This document shows positions 1-64,000 of a DNA stretch of 64,000 nucleotides, piece after piece. The stretch is taken from assembly GCA_963747695.1 (NCBI GenBank), contig CAVVFV010000010.1, forward strand, positions 325,618-389,617. The letters run 5' to 3'. Under the pieces are notes generated by a model that was given only the letters and a program-made list of their open reading frames with translations, was not told the origin of the DNA and did not search any database. A program made the position numbers and the translations under genes. Numbering within the stretch: the stretch's first letter is position 1; the number at the start of each line of letters is the position of its first letter. Origin of the DNA: Candidatus Falkowbacteria bacterium. Lineage in GTDB: Bacteria > Patescibacteriota > Patescibacteriia > Patescibacteriales > WJLG01.

Positions 1-660
1 AGTTACCAGCAACCAATAAAGAGTTAGCCCGCCCGGCAAGCTGATACCGATAAAAACCGTGAAGAGCGGCATAAAATAAAGCATTTGCTTATTCAGCATA
101 GCGGTCATATTCTCATCCTGGGCGCCCTTGGTGCTAATGGGCGCTTTCTTGGTGTACATCATTTTTGCCTGGAAAAATTGGGCGGCGCCGGCCAAAACCG
201 CCAAAATCCAATTCGGCTTGGATAAATTGAGGAAACCAAAGGAAATGACATTGATAACGTCGGGCTTGGCGATAAAAGGATAGACCAAATTCAGCGATCC
301 CTTCATCAGACCGGTACGAAAAACCTGATAGACGGCGATCAGGAACGGGAGCTGGATCAAGAGCGGCAAGCAGGACGAAAGGGGATTAATCTTATTATCC
401 TGATAAAGTTTGATCATCGCCTTGCCCTGTTCTTCCTTGCCCGGGAATTGCTTCTTGATTTCTTCGATCTTCGGCTGTAAATCCTGCAAAGCTTTCTGGG
501 ACACAATCGATTGTTTAGAGAGCGGCAGCAAAATCACCCTGATAATGATAGTTAAAAGGATGATGGCAATGCCGATGTCGTGCCCGGGGATGACGTCATA
601 GAGCCAAATCAAAAGATTGAGCAGCGGCTGGTAAAAAATTATTGTCAGTAGGTGAACCAT
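1..660 (-). CDS. yidC: Membrane protein insertase YidC (C-terminus cut by the window edge)
   Basis: Absent from the ORF track because it runs off the left edge. Minus-strand ATG at 658-660. My translation is MVHLLTIIFYQPLLNLLIWLYDVIPGHDIGIAIILLTIIIRVILLPLSKQSIVSQKALQDLQPKIEEIKKQF...NPLSSCLPLLIQLPFLIAVYQVF, a YidC/Oxa1 core. Synteny with yidD-rnpA-rpmH supports the call. Confidence 0.9.
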   Translation of the reverse strand, partial: MVHLLTIIFYQPLLNLLIWLYDVIPGHDIGIAIILLTIIIRVILLPLSKQSIVSQKALQDLQPKIEEIKKQFPGKEEQGKAMIKLYQDNKINPLSSCLPLLIQLPFLIAVYQVFRTGLMKGSLNLVYPFIAKPDVINVISFGFLNLSKPNWILAVLAGAAQFFQAKMMYTKKAPISTKGAQDENMTAMLNKQMLYFMPLFTVFIGISLPGGLTLYWLLVT

Positions 661-737
661 TTAATAGCAGTTAAGAATTAAGAGATAAGAGAGAAAAATT
701 TTCAAAATTTATCTCCTATCTCTTCTCTCTTATCTTA

Positions 738-1001
738 TTATGCTGGGTCGATACCGCCTTTATTCCAAGGATTACAACGTAAAATGCGCCAACAAGCCTT
801 GATTCCGCCCCGGACCAAACCATATTTTTCAAGAGCATTGATGGCATATTCGGAACAGGTGGGATGAAAGCGGCATCGTCCGTAAGGCGCCAAAACCTTT
901 AAAGGACCGTGATCCAAAGATAAAGTACGCTGATAAAACCGAATAGCCTGGATGACGATCAACGAGGAATAATGATTAAGCTGGCGAATTAAGCTTTTCA
1001 T
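738..1001 (-). CDS. yidD: Membrane protein insertion efficiency factor YidD
   Basis: 87 aa with the YidD signature [19 protein letters not shown]. Lies between yidC and rnpA. Confidence 0.9.
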
Positions 1002-1047
1002 ACTTTACTAGCGGGCATTGCAGGCTAAAGGCTTAAACAGCTCGCCT

Positions 1048-1386
1048 TCATAATATTCTCAATCTTTTCAAATTATCAAGCAGAGATTTTTGCAGCTGAG
1101 AGAATTCAGTCCCTTTGGCCGCGGGCAGCACAGTGATCACGATATCAAACCCCGGTTTCAAATTCGCGATCTCGGCGCGCAATATTTCCCGGATTCGCCG
1201 TTTGATCTTGTTGCGCTCCACGGCTTTCTTGCTCACTTTCAAGCCGATCATTATTCCCAGGCGGTTTTCCTGGCGGCCGGAAGCCAAAACCTTGACCCCC
1301 ATCAACTTATCAAAATTCGACCGCCCTTTTTGCCAAACGGCGTCAAAATCCTTTTTCTTTAGTAAACGATTGGCTTTTTTTAACAT
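1048..1386 (-). CDS. rnpA: Ribonuclease P protein component
   Basis: 112-aa basic protein (KKAVERNKIKRRIREILR) immediately downstream of rpmH on the same strand. Confidence 0.9.
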   Translation of the reverse strand: MLKKANRLLKKKDFDAVWQKGRSNFDKLMGVKVLASGRQENRLGIMIGLKVSKKAVERNKIKRRIREILRAEIANLKPGFDIVITVLPAAKGTEFSQLQKSLLDNLKRLRIL

Positions 1387-1437
1387 TTAAACCGAAATGC
1401 CACGGCCGAGAGCCGTAGCATCAAAATGGTAATCTCT

Positions 1438-1578
1438 TTATTTAGATAATCTTTTGCGGCCCCTGTCGCGTCGTCTCTTTAAGACGTTGCGCCCGTTTTT
1501 GGTTCTCATTCTTTTACGAAAACCGTGCTTCTTTTTCGCCCTTCTCGCGTTAGGCTGGTAAGTTCTTTTAGTCGACAT
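1438..1578 (-). CDS. rpmH: 50S ribosomal protein L34
   Basis: Too short for the ORF track. My translation is [46 protein letters not shown] (46 aa). Conserved position upstream of rnpA. Confidence 0.9.
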
Positions 1579-1695
1579 AGATCAAATCGTTCGTTTAATT
1601 TTAATTTAATCTCACTATAACACGGCAAAATTGATTAGTCAATCATTCGCGGCCCGTTCGATATTTTTTTTACTATCTTGCCAAAAGACCGCTTT

Positions 1696-1706
1696 TGCTA
1701 TATAAT
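1696..1706 (+). promoter_or_regulatory. Extended -10-like promoter element (TGcTATATAAT) upstream of the DksA/TraR-like gene
   Basis: tgctatataat lies about 70 nt upstream of the ATG at 1777. The same TGnTATAAT style recurs upstream of many genes in this window. Confidence 0.35.
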
Positions 1707-1776
1707 AGAGTTTGACAAATATAAATTTGGCGAAGAAAAACTTTGCTTAAGGCTCAGTTTTTTTAAGTTTAATTTT

Positions 1777-2172
1777 ATGACCAAGGAAACCAAGCAAGGT
1801 TTAGACAAGGAAACTCTGGAAAAAATCAAAAAGGATCTTACTGAGCGGAAAGAAAAAATTCTGGCCGATTTAGGCGAGATCGCCAAGAAGGATCCGAAAT
1901 TGGGCGAAGATGAATATAAGCCGGCTTTCCCCGAATACGGCGACAAACCCGATGAAAATGCCCAGGAGATCGCCGAATATACCACCAACTTGGCCGAAGA
2001 GGATATGCTGGAAAAAACTTTGCGCGATATCGATTCGGCTTTGGACCGGATCAAAAAAGGTACTTACGGTATTTGTAAATATTGCAGCAAGCCGATCGAC
2101 CCGCGCCGCCTGATGGCCCAGCCGACCGCCGGCGCCTGCATCGATTGCAAGACCAAATTGCAAAACAGCTAA
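1777..2172 (+). CDS. DksA/TraR-family C4 zinc-finger protein
   Basis: C-terminal CKYCSKPIDPRRLMAQPTAGACIDCK (CxxC-N17-CxxC) follows an acidic coiled-coil region. I chose the internal ATG at 1777 (MTKETKQ...) rather than the track start at 1678. Confidence 0.8.
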   Translation: MTKETKQGLDKETLEKIKKDLTERKEKILADLGEIAKKDPKLGEDEYKPAFPEYGDKPDENAQEIAEYTTNLAEEDMLEKTLRDIDSALDRIKKGTYGICKYCSKPIDPRRLMAQPTAGACIDCKTKLQNS

Positions 2173-2180
2173 TAATTTTA

Positions 2181-2248
2181 TTCCCCTCCAGGGAGGGGTG
2201 GCTCGCGCCGCCTTGTCCGCCTCGGGCGGAGCGAGACGGGGTGGGTTT
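2181..2248 (+). repeat. E1 GC-rich palindromic repeat, copy 1 (long variant)
   Basis: ttcccctccagggaggggtggctcgcgccgcc..ggcggagcgagacggggtgggt. It shares the CCCCTC/GAGGGG hairpin and the GGGGTGGGT tail with five other copies. Intergenic, 9 nt after the stop codon. Confidence 0.8.
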
Positions 2249-2273
2249 AAACCGGGGAAACACCGAGTAGCAA

Positions 2274-2756
2274 ATGGAAACGACTTCTAAAAATAAACGC
2301 ATATCAATTAAGACGGTTATCTTTATCATTCTGGCCGTCTTTTTTGTTATCGCCGACCGTTTTCTGACGGTTCTTTCATTCAACGGGTTACTTGACCGGC
2401 CGATCCCGATCATTGGTAACTTTTTCACCTTAAATTTCGTAAAAAATTTTTATATCGCCTTTTCCATACCTTTTTCCGGCCCCCTCCTCACCGCCTTGAT
2501 TGGCGCAATAATCCTAGCTTTGCTGATTTATTGGATAAAATTATTTATTCCTTATTCCCGATTTGCTATTCCGAATTCCGTTCTTGCCCCCTTGACAATA
2601 TTAATATTGGGTGCTATTCTTAATTTTACTGATCGTATCTTATATGGCTTTGTAATCGATTATTTCTCCCTGCAATATTTTACAGTATTCAATTTAGCCG
2701 ATATAATGATCACTCTTTCAATTGCCTGGATGATCTTTACCATAAGGAAAAAATAA
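2274..2756 (+). CDS. lspA: Lipoprotein signal peptidase (signal peptidase II)
   Basis: Multi-TM 160-aa protein with NFTDRILYGFVIDYF and FNLADIMI, which are LspA catalytic-region motifs. Confidence 0.8.
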   Translation: METTSKNKRISIKTVIFIILAVFFVIADRFLTVLSFNGLLDRPIPIIGNFFTLNFVKNFYIAFSIPFSGPLLTALIGAIILALLIYWIKLFIPYSRFAIPNSVLAPLTILILGAILNFTDRILYGFVIDYFSLQYFTVFNLADIMITLSIAWMIFTIRKK

Positions 2757-2757
2757 T

Positions 2758-2988
2758 ATGAAGATTCAAATCTCAAATCAAATGAAAAGAGAGATGGAGA
2801 CGGCCGCGCAAAGAATTTTGAGCGGCGAACTAACCAAGCTGACGCTTCCGAGCAATGGGGCGATTGAACTTTCAGCGACCGACAATGGTGGAGAAAAAAT
2901 CGAGTTGGCCGGCGGAGCGGTTTATGTCCGATGCGACGAGATTCTTGGCAACACCCCTTTGTCGGACAGGAAAATGATCAATCAGTAA
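2758..2988 (+). CDS. Hypothetical small protein
   Basis: 76-aa ORF whose start overlaps the lspA stop (ataATAtg). I recognise no motif. Confidence 0.45.
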   Translation: MKIQISNQMKREMETAAQRILSGELTKLTLPSNGAIELSATDNGGEKIELAGGAVYVRCDEILGNTPLSDRKMINQ

Positions 2989-3030
2989 CAAAGGGGAGGA
3001 CTAGGCTTTTCCCCTTTTTTGATAAGCAAT

Positions 3031-3732
3031 ATGGAAACTTTTTACATCAACCCGGAAAACAAAACCGAGCAAGAAGGCGGCCGGATGGAAACGGCGATTT
3101 TCAATGAAGATCATATTGAAAAAACTGTCGAAAAAATAAGAAAGTCGGGAAAAAAATTGGGCGAAGGAAACTACGCTTCAGTTTTAACTTTGTCTGATTC
3201 TTCAAACTATTGCGTCAAAGTAAATAAGGCCAATTCGGGCGACGAAAACGATCCGATCGAAGAGCTTGATTTTATGGAAGTCGCCAGGGACATGGGCATT
3301 AACACGCCGACGCCCCGCGCACTGGTTATTGACGGCGAAGGAGAAAATAAAAAAATTTACACTTTCATGGACACCATTGACGGCCTAAGTTTGCGCAGCA
3401 TCATGGAATCTGATTCGCTGAAAAAAATTCCGGACTACTTTAATTTTTTTGATTTCTTTGAAAAGCTTGAGGCCGATGTAAAAAAAATGAACGAATCAAT
3501 CTATCACCGCGATATCAAGCCGGAAAATATATTGCTTGATAAAAACGGCAATCATTGTATTATCGATTTCGGCCAGTCAAAATGGATTAAAGACTTACAT
3601 TTGAATGAAAATATGACGTTTGCCGGAGATTTAACTAATCTGCGTAAAACCAAACTGCTATTTGCCGATTTTCTAAAAAGCAAGAAGATGGATTTAAAGA
3701 AACAAAGCGAATTACATCAACAAAAAAAATAG
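3031..3732 (+). CDS. Small Hanks-type Ser/Thr protein kinase-like protein
   Basis: Catalytic loop YHRDIKPENILLD and an IIDFG (DFG) motif. The ATG at 3031 is preferred over the TTG at 3019 used by the track. Confidence 0.7.
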   Translation: METFYINPENKTEQEGGRMETAIFNEDHIEKTVEKIRKSGKKLGEGNYASVLTLSDSSNYCVKVNKANSGDENDPIEELDFMEVARDMGINTPTPRALVIDGEGENKKIYTFMDTIDGLSLRSIMESDSLKKIPDYFNFFDFFEKLEADVKKMNESIYHRDIKPENILLDKNGNHCIIDFGQSKWIKDLHLNENMTFAGDLTNLRKTKLLFADFLKSKKMDLKKQSELHQQKK

Positions 3733-3753
3733 ACTCTCTGACAGGCAGAGAGT

Positions 3754-4191
3754 CTATTTTATTTCGACCATTCTTCTTTCTTTCCCGAGGTGCGCAATTT
3801 TGATCGTTTTTTTCCTCTTCGTTAATGACCCTTTTACTTTCTCCGGCCACTCGATCAAACAGACCGAATCTTGATCGCCAAGATAATCCCCGGCGCCGAT
3901 CGCGGCTAAGTCGCGGGCGGATTTCAGGCGATAGGCATCGATGTGACAGAGGTGTTTGATGGTCGGATTGTTTTTTACCGGATAGATTTTCATCAAGACG
4001 AAAGTCGGACTGTTGATATTACGCTTGATGCCCAGCCCCAAAGCAAAGCCGCGGGCAAAGACAGTTTTTCCCGCGCCCAAGTCTCCGGACAAAGTATAGA
4101 CCTCGCCGCCTAGAGCACGCTTGGCCATGGTTTTGGCCAGCGCAATCGTTTCTTTTTCCGAATGAGTAATTTTTTTCATTTTATGTTTCAC
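3754..4191 (-). CDS. tsaE: tRNA t6A37 biosynthesis ATPase TsaE
   Basis: GDLGAGKTVFARGFA Walker A plus SPTFVLMKIY, the TsaE/YjeE signature. Confidence 0.85.
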   Translation of the reverse strand: MKHKMKKITHSEKETIALAKTMAKRALGGEVYTLSGDLGAGKTVFARGFALGLGIKRNINSPTFVLMKIYPVKNNPTIKHLCHIDAYRLKSARDLAAIGAGDYLGDQDSVCLIEWPEKVKGSLTKRKKTIKIAHLGKERRMVEIK

Positions 4192-5881
4192 CTAAAATTC
4201 TGATGATCGAGCAGAATGGTCTAATGGCTTTTAAAGCCGCTTCGATTTTTTTATCCTTGGGCAATCCCTGCAATTCGACGAAAAAATAATAGTCCCAGGC
4301 TTCCGCAGCCGTCGCTTTGGAATGAAGCTTGGTCAGGTTGATATTCCGCTGGGCAAATTCGTTAAGGATGTCGCGCAGGATGCCGGGACGGTCATAAACC
4401 GCCAAGAGCAGCAGGGTTTTATCCGCGCCCAATTTCTCGGACAATTGCGGGGAATCTTTTTTGGCAATGATGTAAAACTGGGTGAGATTATTTTTTTTGT
4501 CTTCGATATTTTCAAACAAAATTTCCAAGTGATATTTTTCGGCCGCGATCCGGCTGCCGATAAAAGCGACACTGGGGTCGTTACTGGAAAGGATCGCCTG
4601 CACGGTGCTGGACTCGACTTCCAGTTTTGCGGCGGGAAAATTCTGATCAAGCCAATTCCGCGCCTGGGCCAATGGCTGGGCATGCGACTTGACCACTTTG
4701 ATCTGTCGGGCATCTTTGGTCCGCGCCAAAAAATACAAATGCACCGGTAATTCATAAGAACCGACGATCCGCAGCGGATGCCGGACCAGATTGTCCATGG
4801 TTTCCTGGATCACTCCTTCGGTCGAATTTTCCGCCGGCACAATGCCGAAAATCGCTTCGTCATTGGTTACGGCGCTAAAAACTTCAGTGATGGTCGAGCA
4901 AGGCATTTCTTCGGTCGCGCCGGGAAAAACATCGCGCGCCGCTTGATGCGAAAAGGTTCCTTCCGGACCCAAATAGGCGATTTTCCCTCGCAAATTATCC
5001 AATTTGATCGTGCCGGCATTTTTTTTCAATTCCACCGGCTGGCGATCGAGCAAGGCGATCAATTCCACCGCCTTAGCCTGCGCGATGGGAATAAAACTCT
5101 CCATCGCCGCCGCGGTTTCGGCGAAACCGGCGACAAAACCGGTCCGGTCTTTTTTCGCCAACTGCTTGATAATTTTTTTCGCTTCGCCCAAAAATTCTTC
5201 GGTCAAAGCGGCAAAAAAAGGATTGGCCATTTCCAGATCGGCATATAGTTCGGGATTGCCGCCTAAAACTCGACCGGCCACGACGCTCTGCAACCGGAAA
5301 ACCGGCGTGGAAAAAACATTGAGCAGTTCAAAATCCTGTTTCTGGATCGTCCGCGCAAAAATTATATTGATAAAATGAGTAAAGGCTTGAACCACGGCCA
5401 TCTGCCGGTCATGATCAGCCGGCGAGCTATAAATTAGTTTTGCTCCGTTATCTTTAAAAAGTTTGGCCAAATATTTTGTCCACTGATTATCCCGGCCGGA
5501 GCAGAAAACTATCACCTGCTTTTCCAGATTCGACACCAGCGGACCGAAGAGGGGATGCATCCCGGTCACGCCGCAGTCCGATTTGGTTTTCATCATTTCG
5601 GCCATTGGCAATTCTTTGAGCGAGGTTAAATCGCAAAGCAAGGCCGCGGGGCGGACTTCGTCGCGGATTTCCCTAATCACTGCCGTGACGGCCGGGATCG
5701 GCACGCAGATAATGACGATATCGCATTTTTTCGCCAACTGTTTGGGAGTCAATTCGGTTTTCCTGCCCGACACTAAAACTTCGAGTCCTACACCCGCAAA
5801 AAAACTCTTGAACCAGCCGCCTAAACGGCCATTGCCGCCGATAATTCCGATCAGCGGTTTTTTATGATCGATTTTTTTCAT
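4181..5881 (-). CDS. Fused prephenate dehydrogenase (TyrA-like N-half) / prephenate dehydratase with ACT domain (PheA-like C-half)
   Basis: N-half has IGIIGGNGRLGG (Rossmann), GMHPLFGP and PADHDRQMAVVQAFTHF. C-half has KIAYLGPEGTFSHQAA, PAENSTEG and an ACT-like LLLAVYDRPGILRDILNEF. Confidence 0.85.
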   Translation of the reverse strand: MKKIDHKKPLIGIIGGNGRLGGWFKSFFAGVGLEVLVSGRKTELTPKQLAKKCDIVIICVPIPAVTAVIREIRDEVRPAALLCDLTSLKELPMAEMMKTKSDCGVTGMHPLFGPLVSNLEKQVIVFCSGRDNQWTKYLAKLFKDNGAKLIYSSPADHDRQMAVVQAFTHFINIIFARTIQKQDFELLNVFSTPVFRLQSVVAGRVLGGNPELYADLEMANPFFAALTEEFLGEAKKIIKQLAKKDRTGFVAGFAETAAAMESFIPIAQAKAVELIALLDRQPVELKKNAGTIKLDNLRGKIAYLGPEGTFSHQAARDVFPGATEEMPCSTITEVFSAVTNDEAIFGIVPAENSTEGVIQETMDNLVRHPLRIVGSYELPVHLYFLARTKDARQIKVVKSHAQPLAQARNWLDQNFPAAKLEVESSTVQAILSSNDPSVAFIGSRIAAEKYHLEILFENIEDKKNNLTQFYIIAKKDSPQLSEKLGADKTLLLLAVYDRPGILRDILNEFAQRNINLTKLHSKATAAEAWDYYFFVELQGLPKDKKIEAALKAIRPFCSIIRILGET

Positions 5882-5887
5882 CGCTTC

Positions 5888-6781
5888 TTATTTATTTACA
5901 AAATCCAGCCAGGAAAGATATTTCTTGTTTTGGCCGTGGATGGCTGCCTGAAAGGCTTTAGCCAGCTCGGCGGTTACCTTGGACTTTTTAGCATAAGCCA
6001 CCCGGCCAATCTTGCCAATCGCGGTTATTTCCGCCGCCGTCCCGGTAAAGAAGGCTTCATCGAATTTTTTCAATTCGGCGAGCTGGATATCTTTTTCCAC
6101 GACTTTATATTTTAAATCCTTGGCAATTCTGATTATCGAATCTCGGGTGATGCCCGGTAGTATCGATCCTTTTTTAGGCGTGATCACGGTTTTGCCGCGG
6201 ACGAAAAAAATATTTTCTCCCGGCCCTTCGGCAATAAAGCCTCTCGTGTCAAGCAGCACCGCTTCATCGGCCTGATGCTTATGGGCATCAAGGGAAGCGA
6301 GAATCGAATTAAAATAATAGCCGGTAACCTTGGCAGTCATCATCCCGGACCTGGGGTGCAGCCGGATGAATTTAGAAATATGCACTTTGACTTTGTCGTG
6401 ACCCAGATATTTTCCCCAAGGCCAGGCGGCAATGGCCAGCTCAACCGGCGCGCCCACCGGCGAAAGCCCCATTTTTTCTCCGTAAAAAATCAGCGGGCGG
6501 ATATAGCACTCTTGCAATTTATTTTTTCTGATCAACTCTTCGGTCGCGCGGATAATTTCCGCCCGGGAATAACCGATCTTCATCCCCATCACCTCCGCCG
6601 AATGGAACAGGCGATCGACATGTTCTTCAAACCGGAAAATTGCCGGCCCTCGTGACGTATCGTAACAGCGGATCCCTTCGAAAACTCCGCTGCCATAATG
6701 CAGACTATGAGATAACAGCGGCACTTTAGCCGATTTAAGGGAAATAAATTTCCCATCTAACCAAACCAGATTATTTTTCAT
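5888..6781 (-). CDS. ilvE: Class IV (branched-chain-type) aminotransferase
   Basis: 297 aa with FEGIRCY, EAVLLDTRGFIAEGPGENIFFV and LPGITR motifs. Confidence 0.8.
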   Translation of the reverse strand: MKNNLVWLDGKFISLKSAKVPLLSHSLHYGSGVFEGIRCYDTSRGPAIFRFEEHVDRLFHSAEVMGMKIGYSRAEIIRATEELIRKNKLQECYIRPLIFYGEKMGLSPVGAPVELAIAAWPWGKYLGHDKVKVHISKFIRLHPRSGMMTAKVTGYYFNSILASLDAHKHQADEAVLLDTRGFIAEGPGENIFFVRGKTVITPKKGSILPGITRDSIIRIAKDLKYKVVEKDIQLAELKKFDEAFFTGTAAEITAIGKIGRVAYAKKSKVTAELAKAFQAAIHGQNKKYLSWLDFVNK

Positions 6782-6895
6782 ATTACCTAAAATTATTGAA
6801 TTATCTGAGATTTATTATACCTTCCCAGCGTGGCCAGGTCAAAATAAAAACATCCTGCCTAGGTCGGATGTTTAATCTTCTTAGTGGGCAATATA

Positions 6896-6940
6896 GGACT
6901 CGCCAGTGGATGAACCCCCGGCGCCCGGTCGGACTTGCCC
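6896..6940 (-). repeat. tRNA-associated double-hairpin element, copy A (5'-truncated, degenerate)
   Basis: Minus-sense gtccgaccgggcgccgggggttcatccactggcgagtcc matches copies at 23224-23270 and 55761-55806. It is flanked by gggcaa (6886-6891) and ttgccc (6935-6940). Confidence 0.6.
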
Positions 6941-6960
6941 CGCCCCATTTACGTTTTTTG

Positions 6961-7034
6961 TGGATCCAGTAGGATTTGAACCTACGACCTCCTCGGTGTA
7001 AACGAGGCGCTCTAACCAGCTGAGCTATAGATCC
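6961..7034 (-). tRNA. tRNA-Val (anticodon TAC)
   Basis: Hand-folded cloverleaf: GGATCTA/TGGATCC acceptor, GCTC-AGCTGGTTA-GAGC D arm, CCTCG-TTTACAC-CGAGG anticodon arm, GTAGG-TTCAAAT-CCTAC T arm. 74 nt, no encoded CCA. Confidence 0.9.
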
Positions 7035-7049
7035 CCATTATTAAATAAT

Positions 7050-7204
7050 GGTAATTAGACAAATGGGGCGGGGTGAATAAACCGGATGCTCTAACCCGCC
7101 TCGACGAGCTGAAACTCGTCTTCGGCGAGGCGGGCCAACTGAGCTAATTACCCTGAATGCTCCCTGTCCCGCCGTGGCGGGATAACCAGTTGAGCTATAA
7201 GCCC
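7050..7204 (-). pseudogene. Two tRNA 5'-fragments (D-arm consensus) interrupted by GC-rich hairpins
   Basis: Minus-sense GGGCTTATAGCTCAACTGGTTA (7204-7183) is followed by hairpin cccgccacggcggg. GGGTAATTAGCTCAGTTGG (7153-7135) is followed by a 40-nt hairpin (7095-7134), then TTAGAGCATCCGGTTTAT. Neither fragment completes a cloverleaf. Confidence 0.45.
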
Positions 7205-7208
7205 AAAA

Positions 7209-7715
7209 CTATCTTATATACAAATAGATTTTCGGTTGTTCGGGAAGGCTGTCGACTTGGGCCGGGGTCCAGCCCGGCATCGGCCAAGTGTAACAAATTA
7301 CTCTGGCGCCCGGCTTCAATTCCTTTTCCATCTTTACCCGCAATTTTTGCATGATGCGCGGCATCAGAAAAACAAAGATCGCGTCGGCTTCCCCCAAATT
7401 TATCCCCCAAAAATCGCGGAAATAAATTTTCGGCTTATCCTTGCCGCGGAAAAAAATAATCTTGAATTTAGCGATCAAATAGGGGAGCAAGGAAATTTCA
7501 AAGCCTTCGGATACGGCTCCGGCCGCCGCGGCGGCAAAAAGAGTCCGGCCGTCGCCCGCGCCAATGTCAAAAAATTTTTCTCCCGCTTTCAGCCTGGCCA
7601 GCTTGATCGCCCGCTCGACATCTTCCCGATACATCGGCAGCCAAGGAGCCGCCCGCCAAGCCGCGTAAACAAAGGTTAGCCCGAAAATAAAGACAATTAG
7701 ATAAATCCAAATCAT
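7209..7715 (-). CDS. Membrane-anchored class I SAM-dependent methyltransferase
   Basis: N-terminal TM helix followed by FFDIGAGDGRTLFAAA (motif I). Confidence 0.65.
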   Translation of the reverse strand: MIWIYLIVFIFGLTFVYAAWRAAPWLPMYREDVERAIKLARLKAGEKFFDIGAGDGRTLFAAAAAGAVSEGFEISLLPYLIAKFKIIFFRGKDKPKIYFRDFWGINLGEADAIFVFLMPRIMQKLRVKMEKELKPGARVICYTWPMPGWTPAQVDSLPEQPKIYLYIR

Positions 7716-7779
7716 AAAAAATATCCTAAATCAAGCGGCCTAAATAAAGATCTAAAATTGTAAATTGAAAGTAATTCTG

Positions 7780-7863
7780 TGCCCGAGAGGAGACTCGAAC
7801 TCCTAAGGCCTTGCGGCCGCTACCACCTCAAGGTAGTGCGTCTACCAATTTCGCCACCCGGGC
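7780..7863 (-). tRNA. tRNA-Leu (anticodon GAG)
   Basis: GCCCGGG/CTCGGGC acceptor, CTACC-TTGAGGT-GGTAG anticodon arm, long variable arm CGGCCGCAAGGCCTT, AGGAG-TTCGAGT-CTCCT T arm. 84 nt. Confidence 0.9.
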
Positions 7864-7867
7864 TATT

Positions 7868-7900
7868 CAAAAATGACCGTGTAAGTCACACGGTCATTTT
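7868..7900 (-). terminator. Intrinsic terminator after rplS
   Basis: Stem atgaccgtgt/acacggtcat with A/T runs on both sides, placed directly between the rplS stop (7904) and tRNA-Leu. Confidence 0.7.
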
Positions 7901-7903
7901 ATC

Positions 7904-8299
7904 TTAGTATGCTTTTTCTTTCAATCTCTTATTATACTCGCCGCGCAGATAATACAATTTGGATTTACGGACTTTCGCCTGTTTCTTGATGACGATCCGG
8001 TCAACCGTCGGAGCATGCAAAGGAAAAATCTTTTCCACGCCCACGCCTTCGGAAATCTTGCGAACCGTAATCGAAGCGCCGGCTTCGTTACCATGTTTCT
8101 TGGCGATAATCATACCATCAAAAAACTGCAAGCGTTCTTTTTCTTCGCCCTTGGCGTTCGTCTCTTTGATCTTCTGATAAACGCGGACGGTCATTCCCGG
8201 TTTCAATTCGGCAGGAACAGCCGCCTTGCCTTTAGTGTCTTTTTCTTCCGTCTTAGCCTTAACTTCAGCCTCGGCGGGAATATTTTTTTCTTCAGCCAT
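7904..8299 (-). CDS. rplS: 50S ribosomal protein L19
   Basis: [42 protein letters not shown]. The ATG at 8299 is preferred to the TTG at 8311. The N-terminal Lys/Glu-rich extension is longer than in E. coli L19. Confidence 0.9.
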
Positions 8300-8536
8300 A
8301 TTTTTAATCAATTAAGAAATAAGAATTAAGAAATAAGAATTTTTTCAGCTGGCTCTTAATCTCCAATCTGATTTCTGTTATTTTTAATATAAAAAATAGA
8401 ATTCAGTGATTCTATTTGAGATTAACCCTTTAATTCAAATCTTTTTCAATATTATAACAAAAACTTCGGAATGTCAATGTTTTTGCATTATGGATCCAGA
8501 ACAAAACACAATTGGCTAAAATTAATCGTTTTCCCC

Positions 8537-9094
8537 CTATTTTATTCGTTTTTCAACCTCGGCCAAAATTATCGCGAAAACCTGTTCGATCTCCAAATTT
8601 GTCGTGTCCAAAACGAACTCGTAATTTTTTAAATCAAAGACGTCAATGTTAAAATATTTGGCATAGCGCATTTTGTCGCTTTCCCGTCGGGCCATTAGGC
8701 TTTTCAAAACATCTTCCACCGATTGCAAATTTTTTCCTTCATTGCGCTCGCCGCTTTTTTGCAAGGCGCCAAAAATTCTTTTCGCGCCTTCGGTGAAAGA
8801 AACATCCAAATAAATTTTAAAAGATCGGGGGATAAAATACCAGGAAGTCCGGCCTTCAATGATAAAATTATCCTGCGTTTCACCCAGATTTTTTTGATAT
8901 TCATCGACTTCCAAATCAGTCGAGGGATCGGTTTCACCCAGCTTATTATATTCTGCCAAAGTCAGCCCGCGCTCCTTGGCCTTTTCCCGCCGGATGCCGC
9001 CGATATAATAACGCGGCCAGCCTAATTTGGCCGCCAGCATCTTAGCGATAGTTGATTTTCCCGAACCTTCAGCACCCGATATCGATATAATCAT
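8537..9094 (-). CDS. cmk: Cytidylate kinase-like nucleoside monophosphate kinase (archaeal-type)
   Basis: MIISISGAEGSGKSTIAKMLA P-loop at the N-terminus, IEGRTSWYF, 185 aa. Confidence 0.7.
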   Translation of the reverse strand: MIISISGAEGSGKSTIAKMLAAKLGWPRYYIGGIRREKAKERGLTLAEYNKLGETDPSTDLEVDEYQKNLGETQDNFIIEGRTSWYFIPRSFKIYLDVSFTEGAKRIFGALQKSGERNEGKNLQSVEDVLKSLMARRESDKMRYAKYFNIDVFDLKNYEFVLDTTNLEIEQVFAIILAEVEKRIK

Positions 9095-9244
9095 ATAAAT
9101 TCATCTTATCACCGGCCAGCGACAAACTCAATGTCATATTACATAAAATCCAAGATTCTAAGCACTAAATCCTAAACAAGCACAAAAATTCAAAATACAA
9201 AATTAGGAAACGTTTTGAATTTATGATTTTGAGCTTTGAATTTA

Positions 9245-9290
9245 GTCCCCTTTTGGGAGGGGTGGCCGCGCCGCGCGGACGGGGTGGGTT
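9245..9290 (+). repeat. E1 GC-rich palindromic repeat, copy 2
   Basis: gtccccttttgggaggggtggccgcgccgcgcggacggggtgggtt, upstream of smc. Confidence 0.8.
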
Positions 9291-9318
9291 AGGATTTCGG
9301 ATTTTGAGCTTCGAATTT

Positions 9319-9346
9319 TTGTAAATACTCTACTTTGCGGTATAAT
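9319..9346 (+). promoter_or_regulatory. Candidate sigma70-type promoter of smc
   Basis: TTGTAA (9319-9324), 16-nt spacer, TATAAT (9341-9346), 30 nt upstream of the ATG at 9377. Confidence 0.45.
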
Positions 9347-9376
9347 AATAAACTAAACGTTAAAACATTTCACGAT

Positions 9377-11998
9377 ATGTATTTGGAGAAGCTAGATATC
9401 CAGGGTTTTAAATCTTTCGCCAGCAAAAACACGCTGGTTTTTCCGGCTGGCAACAAAGAAAAGAAGGGAATTACGGTGATCGTCGGGCCGAACGGTTCGG
9501 GCAAATCCAACGTCGCCGACGCGGTGCGCTGGGTTTTGGGCGAACAGAGTATGAAGACCTTGCGCGCCAAAACCTCCGAGGATGTCATCTTTTCCGGATC
9601 TTCTTCCAAGGGCCAGCTGGGCATGGCTGAGGTTTCTTTGTATTTGAATAACGAAGACGGCCAAGCGCCGATCGATTTTTCGCAATTGGTTATTACCCGC
9701 CGCATCTACCGCGACGGGGAAAGCGATTATTTATTGAATGAAGCCAAGGTCCGGCTGGCGGATATCCAGATCCTCTTAGCCAAATCCGGCGTCGGCCAAA
9801 AAACTTACAGCGTGATCGGCCAAGGAATGGTGGAGTCCTTTTTGGCCACGACCGCGAGCGAGCGCAAAGAATTTTTCGATGAAGCCACCGGGGTGCGCCA
9901 ATTCCAGATCAAGCGCGAACAATCTTTATCCAAACTGATCGCGAGCTACGAAAATTCCGGGCAAGCCAATATGCTTTTAGCCGAAATCGAACCGCGCTTG
10001 AAAAGTCTAACCCGCCAAGTGAATAAACTGCGCCAGCGCGATGAGATTGAAACCGAATTGAAAAATATCCGCACCGGTTATTTCAAATTCGTCTGGCATA
10101 ATTTGAATGATAAATTTTCCGAATATAATAATAAATATTTATCTTTGGAAGAGATTTTACGCGGCAAAACCGCAGAATTATCGCGGCTTAACGCCGAACT
10201 CGGCAAAATGGAAGAAAGCCGCGAGACTGAAGAATACGATAGATTGAGCGCGCAAGCCGCGGAAATCCAAAAGCAGCGCGAAGAAATTTTAAAAAAGATC
10301 GCGGCCACCGACGCTGAACTGACCCTGCAGTTGGAGGCGTCGGGCAATTTTGATCTTTCCTGGCTCGTTAGCAAAGAAAGCGAACTGAAACAAGAAGTCG
10401 ATCATGCCGAAAAGGTTCTCGCCGATTTGCAGAACGAGTTAGCGGCGAAGAATAATTTGGTCAAGAATTTCAGCGATGAAAAAAAGGTCTTGAATGATAA
10501 AATCGAGGAGATGAATAAATCCTTGCGTGAATTGTCCGGCTCCGGCAAAGGCATCGCCCGCGATGAAAAGAAAATCGCTTCGCTCTTAAGCGAAATAAAA
10601 ATTGAATTGGAAAAATTGGAGGAAGAAAACGATCTAAATAAACTTAAAGAATCATTGGGCAGATTAAAGCCGCTTATTTCCCAGGTCATCGCTTTGAGCT
10701 CGGCGGGCGTCGATAATGAGGCGTTTTATGCCAAGCAGCATGAAATCCAGGAAGGCCTTTTGCGCTTAGCCAAGGAGAAAGAAGAGCTGATCGGTCGCGC
10801 GCTTGATCCGGAAATGGCCGCCAAGTCGCTCGAGGAAAAAATCAATTTGCTGAATGAAAATCGGCGCCGCCAAAAAAATGAGCTGGAAACTACTTCAGCT
10901 AAAATCAAATCAAGCGGCGAGAATAAAGGCGACACGGACGTCAAAGACAAAAAAAACAAGCTGGAAGTTGCCCTCAAGGAGATCGATTCGCAGGTCGGAG
11001 CGATAAAAGAAAAACTTAATGCCTTCAATCGGGAACGGGAAGAAAAACGCTCCCGGCTTTTCCGCCTCCAGCGCGAAGGCCAGAATTTGCAGCAAGAGAT
11101 CAATCGGCTTTCCAACGAACTCAATGTCATCAAGATCGATTCGGCCAAATATGAAACCCGCTTGGAAGATCTAGAAACTGAGATCCGCAAAAATTTCGCC
11201 GATCTCAAAGACATCAAGGAAACCCGGACGCCGGAAAATATCAATACTTTAGAAGCGGAAATCAAGATCCGCCAGCTGGAAAACCAGTTAAGCCTGATCG
11301 GCGGCATCGACCCGGAAGTGGAAAAGGAATATTCTGAAACCAAAACCAAATTTGATTTCTTAAAGGAGCAGGTCACCGATCTGGAAACGGCTATCGGCAC
11401 ACTGGAGGGAGTCATCAAGGAATTGGATGGCAAGATCAAAGAAAGATTCGACAAGGAATTCAAAGAGATCTGCCATAAGTTTGAAGAATATTTTAAAATC
11501 TTGTTCAATGGCGGTTCGGCCAAGATCATCAAGCTGGAAGATGAGGAAGACGTGGCAAAGTCAGATGGCACGACTGAAGAAAAGAAAGATGAGCAAAATG
11601 AATTGCAGGAAAAAATCAAACGGCTTTCCAAATATAATGCGACCGGTTTGGCTGGGATTGAGATCCAAGCCTGCCCGCCCGGCAAAAAAATAAATACCAT
11701 CAATATGCTCTCCGGCGGCGAAAAAGCCTTGACCGCGATCGCCTTGATTTGCGCCATTATCAGCGCCAATCCCTCGCCGTTCGTCTTCTTGGACGAAGTC
11801 GATGCGGCGCTCGATGAATCCAATTCCGAACGCCTGGCCAAAATCCTTGAAGACTTATCTTCCAAAACTCAATTCATCGTCATCACCCACAACCGCGCGC
11901 CGATGCACCGCGCCAACGTCCTCTACGGCGTGACGATGCAGGAAAACGGCGTCTCCAAACTATTGAGCATCAAGTTGGAGGATTATATCAAAAAATAG
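9377..11998 (+). CDS. smc: Chromosome segregation protein SMC (short coiled-coil form)
   Basis: MYLEKLDIQGFKSFA, Walker A GPNGSGKSN, signature LSGGEKALTAIAL, Walker B FVFLDEVDAALD. I used the ATG at 9377, not the track start at 9335. Confidence 0.9.
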   Translation: MYLEKLDIQGFKSFASKNTLVFPAGNKEKKGITVIVGPNGSGKSNVADAVRWVLGEQSMKTLRAKTSEDVIFSGSSSKGQLGMAEVSLYLNNEDGQAPIDFSQLVITRRIYRDGESDYLLNEAKVRLADIQILLAKSGVGQKTYSVIGQGMVESFLATTASERKEFFDEATGVRQFQIKREQSLSKLIASYENSGQANMLLAEIEPRLKSLTRQVNKLRQRDEIETELKNIRTGYFKFVWHNLNDKFSEYNNKYLSLEEILRGKTAELSRLNAELGKMEESRETEEYDRLSAQAAEIQKQREEILKKIAATDAELTLQLEASGNFDLSWLVSKESELKQEVDHAEKVLADLQNELAAKNNLVKNFSDEKKVLNDKIEEMNKSLRELSGSGKGIARDEKKIASLLSEIKIELEKLEEENDLNKLKESLGRLKPLISQVIALSSAGVDNEAFYAKQHEIQEGLLRLAKEKEELIGRALDPEMAAKSLEEKINLLNENRRRQKNELETTSAKIKSSGENKGDTDVKDKKNKLEVALKEIDSQVGAIKEKLNAFNREREEKRSRLFRLQREGQNLQQEINRLSNELNVIKIDSAKYETRLEDLETEIRKNFADLKDIKETRTPENINTLEAEIKIRQLENQLSLIGGIDPEVEKEYSETKTKFDFLKEQVTDLETAIGTLEGVIKELDGKIKERFDKEFKEICHKFEEYFKILFNGGSAKIIKLEDEEDVAKSDGTTEEKKDEQNELQEKIKRLSKYNATGLAGIEIQACPPGKKINTINMLSGGEKALTAIALICAIISANPSPFVFLDEVDAALDESNSERLAKILEDLSSKTQFIVITHNRAPMHRANVLYGVTMQENGVSKLLSIKLEDYIKK

Positions 11999-12085
11999 CT
12001 TAAAGTTTAAAAGTTTACTTTTCATCGACATCACATAATGGTATAATCTAAATTCATATAAGTTGTATAAAACTAGCCAACAAAA

Positions 12086-12105
12086 AAATCCGGGAAACCG
12101 GATTT
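12086..12105 (+). terminator. Hairpin downstream of smc
   Basis: aaatccgg-gaaa-ccggattt with a GNRA-like loop. The U-run is short. Confidence 0.4.
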
Positions 12106-12111
12106 AATCTG

Positions 12112-12258
12112 TTTACTAACTGACGGTGGCAAACTACCAAACCAAGAAAATAGAAATTTAATAGTAAATTCGAATTACATATTAATCGCCGCTAGCGGCT
12201 AATGAAGCTTAAGAGCCACTATCTTCAAAGTAGATAATTGCCACCGTCAATTAGTAAA
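12112..12258. repeat. 147-bp element closed by 21-bp inverted repeats (MITE-like or structured RNA)
   Basis: tttactaactgacggtggcaa (12112-12132) pairs with ttgccaccgtcaattagtaaa (12238-12258) with one mismatch. An internal palindrome gccgctagcggc is present. Confidence 0.6.
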
Positions 12259-12294
12259 ATTAATAAAATCGAATGCAAAAAAATGCGTTCGATT

Positions 12295-12702
12295 TTATTT
12301 TCTTCTAACCTCAATTCTTTTTTTAAGATCAATTACAAAAATACTGCCCCTCGTCTCGTCTTGAATTAGTTCGGGCACATACTTACCCTTTATCCTTGAT
12401 AAAGATAATTCGGAATTTAATTTAAAAAAATTGTGAGCCGAAATCCACGCGGTCTTATTCTTTTCATTATGATTCAAGGGGAAAGTTCCTTCGCCAAGCT
12501 CGTCTCCGCCTAACTGAAATCCAATAATTTCTGCATCCTTATCATAAAGCATTAGACATTTTTTAAATCTTGAAATTTCGTTTGCTCTATAAAAGCCGGA
12601 GTAAAATGAAATTGCTCCGCTTCCATTAATTCCAATATAATTACTTCCTACTCGAGAACCAAAACTTCTTACTTCAATAAAATTAGGCTTGAAATCAATC
12701 AT
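12295..12702 (-). CDS. Hypothetical protein (AT-rich orphan)
   Basis: 135-aa ORF, visibly more AT-rich than its neighbours. It is followed by hairpin aaaatcgaatgc/gcgttcgatttt at 12265-12295. No motif recognised. Confidence 0.55.
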   Translation of the reverse strand: MIDFKPNFIEVRSFGSRVGSNYIGINGSGAISFYSGFYRANEISRFKKCLMLYDKDAEIIGFQLGGDELGEGTFPLNHNEKNKTAWISAHNFFKLNSELSLSRIKGKYVPELIQDETRGSIFVIDLKKRIEVRRK

Positions 12703-12936
12703 AAATTTATATAATTAGTTATCTGTATTAAGTATAGCACCAAATTCCATAGTTTGCAATGGCTAAAAAAATTACTAATATTTAACATTTATCACGATTT
12801 AACAATCGCAATTTTTCAAAAATCTGCTTAAACAATGAAACAAAATCAGAAGTAACTTCAGTAGCTATTCTGATAGCAACACTTCAAACAACACCAAAAA
12901 ATTCAGAAACATCACCTTTATACTCTTGCGCTTTTT

Positions 12937-13018
12937 TGGTTCCGGCAGAGTCTCGCGCCAGCGGACTCGGCCGCAATTTTCATCAGAGTCCCCGAGGTGC
13001 GAGACTCTGACGAGGCCA
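12937..13018 (+). repeat. E2 GC-rich nested-stem element, copy 1
   Basis: tggttccggcagagtctcgcgccagcggactc...gagtccccgaggtgcgagactctgacgaggcca. Outer stem agagtctcgc/gcgagactct, inner stem ggactc/gagtcc. Homologous to 48599-48684. Confidence 0.7.
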
Positions 13019-13161
13019 AAAATTACCAATTACCAAAACAATTATTTTCGTTTCACAACAATATAGCAATTTAGCAATGTAACAATTTTTTGATATAATA
13101 AAAAAGTCTTTGTCATAAATATTTCTTCTCTCTTATCTCTTAATTCTTATCTGATCAAAAT

Positions 13162-14682
13162 ATGTCTTCCAAAATATTTTCCGCTGCAGTCGTCGGGCTG
13201 GATGCCGAGCTGGTCGAAGCCGAGGCTGACACTGGCGGAGGAGAATTCGGGAAAATTTTTCTGGTCGGCTTGCCGGACAAGGCCGTTTCCGAGGCTCGCG
13301 AACGGGTCAGATCCGCCATCAAGAATTCCAATTTCGAATTTCCTCACGTCTCGGTGACCGTCAATCTGGCGCCGGCCTATCTGCCCAAACACGGACCGTC
13401 TTTTGATCTGCCGATCGCCTTGAGTATTTTGCGCAAGAGCGGATTCATCTCCGAAAAAATTAATCTTGATGATTTTATTTTCACCGGCGAATTGGCTTTA
13501 AGCGGCGACCTGCGGCCGATTAATGGCGCTTTGCCCATCGCTTTGTGCGCCAAACGGCTGGGAAAAAAATTCTTATTCTTACCGGAAGAAAATGCCGCCG
13601 AGGCTAAATTGGCCAAAGAAATTACGGTAATCCCGGTTAAAAATTTATATCAGCTGGTCCTGCATTTACGGGGCGAAATCGCGATTCCCGAATTTCCTTA
13701 TCGCGATCCGGAACTTTATAACGTGCCGGTCGAATACGATATGAGCCACGTGAAAGGGCAGGAACACGTCAAGCGGGCGATGGAAATCGCCGCGGCCGGC
13801 GGCCATAATTTATTGATGTTCGGCCCGCCCGGCTCGGGCAAAACATTGCTCGCCAAAACTTTTCCTTCGATCCTGCCCGATCTGGCTTTTGCTGAAGCTT
13901 TGGAGGTTACTAAAATTTATAGCGTAGCCGGAAAACTGAAAGAAAAAAACGGGCTGATCAAATCACGCCCTTTCCGCGCCCCGCACCACACCGCTTCCAG
14001 CGCCGCTTTGGTCGGCGGCGGCGTTCAGCCGCAGCCGGGAGAAATATCGCTTGCTCACCGCGGCGTTTTATTTTTGGACGAATTTGCCGAATTTCCCCGC
14101 CCGGTTTTGGAGGCTTTGCGCCAGCCTTTAGAAGACGGCATCATCACCGTCAGCCGCGCCGCCGGTCATCTGGAATTTCCGGCCAAATTTATCTTGATCG
14201 CTTCGATGAATCCTTGTCCTTGCGGATACTACGGCGATCGTACCCGGACCTGCTCCTGCTCGGCGATGCAAATCCAGAATTACCGCAAAAAAATTTCCGG
14301 CCCGATCCTTGATCGCATCGATATGCATCTCGAGGTGCCCCGAGTGGAATTCAAAAAATTAGACGCCGACCTGCCCGGTGAAAATTCCCGCTTAATCAAA
14401 GACCGGGTGACGCGCGCCCGGGAAATCCAGACGGAAAGATTTAAGAAGGAAAAGATTTTTACCAACGCCGAAATGAGCTCGGAAAAAACCCGGCAATGCT
14501 GCGCCCTGGATGATGAAGCGAAAAAACTGATCAGTTCGGCCATCGAAACGCTCAACCTGTCCGCCCGTTCCTATTTCCGTTTGCTTAAACTGGCCCGGAC
14601 GATCGCTGATTTGGACGATGAACCATCAATCTCCACCGCTCATCTGGCCGAAGCCCTCCAATATCGGGAAAAAATCACCTAG
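13162..14682 (+). CDS. comM: Mg-chelatase-like ATPase ComM/YifB
   Basis: Lon-protease-like N-terminal domain, GPPGSGKTLLAK Walker A, VLFLDEFAEF Walker B, C-terminal ChlI-type region. 506 aa. Confidence 0.9.
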   Translation: MSSKIFSAAVVGLDAELVEAEADTGGGEFGKIFLVGLPDKAVSEARERVRSAIKNSNFEFPHVSVTVNLAPAYLPKHGPSFDLPIALSILRKSGFISEKINLDDFIFTGELALSGDLRPINGALPIALCAKRLGKKFLFLPEENAAEAKLAKEITVIPVKNLYQLVLHLRGEIAIPEFPYRDPELYNVPVEYDMSHVKGQEHVKRAMEIAAAGGHNLLMFGPPGSGKTLLAKTFPSILPDLAFAEALEVTKIYSVAGKLKEKNGLIKSRPFRAPHHTASSAALVGGGVQPQPGEISLAHRGVLFLDEFAEFPRPVLEALRQPLEDGIITVSRAAGHLEFPAKFILIASMNPCPCGYYGDRTRTCSCSAMQIQNYRKKISGPILDRIDMHLEVPRVEFKKLDADLPGENSRLIKDRVTRAREIQTERFKKEKIFTNAEMSSEKTRQCCALDDEAKKLISSAIETLNLSARSYFRLLKLARTIADLDDEPSISTAHLAEALQYREKIT

Positions 14683-14764
14683 CGAGCAACGAATTGATTA
14701 CTTTTTCTCTCATTTATGTTATAATGGAAATGGGAAATTATCACAATTACTCTCTTTTTCGTCT

Positions 14765-16135
14765 ATGAAAAACAAATTTTTTGGCTTGTTTCTCGTTTTA
14801 TGTTTTCTGCTGACTGCCGGCGCCGGTTGTACGACGACCGTCCCGCCTTCCAGCGTTAAACCGGTTGTCCTAACCTATTGGCGGACCTTTGATGATGAGG
14901 ATGCTTTTGCCACCATCATCGCCAATTACCAAAAAATCCATCCTTATGTCACCATCCAATATAAAAAATTCCGCTATGACGAATACGAAAGCCAGCTGAT
15001 CAACGCTCTGGCCGAAGATCGCGGCCCCGATATTTTTTCCATTCCGGCAAGCTGGGTCACGGAATACCAAAACAAGATTGTCCCTCTGCCGGCGCAATTG
15101 AGCTTGGTTTATCCGGTAACCACCGGCACGCTCAAAAAAACCACGGTCGCGGAATTACGCACCACCCCGAGCCTGACTTTGAAGGATTTAAAAACTAATT
15201 TTGTCGACATTGTTTATAATGATGCCGTTTTAAACAAGAATGGCGTTGACCAGATTTACGGCCTGCCGCTGTATATGGACACGATGGCGATGTATTACAA
15301 TACCGATCTTTTTAATAATGCCGGCATTTCCGAGCCGCCGCAATATTGGAATACTGAATTCCAGCAGGATGTAAAAAATTTAACCAAGCAAAACAATCAA
15401 GGCAATATCATCCAGTCCGGCGTGGCTTTAGGCGGCAGCGCCAATGTCCAGCGGCCGCAAGATATCCTGTCGCTCTTGATGATGCAAAATGGCGCGGTGA
15501 TGATGAACAATGGCACGGTGATGTTCCAGCAGATCCCGCCGGGCGGCCAGCAAAGCTATAACCCCGGTCTGGAAGCCTTGCGTTTTTATACGGATTTTTC
15601 CAATCCGGCCAAAGATGTTTATTGCTGGAACAGCAATCTGACTGATTCGCTGACGATGTTTGAACAGGGAAATCTGGCCATGATGTTCGATTATAATTAT
15701 GATTTGCCGACGATCAAAGCGGCGGCGCCGAAATTGAATTTTGCCATCGCCAAGATGCCACAGATCCAATTCAATACCAACCAAGTGAATTACGCCAATT
15801 ATTGGCTGGAAACTGTTTCCGCCAAAAGCAAGAATATCAACGAGGCGTGGGATTTTGTCCAATATGAAACCTCCCAGGATCAAGTCCAAAATTATTTAAA
15901 AGTAGCCCAAAAACCCACCGCTTTACGGGCTTTGATCAACTCGCAGGTTAATGATATAAATCTCGGCGTCTTTGCCAGCCAAGTGCTCACCGCCCAAAGC
16001 TGGTATCGCGGCGCCAACCCGCTGGCGGCGGATAATGCGATGATCGGAATGATCGACCAAGCGGTTAAAGACAGCAAAGATATCAATAATATCATCAATC
16101 AAGGCGCGGCCACCGTACAGCAGACGATCCAATAA
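14765..16135 (+). CDS. ABC transporter substrate-binding lipoprotein (sugar-type)
   Basis: Lipobox MKNKFFGLFLVLCFLLTAGAGC at the internal ATG 14765. Overall resemblance to the extracellular solute-binding family 1. The track start at 14618 overlaps comM and is rejected. Confidence 0.75.
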   Translation: MKNKFFGLFLVLCFLLTAGAGCTTTVPPSSVKPVVLTYWRTFDDEDAFATIIANYQKIHPYVTIQYKKFRYDEYESQLINALAEDRGPDIFSIPASWVTEYQNKIVPLPAQLSLVYPVTTGTLKKTTVAELRTTPSLTLKDLKTNFVDIVYNDAVLNKNGVDQIYGLPLYMDTMAMYYNTDLFNNAGISEPPQYWNTEFQQDVKNLTKQNNQGNIIQSGVALGGSANVQRPQDILSLLMMQNGAVMMNNGTVMFQQIPPGGQQSYNPGLEALRFYTDFSNPAKDVYCWNSNLTDSLTMFEQGNLAMMFDYNYDLPTIKAAAPKLNFAIAKMPQIQFNTNQVNYANYWLETVSAKSKNINEAWDFVQYETSQDQVQNYLKVAQKPTALRALINSQVNDINLGVFASQVLTAQSWYRGANPLAADNAMIGMIDQAVKDSKDINNIINQGAATVQQTIQ

Positions 16136-16234
16136 TCACGCAACACATATCACATAACACGTAACAAGAAGAATTCCCAATGCCTCGCGGAAAATAAATT
16201 GTTACGTGTTACGCGCTATGCGTTATATTTAAAA

Positions 16235-16654
16235 ATGTTCAAAATTAAATTGCCAAAAATATTATTAACCGCTTCGCTCTGGTTATGTTTTTTCCCGATC
16301 GTTGCTTTCGCCCAGGGAATTTTGCCGACCGAAACCGGTAAAGGCCCGTCTTGCGCTTCCAGCAATTGCGGGAATTATTCCTTGATGGATTTTCTCCAAT
16401 TAGCGGTGAAAATTTCCGATTGGATCCTCGGCTCGGTCGGGGCGATCGCTTTATTGTTCTTCGTCTACGGCGGCTTCGTCTTTATTCTTTCCGGCGGCAA
16501 CGAAGAAAGAGTCAAGGAAGGCAAACAAATATTAATCAATTCGATCATCGGCCTGGCTATCGTTTTCACCAGTTATATAATAATTAAATTTGCCGCCGGA
16601 CTTTTGGGCGCCGGAGTTACGCCCGGTTTGCAAATCAACGTTCCTACCAAGTAG
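16235..16654 (+). CDS. TrbC/VirB2-like (type IV secretion pilin-like) small membrane protein
   Basis: Signal peptide, Cys-containing region, then two hydrophobic helices separated by GGNEERVKEGKQ. This architecture is typical of CPR 'T4SS pilin' proteins. Confidence 0.55.
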   Translation: MFKIKLPKILLTASLWLCFFPIVAFAQGILPTETGKGPSCASSNCGNYSLMDFLQLAVKISDWILGSVGAIALLFFVYGGFVFILSGGNEERVKEGKQILINSIIGLAIVFTSYIIIKFAAGLLGAGVTPGLQINVPTK

Positions 16655-16673
16655 CAGCCGCCACATTTTCAGT

Positions 16674-17339
16674 ATGTTATTCAAAAGCAATAAGATCAAA
16701 GAGGATGAGGAGACCGTGGCGGAAAAATTGCGCGCCGCCCGAGAAGAGAAAAAAATTTCCCTGGCCGATGCTGCCAAACGTTTGGGCATCAATCGCGAAT
16801 ATCTGGCCGCGCTGGAGAATAGCGATTTTGCGGCCCTACCTAGCGGCGTTTACGTCAAGACATTTTTGCGCGAATATTCTGCTTTTCTCGGTTTGGATCC
16901 CGCGCGGCTGGCGAACAAGTATCAAAAAGAAAACGGTCCATTGGCCAACGAGAAGAAAGATGTTTTTTCGAAAAAGAAGGTAAGTAAACTGGAGCTACTG
17001 ATTTTTCCGCGAATTCTGAAGAACATCTTGTTGTTGATCGTCGCGGTAGTTCTTTTCTCTTATCTTGGCTATTATCTGCTCAATACTTTTTCTTTGCCTA
17101 AAGTGGAAATTTATCAACCGCCGGATAATCTGGTGACGCAAGATAATTTCGTCGATGTTATCGGCCGAGCCGATTCTAAAACTCAAATCACCATCAACGA
17201 CAAGCCAATCACCAAGGACGCTGACGGAAATTTTCAAGAAAGAATCAATCTGGACAAAGGCATTAACACCATTATAATTTCCGCCCAGGATAAATATAGC
17301 CGAAAAAAAATCATTACCAAACAAGTCCTGGTTAAATAG
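16674..17339 (+). CDS. RodZ-like HTH/transmembrane protein
   Basis: N-terminal HTH (LRAAREEKKISLADAAKRLGINREYLAALE), then YVKTFLREYSAFLGLDP, one TM helix and an extracytoplasmic beta-rich domain. Confidence 0.65.
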   Translation: MLFKSNKIKEDEETVAEKLRAAREEKKISLADAAKRLGINREYLAALENSDFAALPSGVYVKTFLREYSAFLGLDPARLANKYQKENGPLANEKKDVFSKKKVSKLELLIFPRILKNILLLIVAVVLFSYLGYYLLNTFSLPKVEIYQPPDNLVTQDNFVDVIGRADSKTQITINDKPITKDADGNFQERINLDKGINTIIISAQDKYSRKKIITKQVLVK

Positions 17340-17359
17340 TTATCTTCTTATTACTTTCT

Positions 17360-17914
17360 ATGAATAAACCAACTGGCGGCACTTCGCTGCTCGATGTCAA
17401 CTTCATAATGGAGAAAGCCCGCATCAAGGAAAGGATGAAAGTGGCCGATTTGGGTTGCGGCACCTCGGGACACTTTGTCTTCCCGGCCGCTAAAATCGTC
17501 GGACCGCATGGGATGGTCTATGCCGTTGATATCCTCAAACCCTCTTTGGAATCGATCGCCCGCCGCGCCCGACAGGAAAATATCCAAAACATCGCGACCG
17601 TCTGGAGCGACCTGGAAGTTTATCGCGCCACCAAAATCGAGGCCGAGAGCCTGGATGTTGCTTTGCTGATCAACACTTTATTCCATTCGCAAAAAAGAGC
17701 CGAGATCTTGCGCGAGTCTATCCGGATGATAAAAAGAGGCGGATATTTGCTGGTGGTGGAATGGGAAACCACTTCCTCGCCCTTCGGCCCGCCGCCGGAA
17801 AAAAGAGTGAAGATCGATCAATTAAAAAAAGTTGCCGAACAACTCGGCCTGAAGGTCGAGGAAGAATTCGATGCCGGAGAATTCCATTACGGCGTCCTTT
17901 TTACTAAAATATAG
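17360..17914 (+). CDS. Class I SAM-dependent methyltransferase
   Basis: VADLGCGTSGHFVFPAAKIVG motif I, 184 aa. Confidence 0.7.
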   Translation: MNKPTGGTSLLDVNFIMEKARIKERMKVADLGCGTSGHFVFPAAKIVGPHGMVYAVDILKPSLESIARRARQENIQNIATVWSDLEVYRATKIEAESLDVALLINTLFHSQKRAEILRESIRMIKRGGYLLVVEWETTSSPFGPPPEKRVKIDQLKKVAEQLGLKVEEEFDAGEFHYGVLFTKI

Positions 17915-17992
17915 CGCCCTTGCCAAAAAAACCGCCTTAATGCTAAGATAATCAATCATTCATTCAAATAATTAGCGATCAGCATCAATCTT

Positions 17993-18376
17993 ATGAGCAA
18001 CTTTTTAACCCTGCAGTTCTGGTTCGACCAAAATCCCGCGCCTTTAATCCCTTCAATGGCCCGCTTATTGCTGGCGATAATCGTCGTTTTCCTGATTGCC
18101 GCCGTCGTCTGCTATATTTTATACCGCCGCAAAGGATTTTACCGGCCGCTTTGGTACAAGATTATGAATTTCTGCGCCGGCGACGCGGTTATCGGCCTGA
18201 TCCTTTATTTCTTCAGCCAGCAGATGATCCCCTTCCTTTCCATGAAACTCTGGTATGGCCTCTGGGCGATCCTAATGATCGGTTGGGCGATCGTCATCGC
18301 GGTCTACGGAAAAAAATTACCCGCCAAGAGGAAACTTCTGGATCAAGAAAAAATGTTCAAAAAATATTTGCCTTAA
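17993..18376 (+). CDS. Hypothetical membrane protein
   Basis: 127 aa with three or four hydrophobic helices. Followed by a clean terminator. Confidence 0.55.
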   Translation: MSNFLTLQFWFDQNPAPLIPSMARLLLAIIVVFLIAAVVCYILYRRKGFYRPLWYKIMNFCAGDAVIGLILYFFSQQMIPFLSMKLWYGLWAILMIGWAIVIAVYGKKLPAKRKLLDQEKMFKKYLP

Positions 18377-18388
18377 ATATTCAGCATC

Positions 18389-18417
18389 AAACGTCCCGCT
18401 AGTCGGGACGTTTTTTT
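18389..18417 (+). terminator. Intrinsic terminator
   Basis: acgtcccg-ctagt-cgggacgt followed by ttttttt. Confidence 0.8.
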
Positions 18418-18531
18418 ATCGGGCGGCAACCGAAATAGTATCGCGCTCGAATAAACTATTCCCGGCAAACATCACGACAACTGGCCTGCCCTGCGGTATA
18501 ATATGATTTAATGTTACCCTTAAGTAATCAT

Positions 18532-18894
18532 ATGGCCACGGCAAAAAAAACACTCGGAAATTTCGGCGAACAATTAGCGCATAATTTTTTAGCAAATCGC
18601 GGTTACGAGATTCTTTTTCAAAACCGGAAAATCGGCCGTTGGGAAATCGATCTTATCGCCCGATTAAAAAACCAGATCATCTTCGTTGAAGTCAAAACTT
18701 TGGCCAACGCGAGAATGATACCAGCCGAGCAGGCGCTAACTCGCCGCCAGATTGAAATTTTAACCAAGGCCATCCGTTTGTATTGCTGGCGCAACAAAAT
18801 AAATCCGGCTAATTCTCGGCTCGATTTTATTTCGATCAATTTGGATCGACTGACTAAAATCGCCCGCCTCCGCCACTATCAAAATATTATCTAG
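18532..18894 (+). CDS. yraN: YraN-family (UPF0102) endonuclease
   Basis: GEQLAHNFLANRGYEILFQNRKIGRWEIDLIARLKNQIIFVEVKT. The start could equally be the ATG at 18511. TATAAT lies at 18497-18502. Confidence 0.8.
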   Translation: MATAKKTLGNFGEQLAHNFLANRGYEILFQNRKIGRWEIDLIARLKNQIIFVEVKTLANARMIPAEQALTRRQIEILTKAIRLYCWRNKINPANSRLDFISINLDRLTKIARLRHYQNII

Positions 18895-18963
18895 CAACGA
18901 AATGAATCGCCGATTGACTAAAAAAACGGATCAGATTAAGATGTAATAAAATTTAATACCAAT

Positions 18964-19992
18964 ATGACGATTAAGAATAAAATTATCTTGCTGCCGTCTT
19001 TAGCTTTCATTTTCTTGATCTGTTTTTATTTTGGCCAGACTACCTTAGCCGATACCGCGCCTGCCGATCAAATTCCCGAACCGACAATCTTAGCCACCAC
19101 GCAAGTTGAAGAAGCTACTAATAGCCAAATCGAAATTAACGGGCTGGTTCCGCACGGTAATAATATTTTGATTTATGTTAACGGAAACTATGATGGTATG
19201 GCTAATATTAGCGAAATAGATAACAATATTTCAAAATTCTCCTACTTATCATCTGCCTTTTCTTCTGACCAGCCTTTTGAAATAATGGCCCTGGCCCAAA
19301 ACAATGCCTCCCTCAAATTTTCCGCTCCGGCCCTGGCCAGCGTGAACTCGGTCGTTCTTAAAACTGCTATTGAACCAGCTCCTCAAAACAATCAGTTTTT
19401 TGAGCCCGGCAAATTAGCTGTTCTCAACTCTCCCAGACTCTTAACTCCGGTCGGTGCTGATTGCGTTGTCAGCCCTTTGATCTCGGGCACCGGCCCAATT
19501 GGTTCTTCAATCTATATTTATATCGATGATTCACTTGCAACGATCATTCCCGTCTCCAGTTCGTCTCCCAGCACATTATCATTCAACTATAAACCCAGCG
19601 GGGTTCTTTCCAGAGGTAGCCATGTCGTTTATGCGATTGCCAGGGACAACCAAGGGAGCAAGAGCGCCAAATCTAATATTTTGAATTTCTGCACAATCAT
19701 TCCCCGCATTACAGCTTCTAGCACGGCCGCAAGCACAACCGATCAAAAACTCGCAACCGGAGAAGGTGCCGCATCGAATTCTCCAGCCAGTTTGGTTTTT
19801 CAAAAAACGCTTCCAAATAATTACCCTAATAATAGCCTAAGAAACACTATAAACTTAATTGTTTTTGCAGTCTTTATTGCCGGATTAATCGCTTGGATGA
19901 TCATTATTGGCAAAGATCTTGCCAGGGAGCGCTCCGAAGCAATCGAGACAAAAACTGATTCCGGCAATGATGATTTACCGGAAAAGAAATAA
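18964..19992 (+). CDS. Secreted, C-terminally membrane-anchored protein with Ig-like repeats
   Basis: N-terminal signal/TM segment, two similar beta-rich segments (ILIYVNGNYDG / IYIYIDDSLAT), and a C-terminal TM helix plus charged tail. Confidence 0.55.
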   Translation: MTIKNKIILLPSLAFIFLICFYFGQTTLADTAPADQIPEPTILATTQVEEATNSQIEINGLVPHGNNILIYVNGNYDGMANISEIDNNISKFSYLSSAFSSDQPFEIMALAQNNASLKFSAPALASVNSVVLKTAIEPAPQNNQFFEPGKLAVLNSPRLLTPVGADCVVSPLISGTGPIGSSIYIYIDDSLATIIPVSSSSPSTLSFNYKPSGVLSRGSHVVYAIARDNQGSKSAKSNILNFCTIIPRITASSTAASTTDQKLATGEGAASNSPASLVFQKTLPNNYPNNSLRNTINLIVFAVFIAGLIAWMIIIGKDLARERSEAIETKTDSGNDDLPEKK

Positions 19993-20046
19993 TTATCGTG
20001 ATAAGCGTAATAGATCCTTCAAATAACAAATACTCGTTCAACAAGC

Positions 20047-20073
20047 AAAAACCGCGAATAATTCGCGGTTTTT
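20047..20073. terminator. Bidirectional terminator
   Basis: aaaaaccgcgaat-a-attcgcggttttt between the convergent 18964-19992 gene and tRNA-Ala. Confidence 0.75.
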
Positions 20074-20079
20074 GCTTTG

Positions 20080-20153
<74 letters not shown>

Positions 20154-20363
20154 TGATTGTCAATTACAAATTACAAATCTTTAATGAATCGTTTTTCAAA
20201 AAACGATAAATTAGTAGCTAATATTAAACAATAATAATAAATTTATTTAATATTAGCAAAATTATATAATATCATATTTTAGTCCACAATAGCGTGGACT
20301 AAAGCCGCATAAAATCCATTAATTTTAATGCCGCTGATAATTTATAATTTTTAATTTATCCTG

Positions 20364-20435
20364 TGTCCCCACCATGAATTGAACATGGATTTAGGACTTA
20401 GGAGATCCTCGTTCTATCCTTTGAACTATGGGGAC
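20364..20435 (-). tRNA. tRNA-Arg (anticodon CCT)
   Basis: GTCCCCA/TGGGGAC acceptor, AGGAT-CTCCTAA-GTCCT anticodon arm, CCATG-TTCAATT-CATGG T arm. 72 nt. Confidence 0.9.
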
Positions 20436-20540
20436 GATTAACCGATAATTATTTTCCCTCAAAGCGCCATTCTTTCTTATTTTAAAAGCCCGCGCGCAAA
20501 TGTGGGCTTTATCTGACTTTAATTTTAATTATATAGCTCT

Positions 20541-20569
20541 TTGACACGTTGTCAATAGTAAAGTAAAAT
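20541..20569 (+). promoter_or_regulatory. Sigma70-type promoter upstream of the bactofilin gene
   Basis: TTGACA (20541-20546), exactly 17 nt spacer, TAAAAT (20564-20569). Confidence 0.55.
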
Positions 20570-20648
20570 GGAAATAATCCAAAGCGACCGAATATCCCTT
20601 CAAACCCTGCCGGCTAACAAAAAAATTACTAGATAACTTTTTAAATTT

Positions 20649-21062
20649 ATGTTTAAGCAAGATTCCAAAGAAAACTACAAGGAAGAATTCAAGGACGCGG
20701 AAACTATCATTGGCCCTTCAGTGATGGTTAAAGGAAATTTTAACAGTACCGGCAACATCGTCATCGATGGCGTTCTCAAGGGTGGCGTTAAAACAGCCGG
20801 CAATATTTACATCGGTGATCATGCGAACATTACAGCTGATCTGGAGGCCAAGTCCGCCAGAATCGGCGGCGAAGTCAAGGGCAACCTAAAAATCGAAGGA
20901 CATTTGCAGGTCGTTGCGGCGGCCAAAATTTTTGGCGATATCGAATGTGCCCTATTGTCAGTCGAATCGGGCGCCGTCATCAATGGAAAAATCGTGATGA
21001 CCAAGGATTTGGCTCTTGAAAAAAAGGAGGATAAGCCCGAACCGTCTCTAGATGAAAAATAA
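20649..21062 (+). CDS. Bactofilin (polymer-forming cytoskeletal protein)
   Basis: Repetitive beta-helix pattern GNIVIDGVLKGGVKTAGNIYIGDHANITADLEAKSARIGGEVKGNLKIEGHLQV, with charged termini. Confidence 0.8.
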   Translation: MFKQDSKENYKEEFKDAETIIGPSVMVKGNFNSTGNIVIDGVLKGGVKTAGNIYIGDHANITADLEAKSARIGGEVKGNLKIEGHLQVVAAAKIFGDIECALLSVESGAVINGKIVMTKDLALEKKEDKPEPSLDEK

Positions 21063-21083
21063 TCGTTTAACGGGTTTTCTTTT

Positions 21084-21803
21084 ATGTACGCCTACATCTA
21101 CGATGATTTAATAACTCAGGGGAAATTTAACAAACTGCTTTATCAGATCGAAAAGCGGTTGACGGATTTAAATTTAAACGGAAAAATAATCCGTCTTGGT
21201 GTTTCGAAAAATATTAAATCAGCCGTTGATGACGAAATCCGCCAAGGGACAAGAACGATCGTCGCCGTCGGCAACGACAAAACGGTCAGCCAGGTTATCA
21301 ACCACATTATCAACAATCGTAGCGACGAGCGGCAGCTGGTCACCTTAGGGATAATCCCAATTGATCTTAAGGAGAGCAAAATCGCCGCGGCGATGGGGAT
21401 CAGATCGATCGGATCAGCGTGCGAAATTTTATTGGCCCGGCGGCTGGAAGTTTTTCAATTAGCTCAGATTAATCAAGGCTATTTTTTGTTTAAGGCGGTG
21501 CTCAATGCTTCGGATACGATTTTAGAAATAGACAAAAATTATATCATTCAAAACCTCAAACCGGCCTTGGTGGAAGTTACCAATCACCCGATTTTAACTG
21601 TGCCGGAAGTCGCTGACCGAAAATTGGAATTACGGGTTTACAACCGGGAAGGGGAGAGTATGTTTTCTTTTAAGGATTTATTAGTTATCAATAAAACCGC
21701 GGCCATCATTACCGACGATTCACTGGCTGTGCAGCCGCCGGCGAAGATCAAACCGAGTCGGGAAAAGATCAGAATAATCGTGGGGAAGGAAAGGAAAATT
21801 TAA
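21084..21803 (+). CDS. DAGK/YegS-like lipid-kinase-fold protein (degenerate motif)
   Basis: TIVAVGNDKTVSQVINHII sits where diacylglycerol-kinase-type proteins have GGDGT. 239 aa. Confidence 0.5.
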   Translation: MYAYIYDDLITQGKFNKLLYQIEKRLTDLNLNGKIIRLGVSKNIKSAVDDEIRQGTRTIVAVGNDKTVSQVINHIINNRSDERQLVTLGIIPIDLKESKIAAAMGIRSIGSACEILLARRLEVFQLAQINQGYFLFKAVLNASDTILEIDKNYIIQNLKPALVEVTNHPILTVPEVADRKLELRVYNREGESMFSFKDLLVINKTAAIITDDSLAVQPPAKIKPSREKIRIIVGKERKI

Positions 21804-21892
21804 CTTCTTTCTTCCCGATTCCCGCCCAGCTTCCTCAATATTCTCAAAGCTCCGCCTTTCGAGTCCCATCAACCTCAGTGTAAATTAAGAGA

Positions 21893-21918
21893 AGCCTGAC
21901 GAAGGTCAGGTTTCTTTT
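21893..21918 (+). terminator. Intrinsic terminator
   Basis: cctgac-gaag-gtcagg followed by tttctttt. Confidence 0.6.
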
Positions 21919-21988
21919 GATTTATGCGGAGTCTACGGGCCGATTTTGAAAAAATTGATTGGGTAGAAGTCGGAGCGGTGGTTGATAA

Positions 21989-22660
21989 TTATTTTTTATT
22001 GCGACCGATGAATGCAAAATAATCCTTATCATCCTTCCACGTCTTTAAAAATTGAAAATTTTTAAAATGTTTTTTAATTAATTGCCTGTTATATATAAAA
22101 TGTGTCAAACCTGCTTCATTTCCTTGGGTCGGCAAATAAGTGTTTGGCGCAATTTTTTTGGCAGTCTTCACTAAAAACAGTCTAATTTTTCCTTTTGAAA
22201 TACGACCGCATAAAGTAATAAAAATTAATCCACCCGGTTTAACAATCCGGGTGATTTCTTTAATTGTTTTTAGGATAGCGGTTTCTTTGGCGTGTTGTAA
22301 TACTTGAACGCTAATTAAAGCGTCAAAATAGTTGTCTCGATATGGCAATGGCGCAAAAGCGTTTTCTAATTTTAAATCAGCTTGTAGCCTGCGTTCCTTT
22401 AGGGTTTTTCTTAATATTTTTAAGCCAGACGGGGCGCTATCTAGGCCGTAAACACTAAAATTATTTGCCAAAGGCAAAATATTTCTACCTGCCCCACAGC
22501 CAAGATCTAAAACTTTTTTAACCCCAAGCTCTTTAAATATTTTAACAACCTTACCTAAATCCGGGTGAGGGGTTTCTAAAATATCGTAATACTTGTAATC
22601 TTTTCCCTCGCCCTTATAAATTTGTTCCCATTGAGAACTTTTTGTTTTTAGGTTGTTCAT
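21989..22660 (-). CDS. Class I SAM-dependent methyltransferase (AT-rich cassette)
   Basis: VLDLGCGAGRNILPLA motif I and LISVQVLQH. Visibly lower GC than the surrounding core genes. Confidence 0.75.
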   Translation of the reverse strand: MNNLKTKSSQWEQIYKGEGKDYKYYDILETPHPDLGKVVKIFKELGVKKVLDLGCGAGRNILPLANNFSVYGLDSAPSGLKILRKTLKERRLQADLKLENAFAPLPYRDNYFDALISVQVLQHAKETAILKTIKEITRIVKPGGLIFITLCGRISKGKIRLFLVKTAKKIAPNTYLPTQGNEAGLTHFIYNRQLIKKHFKNFQFLKTWKDDKDYFAFIGRNKK

Positions 22661-22795
22661 AATAAAAGTATAACAAAAAATTGCTTAAACAGCGATTTTC
22701 ATAAAAAAGAGAATAATTTCTAAACCCGTCTGCCGTTATCTCAAAAGCGACCTTTTTAATACAAAGACAGCTCCAATATTGGCGCTGTCTCATGT

Positions 22796-23047
22796 AGCGG
22801 AGTGGGCGGGATCGTTCCCTCGCGGCTCTCGCCTCGCTCCTGACCAGTTCGAGCCCCTGAACGAGCCAAGGGGTTGACTTACATGAGCTGCGGTCGCGCT
22901 CGCGTCGCTTCCGCTCCGCTCACTTGTCCAGAGGCAGCGCCGACCTGCCCCCGGCAGGTCGTCGGCCGCTCGCCTGCGTCTGCCGCCGCCGGAATTGCGG
23001 CGGCAGACGCGTCTCGCTCCTGCAGTTCGAGTCCCGCTTCCTCACAA
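22796..23047 (+). repeat. GC-rich T-loop-ended units U1 (partial) and U2 (full, about 22863-23047)
   Basis: Both end in CTCGCTCCTG(AC)CAGTTCGAG(C/T)CCC. U2 aligns block-by-block with the minus-strand units at 55201-55365 and 55401-55571. 22796-22811 repeats 15 of 16 nt of the tRNA-Asp 3' end region. Confidence 0.7.
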
Positions 23048-23092
23048 CTCAAATTTAAAACAGCCCCGAATAGGGGCTGTTTTAAATTTGAG
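23048..23092. terminator. Bidirectional terminator shared by tRNA-Asp and unit U2
   Basis: Perfect hairpin ctcaaatttaaaacagcccc-gaat-aggggctgttttaaatttgag abutting the tRNA-Asp 3' end. Confidence 0.75.
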
Positions 23093-23166
23093 CGGAGTGG
23101 ACGGGACTCGAACCCGCGACCTCTTCCGTGACAGGGAAGCGTTCTAACCAACTGAACTACCACTCC
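23093..23166 (-). tRNA. tRNA-Asp (anticodon GTC)
   Basis: GGAGTGG/CCACTCC acceptor, CTTCC-CTGTCAC-GGAAG anticodon arm, GCGGG-TTCGAGT-CCCGT T arm. 74 nt. Confidence 0.9.
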
Positions 23167-23223
23167 AAAAATTTTTTTAAATATAAATAAGTGTTTGATT
23201 TTATCCGCCTTGTTCTTATTATA

Positions 23224-23283
23224 GGCCTCGCCAGGGGATGAACCCCTGGCGCCCGGTCGGATGACCGGGCGAACTACCACTCC
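23224..23283 (-). repeat. Double-hairpin element copy B fused to an exact 13-nt copy of the tRNA-Asp 5' end
   Basis: Minus-sense GGAGTGGTAGTTC (23283-23271, identical to 23166-23154) followed by gcccggtcatccgaccgggcgccaggggttcatcccctggcgaggcc. Confidence 0.75.
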
Positions 23284-23506
23284 AATTATCAGATGAACTA
23301 CCTTATTATATCATCTAAAAACAAAAAACGAAATTGCTTTCGCTTTCTTAAGGAAAAGAATATCAATAACGGCGATAACAGTCAAGGCCGTTCTTGGTTA
23401 ATTAGTCAATTAGTTAATTAGTTGAAAAAATCGGGCGTGTCGCGCCTTATCGCACTTCTTGACGCCTTGCGACTAATTAACTAATCAACTAATTTACCAA
23501 TTTCTT

Positions 23507-23537
23507 TTATCCACCTCTTATCAACACCTTATGAACA
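23507..23537 (+). promoter_or_regulatory. Three phased DnaA-box-like 9-mers upstream of dnaA
   Basis: ttatccacc (23507), ttatcaaca (23518) and ttatgaaca (23529), spaced exactly 11 nt apart. Compare the consensus TTATCCACA. Confidence 0.65.
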
Positions 23538-23672
23538 TTTACAGCCTACTTAAATATTCCATCCTCTGATATACTGATTACTTGCTGCGGCAGATTATTT
23601 CTGCGCCGCTATTGCAAAATTATTTTACTTATCCTAAGATATAAAATCAGCTTTAAAAAACTCTTTGCTTCT

Positions 23673-25046
23673 ATGAATAACGAGCAAATTTGGCAAGCGG
23701 CCTTGGGCGAGATTGAATTGAATTTGTCCAAAGCAAACTTCACCACGTGGTTTAAGAATACTTTTGTTTCTTCTTTTGAAGACGGCCGGGCGATCCTCTG
23801 CGTCCCTAATGCTTTTACCAAGTCGTGGTTAGAAACAAAATATCACAAAGAAATCGCCAGCGCGCTCGAGCATGTCGTAAATCTAAAAATCAAAGAAATA
23901 CTTTACAAAGTGGAGTTGAAGAAAGCTGCGGCTGGTGCCGGCCTCCTGGAAAAAATCCATCTCAAAAAGAAAAAAGAAAACAGTGAAAGCAATGAAATAG
24001 TTTCCTCGGCCAATCGCTTCGGACTCAATCCTAAATATACTTTTGAAGCTTTTGTCGTCGGGCGCGGGAACGAACTGGCCCATGCCGCTTGCCAGGCGGT
24101 GGCCAATAACCCCGGCCGCGTTTATAATCCGTTATTCATTTACGGCGGCGTCGGTCTGGGAAAAACTCATCTCCTGCAGGCCATCGGCAATGAAATAGCC
24201 AAACGGACCAACAAGGTTCTTTATACCACCAGCGAAAACTTCACCAACGACTATGTCAACTCGGTCCGCTCGGGCAAGGCCAAGGACTTCAAAGACCGTT
24301 ATCGCAATGTCGATCTCTTATTAATCGATGATGTGCAATTCATGGGCGGCAAAGACGGAACTCAACAAGAATTCTTCCACACCTTCAACGAACTGCAGCA
24401 AGCCGACAAACAAATAATTCTCACTTCCGACAAACCGCCGAAATTGATTCCGGCGCTCGAGGCGCGGCTGGCTTCGCGTTTCGAATCAGGAATGGTAGCC
24501 GATATCGGCCAACCGGACGTGGAAACCAAAGTGGCCATCTTGGAAAGAAAGGCGCGGGAAAAAAATTATCTCCTTGATACTGAAATCCTTCATTACGTCG
24601 CGGCAAATATTAAAAATAATATCCGCGAGCTGGAAGGCGCATTAAACAAAATCGTCGCTTATCATGAATTCAATAACACCGCGCCGACTTTAAAAACCGT
24701 CAAAAGCATCCTTAACGACTTAATCGTTTCCACCCAGGCCCGCTCGATCTCACCCCGGGATATTATGGAAGCCGTCTGCCGCTTCTATAGCATTGAAAAC
24801 AAAGATTTGATCGGCAAGGGCCGTAAAAAAGAGCTGGTCTGGCCGCGCCAAATTTCTATTTATTTGATGCGCAAGGAAATCAATTACTCCTACCCGACGA
24901 TCGGCAATGAGTTGGGCGGCCGGGATCACACCACGGCCATGCATGCTTATAATAAAATCCTCGACGAAGTTGAAACCAAGGAAAACGAAAAAGTAATTCA
25001 GGAAATCGAATCGATCAAGCAAATCCTTTACAGCTCCCCTTTGTGA
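23673..25046 (+). CDS. dnaA: Chromosomal replication initiator DnaA
   Basis: GGVGLGKTHLLQAIGN, LLIDDVQFMGGK and C-terminal HTTAMHAYNKI. 457 aa. Confidence 0.95.
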   Translation: MNNEQIWQAALGEIELNLSKANFTTWFKNTFVSSFEDGRAILCVPNAFTKSWLETKYHKEIASALEHVVNLKIKEILYKVELKKAAAGAGLLEKIHLKKKKENSESNEIVSSANRFGLNPKYTFEAFVVGRGNELAHAACQAVANNPGRVYNPLFIYGGVGLGKTHLLQAIGNEIAKRTNKVLYTTSENFTNDYVNSVRSGKAKDFKDRYRNVDLLLIDDVQFMGGKDGTQQEFFHTFNELQQADKQIILTSDKPPKLIPALEARLASRFESGMVADIGQPDVETKVAILERKAREKNYLLDTEILHYVAANIKNNIRELEGALNKIVAYHEFNNTAPTLKTVKSILNDLIVSTQARSISPRDIMEAVCRFYSIENKDLIGKGRKKELVWPRQISIYLMRKEINYSYPTIGNELGGRDHTTAMHAYNKILDEVETKENEKVIQEIESIKQILYSSPL

Positions 25047-25247
25047 GCAACCTGTGAACAAGCCCGTCCGGCGCTGTTCACAACCACCGCACAACTTTTC
25101 ACAACATCGGGATAACTTTTGCCGCCATTCAGTTTTACACAATCCGCAAAAAAAATTCCCCAGCTCATCCCCACCTTAGCCGGCCTTCCCGCGCCCCGAA
25201 ATAATTTAATATTAAAGAATATTTTTTATCCACCCGCTTTATCCACC
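25042..25247. promoter_or_regulatory. Putative oriC: DnaA-box cluster in the dnaA-dnaN spacer
   Basis: tgtgagcaa (25042), tgtgaacaa (25053), tgttcacaa (25075), ttttcacaa (25096), ttttacaca (25133), and ttatccacc twice (25226, 25239). An AT-rich stretch follows at 25200-25290. Confidence 0.65.
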
Positions 25248-25294
25248 CGCTTATTACTATTATTAACTTAAGATATATTTAATTAACAAAAGAT

Positions 25295-26437
25295 ATGAAT
25301 CTCTCAATCCTGAAAGAAAATTTAAAACAAGGATTGTTCGTTGTCAGCCACTTAGCCGGTAAAAATGCTAACCTGCCGATTTTGAATAATATTTTAGTCG
25401 AGGTTAAAAAAGAAGGAGTGCGGCTGGTCACCACGAATTTGGAGGTCGGCATAACGCATTTTATTCGCGGCAAGGTTGAAAAAGAAGGAAGTTTTACGGT
25501 GGATGCCAAGATTTTTGCCGACTACATCAATCTTTTGCCGAATAAAAAGATAGATTTGATCAGGGAGGATGGCGCGCTGCGCGTCGAGTGTGAAAATTTC
25601 AAGACAAAAATAAAAACCGAAGCCAGTGAAGATTTTCCTTTGATTCCGCAAATTGAGAAAAAAAATAAAAAAACGGTCAAGATTTCCGACTTGAAGAACG
25701 CCCTCGCGAAAGTAGTTTTTGCCGCCGCTTCGAGCGAATCCCGGATTGAGTTGTCTGGAGTCTTGTTTACCATTAACCAGAATAAATTAGTCTTGGCGGC
25801 CACCGACAGCTATCGCTTGGCGGAAAAGGAGCTGGAAATTAAAGAAGACTCGGGCGAAGGGAAAGAGAAGAACGTCCCGGAACAAAAAGTAATTGTCCCG
25901 GCCCGGACGATCCAGGAGATTTTGAGAATTTTAGCCGGCCTGGATCAGGGTGAAGGCGGCAAGAAGGAAATCAGTTTTTATATCAACGACAGCCAGATCT
26001 TGTTTGCCGTTGATAACACCGAGCTGATCTCGCGTTTGATCGAGGGGCAATACCCCGACTATAAGCAGATTATTCCGGCGGCCGGTAAAACCACGGCGGT
26101 GTTGAACCGCTTTGAATTAATTAGGGCCATTAAAGCGTCGGCGCTTTTTTCCAAAAGCGGCATTAACGATATTAATTTGGATTTCCCTGAAGGCAAGAAT
26201 CAGGTGATCGTCTCGTCGGCTTCCGGCACCACCGGCGAGAATATCGTCAAGATCGAGGCCGAGACCACCGGCATCGACAATGGCATCATCATCAACTATC
26301 AATATTTATTAGACGGGCTGAACAATATCGACGAAGAGACGATCAAACTGGAAGTGATCGACGGCAACACGCCCTGTCTGATCAAACCGCTCGGCGAAAA
26401 GGGATATTTATACATCATTATGCCGATTAAACAATAG
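25295..26437 (+). CDS. dnaN: DNA polymerase III beta sliding clamp
   Basis: 380 aa, MNLSILKENLKQGL... typical clamp N-terminus. Lies directly after dnaA. Confidence 0.9.
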   Translation: MNLSILKENLKQGLFVVSHLAGKNANLPILNNILVEVKKEGVRLVTTNLEVGITHFIRGKVEKEGSFTVDAKIFADYINLLPNKKIDLIREDGALRVECENFKTKIKTEASEDFPLIPQIEKKNKKTVKISDLKNALAKVVFAAASSESRIELSGVLFTINQNKLVLAATDSYRLAEKELEIKEDSGEGKEKNVPEQKVIVPARTIQEILRILAGLDQGEGGKKEISFYINDSQILFAVDNTELISRLIEGQYPDYKQIIPAAGKTTAVLNRFELIRAIKASALFSKSGINDINLDFPEGKNQVIVSSASGTTGENIVKIEAETTGIDNGIIINYQYLLDGLNNIDEETIKLEVIDGNTPCLIKPLGEKGYLYIIMPIKQ

Positions 26438-26451
26438 AAAAGGAGGATAAA

Positions 26452-26613
26452 ATGAGTCATGGAATATCGGTGGCGGTTCGTTGTGGCAAGGTGCGGGTAA
26501 AAATGCCGGCTTGGCTGTGCGGCACGCTAAGCATGCGCGAAATCAGGAAATGGAAGGCCGCGCAATATCCCAGAAGAACTCATAAAAAGTCACCAAAAAA
26601 GCAAAGCAAATAA
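26452..26613 (+). CDS. Small basic hypothetical protein (53 aa)
   Basis: Below the ORF-track cutoff. Strong SD aaaggagg lies 6 nt upstream of the ATG. Sequence MSHGISVAVRCGKVRVKMPAWLCGTLSMREIRKWKAAQYPRRTHKKSPKKQSK. Followed by a terminator. Confidence 0.45.
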   Translation: MSHGISVAVRCGKVRVKMPAWLCGTLSMREIRKWKAAQYPRRTHKKSPKKQSK

Positions 26614-26642
26614 CAAAAAGATTTGTCGCGCCTAAACATTAC

Positions 26643-26674
26643 AAAAACCGCCACCTGTTAAGATGGCGGTTTTT
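26643..26674. terminator. Bidirectional terminator
   Basis: aaaaaccgcca...tggcggttttt between the small ORF and the convergent PBP gene. Confidence 0.7.
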
Positions 26675-26685
26675 AAATTGATCAT

Positions 26686-29625
26686 TTAGGGTTGTGGTGT
26701 GCCGGACTGAGCGCGGGTGATCGAGACGGTGGCTTCTCCAGTCTTGACCAGATCGCCTTCCCAACTGTATGCCTTGCCGAAAATCGTGTAGGTTCCTGAA
26801 GTGAGCGGCCCGGGCCAGCTGAAAGAAATATCACTACCAGTGATCGAATTGATTGTGCCCAATAAGGTGTCGGCACCGCCGCTGGGGCGCGTGTAGACCT
26901 CGATGCGGCCGACCTGATTAGAGTTGGTTAATTGGAACTTAAGGATAGCCGGCAATTCGCCTTCGCCCAAAGCCAAGCCGCTGGGCGGCCAGGTGAGCGC
27001 GGCTGTGAAAGAAGTGTTGATTTTTTCGTTGCCTCCGACCAGGTTGATTTCGACGGCATCGGAAGAACAATTGCCCACATCATCGCAGGCGGTCACTTTA
27101 AGTTCGTGGTAACCATTGGCCAAGAAGGAAAGCGATTGATTGTTCAGGTTGAAGAAGCTGCCGGATTTTTCAACGAAAAGATTATCGTTGATATAATAAT
27201 TTACCGTAGCGATTCCGCGCGGTGCCGAAGCCTGGATGTCGGTCGACAAGAAGTTCCCGGTGATGATTGCATTATTAGTCGGACTGATTATTTTTACCGT
27301 CGGTTTATTCTCTTGGGTGTGGACGTTGTCGAATAATGTCGGCGGCGTGCCGGAGGCTGTCGCGATGCTGGAGGTGGCGGCTTGTTTGGCGGTCCAAGCC
27401 TGGACATCTTTCTCCCACTCGGCATATTGCGGATCTTGGGAAGGGTCGGTGGGCACCGGCCCGGTCGGGTCGTCTTTATTCACGTAATAAAGAATAGAAT
27501 GATTTTGGTTATAGGTTTTTTGGATGATCATGTCCGGCGGGGTCAGGTCGGTCGCCAATAAGCCGGTAACTTTGTCGACGTTGACTGTTTGACCCGGAAT
27601 CGCGCCATCAAGGATCGGCTTGCCGGTTATCGGAATAGTTGGCTTGTTGAATTGTTCGATCGGCGTATTGGCTAGGACAGTGGTCATATATTCGTGCCAG
27701 ATCGGACCGGCAGCGTTGACGGCCTCGGAACTCTTGTTCATCGCTTTGTTATCGCTATTGCCGACCCAGACTCCGGTAACGATCGAAGGCGTGTAGCCCA
27801 TCTGCCAGGCATCATGGTAATCGTTGGTCGTGCCGGTTTTGGCGGCGACCGGGCGATCGCCGAGCTGCAAGTTGCTGTGCAAGCCGAACATATAGGCGCG
27901 GGCGTTGTTGTCGGACAAAACATCGGTGATTTCGCGGGCTACATTCTGGTCCAAAACGGTTTGCTGTTGCGGCTGCCACTGTTGCAAAACTTTTCCGTCC
28001 TTATCTTCGACTTTCAAGATCGTCGCATACGGATGGTAAACCCCTTCCTGGGCGAAAATCCCATAAGCGTTCGTGTGCTCCAGTAGTTCGACTTCGGCGC
28101 CGCCCAAGGCGAGCGATAAGCCAAAACGGCTGGGATCGTTCAAGCTGGTGTAACCGAAAGTCTTGGCCAGCGCGACGATGTTATCCAAACCGGCCAGATA
28201 AGTGGCCTTGACCGCCGGAATATTCAATGAGCCTTGCAGCGCCGTGCGGATGCTCACCGGCCCTAATTCCTTGCCGGTAAAGTCTTGGGGCTGGTAAGGA
28301 TTTTTCGGGTCAGAAGAAAAATTGGTTGAGACGTCATAAAGAATGGTGTTAGGGGTATAGCCTTTCAAGAAAAGCGCCGAATAGACTACGGGTTTAAGCG
28401 ATGAACCGGGCTGACGCAAAGAAGTGGCGATGTTGACCTGGCCGTCGATATCCTCGTTGAAATAATCGCGCGAGCCGACCATCGCGAGCACCTGGCCGGT
28501 TTTGGGATCGATGGAGACCAATGCGGCGTTAGAAGCGCCAAAACTGTTATAAGGACTTTCTTTACCGGTTTTTTTATCGACGATCTTGGTTCTGTCCCAC
28601 CAGTCATTGATGGATTTTTCTGCGGCCTGCTGGTCGGTCATGTCCAACGAGGTGGTAATTTTTAAGCCACCTTGCTCCACCATCGCTTCGCCATATTCTT
28701 GAGTCAATAATTCTTTGACGTACATGACAAAATGAGGGGCGACAATATTTTCCGTGTCCACCGCGAATTTGAGTGTTTCGTTCTTGGCGGCAGTGGCCTC
28801 ATCATTAGTGATGTAGCCTTGGGCAGCCATCAAATCCAAAATGTAATGCTGGCGGGCGATGAGCAAATCTTTATGCGAGCCGTAAGGCGAATAGACTGTC
28901 GGCGATTGCGGCAGCGCCGCCAAGACGGCAGCCTCGGCCAGATCAATGTTTTTGACGTCTTTGTTGAAATAGCGCTGGCTGGCCGCTTCCACGCCGTAAG
29001 CGGTGGAACCGTAAGGGATCTCGTTAAGATACATCTGCAAGATTTGGTCTTTGGAAAATTTTTGTTCCAGTTTGTAAGCCAAGATCAACTCTTTGATCTT
29101 CCGGGTGAACGTCTTTTCATTGGTGAGCACGGCATTCTTGATAAACTGCTGAGTCAAGGTCGAGCCGCCGGCCGTCTTGTGAAAAACAATATCAGTGAAA
29201 GCGGTGCGCAAGATCGCCTGGACGCTAAAGCCGGATTTTTCCTCGTAAAAATTTTTGTCTTCGACGGCGATCGTCGCCCACTTGACGTTGTTGGGGATGT
29301 CCTGAAGCTGCACCAAAGTTCGCGCTTGGTCGCCGTGGATTTCGTAAAGCAAAACCGTGCCGGTCCGATCGTAGATCTTGGTGCTTTGCGCCACCTGCCG
29401 GTCTAAGAGCTGGTTCGGGTTGGGTAAGTCGCGGGAAAGCCAGGCAAAAAGCGCGAACAGCGAAACAATGCCCAGCAAAACCAGGATGACGATAACTTTA
29501 AGCATTGTTTTATTAAAAATAAAGCGGGTGACAGGATTACCCTTTTTATTTCTGGCTTGCCAGCTGGAATTATTCATCGGGGTATGATTGGCCTTTTTGG
29601 ACGACCAAGTTTGTTGAAAATTCAT
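26686..29625 (-). CDS. Class A penicillin-binding protein (PBP1A-type) with a long C-terminal Ig-like extension
   Basis: GT51 motifs AVEDKNFYEE and GGSTLTQQFIKN. Transpeptidase motifs SSLKP (SxxK), SLN and KTGTTND. About 250 extra beta-rich C-terminal residues. Confidence 0.9.
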   Translation of the reverse strand: MNFQQTWSSKKANHTPMNNSSWQARNKKGNPVTRFIFNKTMLKVIVILVLLGIVSLFALFAWLSRDLPNPNQLLDRQVAQSTKIYDRTGTVLLYEIHGDQARTLVQLQDIPNNVKWATIAVEDKNFYEEKSGFSVQAILRTAFTDIVFHKTAGGSTLTQQFIKNAVLTNEKTFTRKIKELILAYKLEQKFSKDQILQMYLNEIPYGSTAYGVEAASQRYFNKDVKNIDLAEAAVLAALPQSPTVYSPYGSHKDLLIARQHYILDLMAAQGYITNDEATAAKNETLKFAVDTENIVAPHFVMYVKELLTQEYGEAMVEQGGLKITTSLDMTDQQAAEKSINDWWDRTKIVDKKTGKESPYNSFGASNAALVSIDPKTGQVLAMVGSRDYFNEDIDGQVNIATSLRQPGSSLKPVVYSALFLKGYTPNTILYDVSTNFSSDPKNPYQPQDFTGKELGPVSIRTALQGSLNIPAVKATYLAGLDNIVALAKTFGYTSLNDPSRFGLSLALGGAEVELLEHTNAYGIFAQEGVYHPYATILKVEDKDGKVLQQWQPQQQTVLDQNVAREITDVLSDNNARAYMFGLHSNLQLGDRPVAAKTGTTNDYHDAWQMGYTPSIVTGVWVGNSDNKAMNKSSEAVNAAGPIWHEYMTTVLANTPIEQFNKPTIPITGKPILDGAIPGQTVNVDKVTGLLATDLTPPDMIIQKTYNQNHSILYYVNKDDPTGPVPTDPSQDPQYAEWEKDVQAWTAKQAATSSIATASGTPPTLFDNVHTQENKPTVKIISPTNNAIITGNFLSTDIQASAPRGIATVNYYINDNLFVEKSGSFFNLNNQSLSFLANGYHELKVTACDDVGNCSSDAVEINLVGGNEKINTSFTAALTWPPSGLALGEGELPAILKFQLTNSNQVGRIEVYTRPSGGADTLLGTINSITGSDISFSWPGPLTSGTYTIFGKAYSWEGDLVKTGEATVSITRAQSGTPQP

Positions 29626-29859
29626 AATAATTGTCTTGAAGTAGCGTATATAATACCTTAGAAATAATATAACGTCAAGATAAACCCATTATAACATAAT
29701 TAAACGCCGACAGCTAAAAAATAATGAAGTTAAATTAAAAAAAAAGAGAAGATAAATAGCTAAAAGAGGTGTTTTTTTGCCATTGACAAAAAGATAAAAT
29801 AGTGCTAAGATATAGACAGTAAATAATTGTTATTTCACCAATAAACAAAGGAGCGCGTC

Positions 29860-30003
29860 ATGGATGAATATTATAATCAGAAGAAGAACCCTGGCAAAAA
29901 AGCGTCAAACGCAATCATGCCTTGGCTAGTATTGGGAGCCGTTGTGGTTATCGTCCTCGGCATAATCGTTGAATTAATGGGCAAAGCTTCTGGGCTTTGG
30001 TAA
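29860..30003 (+). CDS. Small single-TM hypothetical protein (47 aa)
   Basis: Below the ORF-track cutoff. SD aaaggag upstream. Sequence MDEYYNQKKNPGKKASNAIMPWLVLGAVVVIVLGIIVELMGKASGLW. Confidence 0.4.
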   Translation: MDEYYNQKKNPGKKASNAIMPWLVLGAVVVIVLGIIVELMGKASGLW

Positions 30004-30148
30004 AACAATTTCAACAAAGAAATGAAAAGACTATGGCTTTATCGCGTAGTCTTTTTTCATTTAATAAAACAAACAAACAAAAACCGCCCGGATTTTTCCG
30101 AACGGTTTTTGTTTGTATATTTTTAACTTTTAATTTTAAACTTTTAAC

Positions 30149-32404
30149 TTATCTTCGGTCTCGCCTCGGGCCGCGGTTACCGCCGCCGAATTCCCGGCGC
30201 GGACGGAAACCGCCGCCGAACTCGCCTTTCTGTTCGCCTTTGCGGTCGACCCAGAGCGGTTCGTTCTCTTTGCAGTCTTTCATCGATAAGTTGATCCGGC
30301 CCTGGTCATCGATCTCATCGATCTTGACGGTAACCATCTGGCCGACGGAAACTAAATCCGACGGACTGCCGACGCGGTAAGGCGCCAGCTTGGAAACGTG
30401 GACCATGCCGTCGTTGCCCGGAGTCAATTCGACAAAAGCGCCGAAGTCCAAAATCTTAGCTACCGGACCGGTGAAGATTTCGCCGGCCTTGAATTCATGA
30501 CAGATATTTTTTATCCAATCGACAGCTTTGGCGACATTCTCGGCCTTGGTGCCGGTAACAAAAACCGAACCATCGTCTTCGATATCGATTTCGACTTCAT
30601 GCTCATCGATTATCTTATTGATCATCTTGCCACCGGGGCCGATGACGTCGCGGATCTTTTCCGGATTGATCATAAAGCTGACAACGCGCGGCGCGTAAGG
30701 CGATAATTCAGCGCGCGGCGCCGGAATGGCCTGGGCCATCACTTCTAATATCTGCAAGCGCCCCTTGCGGCCGCGTTCTAAAGCTTCTTTGACGACGTCC
30801 AAGATCAAGCCGTCGGTCTTGGTATCAAGCTGGATAGCGGTGATGCCTTCCGAGGTGCCGGTGATCTTAAAATCCATGCCGCCTTTGCCGTCTTCCAAGT
30901 CTTGGATATCAGTTAAGACTTTCCAGCGGCTCATATCGGCGTTGGAAGCCAGACCGATGGCCACGCCCGCGACCGGACGTTTGATCGGCACGCCCGCGTC
31001 CATTAATGAGAGAGAGGAGCAGCAAGTCGAGCCCATCGAAGATGAACCGTTCGAGCCCATGGTTTCGGAAACGACGCGGATGGTATAAGGGAATTCATTT
31101 TTTTCAGGAATGACCGGCAGCAAGGCTTTTTCCGCCAAAGCGCCGTGGCCGATTTCGCGGCGACCCGGGCCGCGGTTCGGGCCGGTTTCGCCGACCGAGT
31201 AGGAAGGGAAATTATAATGATGCATAAAGCGCTTGGTGCTTTTGCCTTCCAGTCCTTCCAAATTTTGTTCCAAGCCCGGCGCGCCCAAAGTGACGATCGA
31301 CATAATCTGGGTTTCGCCGCGGCTGAATAAACCGGTGCCGTGATTGCGGGGCAATAAAGCGACTTCGGAATAAAGCTGGCGGATCTCGTCGAGTTTTCGT
31401 CCATCGACGCGTTTTTCGTTGTCCAAAAGCTGTTTGGTGATTTCGGCATCGACCGCGTCTTCGACGGTCTGGCCGATGACGTACTTGCGCAGGTCTTCAC
31501 TGATGTCCTGGTCGAATAAATATTTATCCAAACCTTCCTTGATCTTGGCGACGGCCAGCTTTCTTTCGCCTTTGGTGTAATATTCTTTGTCGAAAAGAGT
31601 GGCAAAAACATTTTTGGCAAGCCAGCTTTCGGCAACAGCGATTATCTTTTTCTTTTCTTCATCCTTTTGAATCTGCTCGGCGGACAAAAGCCGGGTCTTG
31701 GCGGTTTTTTGCTTGACGCCGACTTTTTTCTTGAAGTCATTGATCAGTTCGATCGCCGGCTGCATTTCGGTTTGGGCTTTAGTGATCGCCTCGAGAATTA
31801 TTTCTTCCTTGACTTCGTTGGCGCCGGCTTCGATCATCACGGTGCGGTCTTTGGTGCCGACCACGGTCAATTCCATCTGGCTTGTCGCCATTTGGGTGAA
31901 GCTCGGATTGAATACTAAGCTGCCTTCGATCAGACCGACTTTGACGCCGCTGATCGGCCCTTTCCATTCGATGCCGGAAATGGTCAACGCGGCCGAAGCG
32001 GCGACCAAGGCGACGATGTCATAATTGTTTTCGTTGTCATAAGACAAAACCGTGCAGACGACTTGCGTGTCTTTGCGGGAATCGCCGGAGAATAACGGAC
32101 GTAGTGAACGGTCAACCATCCGGCCGTTCAAGATCGATTCATCAGACGGACGTCCTTCACGCTTGATCCATCGGGAACCCTTGATGATGCCGGCCGCATA
32201 AAGTCGTTCTTCAAAATCGACCATCAACGGGAAATAATCGACGTTGCGTTCTTCTTTAGCTTCGACGACGGTGGCCAAGACGACGGTCTCGCCGTATTGG
32301 CAGATGACGGCCGCGTCAGCCTGTTGCGCCACTTTACCGGTGCGCAGAGAAAGTGGGCGGCCAAGCCATTGACCCGTCACTTTCTGTTCTTGAAAGTTAC
32401 TCAT
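30149..32404 (-). CDS. pnp: Polyribonucleotide nucleotidyltransferase (PNPase) with an RGG-like tail
   Basis: Two RNase PH domains, KH (GPGGKMINKIIDE) and S1 (GEIFTGPVAKILDFGAFVELTPGNDGMVHVSKL). C-terminal GGGFRPRREFGGGNRGPRRDRR. Confidence 0.95.
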   Translation of the reverse strand: MSNFQEQKVTGQWLGRPLSLRTGKVAQQADAAVICQYGETVVLATVVEAKEERNVDYFPLMVDFEERLYAAGIIKGSRWIKREGRPSDESILNGRMVDRSLRPLFSGDSRKDTQVVCTVLSYDNENNYDIVALVAASAALTISGIEWKGPISGVKVGLIEGSLVFNPSFTQMATSQMELTVVGTKDRTVMIEAGANEVKEEIILEAITKAQTEMQPAIELINDFKKKVGVKQKTAKTRLLSAEQIQKDEEKKKIIAVAESWLAKNVFATLFDKEYYTKGERKLAVAKIKEGLDKYLFDQDISEDLRKYVIGQTVEDAVDAEITKQLLDNEKRVDGRKLDEIRQLYSEVALLPRNHGTGLFSRGETQIMSIVTLGAPGLEQNLEGLEGKSTKRFMHHYNFPSYSVGETGPNRGPGRREIGHGALAEKALLPVIPEKNEFPYTIRVVSETMGSNGSSSMGSTCCSSLSLMDAGVPIKRPVAGVAIGLASNADMSRWKVLTDIQDLEDGKGGMDFKITGTSEGITAIQLDTKTDGLILDVVKEALERGRKGRLQILEVMAQAIPAPRAELSPYAPRVVSFMINPEKIRDVIGPGGKMINKIIDEHEVEIDIEDDGSVFVTGTKAENVAKAVDWIKNICHEFKAGEIFTGPVAKILDFGAFVELTPGNDGMVHVSKLAPYRVGSPSDLVSVGQMVTVKIDEIDDQGRINLSMKDCKENEPLWVDRKGEQKGEFGGGFRPRREFGGGNRGPRRDRR

Positions 32405-32578
32405 GTTGTGATTTGTGCTTGGCCGACAAACTTCAGTCCGATTAGGAACTGCGTGTTTGGCGACCAGGCGTTATATTAAATTATTACTAATTAATTCTAA
32501 TGCTAATTTTCGAATGACGCGAATCAAAATATTTTTAGGTGGTGTGGGAAGATTGTTTCTTCCCACGCTGTTAAAGAG

Positions 32579-32869
32579 CTAGGTGGTACGATCCTTTTTT
32601 GGATTCAAGTAATAAAAGGCAAAGAAGATTATAAGTGGGCCGTAAAGGATAAATTCAAAACATCCGTTCTCTGGATGCTTTGACGCGAATACACCAACAC
32701 CTCCAATTAAGGAGACGAATAATCCTACCAGTATTACGACTCCCATACAAACGTAGTCCAAGCAAAGAGATGCTACCTGCAGCTCGCTTTTTAATGTTTT
32801 GCTTTCTTTTACTGTGCAAAGAAAAGCCTTCCAATAACGAGCCATTGCCCCTAAAACGTTTCTCAACAT
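32579..32869 (-). CDS. Hypothetical small membrane protein
   Basis: 96 aa with two hydrophobic helices. Terminator gtgggaag..cttcccac just downstream at 32553-32575. Confidence 0.45.
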   Translation of the reverse strand: MLRNVLGAMARYWKAFLCTVKESKTLKSELQVASLCLDYVCMGVVILVGLFVSLIGGVGVFASKHPENGCFEFILYGPLIIFFAFYYLNPKKDRTT

Positions 32870-32970
32870 TTTGGCCTCCTCAGGTTAAATTTGTTTTGGT
32901 GAAACACCGCCTAAAAATATTTTGTAAAGATCAAGATAGTATTAAAACTCTTTAAAAATTAGTATTGTAT

Positions 32971-33468
32971 TTATCTTATTAGAAATTTTTTATTCTCGCT
33001 TAAATCAATAAAATCATCGGCGGCCTCTATCAGTTTTGAGGAACAGGATTTGCGGAAAGCGAGTACTTCAACCAAACAGCCTTTGGTATTTTGCAGATAT
33101 TCAACCAGCGGAACATAATCGCCGTCGCCGGAAACTATAACTATGACGTCCAATTTTTCCGCTAGCTTGACCGCGTCAATCGTTAAGCCAACATCCCAGT
33201 CCCCTTTTTTGGTGCCGCCGGGAAAAATTTGTAAGTCTTTCATGTTCACTTCAAAGCCCAATTGAGACAATGCTTCAAAAAACGGTGTTTCTTCTTCTCC
33301 TTCGGTTTTGACGACGTAAGCGATGGCGCGGATCAATTTCCGGTCCGCGACCGCGGCCTCCAGAACTTCTTTATAATTCAGGTGGGCGCTGAAAAGATTT
33401 CGGGCCGAGTGATACATATTAGATGCATCAACAAGGACTCCTACTCTTTGCTCCTTATGTTTTATCAT
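32971..33468 (-). CDS. NYN/LabA-like domain protein
   Basis: VGVLVDASNMY and VIVIVSGDGDYVPLVEYLQ. The ATG at 33468 is preferred over the GTG at 33507. Confidence 0.75.
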   Translation of the reverse strand: MIKHKEQRVGVLVDASNMYHSARNLFSAHLNYKEVLEAAVADRKLIRAIAYVVKTEGEEETPFFEALSQLGFEVNMKDLQIFPGGTKKGDWDVGLTIDAVKLAEKLDVIVIVSGDGDYVPLVEYLQNTKGCLVEVLAFRKSCSSKLIEAADDFIDLSENKKFLIR

Positions 33469-33687
33469 AATAATATAATTTAAACTAAGAAAATAAATCC
33501 GAAGCACGAAATCCTAAATCCGAAACAAGCACGAATTTTCAAAATCCAAAATTCAAAACACGTTTTAAATTTTTGTCATTTGAATATTTGATTTGTTTGG
33601 GATTTCGAGCTTAGAATTTCGGATTTTAAATGTTGATAAAGGATTTAAATAAATATAAGCCCGAAAATCGGGCCTATATTATAAAAA

Positions 33688-34068
33688 CTAGTCGTTTTTT
33701 TCTAAAGCAGCCTCTTCGCGCATGGCTTCGTCTTCGGCGGCGCCTTCGGCAGCCAACTTGGCCAAAGCGTCTTCCCTTTCCTTGTCCTCTTCCATCTTCT
33801 TGGCGATCTTCAATTTCAATTTTTCCGCCACATCGGTAAAGGCTTTTTCATTCTCCTTCTGCAAATACTTCAACAATTTTCTCCGCTCGCTGACTTTTTT
33901 CAGCAATCCCCGCCGGGAAGAAAAATCTTTACGATGTTCTTGCAAGTGCTTGGTCAATTGCTTGATCTCTTCGGTTAAAATGGCGATCTGGACTTGCGGC
34001 GAACCCGTGTCGTTGGCGTGTTCCTGAAACTTTTTGATGATCTTCTCTTTGATTTTTTTGTCTAACAT
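33688..34068 (-). CDS. rpsO: 30S ribosomal protein S15 with an acidic/Ala-rich C-terminal extension
   Basis: [48 protein letters not shown], plus about 37 extra residues. Confidence 0.9.
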
Positions 34069-34212
34069 TGGCTTTTGCCGTAGCCGAGAAACGGTTAAGG
34101 CCTAAGGGGCCTCTGCCGCAACCAAGATAGGGTTACATATTATTATTTTAAAGATACAATAAAGATAACATAATAGTTTGAAAAAAGCAAGATTAGGGCT
34201 TGGAAAATGAAA

Positions 34213-34238
34213 AAGCGGACAGGATGGCTGTCCGCTTG
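34213..34238 (-). terminator. Intrinsic terminator of the 34261-35469 gene
   Basis: Minus-sense aagcggacagcc-atcc-tgtccgctt followed by tttt. Confidence 0.7.
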
Positions 34239-34260
34239 AGTATGGTTAAGGTGAAAAAGT

Positions 34261-35469
34261 CTACTTCTTTACGTTGGCCTTTTGTCCGTTTTCCGTTGGT
34301 CCTTTGGGGGCGGTTTGGTCGGCCGGTTTTCCTGGCGCAGTTTGAGCTTTCTGCCCCGCTCCGGATGACTTTTCTTCATCCGTGGCTAATGATTTGAGCT
34401 GTTGGTTGAGTTCGCCCAATTCTTTTATCGTTTTCTTGACACTCGCAGCCGCAGCCAGTGGTTCAGAGCGCTGATTGAGCTTGTTAATTGCTTTAATCGT
34501 TCGCTTGATTTTTTTCTCCGTATAGATTTTTTTTCTGAACTCCATTACCGCCGGAGGCCCATTGAAGATCAAGAACGGGATAGCCGCTAGACCCGCATAC
34601 CATAGCATCGCCTGCCAACTGCTAGTTCGCCAGCCGACAAAGAAAATCGTCTCGACGAGGTAAAAGATGCCCAGAGGGATAACGCAGCCCCTGATCGTAC
34701 CTTTTTTATCAAACCTGTTTTCCGGGTCAAGCCACCTTTTGTAGTCATCTTTGATTGTCGTTGCCACCAGGACGAGGAATCCGAAAGAAAACCCCAGATT
34801 GGCTAGCAGCAGTTTCATCGGCCAGGTGGTGATGGCGGTTTGGAAAAGAGCAATACTTTCGATAGTCAGGAAAGTCAAGGAAATGGCGACGAAGATCCCG
34901 CCCATTGTCAAATAAACAGGATTATGGATTTCCTTTTTCCCTTGGCTGGCGATGGCGCAAAAACCGGCAAACAGAAACATTAATAGCACGTTGATCGCCA
35001 TGAGCGGATCAACAGTCCGTTTCAAGCCGACTTCGCTTTCCATTGGCATGATGACTTTGTTGCCTTCATCGATAAAATACTCGATTCCGGACTTGACCTT
35101 GCCAACCATCAGTGAGAGAAAACCGCTATAAGTCGTTTTGTACGACGCAAAGACGATGGAATCTTTGTGCTGTAAGGCTACGGTCGCTTGATCGGCGGTG
35201 ATTGTGTCGCTCCCTACATAAATCCGTTCCTGCTCCAGCGATGTCTTGGACGAACCGTCGAAGCGGTAAAATTGGCCCGCTTTGGCCGGCCGCAAACAAT
35301 GCTGCTCGCTGGAATTTTGCCGCCAAATCGACCAATAACCGGTTGTGCCTCGCATCACCACATATTCGGTATTCGAATAGAGGGGGTTGCACGGCTTACA
35401 GTACGCGTTTTCTTCCGCTGCGCCCGGGACGGCTGCGAGCAGCGACAAAAACAGAAAGAGATAAGGCAT
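34261..35469 (-). CDS. Hypothetical polytopic membrane protein with signal peptide and C-terminal coiled-coil
   Basis: SD aaggagg lies 5 nt before the ATG at 35469 (MPYLFLFLSLLAAVPGAAEE). At least 6 TM helices. Confidence 0.6.
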   Translation of the reverse strand: MPYLFLFLSLLAAVPGAAEENAYCKPCNPLYSNTEYVVMRGTTGYWSIWRQNSSEQHCLRPAKAGQFYRFDGSSKTSLEQERIYVGSDTITADQATVALQHKDSIVFASYKTTYSGFLSLMVGKVKSGIEYFIDEGNKVIMPMESEVGLKRTVDPLMAINVLLMFLFAGFCAIASQGKKEIHNPVYLTMGGIFVAISLTFLTIESIALFQTAITTWPMKLLLANLGFSFGFLVLVATTIKDDYKRWLDPENRFDKKGTIRGCVIPLGIFYLVETIFFVGWRTSSWQAMLWYAGLAAIPFLIFNGPPAVMEFRKKIYTEKKIKRTIKAINKLNQRSEPLAAAASVKKTIKELGELNQQLKSLATDEEKSSGAGQKAQTAPGKPADQTAPKGPTENGQKANVKK

Positions 35470-35626
35470 AGCGCCTCCTTTGAGTAAGGTGAAGGTTGAT
35501 ATTTTCCTAATAATATCCGACAATAATTGACAAGGTACAAAAATCACCCTACTTTATAATATCAAGCTTAATTTGTCAAGTCGACGACTTGGCGGATTGT
35601 CCGGATAACCGTATACTTTATTTATT

Positions 35627-37270
35627 ATGATCAAAGAGATAATTGAACAAAACCCCAAGACTGCGGGAGAGTTGATGACTCTGAAGCGGAAACTGGCCAA
35701 AAGATTCGGAGAAAAAATTCCCCGGCACTCGGATTTGTGGCGGGAGTATTTAGCTTTGGTAAAAACCGGAAAAATAAAATATGATGAAAAATTCGCCCGC
35801 TTGTTGAAGCGGCGGGCGGTGCGGACGCTTTCCGGGGTGGCGGCGGTGGCGGTACTGACCAAGCCTTGGCCGTGCCCAGGCCAGTGTATTTTTTGCCCGA
35901 CGGAAAAGAATGTGCCGAAAAGTTATCTATCCAATGAGCCGGCCGTGATGCGGGCGATCCGGAATAATTTTGATCCTTACCAGCAGATGCGCACCAGACT
36001 GGAAGCTTTAGAGATCAACGGCCATCGTCCGGAAAAGATCGAGTTGATCGTCATCGGCGGCACCTGGAGCGTCTTGCCGACAGCTTATAAATTTTGGTTC
36101 ATCAAGGAATGCTTCCGGGCAGCGAACCGATTTCAAAGAAGAAATAAGAAAGAAGAAAGAAGAAAAAAAGTAAAAGAAAAAAAAATTGAAAGTTTGAAGA
36201 AAAATTTTTTTTCGGAACAGAAGAAAAACGAGAGGGCGAAGTATAAAATTATCGGGATCACTCTGGAAACGCGACCGGATTATATTGATGAGAAGGAATT
36301 GATTGAGATGCGCGAACTGGGCGCGACGCGCGTGGAGTTGGGCGTGCAAGCGATCGATGATCAGATTCTAGCGAAAAATAATCGCGGCCATGGCGTCGCG
36401 GAGATCGCCCGCGCCACGGCGTTACTGAAATTTTTTGGTTTTAAAGTTACTTATCATCTAATGCCGGGCTTGCCGGGCGCAACGGCCAAAAAAGATTTAG
36501 CAATGTTCAAGCAATTATTTTCCGACGAGCGTTTCCAGCCGGATCAGCTAAAATTTTATCCCACCGTGGTGACCAAGGGCTCGAAACTTTATCAATGGTG
36601 GAAAGCTGGAATTTATCATCCGTATTCGGATAAAGTTTTGCGGCAATTAATTGTGGAGTGTAAAAAAGCCGTGCCCGAATATGTCCGCATCATCCGCTTG
36701 ATCCGCGATATTCCCGGCGAATCGATCGAGGCGGGCAATACGATCACCAATCTGCGGCAGGTGATGCAGCAGGAAGGCGCGCGCTGCCGTTGCATCCGCT
36801 GCCGCGAAGTAAAAGATAAGTCGATTAAGGTCGGAAAACTAAAATTAAATATCCGCGAATACCCGGCGTCAGGCAGTCAGGAATTTTTTATTTCTTTTGA
36901 CAGCGCTGACGGAAAAACCCTTTACGGTTTTTGCCGGCTGCGGCTACCAGAGAGAAGAGAGAAAAGAGAAAAGATAAGAGAAAAAGAATTTTTATTTTTG
37001 AATGAGGCGGCAATCGTTCGGGAATTGCATGTCTATGGCGAACTGGTGCCGACCGGCAGCAGAACCACCCCCAAACCCCTCCTTGGAAAGGAGGGGAGAA
37101 TCCAGCACGGCGGTTTGGGAAAGAAATTGTTGGTCGAAGCGGAAAAAATTTCGCGGCAGCATAAATTTAAAACGATTGCCGTGATTGCCGGCATCGGTGT
37201 GCGCGTCTATTATAAAAAATTGGGCTATCGGCTGAAGGCCGGATATTTGGTTAAACGATTGGCTGATTGA
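35627..37270 (+). CDS. elp3: Elp3-like radical SAM / GNAT acetyltransferase (tRNA U34 cm5-modification family)
   Basis: Radical SAM cluster motif CPGQCIFCP, TRVELGVQAIDD, VRELHVYG...QHGGLGKKLLVEAEKI (GNAT). Lys/Glu-rich insert RRNKKEERRKKVKEKK. Confidence 0.85.
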   Translation: MIKEIIEQNPKTAGELMTLKRKLAKRFGEKIPRHSDLWREYLALVKTGKIKYDEKFARLLKRRAVRTLSGVAAVAVLTKPWPCPGQCIFCPTEKNVPKSYLSNEPAVMRAIRNNFDPYQQMRTRLEALEINGHRPEKIELIVIGGTWSVLPTAYKFWFIKECFRAANRFQRRNKKEERRKKVKEKKIESLKKNFFSEQKKNERAKYKIIGITLETRPDYIDEKELIEMRELGATRVELGVQAIDDQILAKNNRGHGVAEIARATALLKFFGFKVTYHLMPGLPGATAKKDLAMFKQLFSDERFQPDQLKFYPTVVTKGSKLYQWWKAGIYHPYSDKVLRQLIVECKKAVPEYVRIIRLIRDIPGESIEAGNTITNLRQVMQQEGARCRCIRCREVKDKSIKVGKLKLNIREYPASGSQEFFISFDSADGKTLYGFCRLRLPERREKREKIREKEFLFLNEAAIVRELHVYGELVPTGSRTTPKPLLGKEGRIQHGGLGKKLLVEAEKISRQHKFKTIAVIAGIGVRVYYKKLGYRLKAGYLVKRLAD

Positions 37271-37354
37271 CAGGTTTCGTCATTTATGATAAGGTAATTT
37301 GAAATTTTAACGCACATTATTAATCTAAAATAATGATAAAGAAAGGCGGTTTTT

Positions 37355-37930
37355 ATGGATTGCCGGCTGTTCTTACTGGAAAAGTTTGATTTTTTTCACC
37401 GGGTTTACGGTTTGAGATCATCGATTGACCTCTCGGAATTCATGCGGAGTTCGATTGAGAAGCACGGCTTGGCTTTGGCGTTTTTGATCGTTCCGTGCGG
37501 CTTGACGCACAAAATTGTCCAAAAGGTTTTTCGGGAAAAGCTGGGGGTGAAGTATGATTTTCCCGCGGAGCTTGATGACCTGAAAAAAGTCACCCACGAC
37601 CGCTGGCCAAAGCAGAGCTATTTTATCCGCCACGGCGGCCACCAAGAAGCGACCGGAGGCGATAAGCAATTAAAATTGCTGGCAGCGGAAAAAATCTGGG
37701 AACGCGGAATCAAGACGATGACCTCACTGGAGGTCTCGCAATTCGCGTTTGAGTATTTTTTTGCCAATGGCGCGCCGGCCGACAGTAATAGTATTAGTTT
37801 GGGTTCTGGTTCGCGCCACTCTGACGGTTGCGTTCCGCACGTCTACTTCGACGACGGCAGGGTCGGCGTCGACTGGTACATTCTGTCCAATGCTGGCTCC
37901 CGCTTGCGTGCCCGTTCTGCAGCAGTTTAA
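37355..37930 (+). CDS. Hypothetical protein
   Basis: 191-aa ORF followed by a terminator (cctctcg..cgagagg + T-run, 37956-37990). No motif recognised. Confidence 0.5.
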   Translation: MDCRLFLLEKFDFFHRVYGLRSSIDLSEFMRSSIEKHGLALAFLIVPCGLTHKIVQKVFREKLGVKYDFPAELDDLKKVTHDRWPKQSYFIRHGGHQEATGGDKQLKLLAAEKIWERGIKTMTSLEVSQFAFEYFFANGAPADSNSISLGSGSRHSDGCVPHVYFDDGRVGVDWYILSNAGSRLRARSAAV

Positions 37931-38030
37931 AACTTGTAACTCTTTTCTTTAACCCCCTCTCGTTCGTCTTGGACAGCGAGAGGATTTTTTTATCCAAAAA
38001 AAATGCCGACGCTGGAGCGCGGGCTGCGTT

Positions 38031-38112
38031 CGTAGGCCCGCAATATTTTGCGAGCGGAATTGCGGAAAATGGCTTATGAGGCCTGAAGCGCGCAAAATAT
38101 TGCGCGCCTACG
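38031..38112. repeat. 22-bp inverted repeat hairpin with 38-nt loop
   Basis: cgtaggcccgcaatattttgcg (38031-38052) pairs with cgcaaaatattgcgcgcctacg (38091-38112) with one mismatch. Followed by attttttg and tgtggtataat. Confidence 0.6.
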
Positions 38113-38221
38113 GCAGCGATTTTTTGTGGTATAATGTAAGTGTAAAAAGCGCAAACACATTTTTTACCAAGAGGCGGATGAAAATTTTTCGTTACGCGTT
38201 AGGTGTTATGCGTTACGCGAT

Positions 38222-39265
38222 ATGAAACCGATTAAATTTCCTCTAGACGAGCAGGCGCACGACAAGATAATCGAGTGGTGGTATTGGAACGGTAATCTCC
38301 ATGATCACGCCGGCAACCGTTATGCTTTTATGGATTGCCTTTTCCAGGTAAAGCCGCTCAAGATCAGATTCCCTTTTATGAAGATGCCTTTTGACAAGGC
38401 GTATTTTTCGCATTCCTTGCTTTCCGATATCGGGAAACAGAAATCCTATCCGACAATTGACTATCTCTCGCTGGTTTCGCGCGACAGTTTCAAGCAGTCA
38501 CTGCTATTTATAAATTATATCGATACGAACCTGATTGACGGCTATGTCGTCTCTTCGATGGTGGAGATCGAGCCGCTGAAATATCGGATCCGGGCGGAAA
38601 ATTTAGACTTGATCCTGACGGCGCAAAAGAAACCTCTGCTGGTGGCAGGGTCGGGTTATCTGAGTCTGGGCAAAGACACCACTTATTATTATTCGTTGAC
38701 GAATTTGAAAACCGAGGGAATCATCAGAATTGGCGGCAAAGAGATCAAGGTCTCGGGAAAATCCTGGATGGATCATCAATGGGCCGATGCGCCGTATTCT
38801 AAAAAAGCTAAAGATAAATGGAATTGGTTTTCGCTGCAATTTGATGATAACACGGAGATGCTCTGTTATGAATGGTCGTGCGGAGACAAGAAAATGTCGG
38901 TAGTCGGGATTTCTTATCCGAACGGGAAAATCGAGCATCTAACGGAGGTTGTTTTTAGGCCGATCGGCAAAGAATGGACTAGTTCGAAAACCAAAGCAAG
39001 ATATCCGCTGAATTGGCAGATTGAAATACCGACTAAAAAGATAAAGTTGACAGTTACGCCGCTCATTAAGAATCAGGAAATGATTTTCGGCACGCTCAAT
39101 TATTGGGAAGGGCCGATTTCGGTCAGCGGCAATTTAGGCAACAAGAAGGCGACCGGCCGGGGATTTCTGGAGCTGGTCGGCCGTCCTTCACAATACAAGG
39201 CTTATAATTTTTTTAAGGAAAGTTTGAGTGAAACGATCAAGAATTTGCAGAAAAGATTGAAATAA
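38222..39265 (+). CDS. AttH/CrtC-like lipocalin-fold protein
   Basis: N-terminal DEQAHDKIIEWWYWNGNL and WMDHQW, typical of the AttH / hydroxyneurosporene-synthase-like family. Confidence 0.7.
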   Translation: MKPIKFPLDEQAHDKIIEWWYWNGNLHDHAGNRYAFMDCLFQVKPLKIRFPFMKMPFDKAYFSHSLLSDIGKQKSYPTIDYLSLVSRDSFKQSLLFINYIDTNLIDGYVVSSMVEIEPLKYRIRAENLDLILTAQKKPLLVAGSGYLSLGKDTTYYYSLTNLKTEGIIRIGGKEIKVSGKSWMDHQWADAPYSKKAKDKWNWFSLQFDDNTEMLCYEWSCGDKKMSVVGISYPNGKIEHLTEVVFRPIGKEWTSSKTKARYPLNWQIEIPTKKIKLTVTPLIKNQEMIFGTLNYWEGPISVSGNLGNKKATGRGFLELVGRPSQYKAYNFFKESLSETIKNLQKRLK

Positions 39266-39276
39266 ATTTGAATTTT

Positions 39277-39645
39277 ATGGTTACGGATATAAAAAAAATA
39301 TTTTTTTCCATCCTTTTTTTAATTTTTATTTTTGTTTTGTCGGCGTGCGGCGCGGCCAAAGCGCCGGCTAAGCAGCCAGCGGTCGCCGCTCCGACCGGGC
39401 TGACCATGGCGGTGGTCGCCGAACATAATTCGTCGACCGACTGCTGGCTGACGGTAAATAACAATATTTACAACGTAACCGACCATCTCGCGCCGAATCC
39501 GAGCGGAGAAGCGGCGATGGCGGCCTATTGCGGCCGAGACGCCACGACTGTTTTTGATGCCGATGAGAAAAACTCCGGCCAGCCGATTTTTGATATCGAC
39601 CGGCAGACTTTGGAGCAATTCTATATTGGTTCATTGGCCCGCTAA
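39277..39645 (+). CDS. Cytochrome b5-like domain lipoprotein (heme-ligand His not evident)
   Basis: Lipobox LSAC, then HNSSTDCWLTVNNNIYNVTDHL..GRDATTVFD. PNPSG replaces the usual HPGG. Confidence 0.6.
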   Translation: MVTDIKKIFFSILFLIFIFVLSACGAAKAPAKQPAVAAPTGLTMAVVAEHNSSTDCWLTVNNNIYNVTDHLAPNPSGEAAMAAYCGRDATTVFDADEKNSGQPIFDIDRQTLEQFYIGSLAR

Positions 39646-39761
39646 GTTATATGATGCGAATGCTACAAATTATTCGCGAATACTACAAATACCGCGAAAC
39701 GAATTTTTCGTTAAATAGTTCGTAGTATTCGCGAACAATTCGTAGGTTCGCATTATGTGAT

Positions 39762-40688
39762 ATGAGTTTATTTTCCATTTTAATCGTCATTGTCGGTCTC
39801 TGCCTGTTTGAGACGATCTCCAGCATCGACAATGCCATCGTCAATGCCGAAGTGCTTTCGACCATGGGCAAAAAGGGCCGGCGCTGGTTTTTGCTCTGGG
39901 GATTTTTGTTCGCGGTTTTCGTGATCAGGGGATTGCTGCCCTGGATAATCGTCTGGGCGGTGACACCGAAGCTGGGGCCGATCGGTTCGCTGGTTGCCAC
40001 CTTTTCCAGTAATCCGTCGGTCAAGCTGGCAATCGAATCGTCGACGCCGACCTTGTTGATCGGCGGCGGAGTATTTTTGATTTTTTTATTTTTCAATTGG
40101 CTATTCCTCGAGCCGAAAAATTTCGGTATGCCCGGCGAGCGTTTTTTTTCCACCAAGGGCGTCTGGTTTTTCGCGGTGGTTTCCGTGCTGCTGGCCATGA
40201 TCGTCTGGTTCGCCTTGAAACAAAATTCGCTGCTGGCTTTCGGAGCGGTCGTCGGCTCCACCGCTTTTTTCATCACCCACGGTTTCAAACAGAATGCCGA
40301 AGCCAGCGAAAAGAAATTATCCAAAAGCGGCTTGTCGGACATCAGTAAGATTATTTTTCTCGAAATAATCGACGCGACATTTTCCGTCGACGGAGTGTTG
40401 GGCGCTTTCGCCTTCACGCTTTCCGTGCCGCTGATCGTTTTGGGCAACGGCCTCGGAGCCTATATCGTCAGGCGATTCACCGTCGGGAATATCGGGACGA
40501 TCAAGAAGTATCTGTTTTTGAAGAACGGCGCGATGTATTCGATTTTTTTTCTCGGCGCGATTATGCTGGCCGACGCCTTTGGCGTAAAAATCCCCAGTTA
40601 TGTTTCGCCGCTGGTGACTTTCGCGGTAGTCGGCTATTTTTTCCTCAAATCGCATTATCATTTAAAGCGAACAACTTTAAAAAGATAA
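39762..40688 (+). CDS. DUF475/TerC-family integral membrane protein
   Basis: SSIDNAIVNAEVL near the N-terminus and a second FSVDGVLGAFA motif. About 8 TM helices. Confidence 0.7.
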   Translation: MSLFSILIVIVGLCLFETISSIDNAIVNAEVLSTMGKKGRRWFLLWGFLFAVFVIRGLLPWIIVWAVTPKLGPIGSLVATFSSNPSVKLAIESSTPTLLIGGGVFLIFLFFNWLFLEPKNFGMPGERFFSTKGVWFFAVVSVLLAMIVWFALKQNSLLAFGAVVGSTAFFITHGFKQNAEASEKKLSKSGLSDISKIIFLEIIDATFSVDGVLGAFAFTLSVPLIVLGNGLGAYIVRRFTVGNIGTIKKYLFLKNGAMYSIFFLGAIMLADAFGVKIPSYVSPLVTFAVVGYFFLKSHYHLKRTTLKR

Positions 40689-40708
40689 AAAATTTTTAAT
40701 CAATAAAA

Positions 40709-40733
40709 AAAGTCCGGCTTGGCGTCGGACTTT
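40709..40733. terminator. Bidirectional terminator
   Basis: aaagtccg-gcttggcgt-cggacttt between convergent genes. Confidence 0.65.
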
Positions 40734-40742
40734 TGCGTTTTT

Positions 40743-41189
40743 TCAGAAAGCGTTGAACAGTTTTTCCCGCTTGGTCATCTTATCGGCCGTGATGGTCAGA
40801 AAAACAATGAAGTGGTTGACGTATTCTTCTCTGCCACCAAGGCATAAGCGGTCGCGAGTTTGGATGGCAAGAGCGGCTAATTTTCGCAGCGCCCGCGGTT
40901 CGGCACCGCGAAAAAATGAGTAAGTTTTGTTGATCTCCGTCAGGAAATCAAATCTTACCTGCAAATCATTTTCGAAGCGGTCGATTTCCGATTGATCGGC
41001 GGACACCAGATTGCAATTGGCCAGATGGATCGTCTTGACAATCAGGATAATGTCGCCCGTAATGAAATCGGCCGCTTCCTTTGTACCTAAAGCCGCGTCT
41101 TGCAGGTCGCGCAGGCTTTCGGCCATCCGGGAAGTTATCGCTTCGATCATTTCCAGCAATTGTTTCGCGTTAATTTTATCGCGTGCCAT
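40743..41189 (-). CDS. Hypothetical protein
   Basis: 148-aa helical ORF. No motif recognised. Confidence 0.5.
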   Translation of the reverse strand: MARDKINAKQLLEMIEAITSRMAESLRDLQDAALGTKEAADFITGDIILIVKTIHLANCNLVSADQSEIDRFENDLQVRFDFLTEINKTYSFFRGAEPRALRKLAALAIQTRDRLCLGGREEYVNHFIVFLTITADKMTKREKLFNAF

Positions 41190-41281
41190 TTTATCCTCTT
41201 TTCCGGGTAGTTAAAGAGCAAGCAGCGGTTTGGTTGTTGAATATTATTACATAAATATTTATAAAAGTCAATAGTTAAGTT

Positions 41282-41310
41282 TTGACAGAGTCGATTTTTG
41301 ACTGTAATAT
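41282..41310 (+). promoter_or_regulatory. Strong sigma70-type promoter of glyA
   Basis: TTGACA (41282-41287), 17-nt spacer ending in TG, TAATAT (41305-41310). Confidence 0.6.
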
Positions 41311-41392
41311 TTAGCTATTAGTAATATTTTTTGCCATATGGTGTAACAAAATGTGATCTAAACAGATTCTTATTAAATTAATGATTTTTATT

Positions 41393-42646
41393 ATGTTGAA
41401 ATATGAAAATATAAAACAGGAGGACGGGGAAGTTTACGTGGCGATCATGAAGGAATCGGAACGGCAGGCGGATGAACTGGAAATGATCGCTTCGGAAAAT
41501 TACGTTTCCCCTGCCGTTTTGGAAGCGATGGGGTCGATTTTGACCAATAAATATTCCGAGGGCTATCCTGGTCACCGCTATTACGGCGGCAATCAGGTGA
41601 TTGATGAAGTGGAAACGATCGCGATTGAACGCGCCAAAAAATTATTTGGCGCCGAACACGTGAATGTGCAATCGCTTTCCGGCTCACCGGCCAATGCTGC
41701 GGTTTATTTTGCTTTTTTGAAACCAGGCGATAAAATTTTGGGGATGAAGCTGGACCACGGCGGTCATCTTTCCCATGGCCATCCGGTAAATTTTTCCGGC
41801 TTGCTCTATAATTTTGTCCAATACGGCGTCGATGCCGAAACCGGTTATATTGATATGAAAGAAGTGCGCGCCATGGCCTTAAAAGAAAAACCGAAAATGA
41901 TCGTGGTCGGGGCGACGGCTTATTCGCGGGAGATCGATTGGGCGGAATTCAAGAAGATCGCCGATGAAGTCGGCGCCTATTCTTTCGCCGACATCGCTCA
42001 TACGGCCGGCCTGATCGCCGCCGGACTGCTCGCCAATCCGGTGCCGATTTTCGATGTTGTTTCGACTACTACGCACAAAACTTTGCGCGGCCCTCGCGGT
42101 GCGATAATTATGTGCAAAGAAAAATTCGCCAAGCAAGTCGATCGGGCGGTTTTTCCGGGTATGCAAGGCGGCCCGCACGATCACACCACCGCGGCCAAGG
42201 CCGTGGCTTTTGGCGAAGCATTGCAACCGCAATTCAAGGTATATGCCAAACAAGTTATTGCGAACGCCAAAGTTTTAGCGGAAGAATTTATCAAACGCGG
42301 CTATCGCGTCATTTCCGGCGGCACGGACAATCATTTAATGGTCGTGGATATGACCAGCAAAAATATTACCGGCCGCGATGCCGAAGCAGCTTTAAATAAG
42401 ATCGGTATTTCGGTCAACCGCTCCACTATCCCTAATGATCCTAATCCGCCGATGAAACCGTCCGGCGTTCGTTTTGGCACCCCGGCGCTCACCACTCGCG
42501 GCATGAAAGAAAAAGAGGTTTTGCAAATAGTTGAATGGATCGATCAAGCGATAATGAATAAAGATAATGAAGAAAAATTGGCGGAATTAAAAAAAGAAGT
42601 GAAAAAACTCTGCGGCAAATTCCCGCCGCCCACTTCGTGTAACTAA
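41393..42646 (+). CDS. glyA: Serine hydroxymethyltransferase
   Basis: IASENYVSPAVLEAMGS, and TTTHKTLRGPRG carrying the PLP lysine. The start could also be the ATG at 41381. Confidence 0.95.
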   Translation: MLKYENIKQEDGEVYVAIMKESERQADELEMIASENYVSPAVLEAMGSILTNKYSEGYPGHRYYGGNQVIDEVETIAIERAKKLFGAEHVNVQSLSGSPANAAVYFAFLKPGDKILGMKLDHGGHLSHGHPVNFSGLLYNFVQYGVDAETGYIDMKEVRAMALKEKPKMIVVGATAYSREIDWAEFKKIADEVGAYSFADIAHTAGLIAAGLLANPVPIFDVVSTTTHKTLRGPRGAIIMCKEKFAKQVDRAVFPGMQGGPHDHTTAAKAVAFGEALQPQFKVYAKQVIANAKVLAEEFIKRGYRVISGGTDNHLMVVDMTSKNITGRDAEAALNKIGISVNRSTIPNDPNPPMKPSGVRFGTPALTTRGMKEKEVLQIVEWIDQAIMNKDNEEKLAELKKEVKKLCGKFPPPTSCN

Positions 42647-42661
42647 TAACGCGTTAAAAAA

Positions 42662-42707
42662 GTCCCCTCTTGGGAGGGGTGCCGAGCCCGGCGAGGCGGG
42701 GTGGGTC
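42662..42707 (+). repeat. E1 repeat, copy 3
   Basis: gtcccctcttgggaggggtgccgagcccggcgaggcggggtgggtc, 16 nt after the glyA stop. Confidence 0.85.
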
Positions 42708-42724
42708 TATTCCCGACATTATTT

Positions 42725-43795
42725 ATGGTTGAAATAATTGTAAATTTAGAAAAAAATGGGTATCCGATAAAAATTGGGATGGGCATTGTTGCTGAAGAAA
42801 ATTTCAAAAAATTCGGTTGCGATAAATGCGCTATTATCACGGATTCAAATGTCGAGAAACTTTACGCCAAAGATTTGGAAAAAAAATTAAATCAAGACGG
42901 GGTTATTTCGGAAATATTTAGTTTCCCGGCCGGCGAGACGTCAAAAACATTTGCCACGGTTATTTCGCTCGGCCGGAAAATGATCAAAAGCGGTTTTGGC
43001 AGAAATTCGCTGATAATCGCTTTGGGAGGCGGGGTGGTCGGGGATATTGCTGGATTTTTGGCCTCGATTTACGAAAGAGGAATCAAATTTGTCCAGATAC
43101 CGACAACTCTGCTGGCACAAGTCGATAGCAGTATCGGGGGGAAAACCGGAGTTGATACTCCCGAAGGAAAAAATTTACTCGGGACTTTTTATCAGCCGCA
43201 GACCGTAATATGTGACATTAATTTTTTGTCGACTTTGCCAAAAAAAGAAATCAAAAATGGCTGGGCGGAATTAATAAAAGATGGGATGATCAAAGATAAT
43301 CGATTTTTTGAATTTTTACAAAAAAAACATTCAAGTCTCGATGAAAAAGATCTAGCGGCAATCATTACCAGCGCGGTCGGGATAAAAGCGAAGATTGTAA
43401 GCCAGGATGAAAGGGAGTCGGGAGAAAGAATCATTTTAAATTACGGACATACAATCGGCCATGCGATAGAAACGATTGAGAACTATAAGATTTCCCACGG
43501 CGAGGCGGTCGCGTTGAGAATGATTTATGAAGGAAAAATTTCTTCCTTGCTTGGTTATTTGACTGCGGCAGATTTAAAAAAACAAAATGAACTCATCCTC
43601 TCGGTCGGTTTACCGGTAAATTATCGAGGTAATATTGATAAATTGATTGAAATAATGCGGCGGGACAAAAAGGCGCTGGATAGCAATCCGCATTTTGTTT
43701 TGCCGATAAAAATCGGAGCGGTTAAAAATGAAGGAACTAAATTTGCTTTTGCCGTTGAAGAGAAGATAATAAAAAGGGCCTTAGAATCGAGATAA
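42725..43795 (+). CDS. aroB: 3-dehydroquinate synthase
   Basis: GGGVVGDIAGFLASIYERGIKFVQIPTTLLAQVDSSIGGKTGV and NYGHTIGHAIE. The ATG at 42725 is used because the track GTG at 42701 lies inside the E1 repeat. Confidence 0.9.
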   Translation: MVEIIVNLEKNGYPIKIGMGIVAEENFKKFGCDKCAIITDSNVEKLYAKDLEKKLNQDGVISEIFSFPAGETSKTFATVISLGRKMIKSGFGRNSLIIALGGGVVGDIAGFLASIYERGIKFVQIPTTLLAQVDSSIGGKTGVDTPEGKNLLGTFYQPQTVICDINFLSTLPKKEIKNGWAELIKDGMIKDNRFFEFLQKKHSSLDEKDLAAIITSAVGIKAKIVSQDERESGERIILNYGHTIGHAIETIENYKISHGEAVALRMIYEGKISSLLGYLTAADLKKQNELILSVGLPVNYRGNIDKLIEIMRRDKKALDSNPHFVLPIKIGAVKNEGTKFAFAVEEKIIKRALESR

Positions 43796-43808
43796 GGTAA
43801 AATAATAA

Positions 43809-43852
43809 ACCCACCCCGCCTCGCCGAGCTCGGCACCCCTCCCAAGAGGGGA
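43809..43852 (-). repeat. E1 repeat, copy 4 (inverted relative to copy 3)
   Basis: The reverse complement tcccctcttgggaggggtgccgagctcggcgaggcggggtgggt differs from copy 3 at a single position. Confidence 0.85.
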
Positions 43853-43887
43853 TTTTAAAAAGCGTTACGGGTTACGCGTTATGAGTT

Positions 43888-44748
43888 ATGCGAATAATTG
43901 ATGGAAAAAAAATAGCCGATAAGATCAAGGACGAGATCGTCGCCGAGATTTTGTTAGCCAATAAAAATGATATTCATGCGCCGAAGCGGCCGCTGCTCGC
44001 GATAATTCTGGTTGGCGACCGGCCGGATTCGCAGCTTTATGTTTCCTTGAAAGAAAAAGAGGCGAAAAAAGTCGGCGTGGACACCACGCTTTATAAATTG
44101 TCGGTCAAGGCGCCCGAAAAGGAATTAGAAGAAACAATTAGTTTTTTAAATAATGATCAGGCGACTGACGGGATTTTATTGCAATTGCCGCTGCCGGATA
44201 ATTTCAATACCGATAAAATCGTCGCGCTGATTGATCCGGCTAAAGACGTTGATCATTTTCATCCGGAAAATTTGAAAAAATTAATGGACGGCGACGAAGA
44301 GCTGCTGCCGCCGGTCTGCCAGGTCATTTTGGAAATTTTGGAAGATATCAAATATGATCCAGCCGGCCGTTCCGCCTGCATCGTGGCTAATTCGGAAATT
44401 TTCGGCCTGTCGCTTGCCAAAATTCTGGAACTTCACGGCGCCTTGACTAAAATTGTCACTCCGGCCGATGAGGACTTAGTCGAACAAACCGTTAAGGCGG
44501 ATATTTTGGTAACGGCGGTCGGGCAACCCGATTTGATAACCGGAGAGATGGTAAAAAAGGACGCGGTGATCATCGACATCGGCATCAGCAAAGAAGATAA
44601 TAAAATTTTGGGTGATGTTAATGCCGCAAGCGTTAAAGACCGAGCCGGCTATCTCACGCCGGTACCGGGCGGAGTTGGGCCGATCACCATCGCCGCGGCG
44701 CTGAAGAATACCGTGGAAATTTGGAAAAAAAATAAAAAAGTTGACTAA
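43888..44748 (+). CDS. folD: Bifunctional methylenetetrahydrofolate dehydrogenase/cyclohydrolase
   Basis: ILVGDRPDSQLYV, GILLQLPLP and TPVPGGVGPIT. Confidence 0.9.
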   Translation: MRIIDGKKIADKIKDEIVAEILLANKNDIHAPKRPLLAIILVGDRPDSQLYVSLKEKEAKKVGVDTTLYKLSVKAPEKELEETISFLNNDQATDGILLQLPLPDNFNTDKIVALIDPAKDVDHFHPENLKKLMDGDEELLPPVCQVILEILEDIKYDPAGRSACIVANSEIFGLSLAKILELHGALTKIVTPADEDLVEQTVKADILVTAVGQPDLITGEMVKKDAVIIDIGISKEDNKILGDVNAASVKDRAGYLTPVPGGVGPITIAAALKNTVEIWKKNKKVD

Positions 44749-44807
44749 TTTTTTATAAAAGCGCAGAGTGATGCAGAGGGGCTGAACATTCCAGATTTAT
44801 CAACGCG

Positions 44808-45158
44808 ATGGGGGGCAAAATGAACGGAAAAAACATAGGGAAAACGAACATTAAGGGAAAATTACCTACTTATGATGAGTATTGCGATGTCTCGGCCCAG
44901 GGTGGTCTGGATGAAATGGCTTGTACCATAATTTCTGCCAGGATGCGCGAGAAAAAAGTCGAGCCGGGGAAAATAATCGTTTGCCGGATCGACACGGGCG
45001 CGGAAGCCGACGTTACTAATGTTTTGGCCCTGGTCGATTTGCATGCCCAATTCGGGACCAGATTGCTGGTCTTTACTCATGATGCCGGTTTGCAGCCGAC
45101 AATTGATGAAGTGGCGGAAATTATTTCAACGGTCGGCAACAACGGCCCCTTGATCTGA
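44808..45158 (+). CDS. Hypothetical protein
   Basis: 116-aa ORF. No motif recognised. Confidence 0.45.
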   Translation: MGGKMNGKNIGKTNIKGKLPTYDEYCDVSAQGGLDEMACTIISARMREKKVEPGKIIVCRIDTGAEADVTNVLALVDLHAQFGTRLLVFTHDAGLQPTIDEVAEIISTVGNNGPLI

Positions 45159-45266
45159 ACCGCCTTAACCTTTTCTTCAAGCCACGGCAGACGCTATCGT
45201 CTGCCCTTTTTTATACCAAATTTATTTATCCTTATATTAGCATAAATACTTGTTTTATGTTAATCA

Positions 45267-45295
45267 TTGACTTATTAATTAACATATGTTAATAT
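45267..45295 (+). promoter_or_regulatory. Promoter with overlapping 16-bp perfect palindrome (candidate TA operator)
   Basis: TTGACT (45267-45272), 17-nt spacer, TAATAT (45290-45295). The palindrome attaacatatgttaat (45278-45293) covers the spacer and the -10. Confidence 0.55.
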
Positions 45296-45319
45296 ATACA
45301 TATAAGCTTAACAAAAATT

Positions 45320-45598
45320 ATGATTAAAAATAAGCAATTGAATATGAATAAGGATTTTTACAGTGTTAAAGAATTGGCCGATTTATTGCATTTAAGCCGG
45401 ATCACGATTTTTAACCGCATAAAAAATGGGAAAATCGAGGCGGAAAAAGTCGGGCGTAATTATATTATCAAAAAAAAGGACGTTGATTTAATTATTCTAG
45501 ACGGGTTGACCGACAAGGTTAAGAGTGAAATTGAGAAGGGGGTTAAGAGGGTTATCGCCGAATACGGGGACGTCCTAAAAAAATTAGGTAAAGAATAA
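45320..45598 (+). CDS. Excisionase-type HTH DNA-binding protein (putative antitoxin)
   Basis: YSVKELADLLHLSRITIFNRIKNGKIEAEKVGRNYII. Its stop abuts the Doc start (TAATAATG). Confidence 0.7.
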   Translation: MIKNKQLNMNKDFYSVKELADLLHLSRITIFNRIKNGKIEAEKVGRNYIIKKKDVDLIILDGLTDKVKSEIEKGVKRVIAEYGDVLKKLGKE

Positions 45599-45599
45599 T

Positions 45600-46028
45600 A
45601 TGGCGATTCAAAATATTTCTCTCGAGACAATCAAATATATCGCGTATTCTTTAGCTAAAGATACGATGAGCTGGAATGAACCGATCCCGGAATTTGAGAC
45701 CCGCTTTCCCAATGTTTTGGAAAGCTGCATTGCGGTGCCTTTTCAGAAATTTTCTCAACAATTTTTATATCAAGGCTTATCCGGCAAGGCGGCGGTTTTA
45801 TTTTATCTATTGATAAAAAATCATCCTTTTCAGAATGGCAACAAGCGCATTGCCATTACCACCTTGTTGATTTTTTTATATTTAAACAATAAATGGCTTA
45901 AAGCTGATAACGCGGAATTATATAATTTCGCAGTTTGGGTGGCGCAAAGTCCGGCCGAGGCCAAGGACGACATTGTGCCGTTTATTGAAAAATTTATCAG
46001 CAAAAGATTGAATAATTCTCAGAAATAA
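45600..46028 (+). CDS. doc: Fic/Doc-family toxin (death-on-curing type)
   Basis: Fic motif HPFQNGNKRIAITT. 142 aa. Confidence 0.8.
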   Translation: MAIQNISLETIKYIAYSLAKDTMSWNEPIPEFETRFPNVLESCIAVPFQKFSQQFLYQGLSGKAAVLFYLLIKNHPFQNGNKRIAITTLLIFLYLNNKWLKADNAELYNFAVWVAQSPAEAKDDIVPFIEKFISKRLNNSQK

Positions 46029-46068
46029 ATTTTACCGCAGGTTGGCAAGCAATATTTAAGGCAAAAAA

Positions 46069-46311
46069 ATGTATTACCTTTATATCTTGAAGTGTGCGGA
46101 CAAAACTTTGTATACCGGCATCACGGTGGATTTAGTGCGGAGATTAAAAGAACACAATGAATCTAAAAAAGGCGCCAAATATACCCGCGCCAGAAGGCCG
46201 GTGAAAATTGCCTACTCTAAAAGATTTCTCAACCGCTCGGCGGCTGCCAAAGCGGAAAGCCGAATAAAAAAAATATCCCGGCGAGATAAACTTAAATTGA
46301 TCAAACAATAA
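46069..46311 (+). CDS. GIY-YIG nuclease-family protein
   Basis: YYLYILKCADKTLYTGITVDLVRRLKEHN. 80 aa. Confidence 0.8.
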   Translation: MYYLYILKCADKTLYTGITVDLVRRLKEHNESKKGAKYTRARRPVKIAYSKRFLNRSAAAKAESRIKKISRRDKLKLIKQ

Positions 46312-46365
46312 AAAAGAATTTTTAACCGGCTTGCGCATAGCCGGTATTTTTTATAAGATGAATGA

Positions 46366-48558
46366 ATGACTAATGAAAACATCGAATTTACGGCAGAGTC
46401 CGCTTTGCGAGACTCTGCCGGGGCAAAGCAGCAGGCCGTGGAATTACTGAAGATCCATTATGGTTTTGATAAGTTCCGGCCGGGGCAGGAGGAAGCGATT
46501 GATGCGATATTGGATGGCAAGGATGTTTTAGTGGTGATGCCGACCGGCGGCGGCAAATCTTTGATCTACCAATTACCGGCTTTGGTTTCGGACGGCGTGA
46601 CGATCGTGATCTCGCCGCTGATCGCCTTGATGAAAGATCAGGTCGACTCGATGAATAAGATCGGCGTACCGGCGACGTTCATCAATTCTTCGATTTCGCC
46701 TGACGAGGCCAAAGAAAGATTAACTCTGGTCAAAACGGAATTTTATAAACTTTTATATATAGCGCCGGAAAGATTTTATAATGACGAATTTGTTTCTCAG
46801 CTTGCCGAACTGAAAGTCAAATTATTCGCCGTGGATGAAGCGCATTGCATCAGCCAGTGGGGACATGATTTTCGCCCGGCCTATATGCGTTTAGGCAGGG
46901 CGATCGAGATGTGCGGGCGGCCGCCGATCGCGGCGCTGACCGCCACGGCTACGCCGGAAGTCAAAGAAGATATTTTGAAACAACTGGGAATGACCAAAGC
47001 GGAAAAGATTATCACCGGTTTTACCCGGCCGAACCTGCAATTTGGCGTGATCAAAGCGCCGGACGCGCAAAAATTATCGTTGATCGCCGATACGGCCGAA
47101 AATATCGAAGGTTGTGGGATCATTTATACCGGCACTCGCGCCAAGGCCGAAGAAATTACTGATCTATTATTAGAACGCGGACTTGAAGCGGTTTTTTATC
47201 ATGCCGGAATGGATCCGGAAAGCCGCAGCTGGACGCAGGAAAATTTTTTGACTGGTAAAACGAAAATAATCGTTGCCACCAATGCTTTCGGTTTAGGGAT
47301 CGATAAAAAAGATGTGCGCTTCGTCATTCATCACGATATGCCCGGGACGATCGAGGCTTATTATCAGGAAGCCGGCCGCGCCGGACGCGACGGCGCGCCT
47401 TCGCTGTGTTTATTGTTTTTTGCGCCGAAAGATCGGTTTTTGCGGGAATTTTTCATCAAGGGTGATAACCCAACGCCGGAAACCGTTTTGGAAATCTATG
47501 AAGTGCTAACTAATTATGAAACCGACCGGATCTTTACGACCTATGCCGAGCTGATGGAAAATCTATCGGATAAAGTTCCGGATATGGCGGTCGGCACTTG
47601 CTTGAAAATTTTAGAAAAGGAAGGTTATATCGCCCGCTCGAGCGAAAAAACCAGCCCGGCTTTTTTGCGTCAGGTAAATAATCATCAGATGACTTTGGAT
47701 TTTATTTCCAAACAAGCCAAGAAGCAGGTTGAGATTTTGAATAAACTGCAGGCGCGATTTGATAAAGAATTGATTGATGGCTGGGAGTTTGATCTGGACG
47801 AAGTGGCCGGCATCATCGAAACCAGCCGTGAGGCCTTGGTCAGATCGATCAATGCCTGGAAAAAAGCCGAACTGGTGGAATATACTCCGCCCAAGCGCGG
47901 CACGGAAATCCAAATTCTGAAACGCGTCCCGCGTGAGGAAGTAAAAATAGATTTTTCGGCGATGCGCGAGAAAGCCCGGCGCGCTTATCGCAAATTAGAT
48001 GAGATGGAAGATTATGTTTATCATTTCGGCTGCCGTCCGGAATACATTTTGAATTATTTCGGTGAATACGATGTTAAGCTCTGCGGCAAATGCGATAATT
48101 GTTTAGGCGGCGGAGAAGTAAGAAGTCAGAAGGCAGAAGTAAGAAATAAAAAATATGAATCCGGAAACGATAAGCCGCTGTATTATAGAAAAAGAAGCGA
48201 GGAAAATATCGGAACCGGTTTTGGCGATATCAAAGTGGAGAAGAAAACTTTAAGCACTAAATTGACCCAGCTGGAAACTTTGGACTTATATAATAAAGGG
48301 AAGAGTATTGCCGAAATTGCGGCCGAGCGAGGATTTGCGGAAAATACTATCTATGGACATTTGGAATTTCTGATTGAAAAAAAATTGATCAAGGATGTCG
48401 ATAAATTGGTTAGCGCGAAAAAGCAGGACAAGATTTTCGCCGCCATCAAGAAAGTCGGGGCCGCCAAATTGACTCCGATCAAGGATGAACTCGGCGACGA
48501 TTATTCCTGGGAAGAAATAAAGCTTGCCCGCGCGAAATTCAAATCTCGTAGCGCGTAA
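46366..48558 (+). CDS. recQ: ATP-dependent DNA helicase RecQ with C-terminal HTH extension
   Basis: PTGGGKSLIYQLPAL, FAVDEAHCISQWGHDFRPAY, zinc-binding CxxC region CGKCDNC. 730 aa. Confidence 0.9.
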   Translation: MTNENIEFTAESALRDSAGAKQQAVELLKIHYGFDKFRPGQEEAIDAILDGKDVLVVMPTGGGKSLIYQLPALVSDGVTIVISPLIALMKDQVDSMNKIGVPATFINSSISPDEAKERLTLVKTEFYKLLYIAPERFYNDEFVSQLAELKVKLFAVDEAHCISQWGHDFRPAYMRLGRAIEMCGRPPIAALTATATPEVKEDILKQLGMTKAEKIITGFTRPNLQFGVIKAPDAQKLSLIADTAENIEGCGIIYTGTRAKAEEITDLLLERGLEAVFYHAGMDPESRSWTQENFLTGKTKIIVATNAFGLGIDKKDVRFVIHHDMPGTIEAYYQEAGRAGRDGAPSLCLLFFAPKDRFLREFFIKGDNPTPETVLEIYEVLTNYETDRIFTTYAELMENLSDKVPDMAVGTCLKILEKEGYIARSSEKTSPAFLRQVNNHQMTLDFISKQAKKQVEILNKLQARFDKELIDGWEFDLDEVAGIIETSREALVRSINAWKKAELVEYTPPKRGTEIQILKRVPREEVKIDFSAMREKARRAYRKLDEMEDYVYHFGCRPEYILNYFGEYDVKLCGKCDNCLGGGEVRSQKAEVRNKKYESGNDKPLYYRKRSEENIGTGFGDIKVEKKTLSTKLTQLETLDLYNKGKSIAEIAAERGFAENTIYGHLEFLIEKKLIKDVDKLVSAKKQDKIFAAIKKVGAAKLTPIKDELGDDYSWEEIKLARAKFKSRSA

Positions 48559-48587
48559 CTCACAACGCTTAACGCCTAAAAATTTTT

Positions 48588-48699
48588 GTCATCCTCTGTT
48601 GGTTCCGTCGCAGTCTCGCCGCGGACTGCGACGCGATTGCCGCGCGTCGGGCAGCAGTCCGAGGCGAGACTGCTGCATGACCAAAAGGGGGCGGATGAC
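48588..48699 (+). repeat. E2 GC-rich nested-stem element, copy 2
   Basis: ttggttccgtcgcagtctcgccgcggactgc...gcagtccgaggcgagactgctgcatgaccaa, closed by gtcatcc (48588-48594) and ggatgac (48693-48699). Confidence 0.7.
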
Positions 48700-48729
48700 A
48701 AATCGGCGCGGTTTTGATAATCTGGAATT

Positions 48730-49422
48730 ATGAACAAAGATACGCAGAAGGAATTATTGAGGATCGTGCGGAAGAATTATGAGGATGACGCGCGGACCTT
48801 TGATGAAACGCGGGAAAAACATATTTATTCCCCGCTTTTAGAAATGCTTCAAGGAGTTGATCGGGGTGCTCGCGTTTTGGATGTGGGCTGCGGCAATGGG
48901 CGGCTGCTGAAAGTTTTGGCCGAACGGCATGCCAAATATATCGGTGTGGATCAAAGCGAATCGCTCGTCAAAATCTGCCGTGACAAATATCCGGAATATA
49001 AATTTGCCGTTGAGGATATTCTGAGTCTGGGTGAATTGCCCGAATATGATTTTGATTATGTTTTTTGCATTGCCGTTCTTCATCACTTGCCGGGTAATGA
49101 TTTAAGATTGCAAGCCTTGAAGCAGCTGAAAAACAAGATCAGAGCCGGCGGAAAAATAATCTTAACTGTCTGGAATATGTGGCCGCAGGAAAAATATCGC
49201 CGGATGATTTATAAATTCGCGCTGTTAAAAATTGTCGGCAAGAATAAGATGGACTGGAACGATGTTTTATTCGATTGGCGCGCGCCGAATAGCCAGATGA
49301 GCAAGCGGTATTATCATATTTTCAATCAGTGCGAATTGATTCGGCTGGCCAAAAAATCCGGACTTAAGGCGGAAAAAATCTTTAAAGATAAGTTTAATTA
49401 TTATTTAGTCTTGACAAAGTGA
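48730..49422 (+). CDS. Trm9/ALKBH8-like class I methyltransferase
   Basis: VLDVGCGNGRLL, CIAVLHHLPG, ILTVWNMW and KRYYHIFNQCELIRL. This is the pattern I associate with tRNA mcm5U34 methyltransferases. Confidence 0.65.
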   Translation: MNKDTQKELLRIVRKNYEDDARTFDETREKHIYSPLLEMLQGVDRGARVLDVGCGNGRLLKVLAERHAKYIGVDQSESLVKICRDKYPEYKFAVEDILSLGELPEYDFDYVFCIAVLHHLPGNDLRLQALKQLKNKIRAGGKIILTVWNMWPQEKYRRMIYKFALLKIVGKNKMDWNDVLFDWRAPNSQMSKRYYHIFNQCELIRLAKKSGLKAEKIFKDKFNYYLVLTK

Positions 49423-49525
49423 AGTTTTGCTGATAAATTACTTAAGGTCTATTCGGTAATTTTAATGCGGCAAAAAAAGATTTTGTTGAGTCCCTGTCCT
49501 TTAACCTATATCCAAGGAGGAAGAC

Positions 49526-49903
49526 GTGAGCGATACCATCGAAAAGGCAGAGCTAGCCGGCCTGAGTGATTTGCTCATCAGCGATCAGCTCGTGGTGGAC
49601 GTTGCCGGCAAGAAGCTGTTCGTTTTTGTAAATCGCCAGAAGGAAACCGGCCTACGGAAACTTGTGGTGGACGTTGCCAGCAAGAAGCTGCTCGTTTCAG
49701 CAAATCATAAGAAAAAATCCGGTCTGCAGAAAAACGCCGAACATTCTGCCGCCTATCGCCTTTTTTTTGGCGAGCGGGAGACATCGCCCGGAGAAGCAAT
49801 GTTGATCTTTTGGCATTACTATGCTTTGGAAACCAGCCATTACATCACTGAAAACGGCACTTTTACCCTCCTGGTCGGCCAAGGTCGTCCTCGCCTGAAT
49901 TGA
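49526..49903 (+). CDS. Hypothetical protein with a 24-aa tandem repeat (GTG start)
   Basis: SD aaggagg 6 nt before the GTG. DNA repeat of period 72 nt (49592 and 49664) encodes VVDVAGKKLFVFVNRQKETGLRKL and VVDVASKKLLVSANHKKKSGLQKN. Confidence 0.55.
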   Translation: MSDTIEKAELAGLSDLLISDQLVVDVAGKKLFVFVNRQKETGLRKLVVDVASKKLLVSANHKKKSGLQKNAEHSAAYRLFFGERETSPGEAMLIFWHYYALETSHYITENGTFTLLVGQGRPRLN

Positions 49904-49919
49904 AAACGGTTCCGCGCCT

Positions 49920-49950
49920 GCCCTGATAGCGATATCAGGGCTTTTGTTTG
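49920..49950 (+). terminator. Intrinsic terminator
   Basis: gccctgata-gcga-tatcagggc followed by ttttgtttg. Confidence 0.75.
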
Positions 49951-50183
49951 ACAGGTATTTTCGCCCGTGTTATTATCTTATTTCAGGCTAGTTGTTCTTC
50001 GGACAAGTAGCCATTTTTATTGAAACTGTATATTGTAATATTGCTATACTGTTATATTGTTGCGCAACGAGAAGAATATTTAGCAATATAACAATATGAC
50101 AATATAACAATTTATTTAAAATATCTAAAAAATATAATCATGTTTCATGTTACACGTTTCATGTTTCATGTTATCAGAAAATT

Positions 50184-51566
50184 ATGTCTGAATTATCCAG
50201 CGCCATCCGCGCGGTGTGCGAAGAAAAAGGTTTGAGCTATGAAGCCGTGGTGGAAACCATCGAGCTGTCTTTAGCTGCGGCCTATCGCAAGGACTTTGGC
50301 CAGAAAAATCAGAACATCAAAGTGAAATTCAATCCGGAAACCGGCGAATCCGAAATTATGGACGTCAAAACCGTGGTCGCCAATCTGCCGGAAGATTATT
50401 TTGACCTTGAGGGCAAGGTCAATGAAAAATACCGCCCCAAGCGCGAAGAAATTTTGATTACCGCGCCGGTCGCCGCAACGGCGAGCAATCAAAGCAAGGC
50501 TCCGGTTGAGGAAATCGTCGGCGCCTCGATCGAAGGTGAAGAAGACCTGATTAAATTCAATCCGAAAACGGAAATCCAAATGAAGGACGCTTTCCTGATC
50601 AAACCGGATGCGGGATTGGGAGAAGAAATAATTACCAATTTGGAGGTGCCCAAAGAATATGGCCGCATGGCCGCGCAAACCGCCAAGCAGGTCATTATCC
50701 AGAAATTAAGAGAAGCCGAGCGCGAAATGGTGATGAATGAATTCAAGGACAAAGAGCACGAAGTCGTCACCGGAGTGGTGCAGCGCCGCGAGGGCCGGAA
50801 TGTTTTGGTGGATCTGGGCAAGGCGATCGGCCGGTTGCCGATGGAAGAGCAGATTTACGGCGAAAAATATGAAACCGGCGACAAGGTGAAAGTATATATT
50901 AAGGAAGTCCGTTCCGGCTCTAAAGGTCCGGAAATAATCTTGTCCCGCACATCGGATGAAATTTTGAAAAAGATTTTCTTTTTTGAAATACCGGAAATAT
51001 CCAATGGCTTGATCGAGATCAAGGGTGTGGCCCGCGAGGCCGGCAACCGCTCGAAAGTGGCGATCTGGACCGACCAGGAAAACGTTGATCCGATCGGTTC
51101 CTGCGTCGGACAAAGAGGCAGCCGCATCCAGACGATCATCTCCGAATTGGGCGGCGAGCGGATCGATATGGTCAAATATGATGATGACCCGGCCCGCTTT
51201 GTTTCCAATGCGCTGTCTCCCGCTAAGGTGATCAGCGTGGATTTGCGGCCGGAAGAACGCCGGGCGCTTGTTAAGGTAATGCCCGATCAGCTGTCTCTGG
51301 CGATCGGCAAACGCGGTCAGAATGTCCGTTTAGCCGCCCGATTGACCGGCTGGAAGATCGATATTATGGAAGAAGGCGACGGCACCTCGGCCAAACTATC
51401 TTCGGAAATACTCGAAGCTGCCCCGGAAGAAGTCGCCGGCTTGGCGGAAAAATTAACGGCCGAAGAAGTAAAACCGGAAGAATCGCCGACCGAAGAAAAA
51501 AAAGAAAAAAAGCCTAAGAAAGAGAAAAAGGCTAAAGTTAAAAAAGAAAAGAAAGAAGAACAATAA
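50184..51566 (+). CDS. nusA: Transcription termination/antitermination factor NusA with Lys/Glu-rich tail
   Basis: S1 and two KH domains (IGSCVGQRGSRIQTI, AIGKRGQNVRLAARLTGWKIDI). C-terminal EEKKEKKPKKEKKAKVKKEKKEEQ. Confidence 0.9.
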   Translation: MSELSSAIRAVCEEKGLSYEAVVETIELSLAAAYRKDFGQKNQNIKVKFNPETGESEIMDVKTVVANLPEDYFDLEGKVNEKYRPKREEILITAPVAATASNQSKAPVEEIVGASIEGEEDLIKFNPKTEIQMKDAFLIKPDAGLGEEIITNLEVPKEYGRMAAQTAKQVIIQKLREAEREMVMNEFKDKEHEVVTGVVQRREGRNVLVDLGKAIGRLPMEEQIYGEKYETGDKVKVYIKEVRSGSKGPEIILSRTSDEILKKIFFFEIPEISNGLIEIKGVAREAGNRSKVAIWTDQENVDPIGSCVGQRGSRIQTIISELGGERIDMVKYDDDPARFVSNALSPAKVISVDLRPEERRALVKVMPDQLSLAIGKRGQNVRLAARLTGWKIDIMEEGDGTSAKLSSEILEAAPEEVAGLAEKLTAEEVKPEESPTEEKKEKKPKKEKKAKVKKEKKEEQ

Positions 51567-51679
51567 TTTATTAGGCACTTAGGAAATTAGGTACTTAGGC
51601 GCAACGAAAGTAAAGTGATAATCTAAGTATCTGGCTTCCTAGTCACCTAATTACCTAATCAACTAAGTACCTAACTAAT

Positions 51680-52603
51680 ATGATTTACGTTATTGGACAC
51701 AAATCTCCGGACTTGGATACGGTCGCCGGCGCGATCGCTTGGGCGGGATTGGAAAATAAAACCAACGGAACGACCGATTACGTTTCGGTGATTGCCGGCG
51801 ACGTGAATAAGGAAACGGCGTATGTGCTGGAAAAATTCGGCATTAAAATTCCGGAAAGATTGGCGAGCGCCAAAGGCCAGAAACTTTATTTGGTCGATCA
51901 CAACGAAGAATCGCAGATGGTGGAAGGCGCGGCCGAAGCTGAGATCGTCGGCGTGCTGGATCATCACAAGATAAATTTCAAGTGCGAAAAACCGATTGAA
52001 TTCAAGAGTCTGCCTTGGGGATCGGTCTGCTCGATCATCGCCCAGCAATATTTCTGGAAAGAAGAAAAGATCGAGAAAAATCTGGCCGGCCTGATGCTGG
52101 CCGCGATTTTGGTGGATACGGTCATCACTAAATCCCCGACTTGCACTGAAATTGATAAAGAGATCATCGCTAAGTTGGCCAAAAGGGCGGGCATCAAGGA
52201 TTGGCGCGCTTTTGGAATGGAAATTTTCAAGGTCCGCGGCGCGGTTTCTGATAAGAGCGCGGCTGATATTATCAAAGGCGATTTCAAAGATTTTGATTTC
52301 AAAGCCGGGAAGTTCGGCATTGGCCAAGTGGAAACCGTTGATCTGAATGACTTTGCCGCCAAAGAAGAAGCGATCATCACCGAGCTTTCCAAGATGCAAC
52401 AGACCGGCGGCTATCACAGCGTAATTTTATTCATTACTGATATCATCAAGGAAGGCTCTCAATTTTTGGTCGCGACGAAAGACTTGGCGGCGATGGAGAA
52501 AGCGTTAAAAAATAAATTAGTCGATAATAAGGTTTATCTCCCCGGCGTCATGTCCCGCAAAAAACAGGTGGTGCCGATGTTGAGCGAAGTTTTTGATAAA
52601 TAA
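51680..52603 (+). CDS. ppaC: Family II (Mn-dependent, DHH) inorganic pyrophosphatase
   Basis: MIYVIGHKSPDLDT, LVDHNE, VLDHHK, and a DHHA2 C-terminal half. Confidence 0.85.
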   Translation: MIYVIGHKSPDLDTVAGAIAWAGLENKTNGTTDYVSVIAGDVNKETAYVLEKFGIKIPERLASAKGQKLYLVDHNEESQMVEGAAEAEIVGVLDHHKINFKCEKPIEFKSLPWGSVCSIIAQQYFWKEEKIEKNLAGLMLAAILVDTVITKSPTCTEIDKEIIAKLAKRAGIKDWRAFGMEIFKVRGAVSDKSAADIIKGDFKDFDFKAGKFGIGQVETVDLNDFAAKEEAIITELSKMQQTGGYHSVILFITDIIKEGSQFLVATKDLAAMEKALKNKLVDNKVYLPGVMSRKKQVVPMLSEVFDK

Positions 52604-52644
52604 AATATAATGCTAATTTCGCTAATGATGCGAATCTACGAATG

Positions 52645-52688
52645 ACCCACCCCGTCCGCGAGGCGCGGCCACCCCTCCCAAGAGGGGA
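52645..52688 (-). repeat. E1 repeat, copy 5
   Basis: Reverse complement ttcccctcttgggaggggtggccgcgcctcgcggacggggtgggt. Flanked by AT-rich aattagcat/attcgc word arms. Confidence 0.85.
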
Positions 52689-52736
52689 ATTCGCGCAATT
52701 AGCATCATTCGAAAATTAGCATTAGAACCAATTAGC

Positions 52737-54062
52737 ATGAAAGTAATAAAGAATATTTTACCCAAATCACAAATAGAATTTTTGGTTGAATTGACCGCCG
52801 AAGAATTCAAGCCGAGCATTGAAGCGGCCGCCGCGCAGATTTCCGAGGAAGTGAAGATTGATGGCTTCCGGCCGGGCAAAGCGCCTTTGGATATGGTGAA
52901 GAAGAAAGTCGGCGAGATGAGCATCCTGGAAAAGGCGGCCAATATCGCGATCAATAAATCGTTCGGCAAAATTTTGGAGGAAAATGCCAAGGACGATAAG
53001 ATTATCGGTCAGCCGATGGTGGATATAACCAAATTGGCTCCGGAAAATCCGCTGGAATTCAAAATAACTTTGTCGGTTTTGCCGGCAGTTACTTTGGGCG
53101 AGTATAAGAATTTAGGCGTTAAACCGACGAAGGCGCAGCTTGACGATAAGGAAGTGGAAAGAGTGATCGATTATCTGCGCGAGACCCGCGTCAAGGAAGT
53201 AGCAGTAGACCGCGAAGTAAAAAAAGATGATAAAGTCACGGCTAATATCAATATGTTTTTGGATAGCGTGCCGATCGAAGGCGGCCAGACGCAAGCGGCC
53301 ACGCTGATCATCGGCAAAGAATATTTCGTGCCGGGATTTGACGCTAAAATTATCGGCGCCAAAAAAGGAGAAACTAAAGAATTTACTCTCCCCTATCCGA
53401 AGGATTTTCATCAGAAAAATTTGGCGGGCAAGAATGTGGAATTTAAAGTGGAGATCAAAGATATTTTTGAACGGGAAGTTCCGGCGATGGATGATGAGCT
53501 GGCCAAGAATTTCGGCGGCAAGGACTTGGCAGATTTGAAAGTGATGATCGAGAAAGATATCTTGGGCCAGAAAAGTTTTGAAGCGGAGCGTAAGACTGAA
53601 CTGGATATGCTGGAAAAGATTTTGGCCAAGACTAAATTCGACGATCTGCCGGAAATGCTCGTTTCCAACGAAACGGAAAAGATGCTGATTGAATTGGAAG
53701 AGAATGTCTCGCGGCAAGGCGGCAAGATGGAAGATTATTTATCCAGCCTGAAAAAAACCCGCAATCAGTTAGCTTTGGATTTGTTGCCGGAAGCAGTGAA
53801 GCGCGTCAAAACCGCATTGCTGATCCGCGAGATCGGCGAATTGGAAAAAATTCAACCGACCGAAAACGATGTGGAAGAAAAAATCAAACAATTGATGGAG
53901 CAATATAAAGGTTATGCGAAAGTCGAGGAGCGGGTGAAAGATCCGAACTATCGCGCCTATCTCAAAAATTCGCTGGCTTCGCAGCAAGTCGTGGAGAAAT
54001 TGAAGGAATGGAACGTCACTGGCAGAGACGAGATAAGAGATAAGAAAGAAGAAAAAGTTTAG
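52737..54062 (+). CDS. tig: Trigger factor
   Basis: N-terminal ribosome-binding GFRPGKAPLDMVKKK and a central FKBP-like segment. 441 aa. Confidence 0.9.
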   Translation: MKVIKNILPKSQIEFLVELTAEEFKPSIEAAAAQISEEVKIDGFRPGKAPLDMVKKKVGEMSILEKAANIAINKSFGKILEENAKDDKIIGQPMVDITKLAPENPLEFKITLSVLPAVTLGEYKNLGVKPTKAQLDDKEVERVIDYLRETRVKEVAVDREVKKDDKVTANINMFLDSVPIEGGQTQAATLIIGKEYFVPGFDAKIIGAKKGETKEFTLPYPKDFHQKNLAGKNVEFKVEIKDIFEREVPAMDDELAKNFGGKDLADLKVMIEKDILGQKSFEAERKTELDMLEKILAKTKFDDLPEMLVSNETEKMLIELEENVSRQGGKMEDYLSSLKKTRNQLALDLLPEAVKRVKTALLIREIGELEKIQPTENDVEEKIKQLMEQYKGYAKVEERVKDPNYRAYLKNSLASQQVVEKLKEWNVTGRDEIRDKKEEKV

Positions 54063-54121
54063 TGAAAAATTTAATGCCCGTTTTTGCGGGCATTAAAATT
54101 AAATTATAAAACGACGTAGTT

Positions 54122-54583
54122 ATGTCAGTCCTAGCGGTAAACAAAAGAGCGACATTTGATTATGAAGTTCTGGATAAATATGAAGCCGGGCTGGTTTTGT
54201 TCGGCCATGAAGTCAAATCGGTACGCGCCGGCAATGTTAATTTGAAAGCAGCCTATATCACTTTAAGAACTGATCACGCCGGTTTGCCCGAAGCTTATCT
54301 GATCAACGCCCACATCTCTTTATATAAATATGCCAGCACGATTAAAGATTATGATCCGACCCGTTCGCGCAAACTTTTATTGAAGGCTAAAGAAATCAAA
54401 TATTTGTTAGGAAAAACCAAAGAGCAAGGCTTGACTTTAGTGCCATTGCGTATCTATACTAAGAACAGAATTTTGAAATTGGAATTCGGTTTAGCGCGCG
54501 GCAAGAAGAAATTCGACAAGCGCGAAGACCTCAAGAAAAAAGACCTTGACCGCGAATCTCGCGCGATGATGAAGCGATATTAA
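54122..54583 (+). CDS. smpB: SsrA-binding protein SmpB
   Basis: NKRATFDYEVLDKYEAGLVLFGHEVKS. Adjacent to ssrA. Confidence 0.95.
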   Translation: MSVLAVNKRATFDYEVLDKYEAGLVLFGHEVKSVRAGNVNLKAAYITLRTDHAGLPEAYLINAHISLYKYASTIKDYDPTRSRKLLLKAKEIKYLLGKTKEQGLTLVPLRIYTKNRILKLEFGLARGKKKFDKREDLKKKDLDRESRAMMKRY

Positions 54584-54594
54584 AAGATTTAACA

Positions 54595-54696
54595 CACCCC
54601 GTCGCCGCGGCGGCGCCACCTCCGCCTCGGCCCGCCTTGCTGAAGCTTTGGCGAGGCAGGCAAGCCTTGGGCGAGACGGGCCTCTCAAGAGGGGAA
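54595..54696 (-). repeat. E1-related repeat, copy 6 (long, degenerate)
   Basis: Begins caccccgtcgccgcgg and ends cctctcaagagggga. The central part is a longer imperfect palindrome (gcctcggcccgccttgc...gcaagccttgggcgag). Confidence 0.6.
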
Positions 54697-54764
54697 TCTA
54701 AACACCGAACTTTGACAATAAAATAATTTGTAATTTTTAATTCTTAATTTGTAATTGATTGAAA

Positions 54765-55142
54765 GGGGATGCCAGGCTTCGATGACAAGAATTATTGCTA
54801 ATACTCAAGGCGTGTCGGATTTCACGTAAAACGGTCCAAAATCACAATTGCGAACAAAATCGCTCGCGGAGCCGCCTTCACTTGGAAGGTTCCGGCTTTC
54901 GCGCCTGTTGCCGCTTAATACCGGCAGCCATTTCGCCTTCTGACTCCTCTGGGGAGGTGGGAGTGTCATTTTAGAGGATCAGGTTGCCAGTGTCGGCTCT
55001 TAGACTGGCAACCGAAACTAAATAGGGCTCGCCATTATTTTTTCGCCTTGCTTTTAGGTAATGGTCAAACTCAAGCTGGGCTAAACTTGTAGTAGTATTA
55101 TCAATAACTTGCCAGACGCGGGTTCAATTCCCGCCATCTCCA
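54765..55142 (+). ncRNA. ssrA: tmRNA (SsrA)
   Basis: 5' GGGGATG pairs with 3' CATCTCC. T arm GCGGG-TTCAATT-CCCGC. Tag reading frame 54850-54918 (GCG AAC ... GCC GCT TAA) gives ANKIARGAAFTWKVPAFAPVAA. Adjacent to smpB. Confidence 0.9.
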
Positions 55143-55143
55143 C

Positions 55144-55193
55144 AAGGTATTTTTTTGTATTTTTTTTGCTAAAAAAATACAAAAAAATACCTT
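55144..55193. terminator. 50-nt perfect palindrome, bidirectional terminator after ssrA
   Basis: aaggtatttttttgtatttttttt-gc-taaaaaaatacaaaaaaatacctt. Confidence 0.75.
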
Positions 55194-55200
55194 GCTGAAT

Positions 55201-55365
55201 GGTGCGGGAATTGAACTGGTCAGGAGCGAGGCAATGGCCGCGAGGGAACGAGCGGCCGGCAGCCGAGCGTCCGCCAAGCATTCGGGGAATGCTTGGCGCT
55301 GACCCTGGACGAGGGAACGAGCCGCTTTCCGGCGGCGAGTGACCGAGCAACGGTACCCAGACATG
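55201..55365 (-). repeat. GC-rich T-loop-ended unit U3
   Basis: Minus-sense catgtctggg...gtccagggtcagcgcc[hairpin]...ctcgctcctgaccagttcaattcccgcacc. Paralogous to U2 and U4. Confidence 0.7.
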
Positions 55366-55400
55366 TTTTTTTAAAAAGTTTTACCATTTTATTTGCAGAT

Positions 55401-55571
55401 TGCCGCGGCGGGAATTGAACTGGTAGCGAGCGAGATATGAGGTGAGGCGGAAGCCGAGTCGAATAATCGAGCGACGCCGGACGCGACCCAAGGGAGCGTT
55501 TGGCGGCAACTCTGGACGAAGGAGCGAGGCGGAATTCCGCCGCCGAGCGACTGAGACGGCAGTTCAGATGG
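55401..55571 (-). repeat. GC-rich T-loop-ended unit U4
   Basis: Minus-sense ccatctgaac...gtccagagttgccgcc...ctcgctcgctaccagttcaattcccgccgcggca. Confidence 0.7.
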
Positions 55572-55629
55572 ATAGTTTTATACTTTTAGTTTTTTAGTGT
55601 AAAATGTATACATTATTAAATGTTAAGTT

Positions 55630-55713
55630 GGTCCAGTGGCGGAACTGGTATACGCGCAGCACTTAAAATGCTGTGTCCGCGAGGGCATGTGGGTTCGAGT
55701 CCCACCTGGACCA
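55630..55713 (+). tRNA. tRNA-Leu (anticodon TAA)
   Basis: GGTCCAG/CTGGACC acceptor, CAGCA-CTTAAAA-TGCTG anticodon arm, variable arm TGTCCGCGAGGGCAT, GTGGG-TTCGAGT-CCCAC T arm. 84 nt. Confidence 0.9.
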
Positions 55714-55751
55714 CAGGTAATTTTTTGCGAAGTTTTTTAAACCTTTGCAAT

Positions 55752-55817
55752 AAGGGTTCGCCCGGTCATCCGACCGGGCGCCCGGGGTTCATCCCCGGGC
55801 GAGTCCCTCCCGGACCA
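55752..55817 (+). repeat. Diverged copy of the tRNA-Leu 3' end with double-hairpin element copy C inside the T-loop
   Basis: aagggttcg[cccggtcatccgaccggg cg cccggggttcatccccggg]cgagtccctcccggacca, compared with the genuine 3' end gtgggttcgagtcccacctggacca 40-100 nt upstream. Confidence 0.75.
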
Positions 55818-55905
55818 CATAAATAAATTAAAAATTAAAAATTAAGAATTAAAAATGACAGCTTGATTTTTTTTGAGATCGCTGATATTATTGTATTTGT
55901 AATTT

Positions 55906-57264
55906 TTAACTTTTCATTTTTAATTGAATTTTGCGGGTATCGTATACCGGTATTATGCCACCTTGCCATGGTGGAGAAACGGGTCCAATTCCCGTTACCC
56001 GCTCACTAATCATACAAGCCTCTTTTTTAGGAATTTTTTTTAACGCGAAGCGCAGCTCCACGTAAGGTTTAATGGGCACAAATTTAAGTTTTCCGGTTTT
56101 TAAAAACAAGTTCGAGCCGCAAATTTTACGCAACGAAGATTTTTTGGAGGATAAGTCGCCAGTTTTCACTGTTTCATCCAATAAAACTGCATCTTTTATC
56201 CAATTTTGGAGAGGTTCGAGCCAAGCGACAACCCCCTTGTTTAAGCTGGCCATTTTTTCCTCTAAATCCCTCTTCTGTAAGACAAGCTTTCTCTTTTCTG
56301 CCCGATAAACCTCGCGGTCGATATCTTGCTCCAAAAGGGCATCAAGAAGGACACGGAGCTTGTTGGAAATGGCCGCTATCTCCGCTTTGATCGCTTGGCT
56401 CTCCGTGCCTGACGATTGGAGTGCCTCTTTTTCATCCTTTTCCGCCATCTTCAATAATTCTGTGGCGCAATCGGCAGGCAAAATGAACTCTTTTAGGATA
56501 TCCGGCAATTGGCCGGTTAAATCATCTTCTTTGACGCAGGGTTGGGAACAGGTCCCTCTTTTTTTTGTACAACGGTAATAAGCGTAGCGATGAACATTAC
56601 CGTTCTTTTGATGCTTAATTTTAACTTCTCCGGTTATGGCGCAACCGCACTCATCGCACCGGATAAGCCCGCAAAAAACTTTTGGCTCACCCTTTGGATT
56701 TTTAGGCGGTTTGCCACGCTCATTTAATACTTTTTGAACTTTATCAAAAAGCTGTTTGGATATAATCGGCGTATGTTTGCCTTCGTGAAGCTCTCCGTCA
56801 TAGCGAAACAAGCCGAAATAGAAAGTGTTGGTTAAAATATACGTCACGCGGTCGCGCGATATGGTTTTGCCAGATCTGGTATGGATGCCGCGCTCGGCCA
56901 AAAATTTCGCTACGTCCTCAAGGCGGGTGTCGCCATTGGCGTAATACTCAAACGCTTCGCGAACGGCTTTCGCGATTTTTTTGTCGACGACAATCGTCTT
57001 GTATCTCCGGTCGTTGAAATAGCCGACGGGCGCGCGCGAAGGATATTCGCCGTTTTTAACTTTTTCATTAAGGCCGCGCCTGGTGTTTGTGCTTAGGTCG
57101 ATAATAAACTGGTTGGCCATGCCAAACTCGACGCTCATCAGCAGAATATTGTCCGTCGAGCGATAACTGCGGTCGTGGGTTTGGATGTGCTGGATTATCC
57201 CCCGCTGGAGAAACCAGCTAATTTGCCCGCCGTCGACGGGTATAATGGTCCAGGAATCCTGCAC
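55906..57264 (-). pseudogene. Large serine recombinase, 5'-truncated by the IS element
   Basis: Recombinase domain (PVGYFND...ILTNTFYFGLFRY), zinc ribbon (CGLIRCDECGCAI...YYRCTKK) and coiled-coil are present. The N-terminal catalytic-Ser region is missing, and the reading frame abuts the IS left end. Confidence 0.75.
55933..56003 (+). tRNA. tRNA-Gly (anticodon GCC)-like, non-canonical T-loop
   Basis: GCGGGTA/TACCCGC acceptor, CCACC-TTGCCAT-GGTGG anticodon arm, ACGGG-TCCAATT-CCCGT T arm (C where U55 is expected), weak 3-bp D stem. It lies antisense inside the 3' end of the recombinase ORF. Confidence 0.6.
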
Positions 57265-57314
57265 ACATTTTGACCCATTAAAAAGTTGGATTCGGGGTGG
57301 TATAATAACCCCAT

Positions 57315-57653
57315 ATGAGTAAACAAAACAAAGTATCCAAAGAAGAGAAAGCTAAGATCGTTCTAACCGTCCTGCGGGGCGAAAAGACTGTCAGCGAGAT
57401 TGCGGCGCAATACAGTGTTCATCCCAACCTGATAACCCGCTGGAAACAGACAGCCACCGAAAGCATGGCCGAGCTGTTTGAAGACAAGCGCAATAAGATT
57501 GAAAAAGACAAGTTTCAAGAGCAAGAACAACTGGTAGACAGGCTGTATAAATTGGTTGGCCAGCGAGACATTGAGCTCGACTGGCTCAAAAAAAAATTAT
57601 CAATCTTTGACGATGATCGACCGGCTAAAATTGGTCGACCGAGAAAATCCTGA
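57315..57653 (+). CDS. IS3-family transposase OrfA (HTH)
   Basis: KEEKAKIVLTVLRGEKTVSEIAAQYSVHPNLITRWKQ followed by a leucine-zipper-like region. Confidence 0.85.
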   Translation: MSKQNKVSKEEKAKIVLTVLRGEKTVSEIAAQYSVHPNLITRWKQTATESMAELFEDKRNKIEKDKFQEQEQLVDRLYKLVGQRDIELDWLKKKLSIFDDDRPAKIGRPRKS

Positions 57654-58521
57654 TATCACTCTGACCCGCCAGACTGAATTGCTGGACATCTCCCGCTCCC
57701 GCCTGTATTACCAGACCGAAGTCAGCGAGAGGGATCTGCTCATTATGAATCTGATTGATGAAATATATACGGAAAATCCAAGCTACGGCAAGAGGACGAT
57801 AGCGGCCATTATCAGGCGCGACCATAAAATTCCGGTTGGTAAAAAACATGTCCGGACGCTAATGATCAAGATGGGTATTACGGCGATATATCCGAAGAAA
57901 AAGAGGGATTTGAGCCAGCCGGACAAACAGCATAAAATTTATCCGTATCTGCTCCGCGGACTATCAATCACCAGGTCGAATCAGGTTTGGAGCACGGATA
58001 TCACCTACATCAGATTAGAACACGGCTTCTGCTATTTAACGGCTATCATCGATTGGCATTCGCGCTATGTCATTGCCTGGGAATTGTCTAACACATTAGA
58101 TATCGATTTTTGCTTGCGAGTTCAAGAGCGAGCCTATGCCTTGGCAATCCCTGAGATTTTCAACTCTGATCAGGGCAGCCATTTTACCAGTCCGAAATTC
58201 ACCGCCGCCAGTCTGGAAAAAGGCGTCAAAATCAGCATGGACGGCAAAGGCCGCTGTTTGGACAATATCTTCATTGAGCGATTGTGGCGGACAGTTAAAC
58301 AGCAGGATGTTTACATCAAGCACTACGAATCGGTGGCTGAATGCCGAGCCGGCTTAACGAAATTTTTTGACAGCTACAACAATTACCGTCCGCATCAGTC
58401 GCTCAACTACCTTACTCCCGCCGAAGCCTATTTCGGCCAAAACAAAAAAACTGCCTTTACAGAGCAGCTTAATATACCAAGCTTTAATTTAAATGCCGTC
58501 CTGACCAACCCAACTATTTAA
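57556..58521 (+). CDS. IS3-family transposase OrfB (DDE integrase core)
   Basis: WSTDITYI (D), NSDQGSHFTS (D), IERLWRTVKQQ (E). Presumably expressed as an OrfAB fusion across the A9 run at 57588-57596. Confidence 0.85.
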   Translation: MASETLSSTGSKKNYQSLTMIDRLKLVDRENPDITLTRQTELLDISRSRLYYQTEVSERDLLIMNLIDEIYTENPSYGKRTIAAIIRRDHKIPVGKKHVRTLMIKMGITAIYPKKKRDLSQPDKQHKIYPYLLRGLSITRSNQVWSTDITYIRLEHGFCYLTAIIDWHSRYVIAWELSNTLDIDFCLRVQERAYALAIPEIFNSDQGSHFTSPKFTAASLEKGVKISMDGKGRCLDNIFIERLWRTVKQQDVYIKHYESVAECRAGLTKFFDSYNNYRPHQSLNYLTPAEAYFGQNKKTAFTEQLNIPSFNLNAVLTNPTI

Positions 58522-58542
58522 TCTCAAAATATTGTGTTGACA

Positions 58543-58794
58543 AACTGGACCACTATAGTTACCCATGTAGATGGATCGGCAAGGGTACAAACTGTAAATA
58601 AGATGCAGAATCCCAGGTTGTACAGCCTCATTAGTGAATTCGAAAAAATCACTGGAATTCCAATTATTCTTAATACCTCTTTTAATGTAAATGGCGAGCC
58701 CATTGTTGAATCTCCGGAAGATGCTATAAAATGTTTTATGGGAACGAATATTGATGTGCTGGTGATTGGAAATTATATTATAAACAAGAAATAA
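58543..58794 (+). pseudogene. C-terminal remnant of a NodU/CmcH-type carbamoyltransferase
   Basis: THVDGSARVQTV...NTSFNVNGEPIVESPEDAIKCF matches only the last ~85 residues of that family. It starts at the IS right end. Confidence 0.7.
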
Positions 58795-58840
58795 TTTTGC
58801 AGACAAAATTTTTTTAAAAGATTTGTAAAAATAAAACAAT

Positions 58841-60334
58841 ATGAAGCAGTCTAAAAGGAGTGCAATTAGTCAAAAATTGATAAGGTTTACCGAAGGGGCA
58901 TTTTTTGAGTATGTTTTGCCAAGAATAGAAGAAAAATACCCAGCCACTATTGGAAAATTTTTTGTTATCTTAACTTCATCTGTCGCTTATGGTATTGCGG
59001 ATAAGTATTCCGATTTAGATATTTTTATTATTTTTCCAGAGCATAAGGATTATTTAAAATATCATAGAAAAATGCAGAGCCTGATTGACTCAATAGAATA
59101 TCCGGCCAATTATTATGATATTTGTGATAAGGGGATTAGATTTGAATTTGAAAGTTTTCTTAAGTCAGACATACTCAATATTGTAAAAAATCAGTCAGAC
59201 AATAATTGGCTGAACCAAACAGAGTGGTTGCTATGCTGGTTCATCAACTCAGTGGCTATTTATGATCCTATAGAAGTCTTCGCAAACACTAAAAAGAAAT
59301 TACTATTTTTTCCTAAAAAAATAGTTGAAATTAAAGCAAATAATAGTTTAATTTCTTTATTAAAATATAGGCAAATCCTGTCATTAACTAAAGATAAATA
59401 CGTATTCGATGTTTATTACTTTAAGTCATTGAAGAAAATCATGGATTTAATATTTTGGAGTGAGGAAATGTTTGTCCCTCATCCAAAGTGGTCTTTCTAT
59501 TTGTCTAGATATGTAAGCAGTCTTGGTAGGCAATTTTATAAAAGTGCGTCCGTGGTGCTGGATAATAATGAAAAAAACAAGGTTTTGTTTATTGAAAAAT
59601 GGATAAATATCATAGTTAGTAGATGTGGTAAAAAGCTTTGTATGGATGAAAGATTGATAAAATATATTGCTAACGAATATAGGTATGATGTAAGGAAAAA
59701 ATATCCAACCGATAGGAATTTTTATTTTAAAAATTATTTAGAGCCAATAAAAAAAATAGATCTAGTATTTGCGTATCTTGATAAAGAAAGACTGGATAAA
59801 CAATATTATTTGATTGAAGAAATCGGATTGAATTATAAAGGGAGGATGAATTATGATAAATTATTGCGTAGGCAAGATAAATATCTATTGCATCATAATG
59901 ACGACTATCTCTTGGTCGGTGATGATATATTTAAAAAAGTGATTTTGTATTTAGTGTTTATAATATGGAGAAAAATAAGAGTTGCTACGAAAGCGCCCCT
60001 GCGAAAGAATTTTTTTAATCAGCAGTGGTATAATTTACAGGTTCTTGAGCATTTCATTGAATTTATAGCTAGGTTAGAAAAAAGAGCTTTTGTGCATGAA
60101 AATAAGCAGCTGGATTTTTTGAGGTCAGACAGAAAATTTAAAAAGGTTGCAGATTTGCTGCTAAGAACTCTTGAATTATCTCAGGACGAGAAAATTAAAA
60201 TTTATTGGGAGTGCTATAATAATCTGACGAAATATATTTTGGAAAATAACATACTAACTGAATTTCAGGTTAAAAATCCATTAGTTATTCAGTTTGATAT
60301 TGAATATTGGAAATATGAGAATTTGAGACTTTAA
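58841..60334 (+). CDS. Nucleotidyltransferase-fold (Pol-beta superfamily) protein, function unknown
   Basis: ILTSSVAYGIADKYSDLDIFIIF resembles the GS-x(n)-D-x-D minimal NTase motif. 497 aa, very AT-rich. Confidence 0.55.
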   Translation: MKQSKRSAISQKLIRFTEGAFFEYVLPRIEEKYPATIGKFFVILTSSVAYGIADKYSDLDIFIIFPEHKDYLKYHRKMQSLIDSIEYPANYYDICDKGIRFEFESFLKSDILNIVKNQSDNNWLNQTEWLLCWFINSVAIYDPIEVFANTKKKLLFFPKKIVEIKANNSLISLLKYRQILSLTKDKYVFDVYYFKSLKKIMDLIFWSEEMFVPHPKWSFYLSRYVSSLGRQFYKSASVVLDNNEKNKVLFIEKWINIIVSRCGKKLCMDERLIKYIANEYRYDVRKKYPTDRNFYFKNYLEPIKKIDLVFAYLDKERLDKQYYLIEEIGLNYKGRMNYDKLLRRQDKYLLHHNDDYLLVGDDIFKKVILYLVFIIWRKIRVATKAPLRKNFFNQQWYNLQVLEHFIEFIARLEKRAFVHENKQLDFLRSDRKFKKVADLLLRTLELSQDEKIKIYWECYNNLTKYILENNILTEFQVKNPLVIQFDIEYWKYENLRL

Positions 60335-60362
60335 TTTGGGGCAAACGATCAATTATTGAAAA

Positions 60363-60392
60363 AGGCCATTACGAGAGATCTCGTAATGGCCT
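60363..60392. terminator. Bidirectional terminator
   Basis: aggccattacgaga-gatc-tcgtaatggcct between the convergent NTase-like gene and serS. Confidence 0.75.
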
Positions 60393-60397
60393 TTCAG

Positions 60398-61612
60398 CTA
60401 TTTCTTTGTTATTACCTCCTTGCCATTTATGAATGGCCTGAGTGCTTCAGGAATGATTACATTCCCATCAGCGGTTTGGTTGTTTTCGAGGATGGCCAGT
60501 AGTACGCGGTCAGTTATCATGGTTGCGGAAATGGTGTGTGGGAAGAAGTTTTTCTCGCCCTTGACCCTGATTTTCAGCCTCCTTGTTTGAAAATCGAGAA
60601 GATTGGTATTGGAGTGTGTTTCCCGATACCCACCATAGCCAGCGAACCAGGCCTCTATGTCGTACTTTTTGTATCCCGGAGCGCCCATATCTCCCACACA
60701 AACATTTACCACGCGATAAGGAACTTCCAGGAGTTGCATGATACGCTCCTCATTCGCTAGGCAAATTTCATGAAACTTGGGAGAGTCATCGGGGTGGCAG
60801 AGTATAATCTGCTCCGTTTTGTGAAACTGGTGTACTCTGAATGCGCCCTTGGTTGCCTTGCCATAGGAACCAGCTTCGGTTCGAAAGCACGGCGTAAGCG
60901 CACAATACTTCAGTGGCAGGATCGCCTTGTCAAGAATCTCGTCCATATGGAAAGATACAAGTGTTTGCTCGGATGTTCCGATCAGGCTCGTATCTGTGTC
61001 AGAGATTCCGTAAAATTGATCCTTTGAGAACGGCAGGTAGCCCGTACCAAACAGGGTTTCCTTTTTTGCAACGATTGGGGTTAACATCAGGGTAAAACCT
61101 TGATTCAGCAGCATTTGCTGGGCAAGCTGAAAGATTGCCATAGCCAGGACAGCTCCGTCGCCGACCCAGTAATAAAAACCTGCGCCTGCCACTTTGCTCC
61201 CTCTGGCCAAATCAAGTATGCCGAGATTGACTCCGATAGTTTCGTGAGTTTGAGGTTTAAAGTCGAAATTTGGAACCTGTCCCCACTTTTTGATTTCGAC
61301 GTTATCAGCGTCGCTTTCTCCATCCGGGACATCCTCAGCAAGAATATTGGGCAGTTGCCTCCACATCTCGATTCGTTCCGCCTCGAGTTTTCCCGTGATC
61401 TCCTTCAGAATCCTGATTTCTCCTTTCAGGGAGTTATCAGCATTCTTGCCCAAAACTTTCCTTTGATGCTGTAATTCCTCCAGTTTTACCTTGTTCTTCT
61501 GAAGTTCGGTGTCTATTTCGAGTAGCTTATAGACATCAATCTCCATCTTGCGCCGCCTACAGATCTCGGCAATTAATGCCGGATCTCTTCTTAACAGTCC
61601 AAAGTCTATCAT
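60398..61612 (-). CDS. serS: Seryl-tRNA synthetase
   Basis: N-terminal coiled-coil arm, class II motif 2 FRTEAGSYGKATKGAFRVHQFHKTE, motif 3 region TISATMITDRVLLAILENNQ. 404 aa. Confidence 0.9.
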   Translation of the reverse strand: MIDFGLLRRDPALIAEICRRRKMEIDVYKLLEIDTELQKNKVKLEELQHQRKVLGKNADNSLKGEIRILKEITGKLEAERIEMWRQLPNILAEDVPDGESDADNVEIKKWGQVPNFDFKPQTHETIGVNLGILDLARGSKVAGAGFYYWVGDGAVLAMAIFQLAQQMLLNQGFTLMLTPIVAKKETLFGTGYLPFSKDQFYGISDTDTSLIGTSEQTLVSFHMDEILDKAILPLKYCALTPCFRTEAGSYGKATKGAFRVHQFHKTEQIILCHPDDSPKFHEICLANEERIMQLLEVPYRVVNVCVGDMGAPGYKKYDIEAWFAGYGGYRETHSNTNLLDFQTRRLKIRVKGEKNFFPHTISATMITDRVLLAILENNQTADGNVIIPEALRPFINGKEVITKK

Positions 61613-61799
61613 GGTACACCTCCTTAGGGTTTTAGTTGTAAAGGTTCAGGCCTCACTGACTTTGTATTATACTCCCAAAGACCAAATTTGTCAAGCACAG
61701 GCACGGCACGCTCAGTGCGCGTAGTGTTTGAGTCAAAATGCTTGATTTTATTATACATTTGTGATAACTTTATAAAATAATACAATTGGTTAACATATT

Positions 61800-62942
61800 A
61801 TGGCAAAAGACACAATAAAAAAGGGAAAGCTTAATAATCTGATTGATATTATGCAGAAAAAGGGAGGTAATGAGAGGGAAAGAGAGGATGAGGTAGCTAC
61901 TTTCCTGAAAAACGTTCCGAGAGTCCCTCATGATGAGATGATTCAAGATAAGATGGATTTTCCAACAAAGATTGTTTTCGATGTGAACTCGGCATGCAAT
62001 CTGCAATGTAAAATGTGCTACGTGAAAGGGAGAAATAATACCCAAGTTCCATATGGTGATTTTACTCGCATTTTAAGGGAAATAAAAAACAATAACTCCC
62101 GGGCTATACTTAGTTATAGTTCGCTTGAGCCATTCATGAGAAAGGATTTTTTGAAAATAACAAAAAAGACCCATGAGTTAGGAATTCCATTTTCCATTTT
62201 TACAAATGGAACATTGATTGATAAAAAAATAGCAAAGCTATTGGTGGAATATAATCCAATTTCAATCACGTTTTCTTTGCATGGGCTAAAAGACACACAC
62301 GAGATGATTAATGGGGTTCAAGGAAGTTATGATAAGGTTATTGATGCGATAAAGAATATAAATTATTACAAAAAAATACTTAAGAAAAAATTGCCATTTG
62401 TTAGGGTTAATTGTGTTATTTCATCTCTTAATTATCGAGAATTGCCAGAGTTCGTAAATATTGGCAAAAAGCTAAAATTAAATATGCGCTTCTCTCATTT
62501 AATTTGGGAAGATAAGAAGACACACGATGAAATTTTAAATTTCATAAAGAAAAATCTAAAAACTGACAGTAAAGATATAAGAATTGATTTTAGCAGCCAA
62601 CTCAGCAAAGAAGTTGATGTTAAGGATTTAATAAAAGTTATTAAAACAATAAAGAAGGACAAGGATATACAGTTTCTGCCAAGCCTCAGTGATAAGGATT
62701 TGATTAAGTGGTACACATCGCCAATATTTTTTAAGGAAAAAAAGTGTTTTTATCCATTTGAATCCATAAATATACGGTCTAATGGAGAGGTTCATCCTTG
62801 TGCGTTTATCGATTTTTCTTATGGGAATATCTTTGATAAGAATATAAAAGAAATTTGGAAATCAGACAGGGCTTTATTTTTCAAAAATTTATTGAAAAAG
62901 AACGGTGTTTTGCCACCTTGCAATAAGTGTTGTAAGTTGTAG
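61800..62942 (+). CDS. Radical SAM enzyme with SPASM/twitch-like C-terminal Cys cluster
   Basis: CNLQCKMCY (CxxxCxxC) and C-terminal CFYPFESINIRSNGEVHPC...PPCNKCC. Confidence 0.8.
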   Translation: MAKDTIKKGKLNNLIDIMQKKGGNEREREDEVATFLKNVPRVPHDEMIQDKMDFPTKIVFDVNSACNLQCKMCYVKGRNNTQVPYGDFTRILREIKNNNSRAILSYSSLEPFMRKDFLKITKKTHELGIPFSIFTNGTLIDKKIAKLLVEYNPISITFSLHGLKDTHEMINGVQGSYDKVIDAIKNINYYKKILKKKLPFVRVNCVISSLNYRELPEFVNIGKKLKLNMRFSHLIWEDKKTHDEILNFIKKNLKTDSKDIRIDFSSQLSKEVDVKDLIKVIKTIKKDKDIQFLPSLSDKDLIKWYTSPIFFKEKKCFYPFESINIRSNGEVHPCAFIDFSYGNIFDKNIKEIWKSDRALFFKNLLKKNGVLPPCNKCCKL

Positions 62943-62979
62943 GTGCATTTTATGGAAAAATAATTTTTTAATTCTAAAT

Positions 62980-64000
62980 ATGCAATATAAAGTTTCAAGA
63001 TTCGTAAAGAGCTACGAATTAGGAGGTTATAAATGTCTATATCACACTCTTTTGCAAGAGGTTTTATTCGTGAAAAATAATATTTACGAGAAGGATTTTA
63101 TTGACAAATTGACAAAACAAAATCCCAAACTACTTAGGTTAATGAAGAAACTTAAGTTTGTAATTTCTGATGATGAAGACAATGAGGTACTAAAAAATGT
63201 AGTATTGGAAAAAAAGAAATATGATAGCAACTATTCTCTATTGAGAATTTTAATGACTGACCTCTGCAATCTTAACTGCAAATATTGTAAGGTAGAAAAT
63301 AACATAATAGATAGACACAGCACCACAGTAAGCACAAATGATGTAACTGAAACTCTTAAATTATTTCAAAAAGTTTCACCTAAAAGGAAAAAATTAGTTT
63401 CTATTACGGGTGGTGAACCATTATTATTTCCGGATAAGGTTAAGGAAATAATAGAACTGTGCAAGACTCATCTGGATAATTATTGGATTATATTATTCAC
63501 CAATGCCATATTGGTTAACGCTGACATGGCAAAATATCTAAAAAAGGAAAATGTATCGATTGTCATATCGTTGGATGGCAGCGAAAAAGTTCATAATAAG
63601 TTACGCGTTTTTCATAATGGAGAGGGTAGTTACAGTAAGGTGATGGCGGGATATGAATTGTTGAGAAAGAATAAATGCCGGATTGGGTTTTCTTGCACCG
63701 CAGGAAAACACAATATCGATAATTTAGTTGAAGAAATGATTTTTATAATGAAGCATTTTAAGCCGGATAGTCTTGGTATAAATCCGCTTAAGTATCCTTC
63801 GCATAAGACAACCATTTTTTCTCATTTAACCTCGCCAGTCAAATATGCGCAACAGTTGTTTGAATTATATAAAGAAGCTACAAAAAAGGGTGTTTTTGTG
63901 GAGCAAATATATAGGAAGATTGCGCCTTTTGTAGAAAAAAGATTTAAATATTACGATTGTGGAGCATGTGGAAAAAATATTAATCTGGATGCTAGGGGGA
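62980..64000 (+). CDS. Radical SAM/SPASM maturase-like enzyme with ~95-aa N-terminal extension (3' end beyond the window)
   Basis: Absent from the ORF track because no stop occurs before the edge. My translation is MQYKVSRFVKSYELGGYKCLYHTLLQ...LRILMTDLCNLNCKYCKV...ITGGEPLL...YYDCGACGKNINLDARG. Confidence 0.75.
   Translation, partial: MQYKVSRFVKSYELGGYKCLYHTLLQEVLFVKNNIYEKDFIDKLTKQNPKLLRLMKKLKFVISDDEDNEVLKNVVLEKKKYDSNYSLLRILMTDLCNLNCKYCKVENNIIDRHSTTVSTNDVTETLKLFQKVSPKRKKLVSITGGEPLLFPDKVKEIIELCKTHLDNYWIILFTNAILVNADMAKYLKKENVSIVISLDGSEKVHNKLRVFHNGEGSYSKVMAGYELLRKNKCRIGFSCTAGKHNIDNLVEEMIFIMKHFKPDSLGINPLKYPSHKTTIFSHLTSPVKYAQQLFELYKEATKKGVFVEQIYRKIAPFVEKRFKYYDCGACGKNINLDARG

Follow-up and report, generated by a model that had tools for sequence, protein, structure and literature searches.

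The tycheposons of Prochlorococcus are reportedly integrative elements that target tRNA genes, and integrase islands of the T-loop class are said to do likewise. Guide-bearing RNAs of mobile elements are known from group II introns with their EBS/IBS pairing, from IS110 with its bridge RNA and from IS200/IS605 with its omega RNA. Integron attC sites need R''/L''-L'/R' boxes, with R''/R' of the type RYYYAAC/GTTRRRY, as well as IntI and attI. How do four short GC-rich units (U1 to U4), which lie behind the tmRNA gene and a tRNA-Asp gene in a 64-kb stretch of Candidatus Falkowbacteria DNA (hereafter the window), compare with these systems?

Integrase islands and tycheposons resemble the units in inserting at tRNA genes, in regenerating the gene, in leaving a partial direct repeat of the tRNA 3' end and in accumulating serially; the units differ from them in carrying no recombinase or other ORF, in measuring only ~220 bp, and in possessing a strand-specific structured core, an internal 11-mer complementary to the T-arm and near-identical cores at many tRNA species. 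The direct repeat of the tRNA 3' end together with a regenerated gene, by which T-loop-class integrase elements are recognized, was found in the family to which the units belong, but not in U3 and U4. A recombinase of their own was not found; serine recombinase genes are present at 8 of 95 loci, as separate insertions.

With the guide RNAs of mobile elements the units have in common a structured RNA of ~150-200 nt, here a predicted one, with short target-matching segments; like the guides of a bridge RNA, the two such segments of the units could each be directed at a different strand. Unlike in guide-RNA systems, the ends of the element are where the target is matched, and a 17-nt duplication accompanies the match, which guide-RNA systems are not known to produce. 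A group II intron was rejected on the grounds that there is no Rfam intron match, the boundaries differ from 5' GUGYG and 3' AY, the length is ~165 nt and neither domains nor splice-site motifs are present; the two share only the idea of an internal target complement. An IS110 bridge RNA or IS200/IS605 omega RNA was rejected as no recurrent DEDD, TnpB or IscB gene was found within ~5 kb of the units, and omega-RNA families, whose presence in Rfam we assumed, gave no threshold match on a unit. In integron attC sites, as in the units, structure rather than sequence is conserved, one strand matters and proximal entry pushes older copies outward, but the core of the units is also strongly conserved in sequence and their entry site is the tRNA T-loop. 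An attC identity is not supported, since the unit ends, judged by eye, do not fit RYYYAAC/GTTRRRY and the recurrent ORFs include no tyrosine recombinase cluster and no IntI. MITEs, REP/BIME sequences and SINE-like retroposons are, like the units, short, protein-less, multi-copy and structured, and the duplication length is SINE-like; the units differ from all these by inverted repeats of 6 nt only, absolute T-arm specificity, fixed orientation and the absence of an A-tail. A MITE was rejected because only GGGAWT/AWTCCC (6 nt), which comes from the target T-arm, is inverted at the core borders and because the duplication is 17 nt long.

Units behind ssrA and tRNA-Asp

A covariance model (R1), built only from 15 metagenomic relatives and then run over the 64-kb window with cmsearch, matched U4 at 55408-55572 on the plus strand (93.9 bits, E=6e-26), U3 at 55204-55364 on the plus strand (81.8 bits, E=2e-22, model positions 1-162), U2 at 22878-23037 on the minus strand (61.9 bits, E=1e-16) and, weakly, U1 at 22741-22859 on the minus strand (14.5 bits, E=0.008), and nothing else in the window. 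U2, U3 and U4 are full-length members; U1, distal to U2, is an older and internally deleted one. The first-pass annotation had described U2, U3 and U4 as paralogous, which agrees with the R1 matches apart from borders moved by a few bases, and the blocks it had listed as shared (CTCGYTCC..GTCCAGRG, a GCGCC box with a hairpin, and CTCGCTC..CAGTTCRAnTCCC) are conserved across the whole family. Its observation that the units are GC-rich likewise stands, with a GC content of 0.62-0.72 as compared to 0.445 for the window.

U3 and U4 follow the tmRNA gene ssrA (54765-55143, plus strand; ARAGORN; Rfam RF00023, 145.5 bits). Between ssrA and U3 lies a perfect A/T-rich palindrome of 24+24 bp at 55143-55194 (inverted repeat I20, 100% complementary), which U3 abuts as described before and which corresponds to the hairpin borne by family members at their tRNA-proximal end. 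Its G-C pairs are too few for it to be called as an intrinsic terminator; unrelated perfect palindromes occupy its position in the relatives L071 and L098. U2 similarly abuts a palindromic hairpin at 23039-23101 (minus strand, inverted repeat I16) near the gene for tRNA-Asp(gtc) at 23092-23166 (minus strand; ARAGORN), the target gene of U2 and U1, with which U2 is co-oriented. No promoter-like site was predicted for U3 or U4 on either strand.

The T-loop and 3' T-stem of the tmRNA, GTTCAATTCCC at 55122-55132, are copied in inverse orientation by U3 and U4. On the minus strand CAGTTCAATTCCC at 55206-55218 and 55410-55422 repeats tmRNA 55122-55132; on the plus strand this copy is the 11-mer GGGAATTGAAC, located at 55206-55216 in U3 and at 55410-55420 in U4, and it comes without the 5' T-stem strand. 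In U2 the plus strand at 23025-23035 reads GTTCGAGTCCC, identical to the T-loop and 3' T-stem of tRNA-Asp. The earlier reading of the terminal motif as a T-loop copy in opposite orientation that lacks the 5' T-stem is thereby borne out for the tmRNA and, in the case of U2, for tRNA-Asp.

The predicted helices of U3 are P2 (55218-55223 with 55299-55304), P3 (~55226-55267), P4 (~55268-55298) and P5 (~55313-55344), with the junction CUGGACGA at 55305-55312. U3 has no 17-19-nt repeat of the tmRNA 3' end, and a relative of U3 in L071 has one. U4 is predicted to form P2 (55422-55427 with ~55506-55511), P3 (~55430-55472) with a GGAA loop at 55449-55452, P4 (~55475-55505) containing G.U pairs, and P5 (~55521-55551); by alignment, its P3 domain is common to units behind tRNA-Gly in L071, L011 and L013. 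U4 has no flanking repeat and, as it lies distal to U3, is probably the older insertion. U1 keeps a degenerate fragment of the tRNA-Asp 3' end, GCGGAGTGGGCGGGATC from 22797 (14/17 identical to tRNA-Asp), as well as a T-loop copy, TTCGAGCCCC, and pairs with U3 as inverted repeat I5.

A family of structured elements in Patescibacteria

U1-U4 belong to a large family of ~165-nt structured elements behind tRNA and tmRNA genes of Patescibacteria (CPR). At least 129 R1 matches were found in 699 kb of low-GC contigs; a first genome-scan pattern gave 20 matches, 17 of them due to chance and in GC-rich genomes, and only L011, L013 and L019 were real. Among the contigs listed, the targets comprise 21 tRNA species and the tmRNA. 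An upstream neighbour could be assigned to 79 units, and every one of these units shares its orientation (64 follow a tRNA or tmRNA gene, 15 another unit); none among them lies behind a tRNA of the opposite strand. The neighbouring genes are housekeeping genes, and except for large serine recombinases no recurrent protein genes accompany the units.

At the gathering threshold Rfam 15 matched only the tmRNA and six tRNAs in the whole window and nothing on the units, and at E<=10 only chance miRNA-type matches on the palindrome touch a unit edge within 54400-56200, in line with the previous statement that the units could not be matched to RNase P, SRP, 6S or a familiar riboswitch. A search of the full-text literature did not bring up a description of such elements. 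The units do not qualify as tRNA or tRNA-like genes, which would need a cloverleaf with paired T-arm and acceptor stem: ARAGORN and the Rfam tRNA model are silent on them, they have no 5' T-stem strand, and of the neighbour they copy nt 53-63 and 58-74 only. The ORFs that cross the units had been judged not credible as proteins, and the coding test in 109 copies was indeed negative: even the best frame is open in at most 56% of them, and internal lengths are evenly spread modulo 3. A phage origin was rejected as well, with no match among 2.9 million viral contigs.

The folded core and its strand

The core of ~150 nt is predicted to form a three-way junction, in which P2 closes P3 and P4, followed by the hairpin P5; tandem G.A pairs occur in it at several places, a GGAA loop is frequent, and the conserved junctions of the family are CUGGACAA and GCGAGCGCG. 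Only one helix was recovered by MAFFT and RNAalifold on all copies, and the structural alignment was obtained from a fold drawn by hand on 15 seeds together with Infernal. In this alignment all 40 modelled pairs show double changes, with 1158 compensatory cells versus 315 expected; 91.4% of the cells are paired versus 66.2% in shuffles, a value reached by none of 500 shuffles, and slid controls are paired to 30-38%. The hairpin that had been noted for its fixed position and unrelated stems is P4, all 11 pairs of which undergo double compensatory changes across 121 distinct copies. The earlier view that the structure is kept as the sequence changes is supported.

Which of the two strands is structured? 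Probably it is the strand of the neighbouring tRNA or tmRNA gene, that is plus for U3 and U4, and the minus-strand view taken in the first-pass annotation is probably wrong. For 79 of 82 units the minimum free energy is lower on the tRNA-sense strand. About two thirds of the energy difference can be put down to the base composition of the G-rich strand; dinucleotide shuffling leaves an order-specific excess of 2.25 kcal/mol (59/82 units, p=9e-6). G.U and A.C pairs stand at 179:56 on the tRNA-sense strand, pair counts leaning towards this strand since the structural alignment was fitted to the tRNA-sense model. One P5 pair is a conserved U.G (51 U.G versus 36 C.G). Tandem G.A/A.G pairs are found at the base of P3 in 113-118 and at the base of P5 in 101-103 of 121 copies and swap with Watson-Crick pairs elsewhere in the core, and 67 of the 121 copies have GGAA as their P3 loop. 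That the U4 hairpin pairs better on the plus strand, already remarked upon for this one unit, thus turns out to be the rule in the family. With plus as the structured strand, the T-loop-like segment, previously taken for a 3' end, is located at the 5' end and represents a T-loop complement.

Target match and flanking repeat

The 11-nt segment is an inverse copy of G53-C63 of the adjacent gene. Compared with the adjacent tRNA it is 96-100% identical over nt 53-63 and 56% identical at nt 64, with random agreement beyond, where it has to be considered that most of the 11-mer is fixed by the metagenome search pattern and only positions 57, 59 and 60 are informative. These three variable T-loop positions all match in 50 of 54 units versus 10.5 expected, which none of 10000 permutations reached, and the unusual T-loop of tRNA-Gly, TCCAATT, is matched by GGGAATTGGAC in L071. 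The T-loop resemblance is therefore specific to the neighbouring gene and the family is tied to tRNA and tmRNA genes, as the first-pass annotation had supposed.

On the far side most units are bordered by a direct repeat of tRNA nt 58-74 with a modal length of 17 nt, which is perfect in 30, at least 88% identical in 38 and absent in 11 of 54 units; the duplication length is 17-20 nt and the junction between core and repeat varies by 0-3 nt, both of which would be compatible with a SINE-like retroposon. A 17-nt stagger is unusual for DNA transposases. The fragment is not an exact match to the neighbouring tRNA in L114, L132 and L118, so it may be carried along by the element instead of arising through duplication of the target. 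Cores that are 94-97% identical occur behind different tRNAs, each with matching 11-mer and repeat; such near-identical cores have unrelated tails and hairpins, so that gene conversion of cores or modular recombination has to be assumed in addition.

Several simple explanations of these copies were tried. The tail after the 11-mer is probably not a fresh inverted copy of the acceptor strand, given that identity is random past nt 64, and transitions in the tail show no strand bias (88 versus 76). A few tails resemble acceptor-strand copies that have decayed from GC to AT. That the tRNA T-arm and the inverted 11-mer form an invertible on/off switch was rejected, as the flipped state was found in 0 of 77 testable units; L019 is better accounted for by palindrome extension than by such a switch. 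tRNA-primed cDNA, which predicts an encoded CCA, is unsupported because most repeats end at C74 without CCA.

Origin of the units

Since the units carry a copy of the gene 3' end and an 11-nt T-loop complement, they look like a target-matched, protein-less insertion element. We consider it reasonably likely, with a probability of about 60%, that Patescibacteria harbour a non-autonomous, site-specific insertion element with the T-arm of tRNA and tmRNA genes as its target, and that U1-U4 are copies of it. The relatives differ in the presence of units. A tRNA-Leu site that is empty in L011 is filled in L013 by an insertion of 222 nt, with the 19-nt repeat TTGTGCCGCGGGAGGGAAT on either side. The distance between tmRNA and tRNA-Leu is 2-19 nt in seven relatives, 486 nt in the window and 707 nt in L071. 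Three close relatives with the same tmRNA tag differ in the hairpins or cores behind ssrA, and a relative with a DnaA of 92% identity has other elements behind tRNA-Asp. Units also form tandem arrays, and some copies have lost internal parts (U1; L141).

Could the units instead be decayed or cis-mobilisable mini integrase elements, of the tyrosine or large serine type, with a core that is a double-stranded attP arm of protein sites and not a folded single strand? A direct repeat from T-loop to 3' end with a regenerated tRNA gene is the textbook signature of integrases, elements pile up in tandem at the tRNA, and ~2.6-kb elements encoding only a large serine recombinase share these tRNA ends with the units at 8 of 95 loci and also within the window. 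These recombinase elements, however, differ from the units in their ends and in their repeats, which at 8-16 nt are shorter. That the units are the distal end of serine-recombinase elements was rejected, as the junctions differ and the recombinase element is placed between the tRNA and an older unit. The earlier alternative that the units are attL/attR flanks survives insofar as att-like direct repeats of the tRNA 3' end flank members of the family; the units themselves are complete ~220-bp insertions and not flanks of larger elements. An integrase is, moreover, neither inside nor beside more than 90% of the units, and the strand-asymmetric covariation, G.U pairs, tandem G.A pairs and GNRA-type loops would be unexpected of double-stranded binding sites. 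An element bringing its own copy of nt 58-74 would make chimeric genes, yet near-identical cores stand behind intact tRNA-Gln and tRNA-Ser, and the core-to-repeat junction is variable. An integrase origin of this kind thus appears rather unlikely.

The units could also be a cis-acting RNA module of the 3' trailer that benefits the host in processing, termination, quality control or antisense sequestration of the T-arm and that spread by local duplication or gene conversion, not by transposition. The strict co-orientation with the tRNA at a constant position just behind it and the lack of a predicted promoter of U3 and U4 would fit, and selection in cis is suggested by an 11-mer that keeps its complementarity to the neighbouring T-arm next to a tail of random sequence. 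Against such a module speak the variable presence at the same gene between close relatives, the tandem arrays and internally deleted copies, the involvement of 21 tRNA species with precise 17-nt duplications, and the fact that most orthologous tmRNA-tRNA-Leu junctions manage without a unit, and we regard it as improbable.

Highly improbable, finally, is the first-pass proposal of independently transcribed minus-strand sRNA genes of ~170 nt, convergent with ssrA or tRNA and sharing a bidirectional terminator and carrying a T-loop mimic close to the 3' end. In its favour, the arrangement with a shared hairpin does not vary, and the palindromic hairpin with A and T runs at the minus-sense end of each unit could terminate in both directions. 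But the structured strand is probably the one co-oriented with the target gene, and the minus-sense strand folds worse in 79 of 82 units; on it the 179 G.U pairs would become A.C mismatches, the tandem G.A pairs U.C/C.U and the GGAA loop UUCC. Upstream of U4 and U3 the minus strand has no predicted promoter-like site, and minus-sense upstream of a unit there are only a tRNA fragment and another hairpin.

Possible mode of insertion

How might the T-arm insertion element enter its target? In the sense of the target gene, a filled site contains the intact tRNA, then a palindromic hairpin that would be new, ~12 nt of tail, the 11-nt reverse complement of G53-C63, the ~150-nt core, the 17-nt direct repeat of nt 58-74, and the old trailer and terminator of the gene. 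Insertion may take place between nt 57 and 58, within the T-loop; entry immediately behind nt 74, combined with a copying of 58-74, would amount to the same. The tRNA would be kept intact and receive a new hairpin. The newest unit of an array would be the tRNA-proximal one, mainly as judged from the comparison of L011 and L013. The functional form is presumably the G-rich strand, most likely as RNA, a 3' trailer read through from the tRNA or tmRNA promoter, or alternatively as single-stranded DNA. The 11-mer and the 3' tRNA copy are predicted to pair with each other over 6 bp; together they could pair with both strands of the target T-arm and would therefore act as specificity determinants. 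Catalysis would occur in trans by a candidate enzyme, a recombinase or a reverse transcriptase. No autonomous partner element was found among the recurrent ORFs of the loci, and no reverse transcriptase was seen in the unit loci. The cores appear to have been homogenised or exchanged between copies, the flanks to be local.

It could be imagined that the units are the RNA part of a target-guided insertion system: a processed 3' trailer, whose 11-mer and 17-mer pair with opposite strands of the tRNA gene, would direct an enzyme acting in trans to insert at nt 57/58 and rebuild the gene, SINE-like or bridge-RNA-like without a gene of its own. This proposal is speculative, and we hold it to be possible but doubtful.

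If the insertion-element reading is true, Patescibacteria carry abundant elements of tiny size which, among the contigs listed, land at tRNA and tmRNA genes, leave these genes unbroken and hold an RNA-like core with built-in target copies. They would constitute a testable candidate for a new nucleic-acid-guided insertion mechanism with a T-arm target that is present in every cell. Such elements would also account for GC-rich islands in AT-rich spacers, for partial tRNA copies, for spurious Ala/Arg/Pro-rich ORFs overlapping RNA genes and for the variable spacing in the otherwise conserved ssrA - tRNA-Leu - tRNA-Gly cluster.

Other insertions at tRNA 3' ends

tRNA 3' ends would then be hot spots common to at least three kinds of insertion, namely the units, smaller GC-rich units and the serine-recombinase mini-elements. 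One large serine recombinase that resides with the units is encoded at 1264-2775 of L076. For the recombinase island of the window, a second copy of the tRNA-Gly 3' end was not found within the 64 kb. A seryl-tRNA synthetase gene at 60398-61612 suggests that the core genome resumes by ~60 kb.

GC-rich units in the window and in relatives

The spacer between ssrA (54765-55143, plus strand; smpB lies at 54122-54583) and tRNA-Leu(taa) (55630-55714, plus strand) contains a perfect A/T palindrome of 24+24 bp (55143-55194) and, behind it, two GC-rich units, U3 (55204-55364, plus strand) and U4 (55408-55572, plus strand); tRNA-Gly(gcc) stands at 55933-56004 (plus strand). By its DnaA, the organism belongs to Patescibacteria, close to Candidatus Falkowbacteria. 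Behind tRNA-Asp (23092-23166, minus strand) follow U2 (23037-22878, minus strand) and then the remnant U1 (22859-22741, minus strand). The units have a GC content of 62-72% as compared to 44.5% for the window and can be aligned with each other over the blocks named in the first-pass annotation. That the units are real and share these blocks is confirmed by R1, a covariance model with a structure drawn by hand and a seed of 15 metagenomic copies only, which recovers all four (U4, 93.9 bits, E=6e-26; U3, 81.8 bits, E=2e-22; U2, 61.9 bits, E=1e-16; U1, 14.5 bits, E=0.008) and has no further match in the whole window.

How widespread are such units? Two pattern scans based on the same blocks returned 3 contigs for genomes and at least 120 for metagenomes, and about 108 matches in the low-GC contigs among those listed clearly belong to one family. 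R1 finds at least 129 matches (121 distinct) in the 699 kb of contigs listed. No family of Rfam 15 matches the units, a coding test indicated that they are not protein-coding, the family is absent from 2.9 million viral contigs, and no description of such elements was found in the literature searched. The units are filed as a tRNA-targeting insertion element assigned to no named family.

Fold and structured strand

The earlier proposal of a new structured family is borne out by covariation and by the lack of Rfam matches. Among the 121 distinct copies, the 40 modelled pairs are standard pairs in 91.4% of cells, versus 66.2% after shuffling, compensatory double changes occur in all 40 pairs (1158 cells, 315 expected), and pairing falls to 30-38% when partner columns are slid by 1-3. 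The covarying helix P2 (GGUUGG/CCAACC) closes a three-way junction. In the rod-like P3, tandem G.A pairs lie between successive 3-bp helices, and GGAA forms the cap in 67 of the 121 copies. P4 consists of C-G, G-C, tandem G.A and a wholly variable 9-bp stem, which is the hairpin with unrelated stems already noticed in the sequence, and is followed by the conserved junction CUGGACAA; P5 consists of G-C, U.G, tandem G.A and a variable 9-bp stem, with GCGAGCGCGRAA on its 3' side.

This description holds only on the strand co-oriented with the adjacent tRNA or tmRNA. In the alignment, which was itself fitted to the tRNA-sense model, this strand has 179 G.U versus 56 A.C, 51 copies have U.G and 36 have C.G at one P5 pair, and the tandem G.A pairs are near-invariant (113-118 of 121 at the P3 base, 101-103 of 121 at the P5 base). 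Moreover, the MFE is lower on the tRNA-sense strand in 79 of 82 units; dinucleotide shuffling indicates that G-richness explains about two thirds of the 7 kcal/mol strand advantage and leaves an order-specific excess of 2.25 kcal/mol (59 of 82 units, p=9e-6). The better pairing of the U4 hairpin on the plus strand, reported in the first-pass annotation, thus extends to the whole family as a rule. Its suggestion of independent minus-strand transcripts of about 170 nt, convergent with ssrA, is probably wrong in view of the G.U to A.C ratio, the MFE comparison and promoter prediction on both strands, which gave none for U3 or U4.

Position and match to the neighbouring gene

The directly upstream neighbour of the R1 matches is a co-oriented tRNA or tmRNA in 64 cases, another co-oriented unit in 15 and a contig end in 13; in 0 of 129 is it a tRNA on the opposite strand. 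Ahead of most of the other 37 come a hairpin, next 7-16 nt from the 3' end of a tRNA, and beyond these unrelated DNA, which is a later insertion. The units among the matches listed target 21 tRNA species and tmRNA, in line with the tie to these genes first proposed for the window. The T-loop-like end proved to be an 11-mer that copies exactly, in inverse orientation, G53-C63 of the adjacent gene, but the structured strand is the opposite, tRNA-sense one. Identity is 96-100% at nt 53-63, where the search pattern left only positions 57, 59 and 60 free, falls to 56% at nt 64 and is random farther out, starting with nt 65; the three free positions equal those of the unit's own neighbour in 50 of 54 non-redundant units, as compared to 10.5 for random pairing (0 of 10000 permutations reach 50). 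In the related locus L071 the unit behind tRNA-Gly, a gene with the unusual T-loop TCCAATT, bears GGGAATTGGAC, and U4, which is related to it but lies behind ssrA (T-loop TTCAATT), bears GGGAATTGAAC. The T-loop of tRNA-Gly(gcc) (window 55984-55990; L071 1985-1991) is non-canonical as compared to TTCRAWT, this tRNA scores lowest of those in the window with the Rfam tRNA model, and the L071 unit holds the exact complement of TCCAATT at 2062-2072.

The other border of the core is formed in most units by a direct repeat of the 3' end of the tRNA, which runs from A58 to usually C74, with a modal length of 17 nt and 19-20 nt where CCA or trailer bases coincide. Of 54 units, 30 have a perfect repeat, 38 a repeat of at least 88% identity and 11 none. 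U3 and U4 are of the less common type that lacks it; the homologous L071 unit behind the same tmRNA has a 19-nt repeat (ATTCCCGCCATCTCCACAA), and U1 retains a tRNA-Asp fragment (14/17 identical). Since the fragment does not exactly match the adjacent tRNA in L114, L132 and L118, the repeat could be either a product of insertion or a part of the element itself.

Insertion polymorphism

Presence and absence of units differ among close relatives. In the orthologous ssrA - tRNA-Leu - tRNA-Gly loci L011 and L013, the site behind tRNA-Leu is empty in the former (...tcttgtGCCGCGGGAGGGAATCGAACCC) and holds in the latter a 222-nt insertion between copies of TTGTGCCGCGGGAGGGAAT. Behind tRNA-Gly of L011 a newer unit and a new hairpin lie next to the gene, and an older hairpin with the remnant of an older unit is displaced outward, which suggests that new units are added to an array on its tRNA-proximal side. 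The distance from ssrA to tRNA-Leu is 2-19 nt in seven relatives, 486 nt in the window and 707 nt in L071. The window, L071 and L098 have identical tmRNA tags, yet palindromes, tails (the nucleotides between 11-mer and hairpin) or cores behind ssrA differ, and a relative with 92% identical DnaA has behind tRNA-Asp a different, shorter GC-rich unit and a truncated U2-like copy. In addition, cores 94-97% identical are found behind different tRNAs (Gln and Ser; Trp and Ser), with 11-mer and repeat fitting the own neighbour and with unrelated tails and hairpins. The units represent insertions by themselves and not, as could have been the case, mere att flanks of larger islands. Their conserved core of about 150 nt has a strand-specific structure, always lies behind and co-oriented with a tRNA or tmRNA, and is bracketed by the 11-nt complement of the T-loop and 3' T-stem and, in most units, the 17-nt 3'-end copy.

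Possible mechanism of insertion

How could such an element insert? It probably enters the T-loop between nt 57 and 58, or inserts after nt 74 copying 58-74, which would leave the gene intact and supply a new hairpin. The folded strand would be the active form. Because no promoter is predicted for U3 or U4 and the A/T palindrome that follows ssrA does not qualify as a canonical terminator, its simplest source may be read-through from the tRNA or tmRNA promoter, yielding a 3'-trailer RNA; alternatively, the same strand might act as single-stranded DNA. The 11-mer is complementary to the first six bases of the 3' copy (GGGAWU/AWUCCC), and together the two could pair with both strands of the target T-arm, which would explain why the matched segments are kept while the adjoining tail is not. 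The family is large with very strong covariation, and its segments that match the target allow a direct test of a new guided-insertion mechanism.

As to the catalyst, target-primed synthesis by a reverse transcriptase would fit the 17-20-nt duplication and the 0-3-nt variability of the junctions. A recombinase that works on single-stranded DNA in folded form, by analogy to integrons, would explain why structure is constrained. A classical integrase reaction on double-stranded DNA accounts for the direct repeat but leaves unexplained the structure and the near-identical cores serving different intact tRNAs. Since such cores have unrelated tails and hairpins, every model needs core homogenisation or modular exchange.

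T-loop-class integrative elements and tycheposon arrays have the same outcome, insertion at a tRNA with regeneration of the gene, a partial 3' copy and serial accumulation, but the units are about 220 bp long, lack a recombinase gene and have an RNA-like core. Their internal target complement resembles group II EBS/IBS, bridge RNAs and omega RNAs, albeit without the defining domains, adjacent enzyme genes or Rfam hits. Integron attC sites share the proximal-entry array and the conservation of structure over sequence; the unit ends, compared by eye, do not fit the boxes, and no IntI appears among the recurrent ORFs.

Other GC-rich and mobile elements

A second, much smaller GC-rich repeat with the core CCCGGTCATCCGACCGGGCGCCCGGGGTTCATCCCCGGGC and two hairpins is also tRNA-linked (window 55756-55806, plus strand; 23224-23274 and 6896-6933, minus strand; L071 1722-1775). 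Behind tRNA-Leu it is embedded in an incomplete direct copy of the tRNA 3' end (GGGTTCG / core / GAGTCCC..GGACCAC), which in L071 is identical to tRNA-Leu, and beside tRNA-Asp it is fused to a tRNA 5'-end copy (GGAGTGGTAGTTC). It appears to be a further mini-element that targets the T-loop but is built differently. Upstream of tRNA-Val (7040-7200, minus strand) two pieces resembling tRNA 5' halves, GGGCTTATAGCTCAACTGGTTA.. and GGGTAATTAGCTCAGTTGG.., both have a GC-rich hairpin inserted in the D-loop, and the intact tRNA-Val is bracketed by the inverted repeats CCCCGCCCCATTT / AAATGGGGCGGGG (6940-6955 / 7064-7078).

At 55906-57264 (minus strand) and 57315-58521 (plus strand) the window also contains a truncated large serine recombinase gene and, interrupting it upstream, an IS3-like element with HTH_Tnp_1 and rve ORFs. 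The gene has Recombinase and Zn-ribbon domains and lacks the N-terminal resolvase domain, its 3' end runs antisense across tRNA-Gly, and it begins directly after ..CCCGCTCAC, where L071 has a hairpin and a U4-type unit. Elements of about 2.6 kb, in which a full large serine recombinase (Resolvase, Recombinase, Zn-ribbon) is the sole protein with recognised domains, sit between a tRNA and an older unit in L076 (160-2770) and in L034, L093, L031, L022, L114, L117 and L025. Repeats of the acceptor 3' strand, 8-16 nt long, flank these elements, the recombinase ORF extends at its end into the 3' end of the tRNA, and ..TTGGAAC.. stands at the distal end; a junction of this kind follows about one fifth of all units.

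A 110-nt segment of 69% GC (54585-54694) that separates the smpB stop codon from the ssrA promoter is probably another GC-rich insertion unrelated to R1; L098 lacks it in the orthologous spacer, and in L071 it differs. A third GC-rich repeat family, TCCCCTCTTGGGAGGGGTG..GGGGTGGGT, has copies at gene ends (2177-2202, 9241-9289, 42659-42711, 43804-43856 and 52645-52688), and the ORF 42701-43795 is bracketed by two inverted copies that are 94% complementary. In L071 a further insertion, about 450 nt long, lies between the ssrA-associated unit and tRNA-Leu (1130-1570); it may hold a small ORF, albeit without a clean translation at these coordinates. Finally, behind the tRNA-Asp of a close relative (L141 1890-2025, and L142) lies a type C unit of about 95 nt, with a tRNA fragment, GC-rich hairpins with CTCGCT motifs, the T-loop copy TTCGAGTCCCG, tail and palindrome. 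As it has the layout of the R1 units and yet reaches no more than 6-10 bits with this model, the design apparently comes in more than one size class.

Follow-up and report, generated by a model that had tools for sequence, protein, structure and literature searches.

What is the short pair of GC-rich hairpins that interrupts the T loop of a broken tRNA-Leu copy at positions 55752-55817 of the window (the whole stretch of 64,000 nt analysed here), and how is it tied to tRNA genes? The sequence-only reading had described three copies of a two-hairpin motif lodged in a T-loop context, and both the repetition and the context are real; the tie to tRNA also holds in other genomes. The 25-nt core CCGACCGGGCGCCNGGGGTTCATCC occurs three times, at 6908-6932 (minus strand), 23236-23260 (minus strand) and 55770-55794 (plus strand), versus no match in 100 dinucleotide-preserving shuffles (chance expectation 0), so that a chance repeat can be rejected. 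ARAGORN and Rfam together identify eight t(m)RNA genes in the window, and the three copies, named A, B and C, each lie on the same strand as a tRNA gene at a distance of at most 60 nt. The features of the three loci are as follows.

55630..55714, plus strand: intact tRNA-Leu(TAA) gene, type I allele, 39 nt 5' of the stub that holds copy C (ARAGORN; Rfam tRNA, 60.7 bits)
55754..55759, plus strand: tRNA-Leu stub, left half of the split T arm (GGGTTC)
55760..55800, plus strand: copy C, 41-nt insert (sequence; core match; fold of -43 kcal/mol, z = -4.1; covariance model, 83 bits)
55760-55779, plus strand: copy C hairpin 1, G-CCCGGTC-ATCC-GACCGGG-C
55780-55800, plus strand: copy C hairpin 2, G-CCCGGGG-TTCAT-CCCCGGG-C
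55801..55817, plus strand: tRNA-Leu stub, right half (GAGTCCCTCCCGGACCA), comprising the T-loop remainder, the T-stem 3' strand, the acceptor 3' strand and the discriminator
23385-23357, minus strand: promoter-like site 5' of copy B
23271..23283, minus strand: exact 13-nt copy of the tRNA-Asp 5' end (GGAGTGGTAGTTC; 13/13 match), joined to the ancestral promoter and leader
23230..23270, minus strand: copy B, 41-nt insert with an A:T variant pair in hairpin 2 (covariance model, 79.5 bits)
23224..23229, minus strand: copy B right flank, GAGGCC, T-loop-like
23092..23166, minus strand: intact tRNA-Asp(GTC) gene, 57 nt 3' of copy B (ARAGORN, Rfam)
6960..7034, minus strand: intact tRNA-Val(TAC) gene, 26 nt 5' of copy A (ARAGORN, Rfam)
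6902..6933, minus strand: copy A, decayed and 5'-truncated (core match; covariance model, 43.8 bits)
6933-6923, minus strand: copy A hairpin 1, of which only the 3' arm is left
6922-6902, minus strand: copy A hairpin 2, with one wobble and one mismatch
6896..6901, minus strand: copy A right flank, GAGTCC, T-loop-like but not derived from tRNA-Val

Copy C consists of the last ~25 nt of tRNA-Leu, with the T loop opened between its C and its G by 41 nt; the split T loop of a diverged tRNA-Leu(TAA) 3' duplicate can be read directly in the sequence, as had been claimed. The insert is made of two perfect 8-bp GC hairpins, each with the flanking G and C as part of its stem, and it sits within TTCGA, after the C and before the G. 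The same insert can equally be parsed as 39 nt plus a duplicated CG. A duplicated CG/GTTCG target had been suggested as a check, and CG does border the insert on both sides in all seven full copies, but this pattern is equally that of a 41-nt insertion without duplication. The ends of the insert, CCCGG...CCGGG, form terminal inverted repeats in a trivial sense, each half being itself a palindrome.

Fusion to a tRNA fragment, which had been proposed for every copy, is clear for B and C and weakest for A. The right flank of copy B together with the closing C of the insert reads CGAGGCC, one position off the tRNA-Asp T loop CGAGTCC. Copy A carries CGAGTCC next to a tRNA-Val gene whose T loop, TTCAAAT, contains no CG, which indicates that at least the short flank travels with the hairpins. 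The gggcaa/ttgccc pairing said to close copy A exists, but its fold is no better than that of shuffled sequences (z = -0.6). As dnaA lies at 23673-25046, with the cumulative GC-skew minimum beside it, copy B falls in the region 5' of dnaA.

The element is very rare elsewhere. A scan of 185,579 species genomes, whose pattern matched the window-type hairpin 1 only, gave two loci (L001 and L002). JGI metagenomes gave ten in one scan. Six of these were rejected as chance matches inside GC-rich coding DNA, which leaves four real loci: L006, L007, L009 and the decayed L012. The well-preserved copies are arranged as follows.

L001: hairpins in the T loop of a mosaic tRNA-Ser 3' fragment, with an intact tRNA-Ser(GGA) just 5'
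L002: hairpins in the T loop of a tRNA-Gln copy, with an intact tRNA-Gln about 300 nt 3'
L006: hairpins at the position of window copy C, with an intact tRNA-Leu(TAA), as in the window
L007: hairpins in the anticodon loop of a 5' partial tRNA-Ser(CGA), with an intact tRNA-Ser(CGA) 3'
L009: hairpins in the anticodon loop of a 5' partial tRNA-Arg(TCG), with an intact tRNA-Arg(TCG)

Window copy C, L002 and L006 are identical over the 47-51 nt aligned, including the 41-nt insert, and L001 has a single difference. L006 comes from a close relative that has the same tmRNA tag. L007 and L009, from a source organism of 59% GC, share a variant, CCCGGGC-ATRAA-GCCCGGG followed by CCGGGGG-TTCAT-CCCCCGG, and the D loop of the L007 stub holds a lone inverted hairpin-2 unit. 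About nine copies are known in total, and a covariance model built from the eight aligned copies found no more in about 220-250 kb of related DNA; L022 and L023 yielded no additional tRNA loci. The window and L002 organisms, at least, belong to the Patescibacteria: among the nearest relatives of the window's SmpB and DnaA, those with an organism name are labelled Patescibacteria, Parcubacteria or Candidatus Falkowbacteria, and the named relatives of the L002 PyrG belong to the first of these groups. The phage and plasmid collections searched by blastn contained no match to the element, and four viral-contig scans yielded one unrelated lone hairpin and nothing else; no circular or excised form of the element and no phage- or plasmid-borne copy was found in these collections.

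All well-preserved copies lie in 7-nt arm loops of partial tRNA gene copies, five in T loops and two in anticodon loops. The insert opens the T loop in C, L006, L001 and L002 and the anticodon loop in L007 and L009; B has a T-loop-like right flank. Each of these stubs adjoins an intact gene of the same tRNA kind. The T-loop target proposed from the window therefore stands for five copies, but the two anticodon loops and the lone D-loop unit of L007 show that the site is really the C|G step of a 7-nt arm loop. Read in the frame of the element, the flanks are GGTYY-CG ... CG-ARNCC in all copies, which is the T-arm consensus, and the anticodon arms of L007 and L009 happen to look like it. Five kinds of tRNA (Leu, Asp, Ser, Gln and Arg) carry hairpin stubs, and the position relative to the intact gene varies: upstream, downstream and, in L009, in either orientation. 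The expectation that every copy lies beside a tRNA or tRNA fragment holds for all well-preserved copies but fails for L012, which has no tRNA within 5.7 kb; this decayed copy counts against a mobile element tied to tRNA.

Stubs of 5' type (B, L002, L007 and L009) start exactly at tRNA position +1, and their match to the tRNA stops 7 nt (CG + 5) past the hairpins; the L002 stub equals the real tRNA-Gln over its first 55 nt plus 7 nt past the insert and is unrelated beyond. In the window, the 3'-type stub begins 7 nt ahead of the hairpins. A GC-rich hairpin or a structured block is present at the truncated end of all partial tRNA copies found at these loci.

The pairing itself is conserved. Fold z-scores against shuffles range from -4 to -6 for copies B, C, L007 and L009, and 98% of cells are paired on an alignment of eight copies. 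The compensatory pair noticed between B and C is real, and further copies extend it: this hairpin-2 pair is C:G in four copies, G:C in two, A:T in one and G.T in one. In hairpin 1, T:A is swapped for G:C in the L007/L009 variant. The palindromes are thus maintained by two-sided changes, which fits pairing at the DNA level and at the RNA level alike. Rfam 15 gives no match to the element at the gathering threshold or at E <= 1, and a known RNA family is rejected on both. An intrinsic terminator is also rejected: a T run is missing after the hairpins and neither terminator scan calls one at the element, the only terminator-like site being at 55704-55718, overlapping the tRNA-Leu 3' end. Since L001, L002 and B have a broken T stem around the insert, an RNA closed by that stem is rejected. 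Of the three readings first offered, a MITE-like element targeting T loops and a recombination-site module survive, but part of a tRNA-like RNA is unlikely, since the host is always a truncated copy beside an intact gene and never a functional tRNA.

Comparison of orthologous loci in relatives, suggested as a check on the initial reading, found the hairpins and the stub missing together at all three loci tested. At locus C, both are found in the window and L006 and neither in L013, L024 and L015 (SmpB identity of 90%, 80% and 78%, respectively), which have the same order of tmRNA, tRNA-Leu and tRNA-Gly as the window. At locus B, the element is absent from L017 and L018 (DnaA identity of 92%) and from L019 (91%). 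In L017, the conserved promoter and leader lead directly into tRNA-Asp; in the window, the same promoter is followed by the 13-nt pseudo 5' end, the hairpins, GAGGCC, the 57-nt spacer and the intact tRNA-Asp, which corresponds to an insertion of ~117 bp including a 13-bp repeat of the tRNA start. The third locus, that of L002, has a plain tRNA-Gln in the syntenic L020. Neither a filled and empty pair for one same stub nor a hairpin-free stub at the same site was found among these loci, which counts against simple insertion into a stub already in place.

Some stubs derive from foreign alleles. Among these relatives there are two alleles of tRNA-Leu(TAA), type I in the window, L006 and L015 and type II in L013 and L024, and the way they are spread does not agree with SmpB identity. 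In the window, the intact gene is of type I, but the stub beside it has a type II T stem and acceptor strand (AAGGG ... CCCTCCCGGACCACA). Its stem-base A at 55753 pairs with the T of CCCTC as in the L013 and L024 allele, and its tail CCCTCCCGGACCACA is the tRNA-Leu 3' end of these two relatives, unlike that of the window's own gene. The L006 stub is of type I, as is the gene next to it, and the A:T/T:A difference between the window and L006 is due to these two alleles. The L009 stub differs from the intact tRNA-Arg by a compensatory change in the D stem (GTTC/GAAC versus GCTC/GAGC), which implies that it descends from another functional tRNA-Arg allele. Two stubs, window C and L009, thus stem from functional tRNA alleles other than that of the adjacent gene. 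The left and right flanks of the hairpins are of one allele in C, L006 and L009, which places the hairpins inside an arm rather than at the joint of a recombination event. A comparison of the window with L006 shows spacers that cannot be aligned, different stub alleles and an insert that, with its flanks, is identical at 59 of 59 positions. We would read this combination as two separate events at locus C rather than as one inherited copy under selection, although selection is a possible explanation.

The double hairpin is one of several families of GC-rich hairpins or palindromes in the tRNA-stub loops of these genomes. In L001, a third tRNA-Ser-like fragment, which bounds a restriction-modification island, has its T loop interrupted at the same spot (TTC|...|GAATC) by a different perfect palindrome of 32 nt (4104-4133), and the pair TCCCGCGTAGCGGGA and CCCCGCTTCGCGGGG follows GGTGGCCGA at a D-loop position (about 1092-1122). 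In the window, two tandem 5' pseudo-tRNAs (7210-7085, minus strand) lie 5' of tRNA-Val, with a palindrome in each D loop. GC-rich blocks of 100-300 nt, termed 'type 2', lie 3' of tRNA-Asp, tmRNA, tRNA-Gly, tRNA-Lys and tRNA-Arg in the window, L006, L009, L017, L019 and L024. Their left border is an inverted copy of the T loop and T-stem 3' strand, and their right border is a direct copy of the tRNA 3' end from C56/G57, the same spot as the hairpin insert. Of 21 perfect GC-rich hairpins with stems of 7 bp or longer, 12 are no more than 400 nt away from a t(m)RNA gene, although only 8.9% of the sequence is that close; the count is biased, as the loci were chosen for the element (7 of 16 when the five hairpin-pair hits are left out). 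Half of the t(m)RNA loci of the window (4/8) are clean.

The element has no coding capacity, and a Pfam scan of the ORFs near the copies and of the island by tRNA-Gly detected neither a consistent neighbouring transposase or recombinase nor a RAYT gene. IS91 (target GTTC) and ends of IS200/IS605 type were weighed as candidates; the flank in L007 is GTCTC, not GTTC, and no transposase of the IS91 or IS200/IS605 type was seen among the ORFs near the copies. The inserted segments measure about 100-430 bp and contain no recombinase gene. Their sole ORF, in L002, encodes a 92-aa GIY-YIG protein between the hairpins and the intact tRNA-Gln; found at one of eight loci, it was rejected as a general partner. 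A large serine recombinase gene by tRNA-Gly in the window was considered unlinked: it is a remnant without catalytic domain, is cut by IS3 and is missing from the element-bearing L006.

The closest analogues in form are found in mitochondria. GC clusters, double-hairpin elements (DHEs) and repetitive hairpin elements are GC-rich single or double hairpins of 30-50 nt in AT-rich non-coding DNA; they vary in presence between strains, duplicate 2 nt of the target (AG in the case of yeast GC42), can be merged or arrayed in tandem and have no known enzyme (PMC4478555, PMC2800124). Hairpin elements of Neurospora flank tRNA genes, as far as PMC4478555 and its reference list indicate. The present element likewise combines GC-rich hairpins in AT-rich spacers, a possible 2-nt duplication and a presence and absence pattern, an analogy that implies no homology; unlike them, it is bacterial, sits in tRNA arm loops of partial copies, where they are not reported, has CG in TTCGA as target and is dissimilar in sequence.

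Among bacterial elements, REPs/REPINs and MITEs come closest. REP, BIME and REPIN sequences, which are mobilised by RAYT (Y1 HUH) transposases, are short non-coding GC-rich imperfect palindromes, often in inverted pairs; one genome can hold several families, and it is probably in folded single-stranded form that they are processed. The double hairpin resembles them in these respects, and hairpin 1 of L009 is close to the reverse complement of hairpin 2, which recalls the inverted pairs of REPs. However, REPs are extragenic, number tens to hundreds of copies, carry a 5' tetranucleotide of GTAG type and show no preference for tRNA loops, whereas the three copies in 64 kb are all at tRNA loci and have CG on both sides of the hairpins instead of a GTAG-type motif. 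With MITEs such as Correia elements and Rickettsia palindromic elements, it shares a putative non-autonomous nature, terminal inverted symmetry, a possible short target duplication and the ability to sit in genes. MITEs usually measure 100-300 bp and can be traced to a parent IS that encodes a DDE transposase; the element differs by its 41 nt, by the lack of a parent element in the plasmid, phage and viral collections searched and by empty sites that lack the element and the tRNA stub together.

One reading can be held with about even confidence: the double hairpin may be a tiny, rare, non-coding and non-autonomous DNA element or recombination module that moves horizontally and is specific for tRNA arm loops. 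From the anatomy, the loop position, the presence and absence pattern, the allele origin of two stubs and the conserved stem pairing that were observed, the following life history can be proposed. The element, 41 nt long or ~53 nt with 5+2-nt flanks, is carried by a few Patescibacteria, and its place is the C|G step in 7-nt arm loops of tRNA-gene sequence with the context GGTYY-CG-ARNCC. It would be mobilized in trans, and the cut would lead either to insertion with a 2-bp CG duplication or to a 2-bp crossover. Insertion into a single-copy tRNA gene would be lethal, hence the presence of the element only in truncated copies beside an intact gene. The unit that moves between genomes would probably be the hairpin together with its tRNA stub, since the two come and go together and some stubs are of foreign alleles, and this unit might be joined to the resident gene by recombination in the shared tRNA sequence. 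With 2 hits among 185,579 species genomes, searched for the window-type hairpin 1, and four metagenome loci judged real, the element is patchy and rare, a pattern that suits a selfish element more than a housekeeping signal.

Two forms of this reading can be distinguished. The one put first is that a MITE- or REP-like unit inserts at the C|G of T-arm-like sequence and persists only in non-functional stubs, for which the lone unit in the L007 D loop and the same-allele flanks of the hairpins argue. Such mobility is preferred, with hairpin and stub usually moving as one unit. The lack of a consistent neighbouring transposase or recombinase, the small number of copies known and the failure to find an excised form in the collections searched count against it. 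As further points against it, the tipping of all partial copies by a hairpin or block, and the end of 5'-type stubs exactly 7 nt past the hairpins, suggest that the hairpins take part in making the stub, as opposed to colonising it later.

The strongest rival, possible though rather unlikely, would make the hairpin pair the conserved attachment-site arm of miniature integrative modules. A site-specific recombinase, either of serine type with a 2-bp CG crossover or one recognising hairpins, would join an arm loop to the hairpins, a spacer or cargo and a tRNA segment, restoring the gene and leaving a tagged stub. The arrangement recalls attL and attR: 5' stubs precede the intact gene and 3' stubs follow it, the former running from tRNA +1 to 7 nt past the hairpins (B, L002, L007, L009), the ancestral flank is still attached to the stub, some stubs are of foreign alleles and no hairpin-free stub was seen; both hairpin sides being of one allele in C, L006 and L009, however, the hairpins lie within an arm. 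Centred on CG, the 40-bp unit forms an imperfect palindrome, as a site for a serine recombinase does, but the single unit in the D loop of L007 has the look of a separate insertion. The GIY-YIG gene of L002 could be the 'cargo', but the inserted DNA lacks a recombinase gene and measures only about 100-430 bp, and the Leu, Asp, Ser, Gln and Arg tRNAs would each need a module of their own. Integrases that target tRNA genes reportedly use anticodon-loop and T-loop sublocations. The same sublocations are occupied here, a partial duplicate bounds the insert by an intact tRNA and fragments of foreign alleles occur, as at their attachment sites; unlike these, the segments have no integrase and near-zero cargo, the loop is interrupted by a 41-nt hairpin pair and the joint repeat is 2 nt, against a 7-nt overlap and a long identity block. 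L001 offers an example of a layout like that of an integrase site: its tRNA-Ser and a tRNA-Ser fragment enclose a restriction-modification island.

A wider proposal, unlikely as it stands, would account for all these structures by one process. In Patescibacteria, structure-directed recombination would cut tRNA genes in their arm loops and join hairpin-tagged tRNA segments from other genomes; hairpin elements would drive the horizontal replacement of tRNA alleles, the old stub being left, marked by a hairpin, beside the new gene. The hairpin families, the 'type 2' blocks and the two tRNA-Leu alleles would all be its products.

It is very improbable that the hairpins are instead an RNA or DNA signal useful to the host at tRNA loci, for example a structure for precursor processing or stability, or a decoy tRNA arm. 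In its favour stand the high stability of the hairpins, the identity of insert and flanks at 59/59 positions between the window and L006 despite saturated spacers, and the location of copy B between a promoter and tRNA-Asp with no terminator, which makes co-transcription probable; but the placement relative to the tRNA is inconsistent, the enclosing T stem is lost in L001, L002 and B, and copy A is in decay. Judging from the reference list of PMC4478555, the GC-rich palindromes beside tRNA genes of Neurospora mitochondria were at one time put forward as signals for processing. The extreme rarity of the element among thousands of Patescibacteria genomes and its absence from close relatives at the same loci make a host function unlikely here.

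Finally, interrupted or split yet functional tRNA genes are refuted for the copies seen: the element does recall archaeal non-canonical tRNA introns, whose transposition reportedly gives related short inserts at differing loop positions, but all host copies are truncated (the 5' half is missing in C, L006 and L001 and the 3' acceptor strand in B, L002, L007 and L009), none is called a tRNA by ARAGORN or Rfam, an intact gene with the same anticodon adjoins each, the junctions have no bulge-helix-bulge geometry and the organism is a bacterium with tmRNA.

A literature search of incomplete coverage found no description of hairpin inserts in CPR tRNA-gene fragments, and this putative miniature palindromic mobile DNA, with its unusual and precise target, may be new. 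Transfer RNA genes are classic landing sites of large mobile elements with their own integrase. The same tRNA loops are used here by a far smaller thing, a gene-less 41-nt pair of hairpins, in hosts that have tiny genomes and single-copy tRNA genes, where the element is tied to a broken duplicate of the gene. In practice, tRNA-like fragments and GC-rich blocks at the tRNA genes of CPR bacteria should be taken as structured and recurrent, not as random debris. If the element or its enzyme recognises the folded DNA of tRNA arms, miniature mobile DNA of bacteria would have a new principle of targeting and the long-unexplained mitochondrial GC clusters a bacterial counterpart, and the element could offer a route for the exchange of tRNA alleles between related CPR lineages.

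Besides the hairpin pair, the 41-nt double-hairpin insert between C and G of TTCGA in partial tRNA genes, other GC-rich hairpins occupy tRNA fragments. Two 5' pseudo-tRNA fragments lie in tandem upstream of tRNA-Val (window 7210-7085, minus strand), and the D loop of each holds a GC-rich palindrome, TCCCGCCACGGCGGGA in one and the 40-nt CCCGCCTCG...CGAGGCGGG in the other. Further hairpin families are hosted by the tRNA-Ser-like fragments (1092-1122, 1290-1330 and 4060-4150) of L001, a locus that also carries the hairpin pair and whose restriction-modification island begins at tRNA-Ser and ends with the fragment at 4060-4150. In these fragments, the pair TCCCGC-N3-GCGGGA / CCCCGC-N3-GCGGGG is found at a D-loop position, short hairpins replace the anticodon arm, and a perfect 32-nt palindrome sits at the same C|G spot of the T loop as the hairpin pair. 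A single 10-bp GC hairpin with a TTCAT loop like that of the hairpin pair was also seen in an intergenic spacer of a viral contig (L016 1862-1890); no tRNA occurs in its vicinity and the likeness is probably a coincidence.

Another kind of GC-rich block (100-300 nt), termed type 2, is located 3' of tRNA and tmRNA genes, both in loci carrying the hairpin pair (window, L006, L009) and in relatives' loci devoid of it (L017, L019, L024):

Type 2 blocks
Window, plus strand: 55204-55340, 55400-55545
Window, minus strand: 23040-22895, 22860-22800
L006: 950-1116, 2059-2221
L009: 6762-6899, 10297-10003
L017: 9515-9400
L019: 5712-5834
L024: 5973-6100

Their left boundary is a copy, in inverted orientation, of the T loop and the 3' strand of the T stem, their core is rich in GAGCGA-like motifs, and their right boundary is a copy, in direct orientation, of the tRNA 3' end from C56/G57 on; for the tRNA-Gly block of L006, this direct repeat runs on until halfway through the terminator. 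The blocks have no match in Rfam.

Downstream of copy C of the hairpin pair lie:

55906-57264, minus strand: large serine recombinase in decay, reduced to its Recombinase and zinc-ribbon domains
57315-58521, plus strand: IS3-type transposase pair, interrupting the recombinase 5' end

The recombinase remnant lacks its catalytic domain and enters tRNA-Gly antisense. The region 58000-64000 is low in GC (31-42%) and carries nucleotidyltransferase and radical-SAM genes. Together these features probably mark an island that integrated at the 3' end of tRNA-Gly. The cumulative GC-skew minimum adjoins dnaA (23673-25046), and the replication origin likely lies at 23290-23670, between dnaA and tRNA-Asp with its copy B. 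In L002, another carrier of the hairpin pair, the last five codons and stop of a GIY-YIG ORF (4953-5231, equal to L021 11936-12214) overlap the 5' end of an intact tRNA-Gln. Separately, ORF 49526-49903 of the window contains two tandem 72-nt repeats (49589-49732, 79% identical).

In relatives, a small 23S_rRNA_IVP (four-helix-bundle) gene separates tmRNA from tRNA-Leu (L006 1184-1520; L013 11034-11411; L015 9476-9859); it is missing from the window, where GC-rich blocks alone are left (~55150-55600). In L025 (1-4438), SmpB, tmRNA, tRNA-Leu and tRNA-Gly are duplicated as a perfect inverted copy, most likely an assembly artefact. Close relatives carry two strongly differing tRNA-Leu(TAA) alleles (type I: window 55630-55714, L015 9896-9980; type II: L013 11427-11511, L024 6149-6233). 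As their distribution contradicts SmpB similarity, it implies either horizontal replacement of the tRNA gene or a long-lived polymorphism.

Follow-up and report, generated by a model that had tools for sequence, protein, structure and literature searches.

Probable stacking of three mobile-DNA layers, including an IS3-bracketed piece of foreign chromosome, at a conserved Patescibacteria RNA-gene array

The window, that is, the whole 64,000-nucleotide stretch of DNA analysed, probably carries mobile DNA that has accumulated in three layers at a conserved RNA-gene array. In the reading that we favour, a 10-kb chromosome piece of another Patescibacteria lineage, held between two IS3 copies, landed in the recombinase gene of an element at tRNA-Gly and inactivated it. 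ARAGORN, Rfam and Pfam recover every feature named in a first-pass annotation of this DNA, and the array, the recombinase gene, the IS element and its cargo are as follows:

54765..55143, + strand, tmRNA (ssrA), first gene of the array (ARAGORN; Rfam RF00023, 145.5 bits)
55630..55714, + strand, tRNA-Leu(UAA) (ARAGORN and Rfam)
55933..56004, + strand, tRNA-Gly(GCC) (ARAGORN and Rfam, 51.9 bits against a gathering score of 29)
55906..57240, - strand, remnant of a large serine recombinase (LSR) gene (Pfam; homolog P0146; contig L089; family alignment A3)
57241..58557, + strand, IS3-family element of 1317 bp (Pfam; stand-alone Logan unitig L088)
57315-57653, + strand, IS3 orfA, HTH_Tnp_1 (Pfam)
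57556-58521, + strand, IS3 orfB, HTH_21, rve and rve_3 (Pfam)
58558..64000, + strand, cargo of the putative composite transposon, 10,131 bp in total, running past the window end to about 68,688
58534-58794, + strand, C-terminal (3') fragment of a carbamoyltransferase (Carbam_trans_C, profile positions 93-170 of 170)
58841-60334, + strand, NTP_transf_2/DUF4037 protein (NTase)
60398-61612, - strand, serS-404 (TIGR00414, 386.9 bits against a cut-off of 301.65)
61800-62942, + strand, rSAM/SPASM protein
62980 onward, + strand, second rSAM protein
Beyond the window, serS-425, aroE, an AP_endonuc_2/GFO_IDH fusion and the 5' fragment of an MBL-fold hydrolase (Lactamase_B family) gene

The cargo beyond 64 kb is described from Logan contig L001, which comes from another run and is identical to the window over the shared 5473 bp. 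The block is, as the first-pass annotation had said, more AT-rich than the core genes, and the shift is far beyond chance: its genes have a GC3 of 0.27-0.36 against 0.554 +/- 0.059 (n=25, minimum 0.40) for the genes left of the junction, which places them 3-4 standard deviations below host genes and level with the mur and secA genes of the presumed donor. The change is abrupt, falls exactly at the IS3 element and is not reversed within 10 kb. The block is missing from all relatives that share the RNA array, including L089, whose core genes have 79-85% nucleotide identity to the window. The block is 98.0% identical to contig L092, where it is flanked by ftsW-murG-murC-murB-hpf-secA and an intact carbamoyltransferase gene, all flanking genes having a GC3 of 0.27-0.34, and 93.5% identical to L094, where the gene order is the same and neither end gene is cut. 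The SmpB of the genome bin of L092 is only 56% identical to that of the window, and the contig bearing it (L033) has 36% GC. These comparisons indicate that the block is foreign to the host lineage and suggest that it is a fragment of the core chromosome of a different, low-GC Patescibacteria lineage.

The first-pass annotation had also pointed to a serS gene embedded on the opposite strand, which is correct; rather than a core gene trapped in an island, this gene is a compositional outlier in a natively AT-rich donor segment. The GC3 of serS-404 is 0.53 in the window and 0.52-0.54 across three independent contexts, and the nearest homologs from outside its clade reach no more than 61% identity, the named ones being non-CPR. 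Within the low-GC cargo, serS-404 thus appears to be a GC-normal xenolog that was already present in the donor lineage.

The IS3 element has the coding organization of its family, with orfA and orfB overlapping by 98 nt and an A9 slippery frameshift run at 57588. Its inverted repeats (TATAATGGTCCAG and CTGGACCACTATA) match at 13 of the first 14 and 19 of the first 30 nucleotides. L001 opens with the final 30 nt of the IS3 element and closes with the reverse complement of those 30 nt, so that two inverted IS copies flank the block on this sister assembly, the one place where the second copy is seen. Around the window copy there is no target-site duplication (flanks ...CGACGGG and GTTACCC...), as is expected if this copy is the arm of a composite transposon or the product of IS-IS recombination.

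Several of these observations would also fit the main rival reading, an assembly chimera, which we consider unlikely. Two co-occurring Patescibacteria genomes, the left with 45% GC and the right with about 33-36% GC, would have been joined via a shared IS3, and the block would be chromosome of the second organism, whose carbamoyltransferase and MBL genes had been interrupted by IS3. The abrupt and unreversed change in composition speaks for this, as do the 98% identity of the block to another lineage's chromosome with core-gene flanks, the truncation of both flanking genes and the missing target-site duplication. A mis-join is technically possible because the IS3 element is a branching, separate unitig with several contexts in the Logan sample (L088 consists of the IS3 alone and is identical in sequence to the window copy), and the block and the host-side tig gene come from different Logan runs (ERR11748453 and ERR11594403, respectively), which would fit two organisms. 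If so, the record holds a chimeric contig and needs a flag. However, a host-type IF-3 (at least 90% identical to that of the relative L003) is encoded outside the window on the same 453,905-bp contig, and infC lies 54-4596 bp downstream of tRNA-Gly in 10 relatives; a chimeric path leaving the host at the IS3 could not have returned to it, which disfavours the chimera and argues that the junction is real. Furthermore, both block ends attach to the right end of the IS3, so that a path from the host exits the second copy by its left end and does not rejoin the host unless the structure is real. Donor-type secA, hpf and murB, the 84-aa protein and the full-length MBL protein are also all without a record on the contig of the window.

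The gene into which the composite transposon would have landed belongs to an element of another kind. The recombinase ORF at 55906-57264(-) matches Recombinase (PF07508, 1.7e-17) and Zn_ribbon_recom (PF13408, 3.1e-08), and the same Pfam search finds no Resolvase domain (PF00239) in it. As its alignment to the intact 528-aa homolog P0146 (93% identity) covers residues 85-528 only, the catalytic serine is missing; the remnant called in the first-pass annotation is borne out, and the product, lacking its first 84 residues, is predicted to be inactive and not a functional LSR. Its last 33 or so codons are plain antisense of tRNA-Gly. In L089, an intact 528-aa recombinase gene stands at the same tRNA-Gly, followed by an HTH gene, a 369-aa ORF, a 153-aa ORF and host genes. 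This intact orthologous element of about 3.3 kb has cargo unlike the block, and its homology to the window stops at 57240, exactly at the IS3. Because L089 shows the same junction with an intact element, the 3' end of tRNA-Gly(GCC) is the likely attachment point.

The combination of serine recombinase and tRNA, which had seemed less expected, is genuine and recurs throughout the family. In 6/6 independent loci, the 3' end of the LSR gene overlaps an opposite-strand tRNA (Gly-tcc, Arg-gcg, Gly-gcc, Gly-ccc, the Gly-gcc of L089 and the tRNA-Gly of the window), and 73 of the 109 full-length homologs have an antisense-T-arm peptide such as G[IFV]EP as their C-terminus. Intact homologs have a Resolvase, Recombinase and zinc-ribbon architecture. 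Complete elements measure 2.5, 3.6 and 6.7 kb and carry defence genes; three of the four with both ends visible have perfect terminal inverted repeats (63, 65 and 122 bp) that begin 3-5 nt inside the tRNA end, and none were found in the L089 element. No direct repeats were found at the insertion sites. Taken together, these loci and alignments describe a CPR-wide family in which the recombinase gene lies against a tRNA 3' end, with its reading frame running antisense over the tRNA, and point to site-specific insertion at a defined attB without long target duplication.

Integration of this family at tRNA 3' ends, the position of the block on the recombinase gene's cargo side and its absence from relatives of the host agree with the model of the first-pass annotation, in which the block is cargo of an LSR-integrated genomic island at tRNA-Gly, later interrupted by the IS3. 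This model is nevertheless improbable, as the complete family elements are small with defence genes, the L089 element carries other cargo, and the block is bracketed by IS3 ends and collinear with another lineage's core chromosome, with both end genes cut. The tRNA-proximal end has no inverted or direct repeat in 12.7 kb, and a direct tRNA repeat delimiting the block, as had been envisaged, is not there: the 3'-end repeat ATTCCCGTTACCCGCTC, allowing up to 3 mismatches, occurs in the window at the tRNA itself only and is missing from L001. The sole recombinase next to the tRNA is of the serine type, with no tyrosine integrase there. Of the proposed AT-rich island, the foreign origin stands, and the role as recombinase cargo is unlikely. 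A native low-GC region, for instance a surface-glycan or biosynthetic cluster AT-rich for functional reasons, would suit the operon-like gene arrays (spacers of -4 to 46 nt) and the fact that low-GC glycan clusters are common in bacteria, but is highly improbable and already contradicted by the lack of the block in every same-array relative, by its donor-like GC3 and by the truncation of its end genes at the IS3 ends.

The order smpB, ssrA, tRNA-Leu(UAA), tRNA-Gly(GCC) is kept in 21 of the 80 SmpB loci compared and is ancestral within this Patescibacteria (CPR) clade and did not come about through integration. The first-pass annotation's description of the locus as an insertion hotspot is upheld by the variable spacers and the variable tRNA-Gly to infC distances across relatives. 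The tmRNA to tRNA-Leu spacer is bimodal among related loci (5-63 bp or 430-587 bp) and has three different occupants in three close relatives; the array spacers and the array 3' flank are the hotspots.

In the history that we favour, the ancestral array is the first layer. The second is a small LSR element that had inserted at the tRNA-Gly 3' end, as the comparison with L089 shows, its recombinase gene converging on the tRNA and running antisense through it, which is the normal configuration of the family. The third would be a transposon of two inverted IS3 copies bracketing 10.1 kb of the low-GC lineage's chromosome, which landed in the recombinase gene or, alternatively, recombined into an IS3 already there. 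The loss of the first 84 codons, including the catalytic serine, would have immobilised the LSR element. The cargo would be an arbitrary chromosomal fragment, cut within the carbamoyltransferase and MBL-fold hydrolase genes and no dedicated accessory module; it would have held its horizontally acquired second serS before the transfer, and its AT-richness would merely reflect the composition of the donor genome. The contig of the window encodes no protein at least 90% identical to the products of the 369-aa and 153-aa ORFs in L089, so that the arrival of the composite may have involved deletion or IS-IS recombination in place of simple insertion. In the sequences compared, neither the N-terminal part of the recombinase nor the outer junction with a target-site duplication around the composite as a whole was seen.

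The spacers of the array hold a further class of sequences:

55116..55222, no strand assigned, long imperfect palindrome (inverted-repeat search I4 and sequence)
55195..55355, + strand, GC-rich structured element copy 1, filling the tmRNA to tRNA-Leu spacer (covariance model R1, 167.6 bits; covariation)
55399..55563, + strand, GC-rich structured element copy 2, a diverged tandem copy (covariance model R1, 137.6 bits)
55749..55820, + strand, remnant of the tRNA-Leu T-arm and acceptor 3' end (sequence)
22887-23046, - strand, further copy of the GC-rich structured element after tRNA-Asp

Within the palindrome, the T-arm and 3' end of the tmRNA are followed by an AT-rich hairpin with 24 perfectly paired bp and then by an inverted T-arm copy (GCGGGAATTGAAC). 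The miRNA-like Rfam matches at this position are spurious, being caused by the palindrome hairpin, and all fall below gathering scores. The tRNA-Leu 3' duplicate reported earlier is real and consists of GGGTTCG and then GAGTCCCTCCCGGACCACA, with a GC-rich double hairpin of 42 nt between them at the place of the T-loop; it is probably a displaced ancestral 3' end, because its acceptor strand CCGGACC is the allele of L003. The 42-nt hairpin unit is found again beside tRNA-Asp and tRNA-Val in the window.

The structured element of about 160 nt occurs in 96 copies just 3' of tRNA or tmRNA genes, is non-coding and is conserved more in structure than in sequence. Each copy combines a head of 11-18 nt, which repeats in inverted form the T-arm of the tRNA or tmRNA that it targets and is complementary to it, a covarying multi-helix module on the tRNA-sense strand and a direct repeat of the tRNA 3' end (at least 17 nt); the flanking repeat runs from the T-loop to the tRNA end and the whole spans about 0.2-0.25 kb. 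Positions 55195-55570 match no Rfam family at E <= 1 apart from sub-threshold miRNA-like matches in the first 30 or so nucleotides, no Rfam family reaches its gathering score in the neighbourhood of the other copies, and a search for an associated recombinase found none. Tentatively, these modules could form a class of structured, non-coding mobile elements that has not been described before, present in Patescibacteria and inserting in the T-loop of tRNA and tmRNA genes. A head that is complementary to the target would be in keeping with target choice guided by nucleic acid and an enzyme provided in trans; alternatively, the modules could be miniature integrative elements mobilised in trans.

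If the junction is real, the locus records a transfer caught in the act, in which an IS3 composite transposon took 10 kb of ordinary chromosome with two seryl-tRNA synthetase genes from one Patescibacteria lineage to another, their SmpB proteins being only 56% identical, and the DNA has not yet ameliorated, which bears on gene exchange among reduced CPR genomes. Large serine recombinases are genome-engineering tools, and a large natural family with tRNA 3' ends as attB and palindromic ends of 63-122 bp would be an unusual variant that lends itself to testing. The structured element beside tRNA genes may be a new kind of mobile or regulatory nucleic acid, with copies now sufficient for designing experiments.

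Among known systems, integron attC sites, the IS110 bridge RNA, MITEs and CIMEs are analogies only for the 160-nt element: they share its non-coding, multi-copy and target-tied character and its conservation of structure over sequence, but the element lacks a Rfam match and a detected recombinase partner, and we know of none among them that pairs a target-derived inverted copy with a direct repeat of at least 17 nt. Islands with tyrosine integrases that target tRNA and tmRNA genes, for which Williams is said to have described T-loop and 3'-end sublocations in 2002, resemble the window in the DNA directly 3' of its tRNA and tmRNA genes and in the T-loop-to-end repeat of the small structured elements; in contrast, the window has no tyrosine integrase, its block has no tRNA repeat, and its repeat-flanked elements are short and non-coding. 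The LSR family shares with SCCmec/Ccr, the phiC31, Bxb1 and A118 phage integrases and TnpX of Tn4451 the domain architecture of its intact members, the recombinase gene at the element edge, and inverted-repeat ends without a long direct target repeat. A conserved gene is also the target of SCCmec, which inserts at its 3' end. The CPR family differs in targeting tRNA 3' ends (Gly, Arg and others), in an ORF antisense across the whole tRNA and in the length and perfection of its inverted repeats (in three of four elements, with none found in L089), and the window copy is a dead remnant. Finally, the putative transposon is like the composite transposons of the Tn10/Tn5 type in that two inverted copies of one IS bracket passenger DNA, with the same IS end, here the right one, facing the cargo on both sides. 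It differs in that its IS belongs to the IS3 family, with the second copy observed only in the sister assembly, and in its passenger, which is no resistance or catabolic module but 10 kb of another lineage's core chromosome, with two serS genes, aroE and truncated genes at its ends.

At the RNA-gene end of the window, every feature listed in the first-pass annotation is present, the RNA genes being confirmed with ARAGORN and Rfam and the protein-coding features with Pfam and NCBIfam.

Features of the RNA-gene array and its right flank
54765-55143, tmRNA (ARAGORN and Rfam)
55630-55714, tRNA-Leu(taa) (ARAGORN and Rfam)
55933-56004, tRNA-Gly(gcc) (ARAGORN and Rfam)
55906-57264, minus strand, recombinase ORF with Recombinase and zinc-ribbon domains and without a Resolvase domain (Pfam/NCBIfam)
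57241-58557, IS3 element of 1317 bp with IS3-type orfA and orfB (Pfam/NCBIfam), its extent fixed by contig L088
right of the IS3 element, carbamoyltransferase fragment, last 78 profile positions (Pfam/NCBIfam)
same block, NTP_transf_2/DUF4037 protein (Pfam/NCBIfam)
same block, two radical-SAM enzymes, the first with a SPASM domain (Pfam/NCBIfam)
60398-61612, minus strand, seryl-tRNA synthetase gene serS-404, over the TIGR00414 cut-off

An SmpB-based scan places the host in the Patescibacteria, with locus L003 as its nearest relative (86% SmpB identity), and exact look-up returned no record for the window's SmpB or recombinase remnant. The gene order smpB, ssrA, tRNA-Leu(taa), tRNA-Gly(gcc) is present in 21 of the 80 fetched loci; the RNA cluster is therefore ancestral, and what varies among these loci is the DNA between and after the RNA genes. 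The spacer between tmRNA and tRNA-Leu falls into two size classes (5-63 bp or 430-587 bp) and the distance from tRNA-Gly to infC ranges from 54 to 4596 bp. In the window this spacer holds two GC-rich modules, in L003 (10979-11353) a 124-aa ORF common only to L015 that, predicted by eye, looks four-helix-bundle/23S-IVS-like, and in the relative L089 (11764-12006) an 80-aa GIY-YIG mini-ORF. As the spacer and 3' flank contents differ among relatives and the ancestral downstream genes infC, rplT and that for a substrate-binding protein are found nowhere in the window, the earlier description of the locus as an insertion hotspot is a fair one.

Three smaller observations concern the same region and the host part of the window. 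An AT-rich motif of 33 nt (ATTTGTAATTTTTAA..TTAATTGA) lies directly 5' of the tmRNA (54726-54758) and of tRNA-Gly (55895-55927), and once between them in inverted orientation (55825-55856); it looks like a common promoter or UP-type element for the RNA genes. The smpB/ssrA spacer contains a GC-rich insert of about 100 nt (54590-54700) with no second copy within the window, the corresponding L003 spacer being AT-rich. A further low-GC stretch of 1 kb (0.33) lies at 12001-13000.

The recombinase ORF corresponds to residues 85-528 of a 528-aa homolog (93% identity), lacks the YARKSTD serine and reads its first eight residues from the IS3 end, and the protein is on this reading catalytically dead. 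L089 supplies the intact arrangement: its recombinase gene lies at the corresponding tRNA-Gly and is followed by a helix-turn-helix gene and two small ORFs, beyond which come host genes for a giant fn3 protein, an argB-like product, a cupin and PGM. Nucleotide identity between L089 and the window is 79-85% in core genes and 91.7% over tRNA-Gly and the recombinase, and the similarity ends at 57240, the last base ahead of the IS3. No inverted copy of 55995-56110, as expected of a terminal inverted repeat, occurs in the window or in the Logan contig L001, and the intact L089 element also has no long terminal inverted repeat, so such repeats are not universal in the recombinase family. A prophage origin was considered for the recombinase element and finds no support, since the viral contigs searched contain no relatives of the window recombinase.

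A search at E <= 1e-10 returned 1922 homologous proteins, of which the intact ones are 500-565 aa long and carry a Resolvase domain. In every fetched genomic context the 3' end of the recombinase gene overlaps a tRNA gene on the opposite strand.

tRNA genes overlapped by recombinase 3' ends, with terminal inverted repeats
L083, tRNA Gly-tcc; repeats of 63 bp, 100% identical, 5101-5163 and 7549-7611
L084 and L085, tRNA Arg-gcg; in L084 repeats of 65 bp, 100% identical, 3893-3957 and 7421-7485
L086, tRNA Gly-gcc
L087, tRNA Gly-ccc; repeats of 122 bp, 100% identical, 859-980 and 7400-7521
L089-L091, tRNA Gly-gcc
window, tRNA Gly-gcc

The C-terminal tails in the protein alignment (...ERVTGIEPV..., ...GFEPT..., ...DSNPRP...) are the translated antisense T-arm, and a simple motif for this tail is found in 73 of 109 full-length homologs. 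The pairing of a serine recombinase with a tRNA gene, which the first-pass annotation had recorded as less expected, is thus real and a property of the whole family rather than an oddity of this locus. About a fifth of the full-length homologs (for example P0011, P0020, P0026, P0027 and P0029) end instead in ...LYxxxRTYFxxN, which may represent a second target class or an unintegrated form. Of the four elements with both ends visible, three are bounded by perfect inverted repeats at their termini (63, 65 and 122 bp); the tRNA-proximal arm begins within the tRNA gene, 3-5 nt from its 3' end, and specifies the C-terminus of the recombinase. These three elements measure 2.5, 3.6 and 6.7 kb, the 3.6-kb one carrying an OLD/AbiL-like ATPase and the 6.7-kb one a Ppl-like protein and a Tsp45I restriction-modification pair.

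The DNA to the right of the IS3 is of a different character. Its genes have GC3 values of 0.27-0.36 against 0.554 +/- 0.059 for the 25 genes to the left, which bears out the earlier remark that this block is visibly more AT-rich than the core genes. Contig L001 (run ERR11748453) matches window 58528-64000 without a difference and runs 4.7 kb beyond it, adding the rest of the second radical-SAM gene, a second serS, aroE, an AP_endonuc_2/GFO_IDH fusion and the beginning of a gene for an MBL-fold hydrolase of the Lactamase_B family; the right boundary of the block is inferred from this contig. Cluster look-up found two contigs of GCA_964538685.1 (L092/L093) that are 98.0% identical to window 58557-61697. 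The SmpB of that bin is only 56% identical to the window's and lies on a contig (L033) of 36% GC, and upstream of the shared segment L092/L093 carry ftsW, murG, murC, murB, hpf, secA, two small ORFs and an intact 554-aa carbamoyltransferase gene, all with GC3 of 0.27-0.34. A third contig, L094, is 93.5% identical to the block over 10.1 kb, keeps the gene order with both end genes intact, and continues into low-GC genes for a methyltransferase, an HD protein and a NIF3 protein. Taken together, the identity and the low-GC core context in L092-L094 indicate that the block is unremarkable chromosomal DNA from another Patescibacteria lineage, one of low GC.

This donor lineage has two full-length seryl-tRNA synthetases encoded 4.3 kb apart. 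The first, serS-404, specifies 404 aa with a shortened N-terminal arm and, at a GC3 of 0.53, is a GC-rich outlier in all three contexts (window, L092/L093 and L094); serS-425 (L001 5910-7187) specifies 425 aa at a GC3 of 0.32. Homologs of serS-404 outside its own clade are at most 61% identical, the named ones coming from Armatimonadota, Bryobacterales, Deltaproteobacteria and Firmicutes. By composition and homology serS-404 is judged a xenolog in the donor, beside the compositionally native serS-425, and with the named homologs being non-CPR the idea that it is the host's native serS captured by an island was rejected. A defence island was likewise rejected for the block, the PADLOC match being generic radical-SAM similarity to viperins and the NCBIfam matches of both radical-SAM enzymes falling far under the cut-offs; no evidence for a dedicated function of the cargo was found.

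How this DNA came to lie beside the RNA genes is addressed by the IS3. Its extent of 1317 bp follows from L088, a stand-alone Logan unitig identical to 57241-58557; the ends read TATAATGGTCCAG... and ...CTGGACCACTATA, with an A9 run within the orfA/orfB overlap. The flanks (...CGACGGG and GTTACCC...) have no common target duplication and the genes on both sides are cut, so this copy is not a simple insertion. Contig L001 opens with the final 30 nt of the IS3 and closes with the reverse complement of that same stretch; a 10,131-bp segment (58558 to about 68688) therefore lies between two IS3 copies in inverted orientation whose right ends point inward. One cut point falls within the carbamoyltransferase gene, the other some 224 nt from the start of the MBL gene.

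A real IS3 composite structure is the probable explanation. An assembly chimera joined at the IS3 is an unlikely one, although the break coincides exactly with a repeat, the IS3 forms a branching unitig, and the block and the host tig gene came from different Logan runs. Against it, a host-type IF-3 in the same cluster as that of L003 (at least 90% identity) is encoded on the same 453,905-bp contig, outside the window, and in relatives this gene lies at most 4.6 kb downstream of tRNA-Gly; infC served as the marker for return to host sequence in place of the PGM gene, whose host ortholog is not on the contig. Moreover, both block ends join the right end of the IS3, and a path from the host exits the second copy by its left end and therefore cannot rejoin host downstream sequence unless that copy is truly inserted at this site. 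The contig has no record of a donor-type secA, hpf or murB protein, nor of a full-length MBL protein. The little probability left over is shared by a native-region reading and the first-pass model of island cargo, whose foreign DNA and hotspot hold up and whose mechanism and boundaries do not, no repeat of the tRNA-Gly 3' end being found at the far boundary in the 12.7 kb examined.

Under the composite-transposon reading, the recombinase element first integrated at the tRNA-Gly 3' end, as comparison with L089 shows. In the donor, two IS3 copies would then have come to flank a chromosomal segment, as suggested by the truncated end genes and inverted IS ends. The composite would have reached the host lineage and entered the recombinase gene by transposition, or else by recombination with an IS3 that this gene already carried, with deletion of the 5' part of that gene and possibly of the rest of the element; the lack of L089-type cargo proteins on the contig favours deletion or replacement at this step. 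With its recombinase catalytically dead, the remnant is now fixed in place.

The GC-rich DNA in the spacer between tmRNA and tRNA-Leu represents a module, about 160 nt long and present there in two diverged copies, that also lies 3' of tRNA-Asp in the window and 3' of tRNA-Gly or tmRNA in relatives. A covariance model and a pattern scan of JGI metagenomes bring the total to 96 copies.

Copies of the structured element, noted 35-56 nt 3' of tRNA/tmRNA genes and with a tail repeat of 17 nt or longer
55195-55355 and 55399-55563, window
22887-23046, minus strand, window
22732-22868, minus strand, window, partial
11710-11870, L003
84 further copies, L095-L174

Covariation is strong in a set of 76 distinct sequences: paired cells make up 90.5% of the total against 69.1% in shuffles and 30-38% in slid controls, and 27 of 31 pairs show compensatory changes. 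A U.G pair in 36 sequences identifies the tRNA-sense strand as the folding strand. Fifty-five of the 96 copies follow a tRNA or tmRNA on the same strand at a distance of 35-112 nt, ten tRNA/tmRNA species being represented; seven others are tandem second copies and ten are at contig edges. In 51 of 54 tRNA-adjacent copies the head contains an exact inverted copy, at least 9 nt long (median 12, maximum 18), of the T-loop and T-stem of its own tRNA. At the tail of 39 of the 54, the tRNA 3' end is repeated directly (at least 10 nt, median 17); this repeat begins in the T-loop at a fixed offset and in L125 extends for about 57 nt through the terminator. Shuffled controls gave 0 of 54 for each feature. 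Rfam has no match for the element, viral contigs yielded no copy of it, and no recombinase recurs beside it.

Among the copies that lack an intact tRNA, many keep a duplicate of the tRNA-Glu 3' end, and pairs of these flank membrane glycosyltransferase genes (L097, 941-1100 and 2703-2863; L172, 1971-2128 and 4702-4861), which suggests a cassette-like arrangement. In both pairs a conserved AT-rich stretch, about 100 nt long, precedes each copy, and the tRNA-Glu duplicate follows it.

Another, smaller unit consists of two 7-bp GC hairpins (CCCGGTC..GACCGGG and CCNGGGG..CCCCNGG) placed within the T-loop of tRNA fragments.

Copies of the double-hairpin unit
55749-55820, window
23215-23275, minus strand, window
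6890-6940, minus strand, window
11096-11170, L005

It is found in a 3' remnant of tRNA-Leu, in a 5' duplicate of tRNA-Asp and downstream of tRNA-Val. The tRNA-Leu 3' duplicate reported in the first-pass annotation is accounted for by this unit.

Compared with known systems, both kinds of element combined in the main structure, the IS3 composite transposon and the integrative element with a serine recombinase, are familiar. What is unusual is the transfer of core chromosome between lineages of CPR bacteria, as well as the tRNA-targeting recombinase family with long perfect terminal repeats. A full-text literature search returned no description of tRNA-targeting serine recombinases in CPR. The structured tRNA-flanking element, for which the same kind of search found no description, is the part most likely to be new, and its target-matched head is the feature most in need of explanation.
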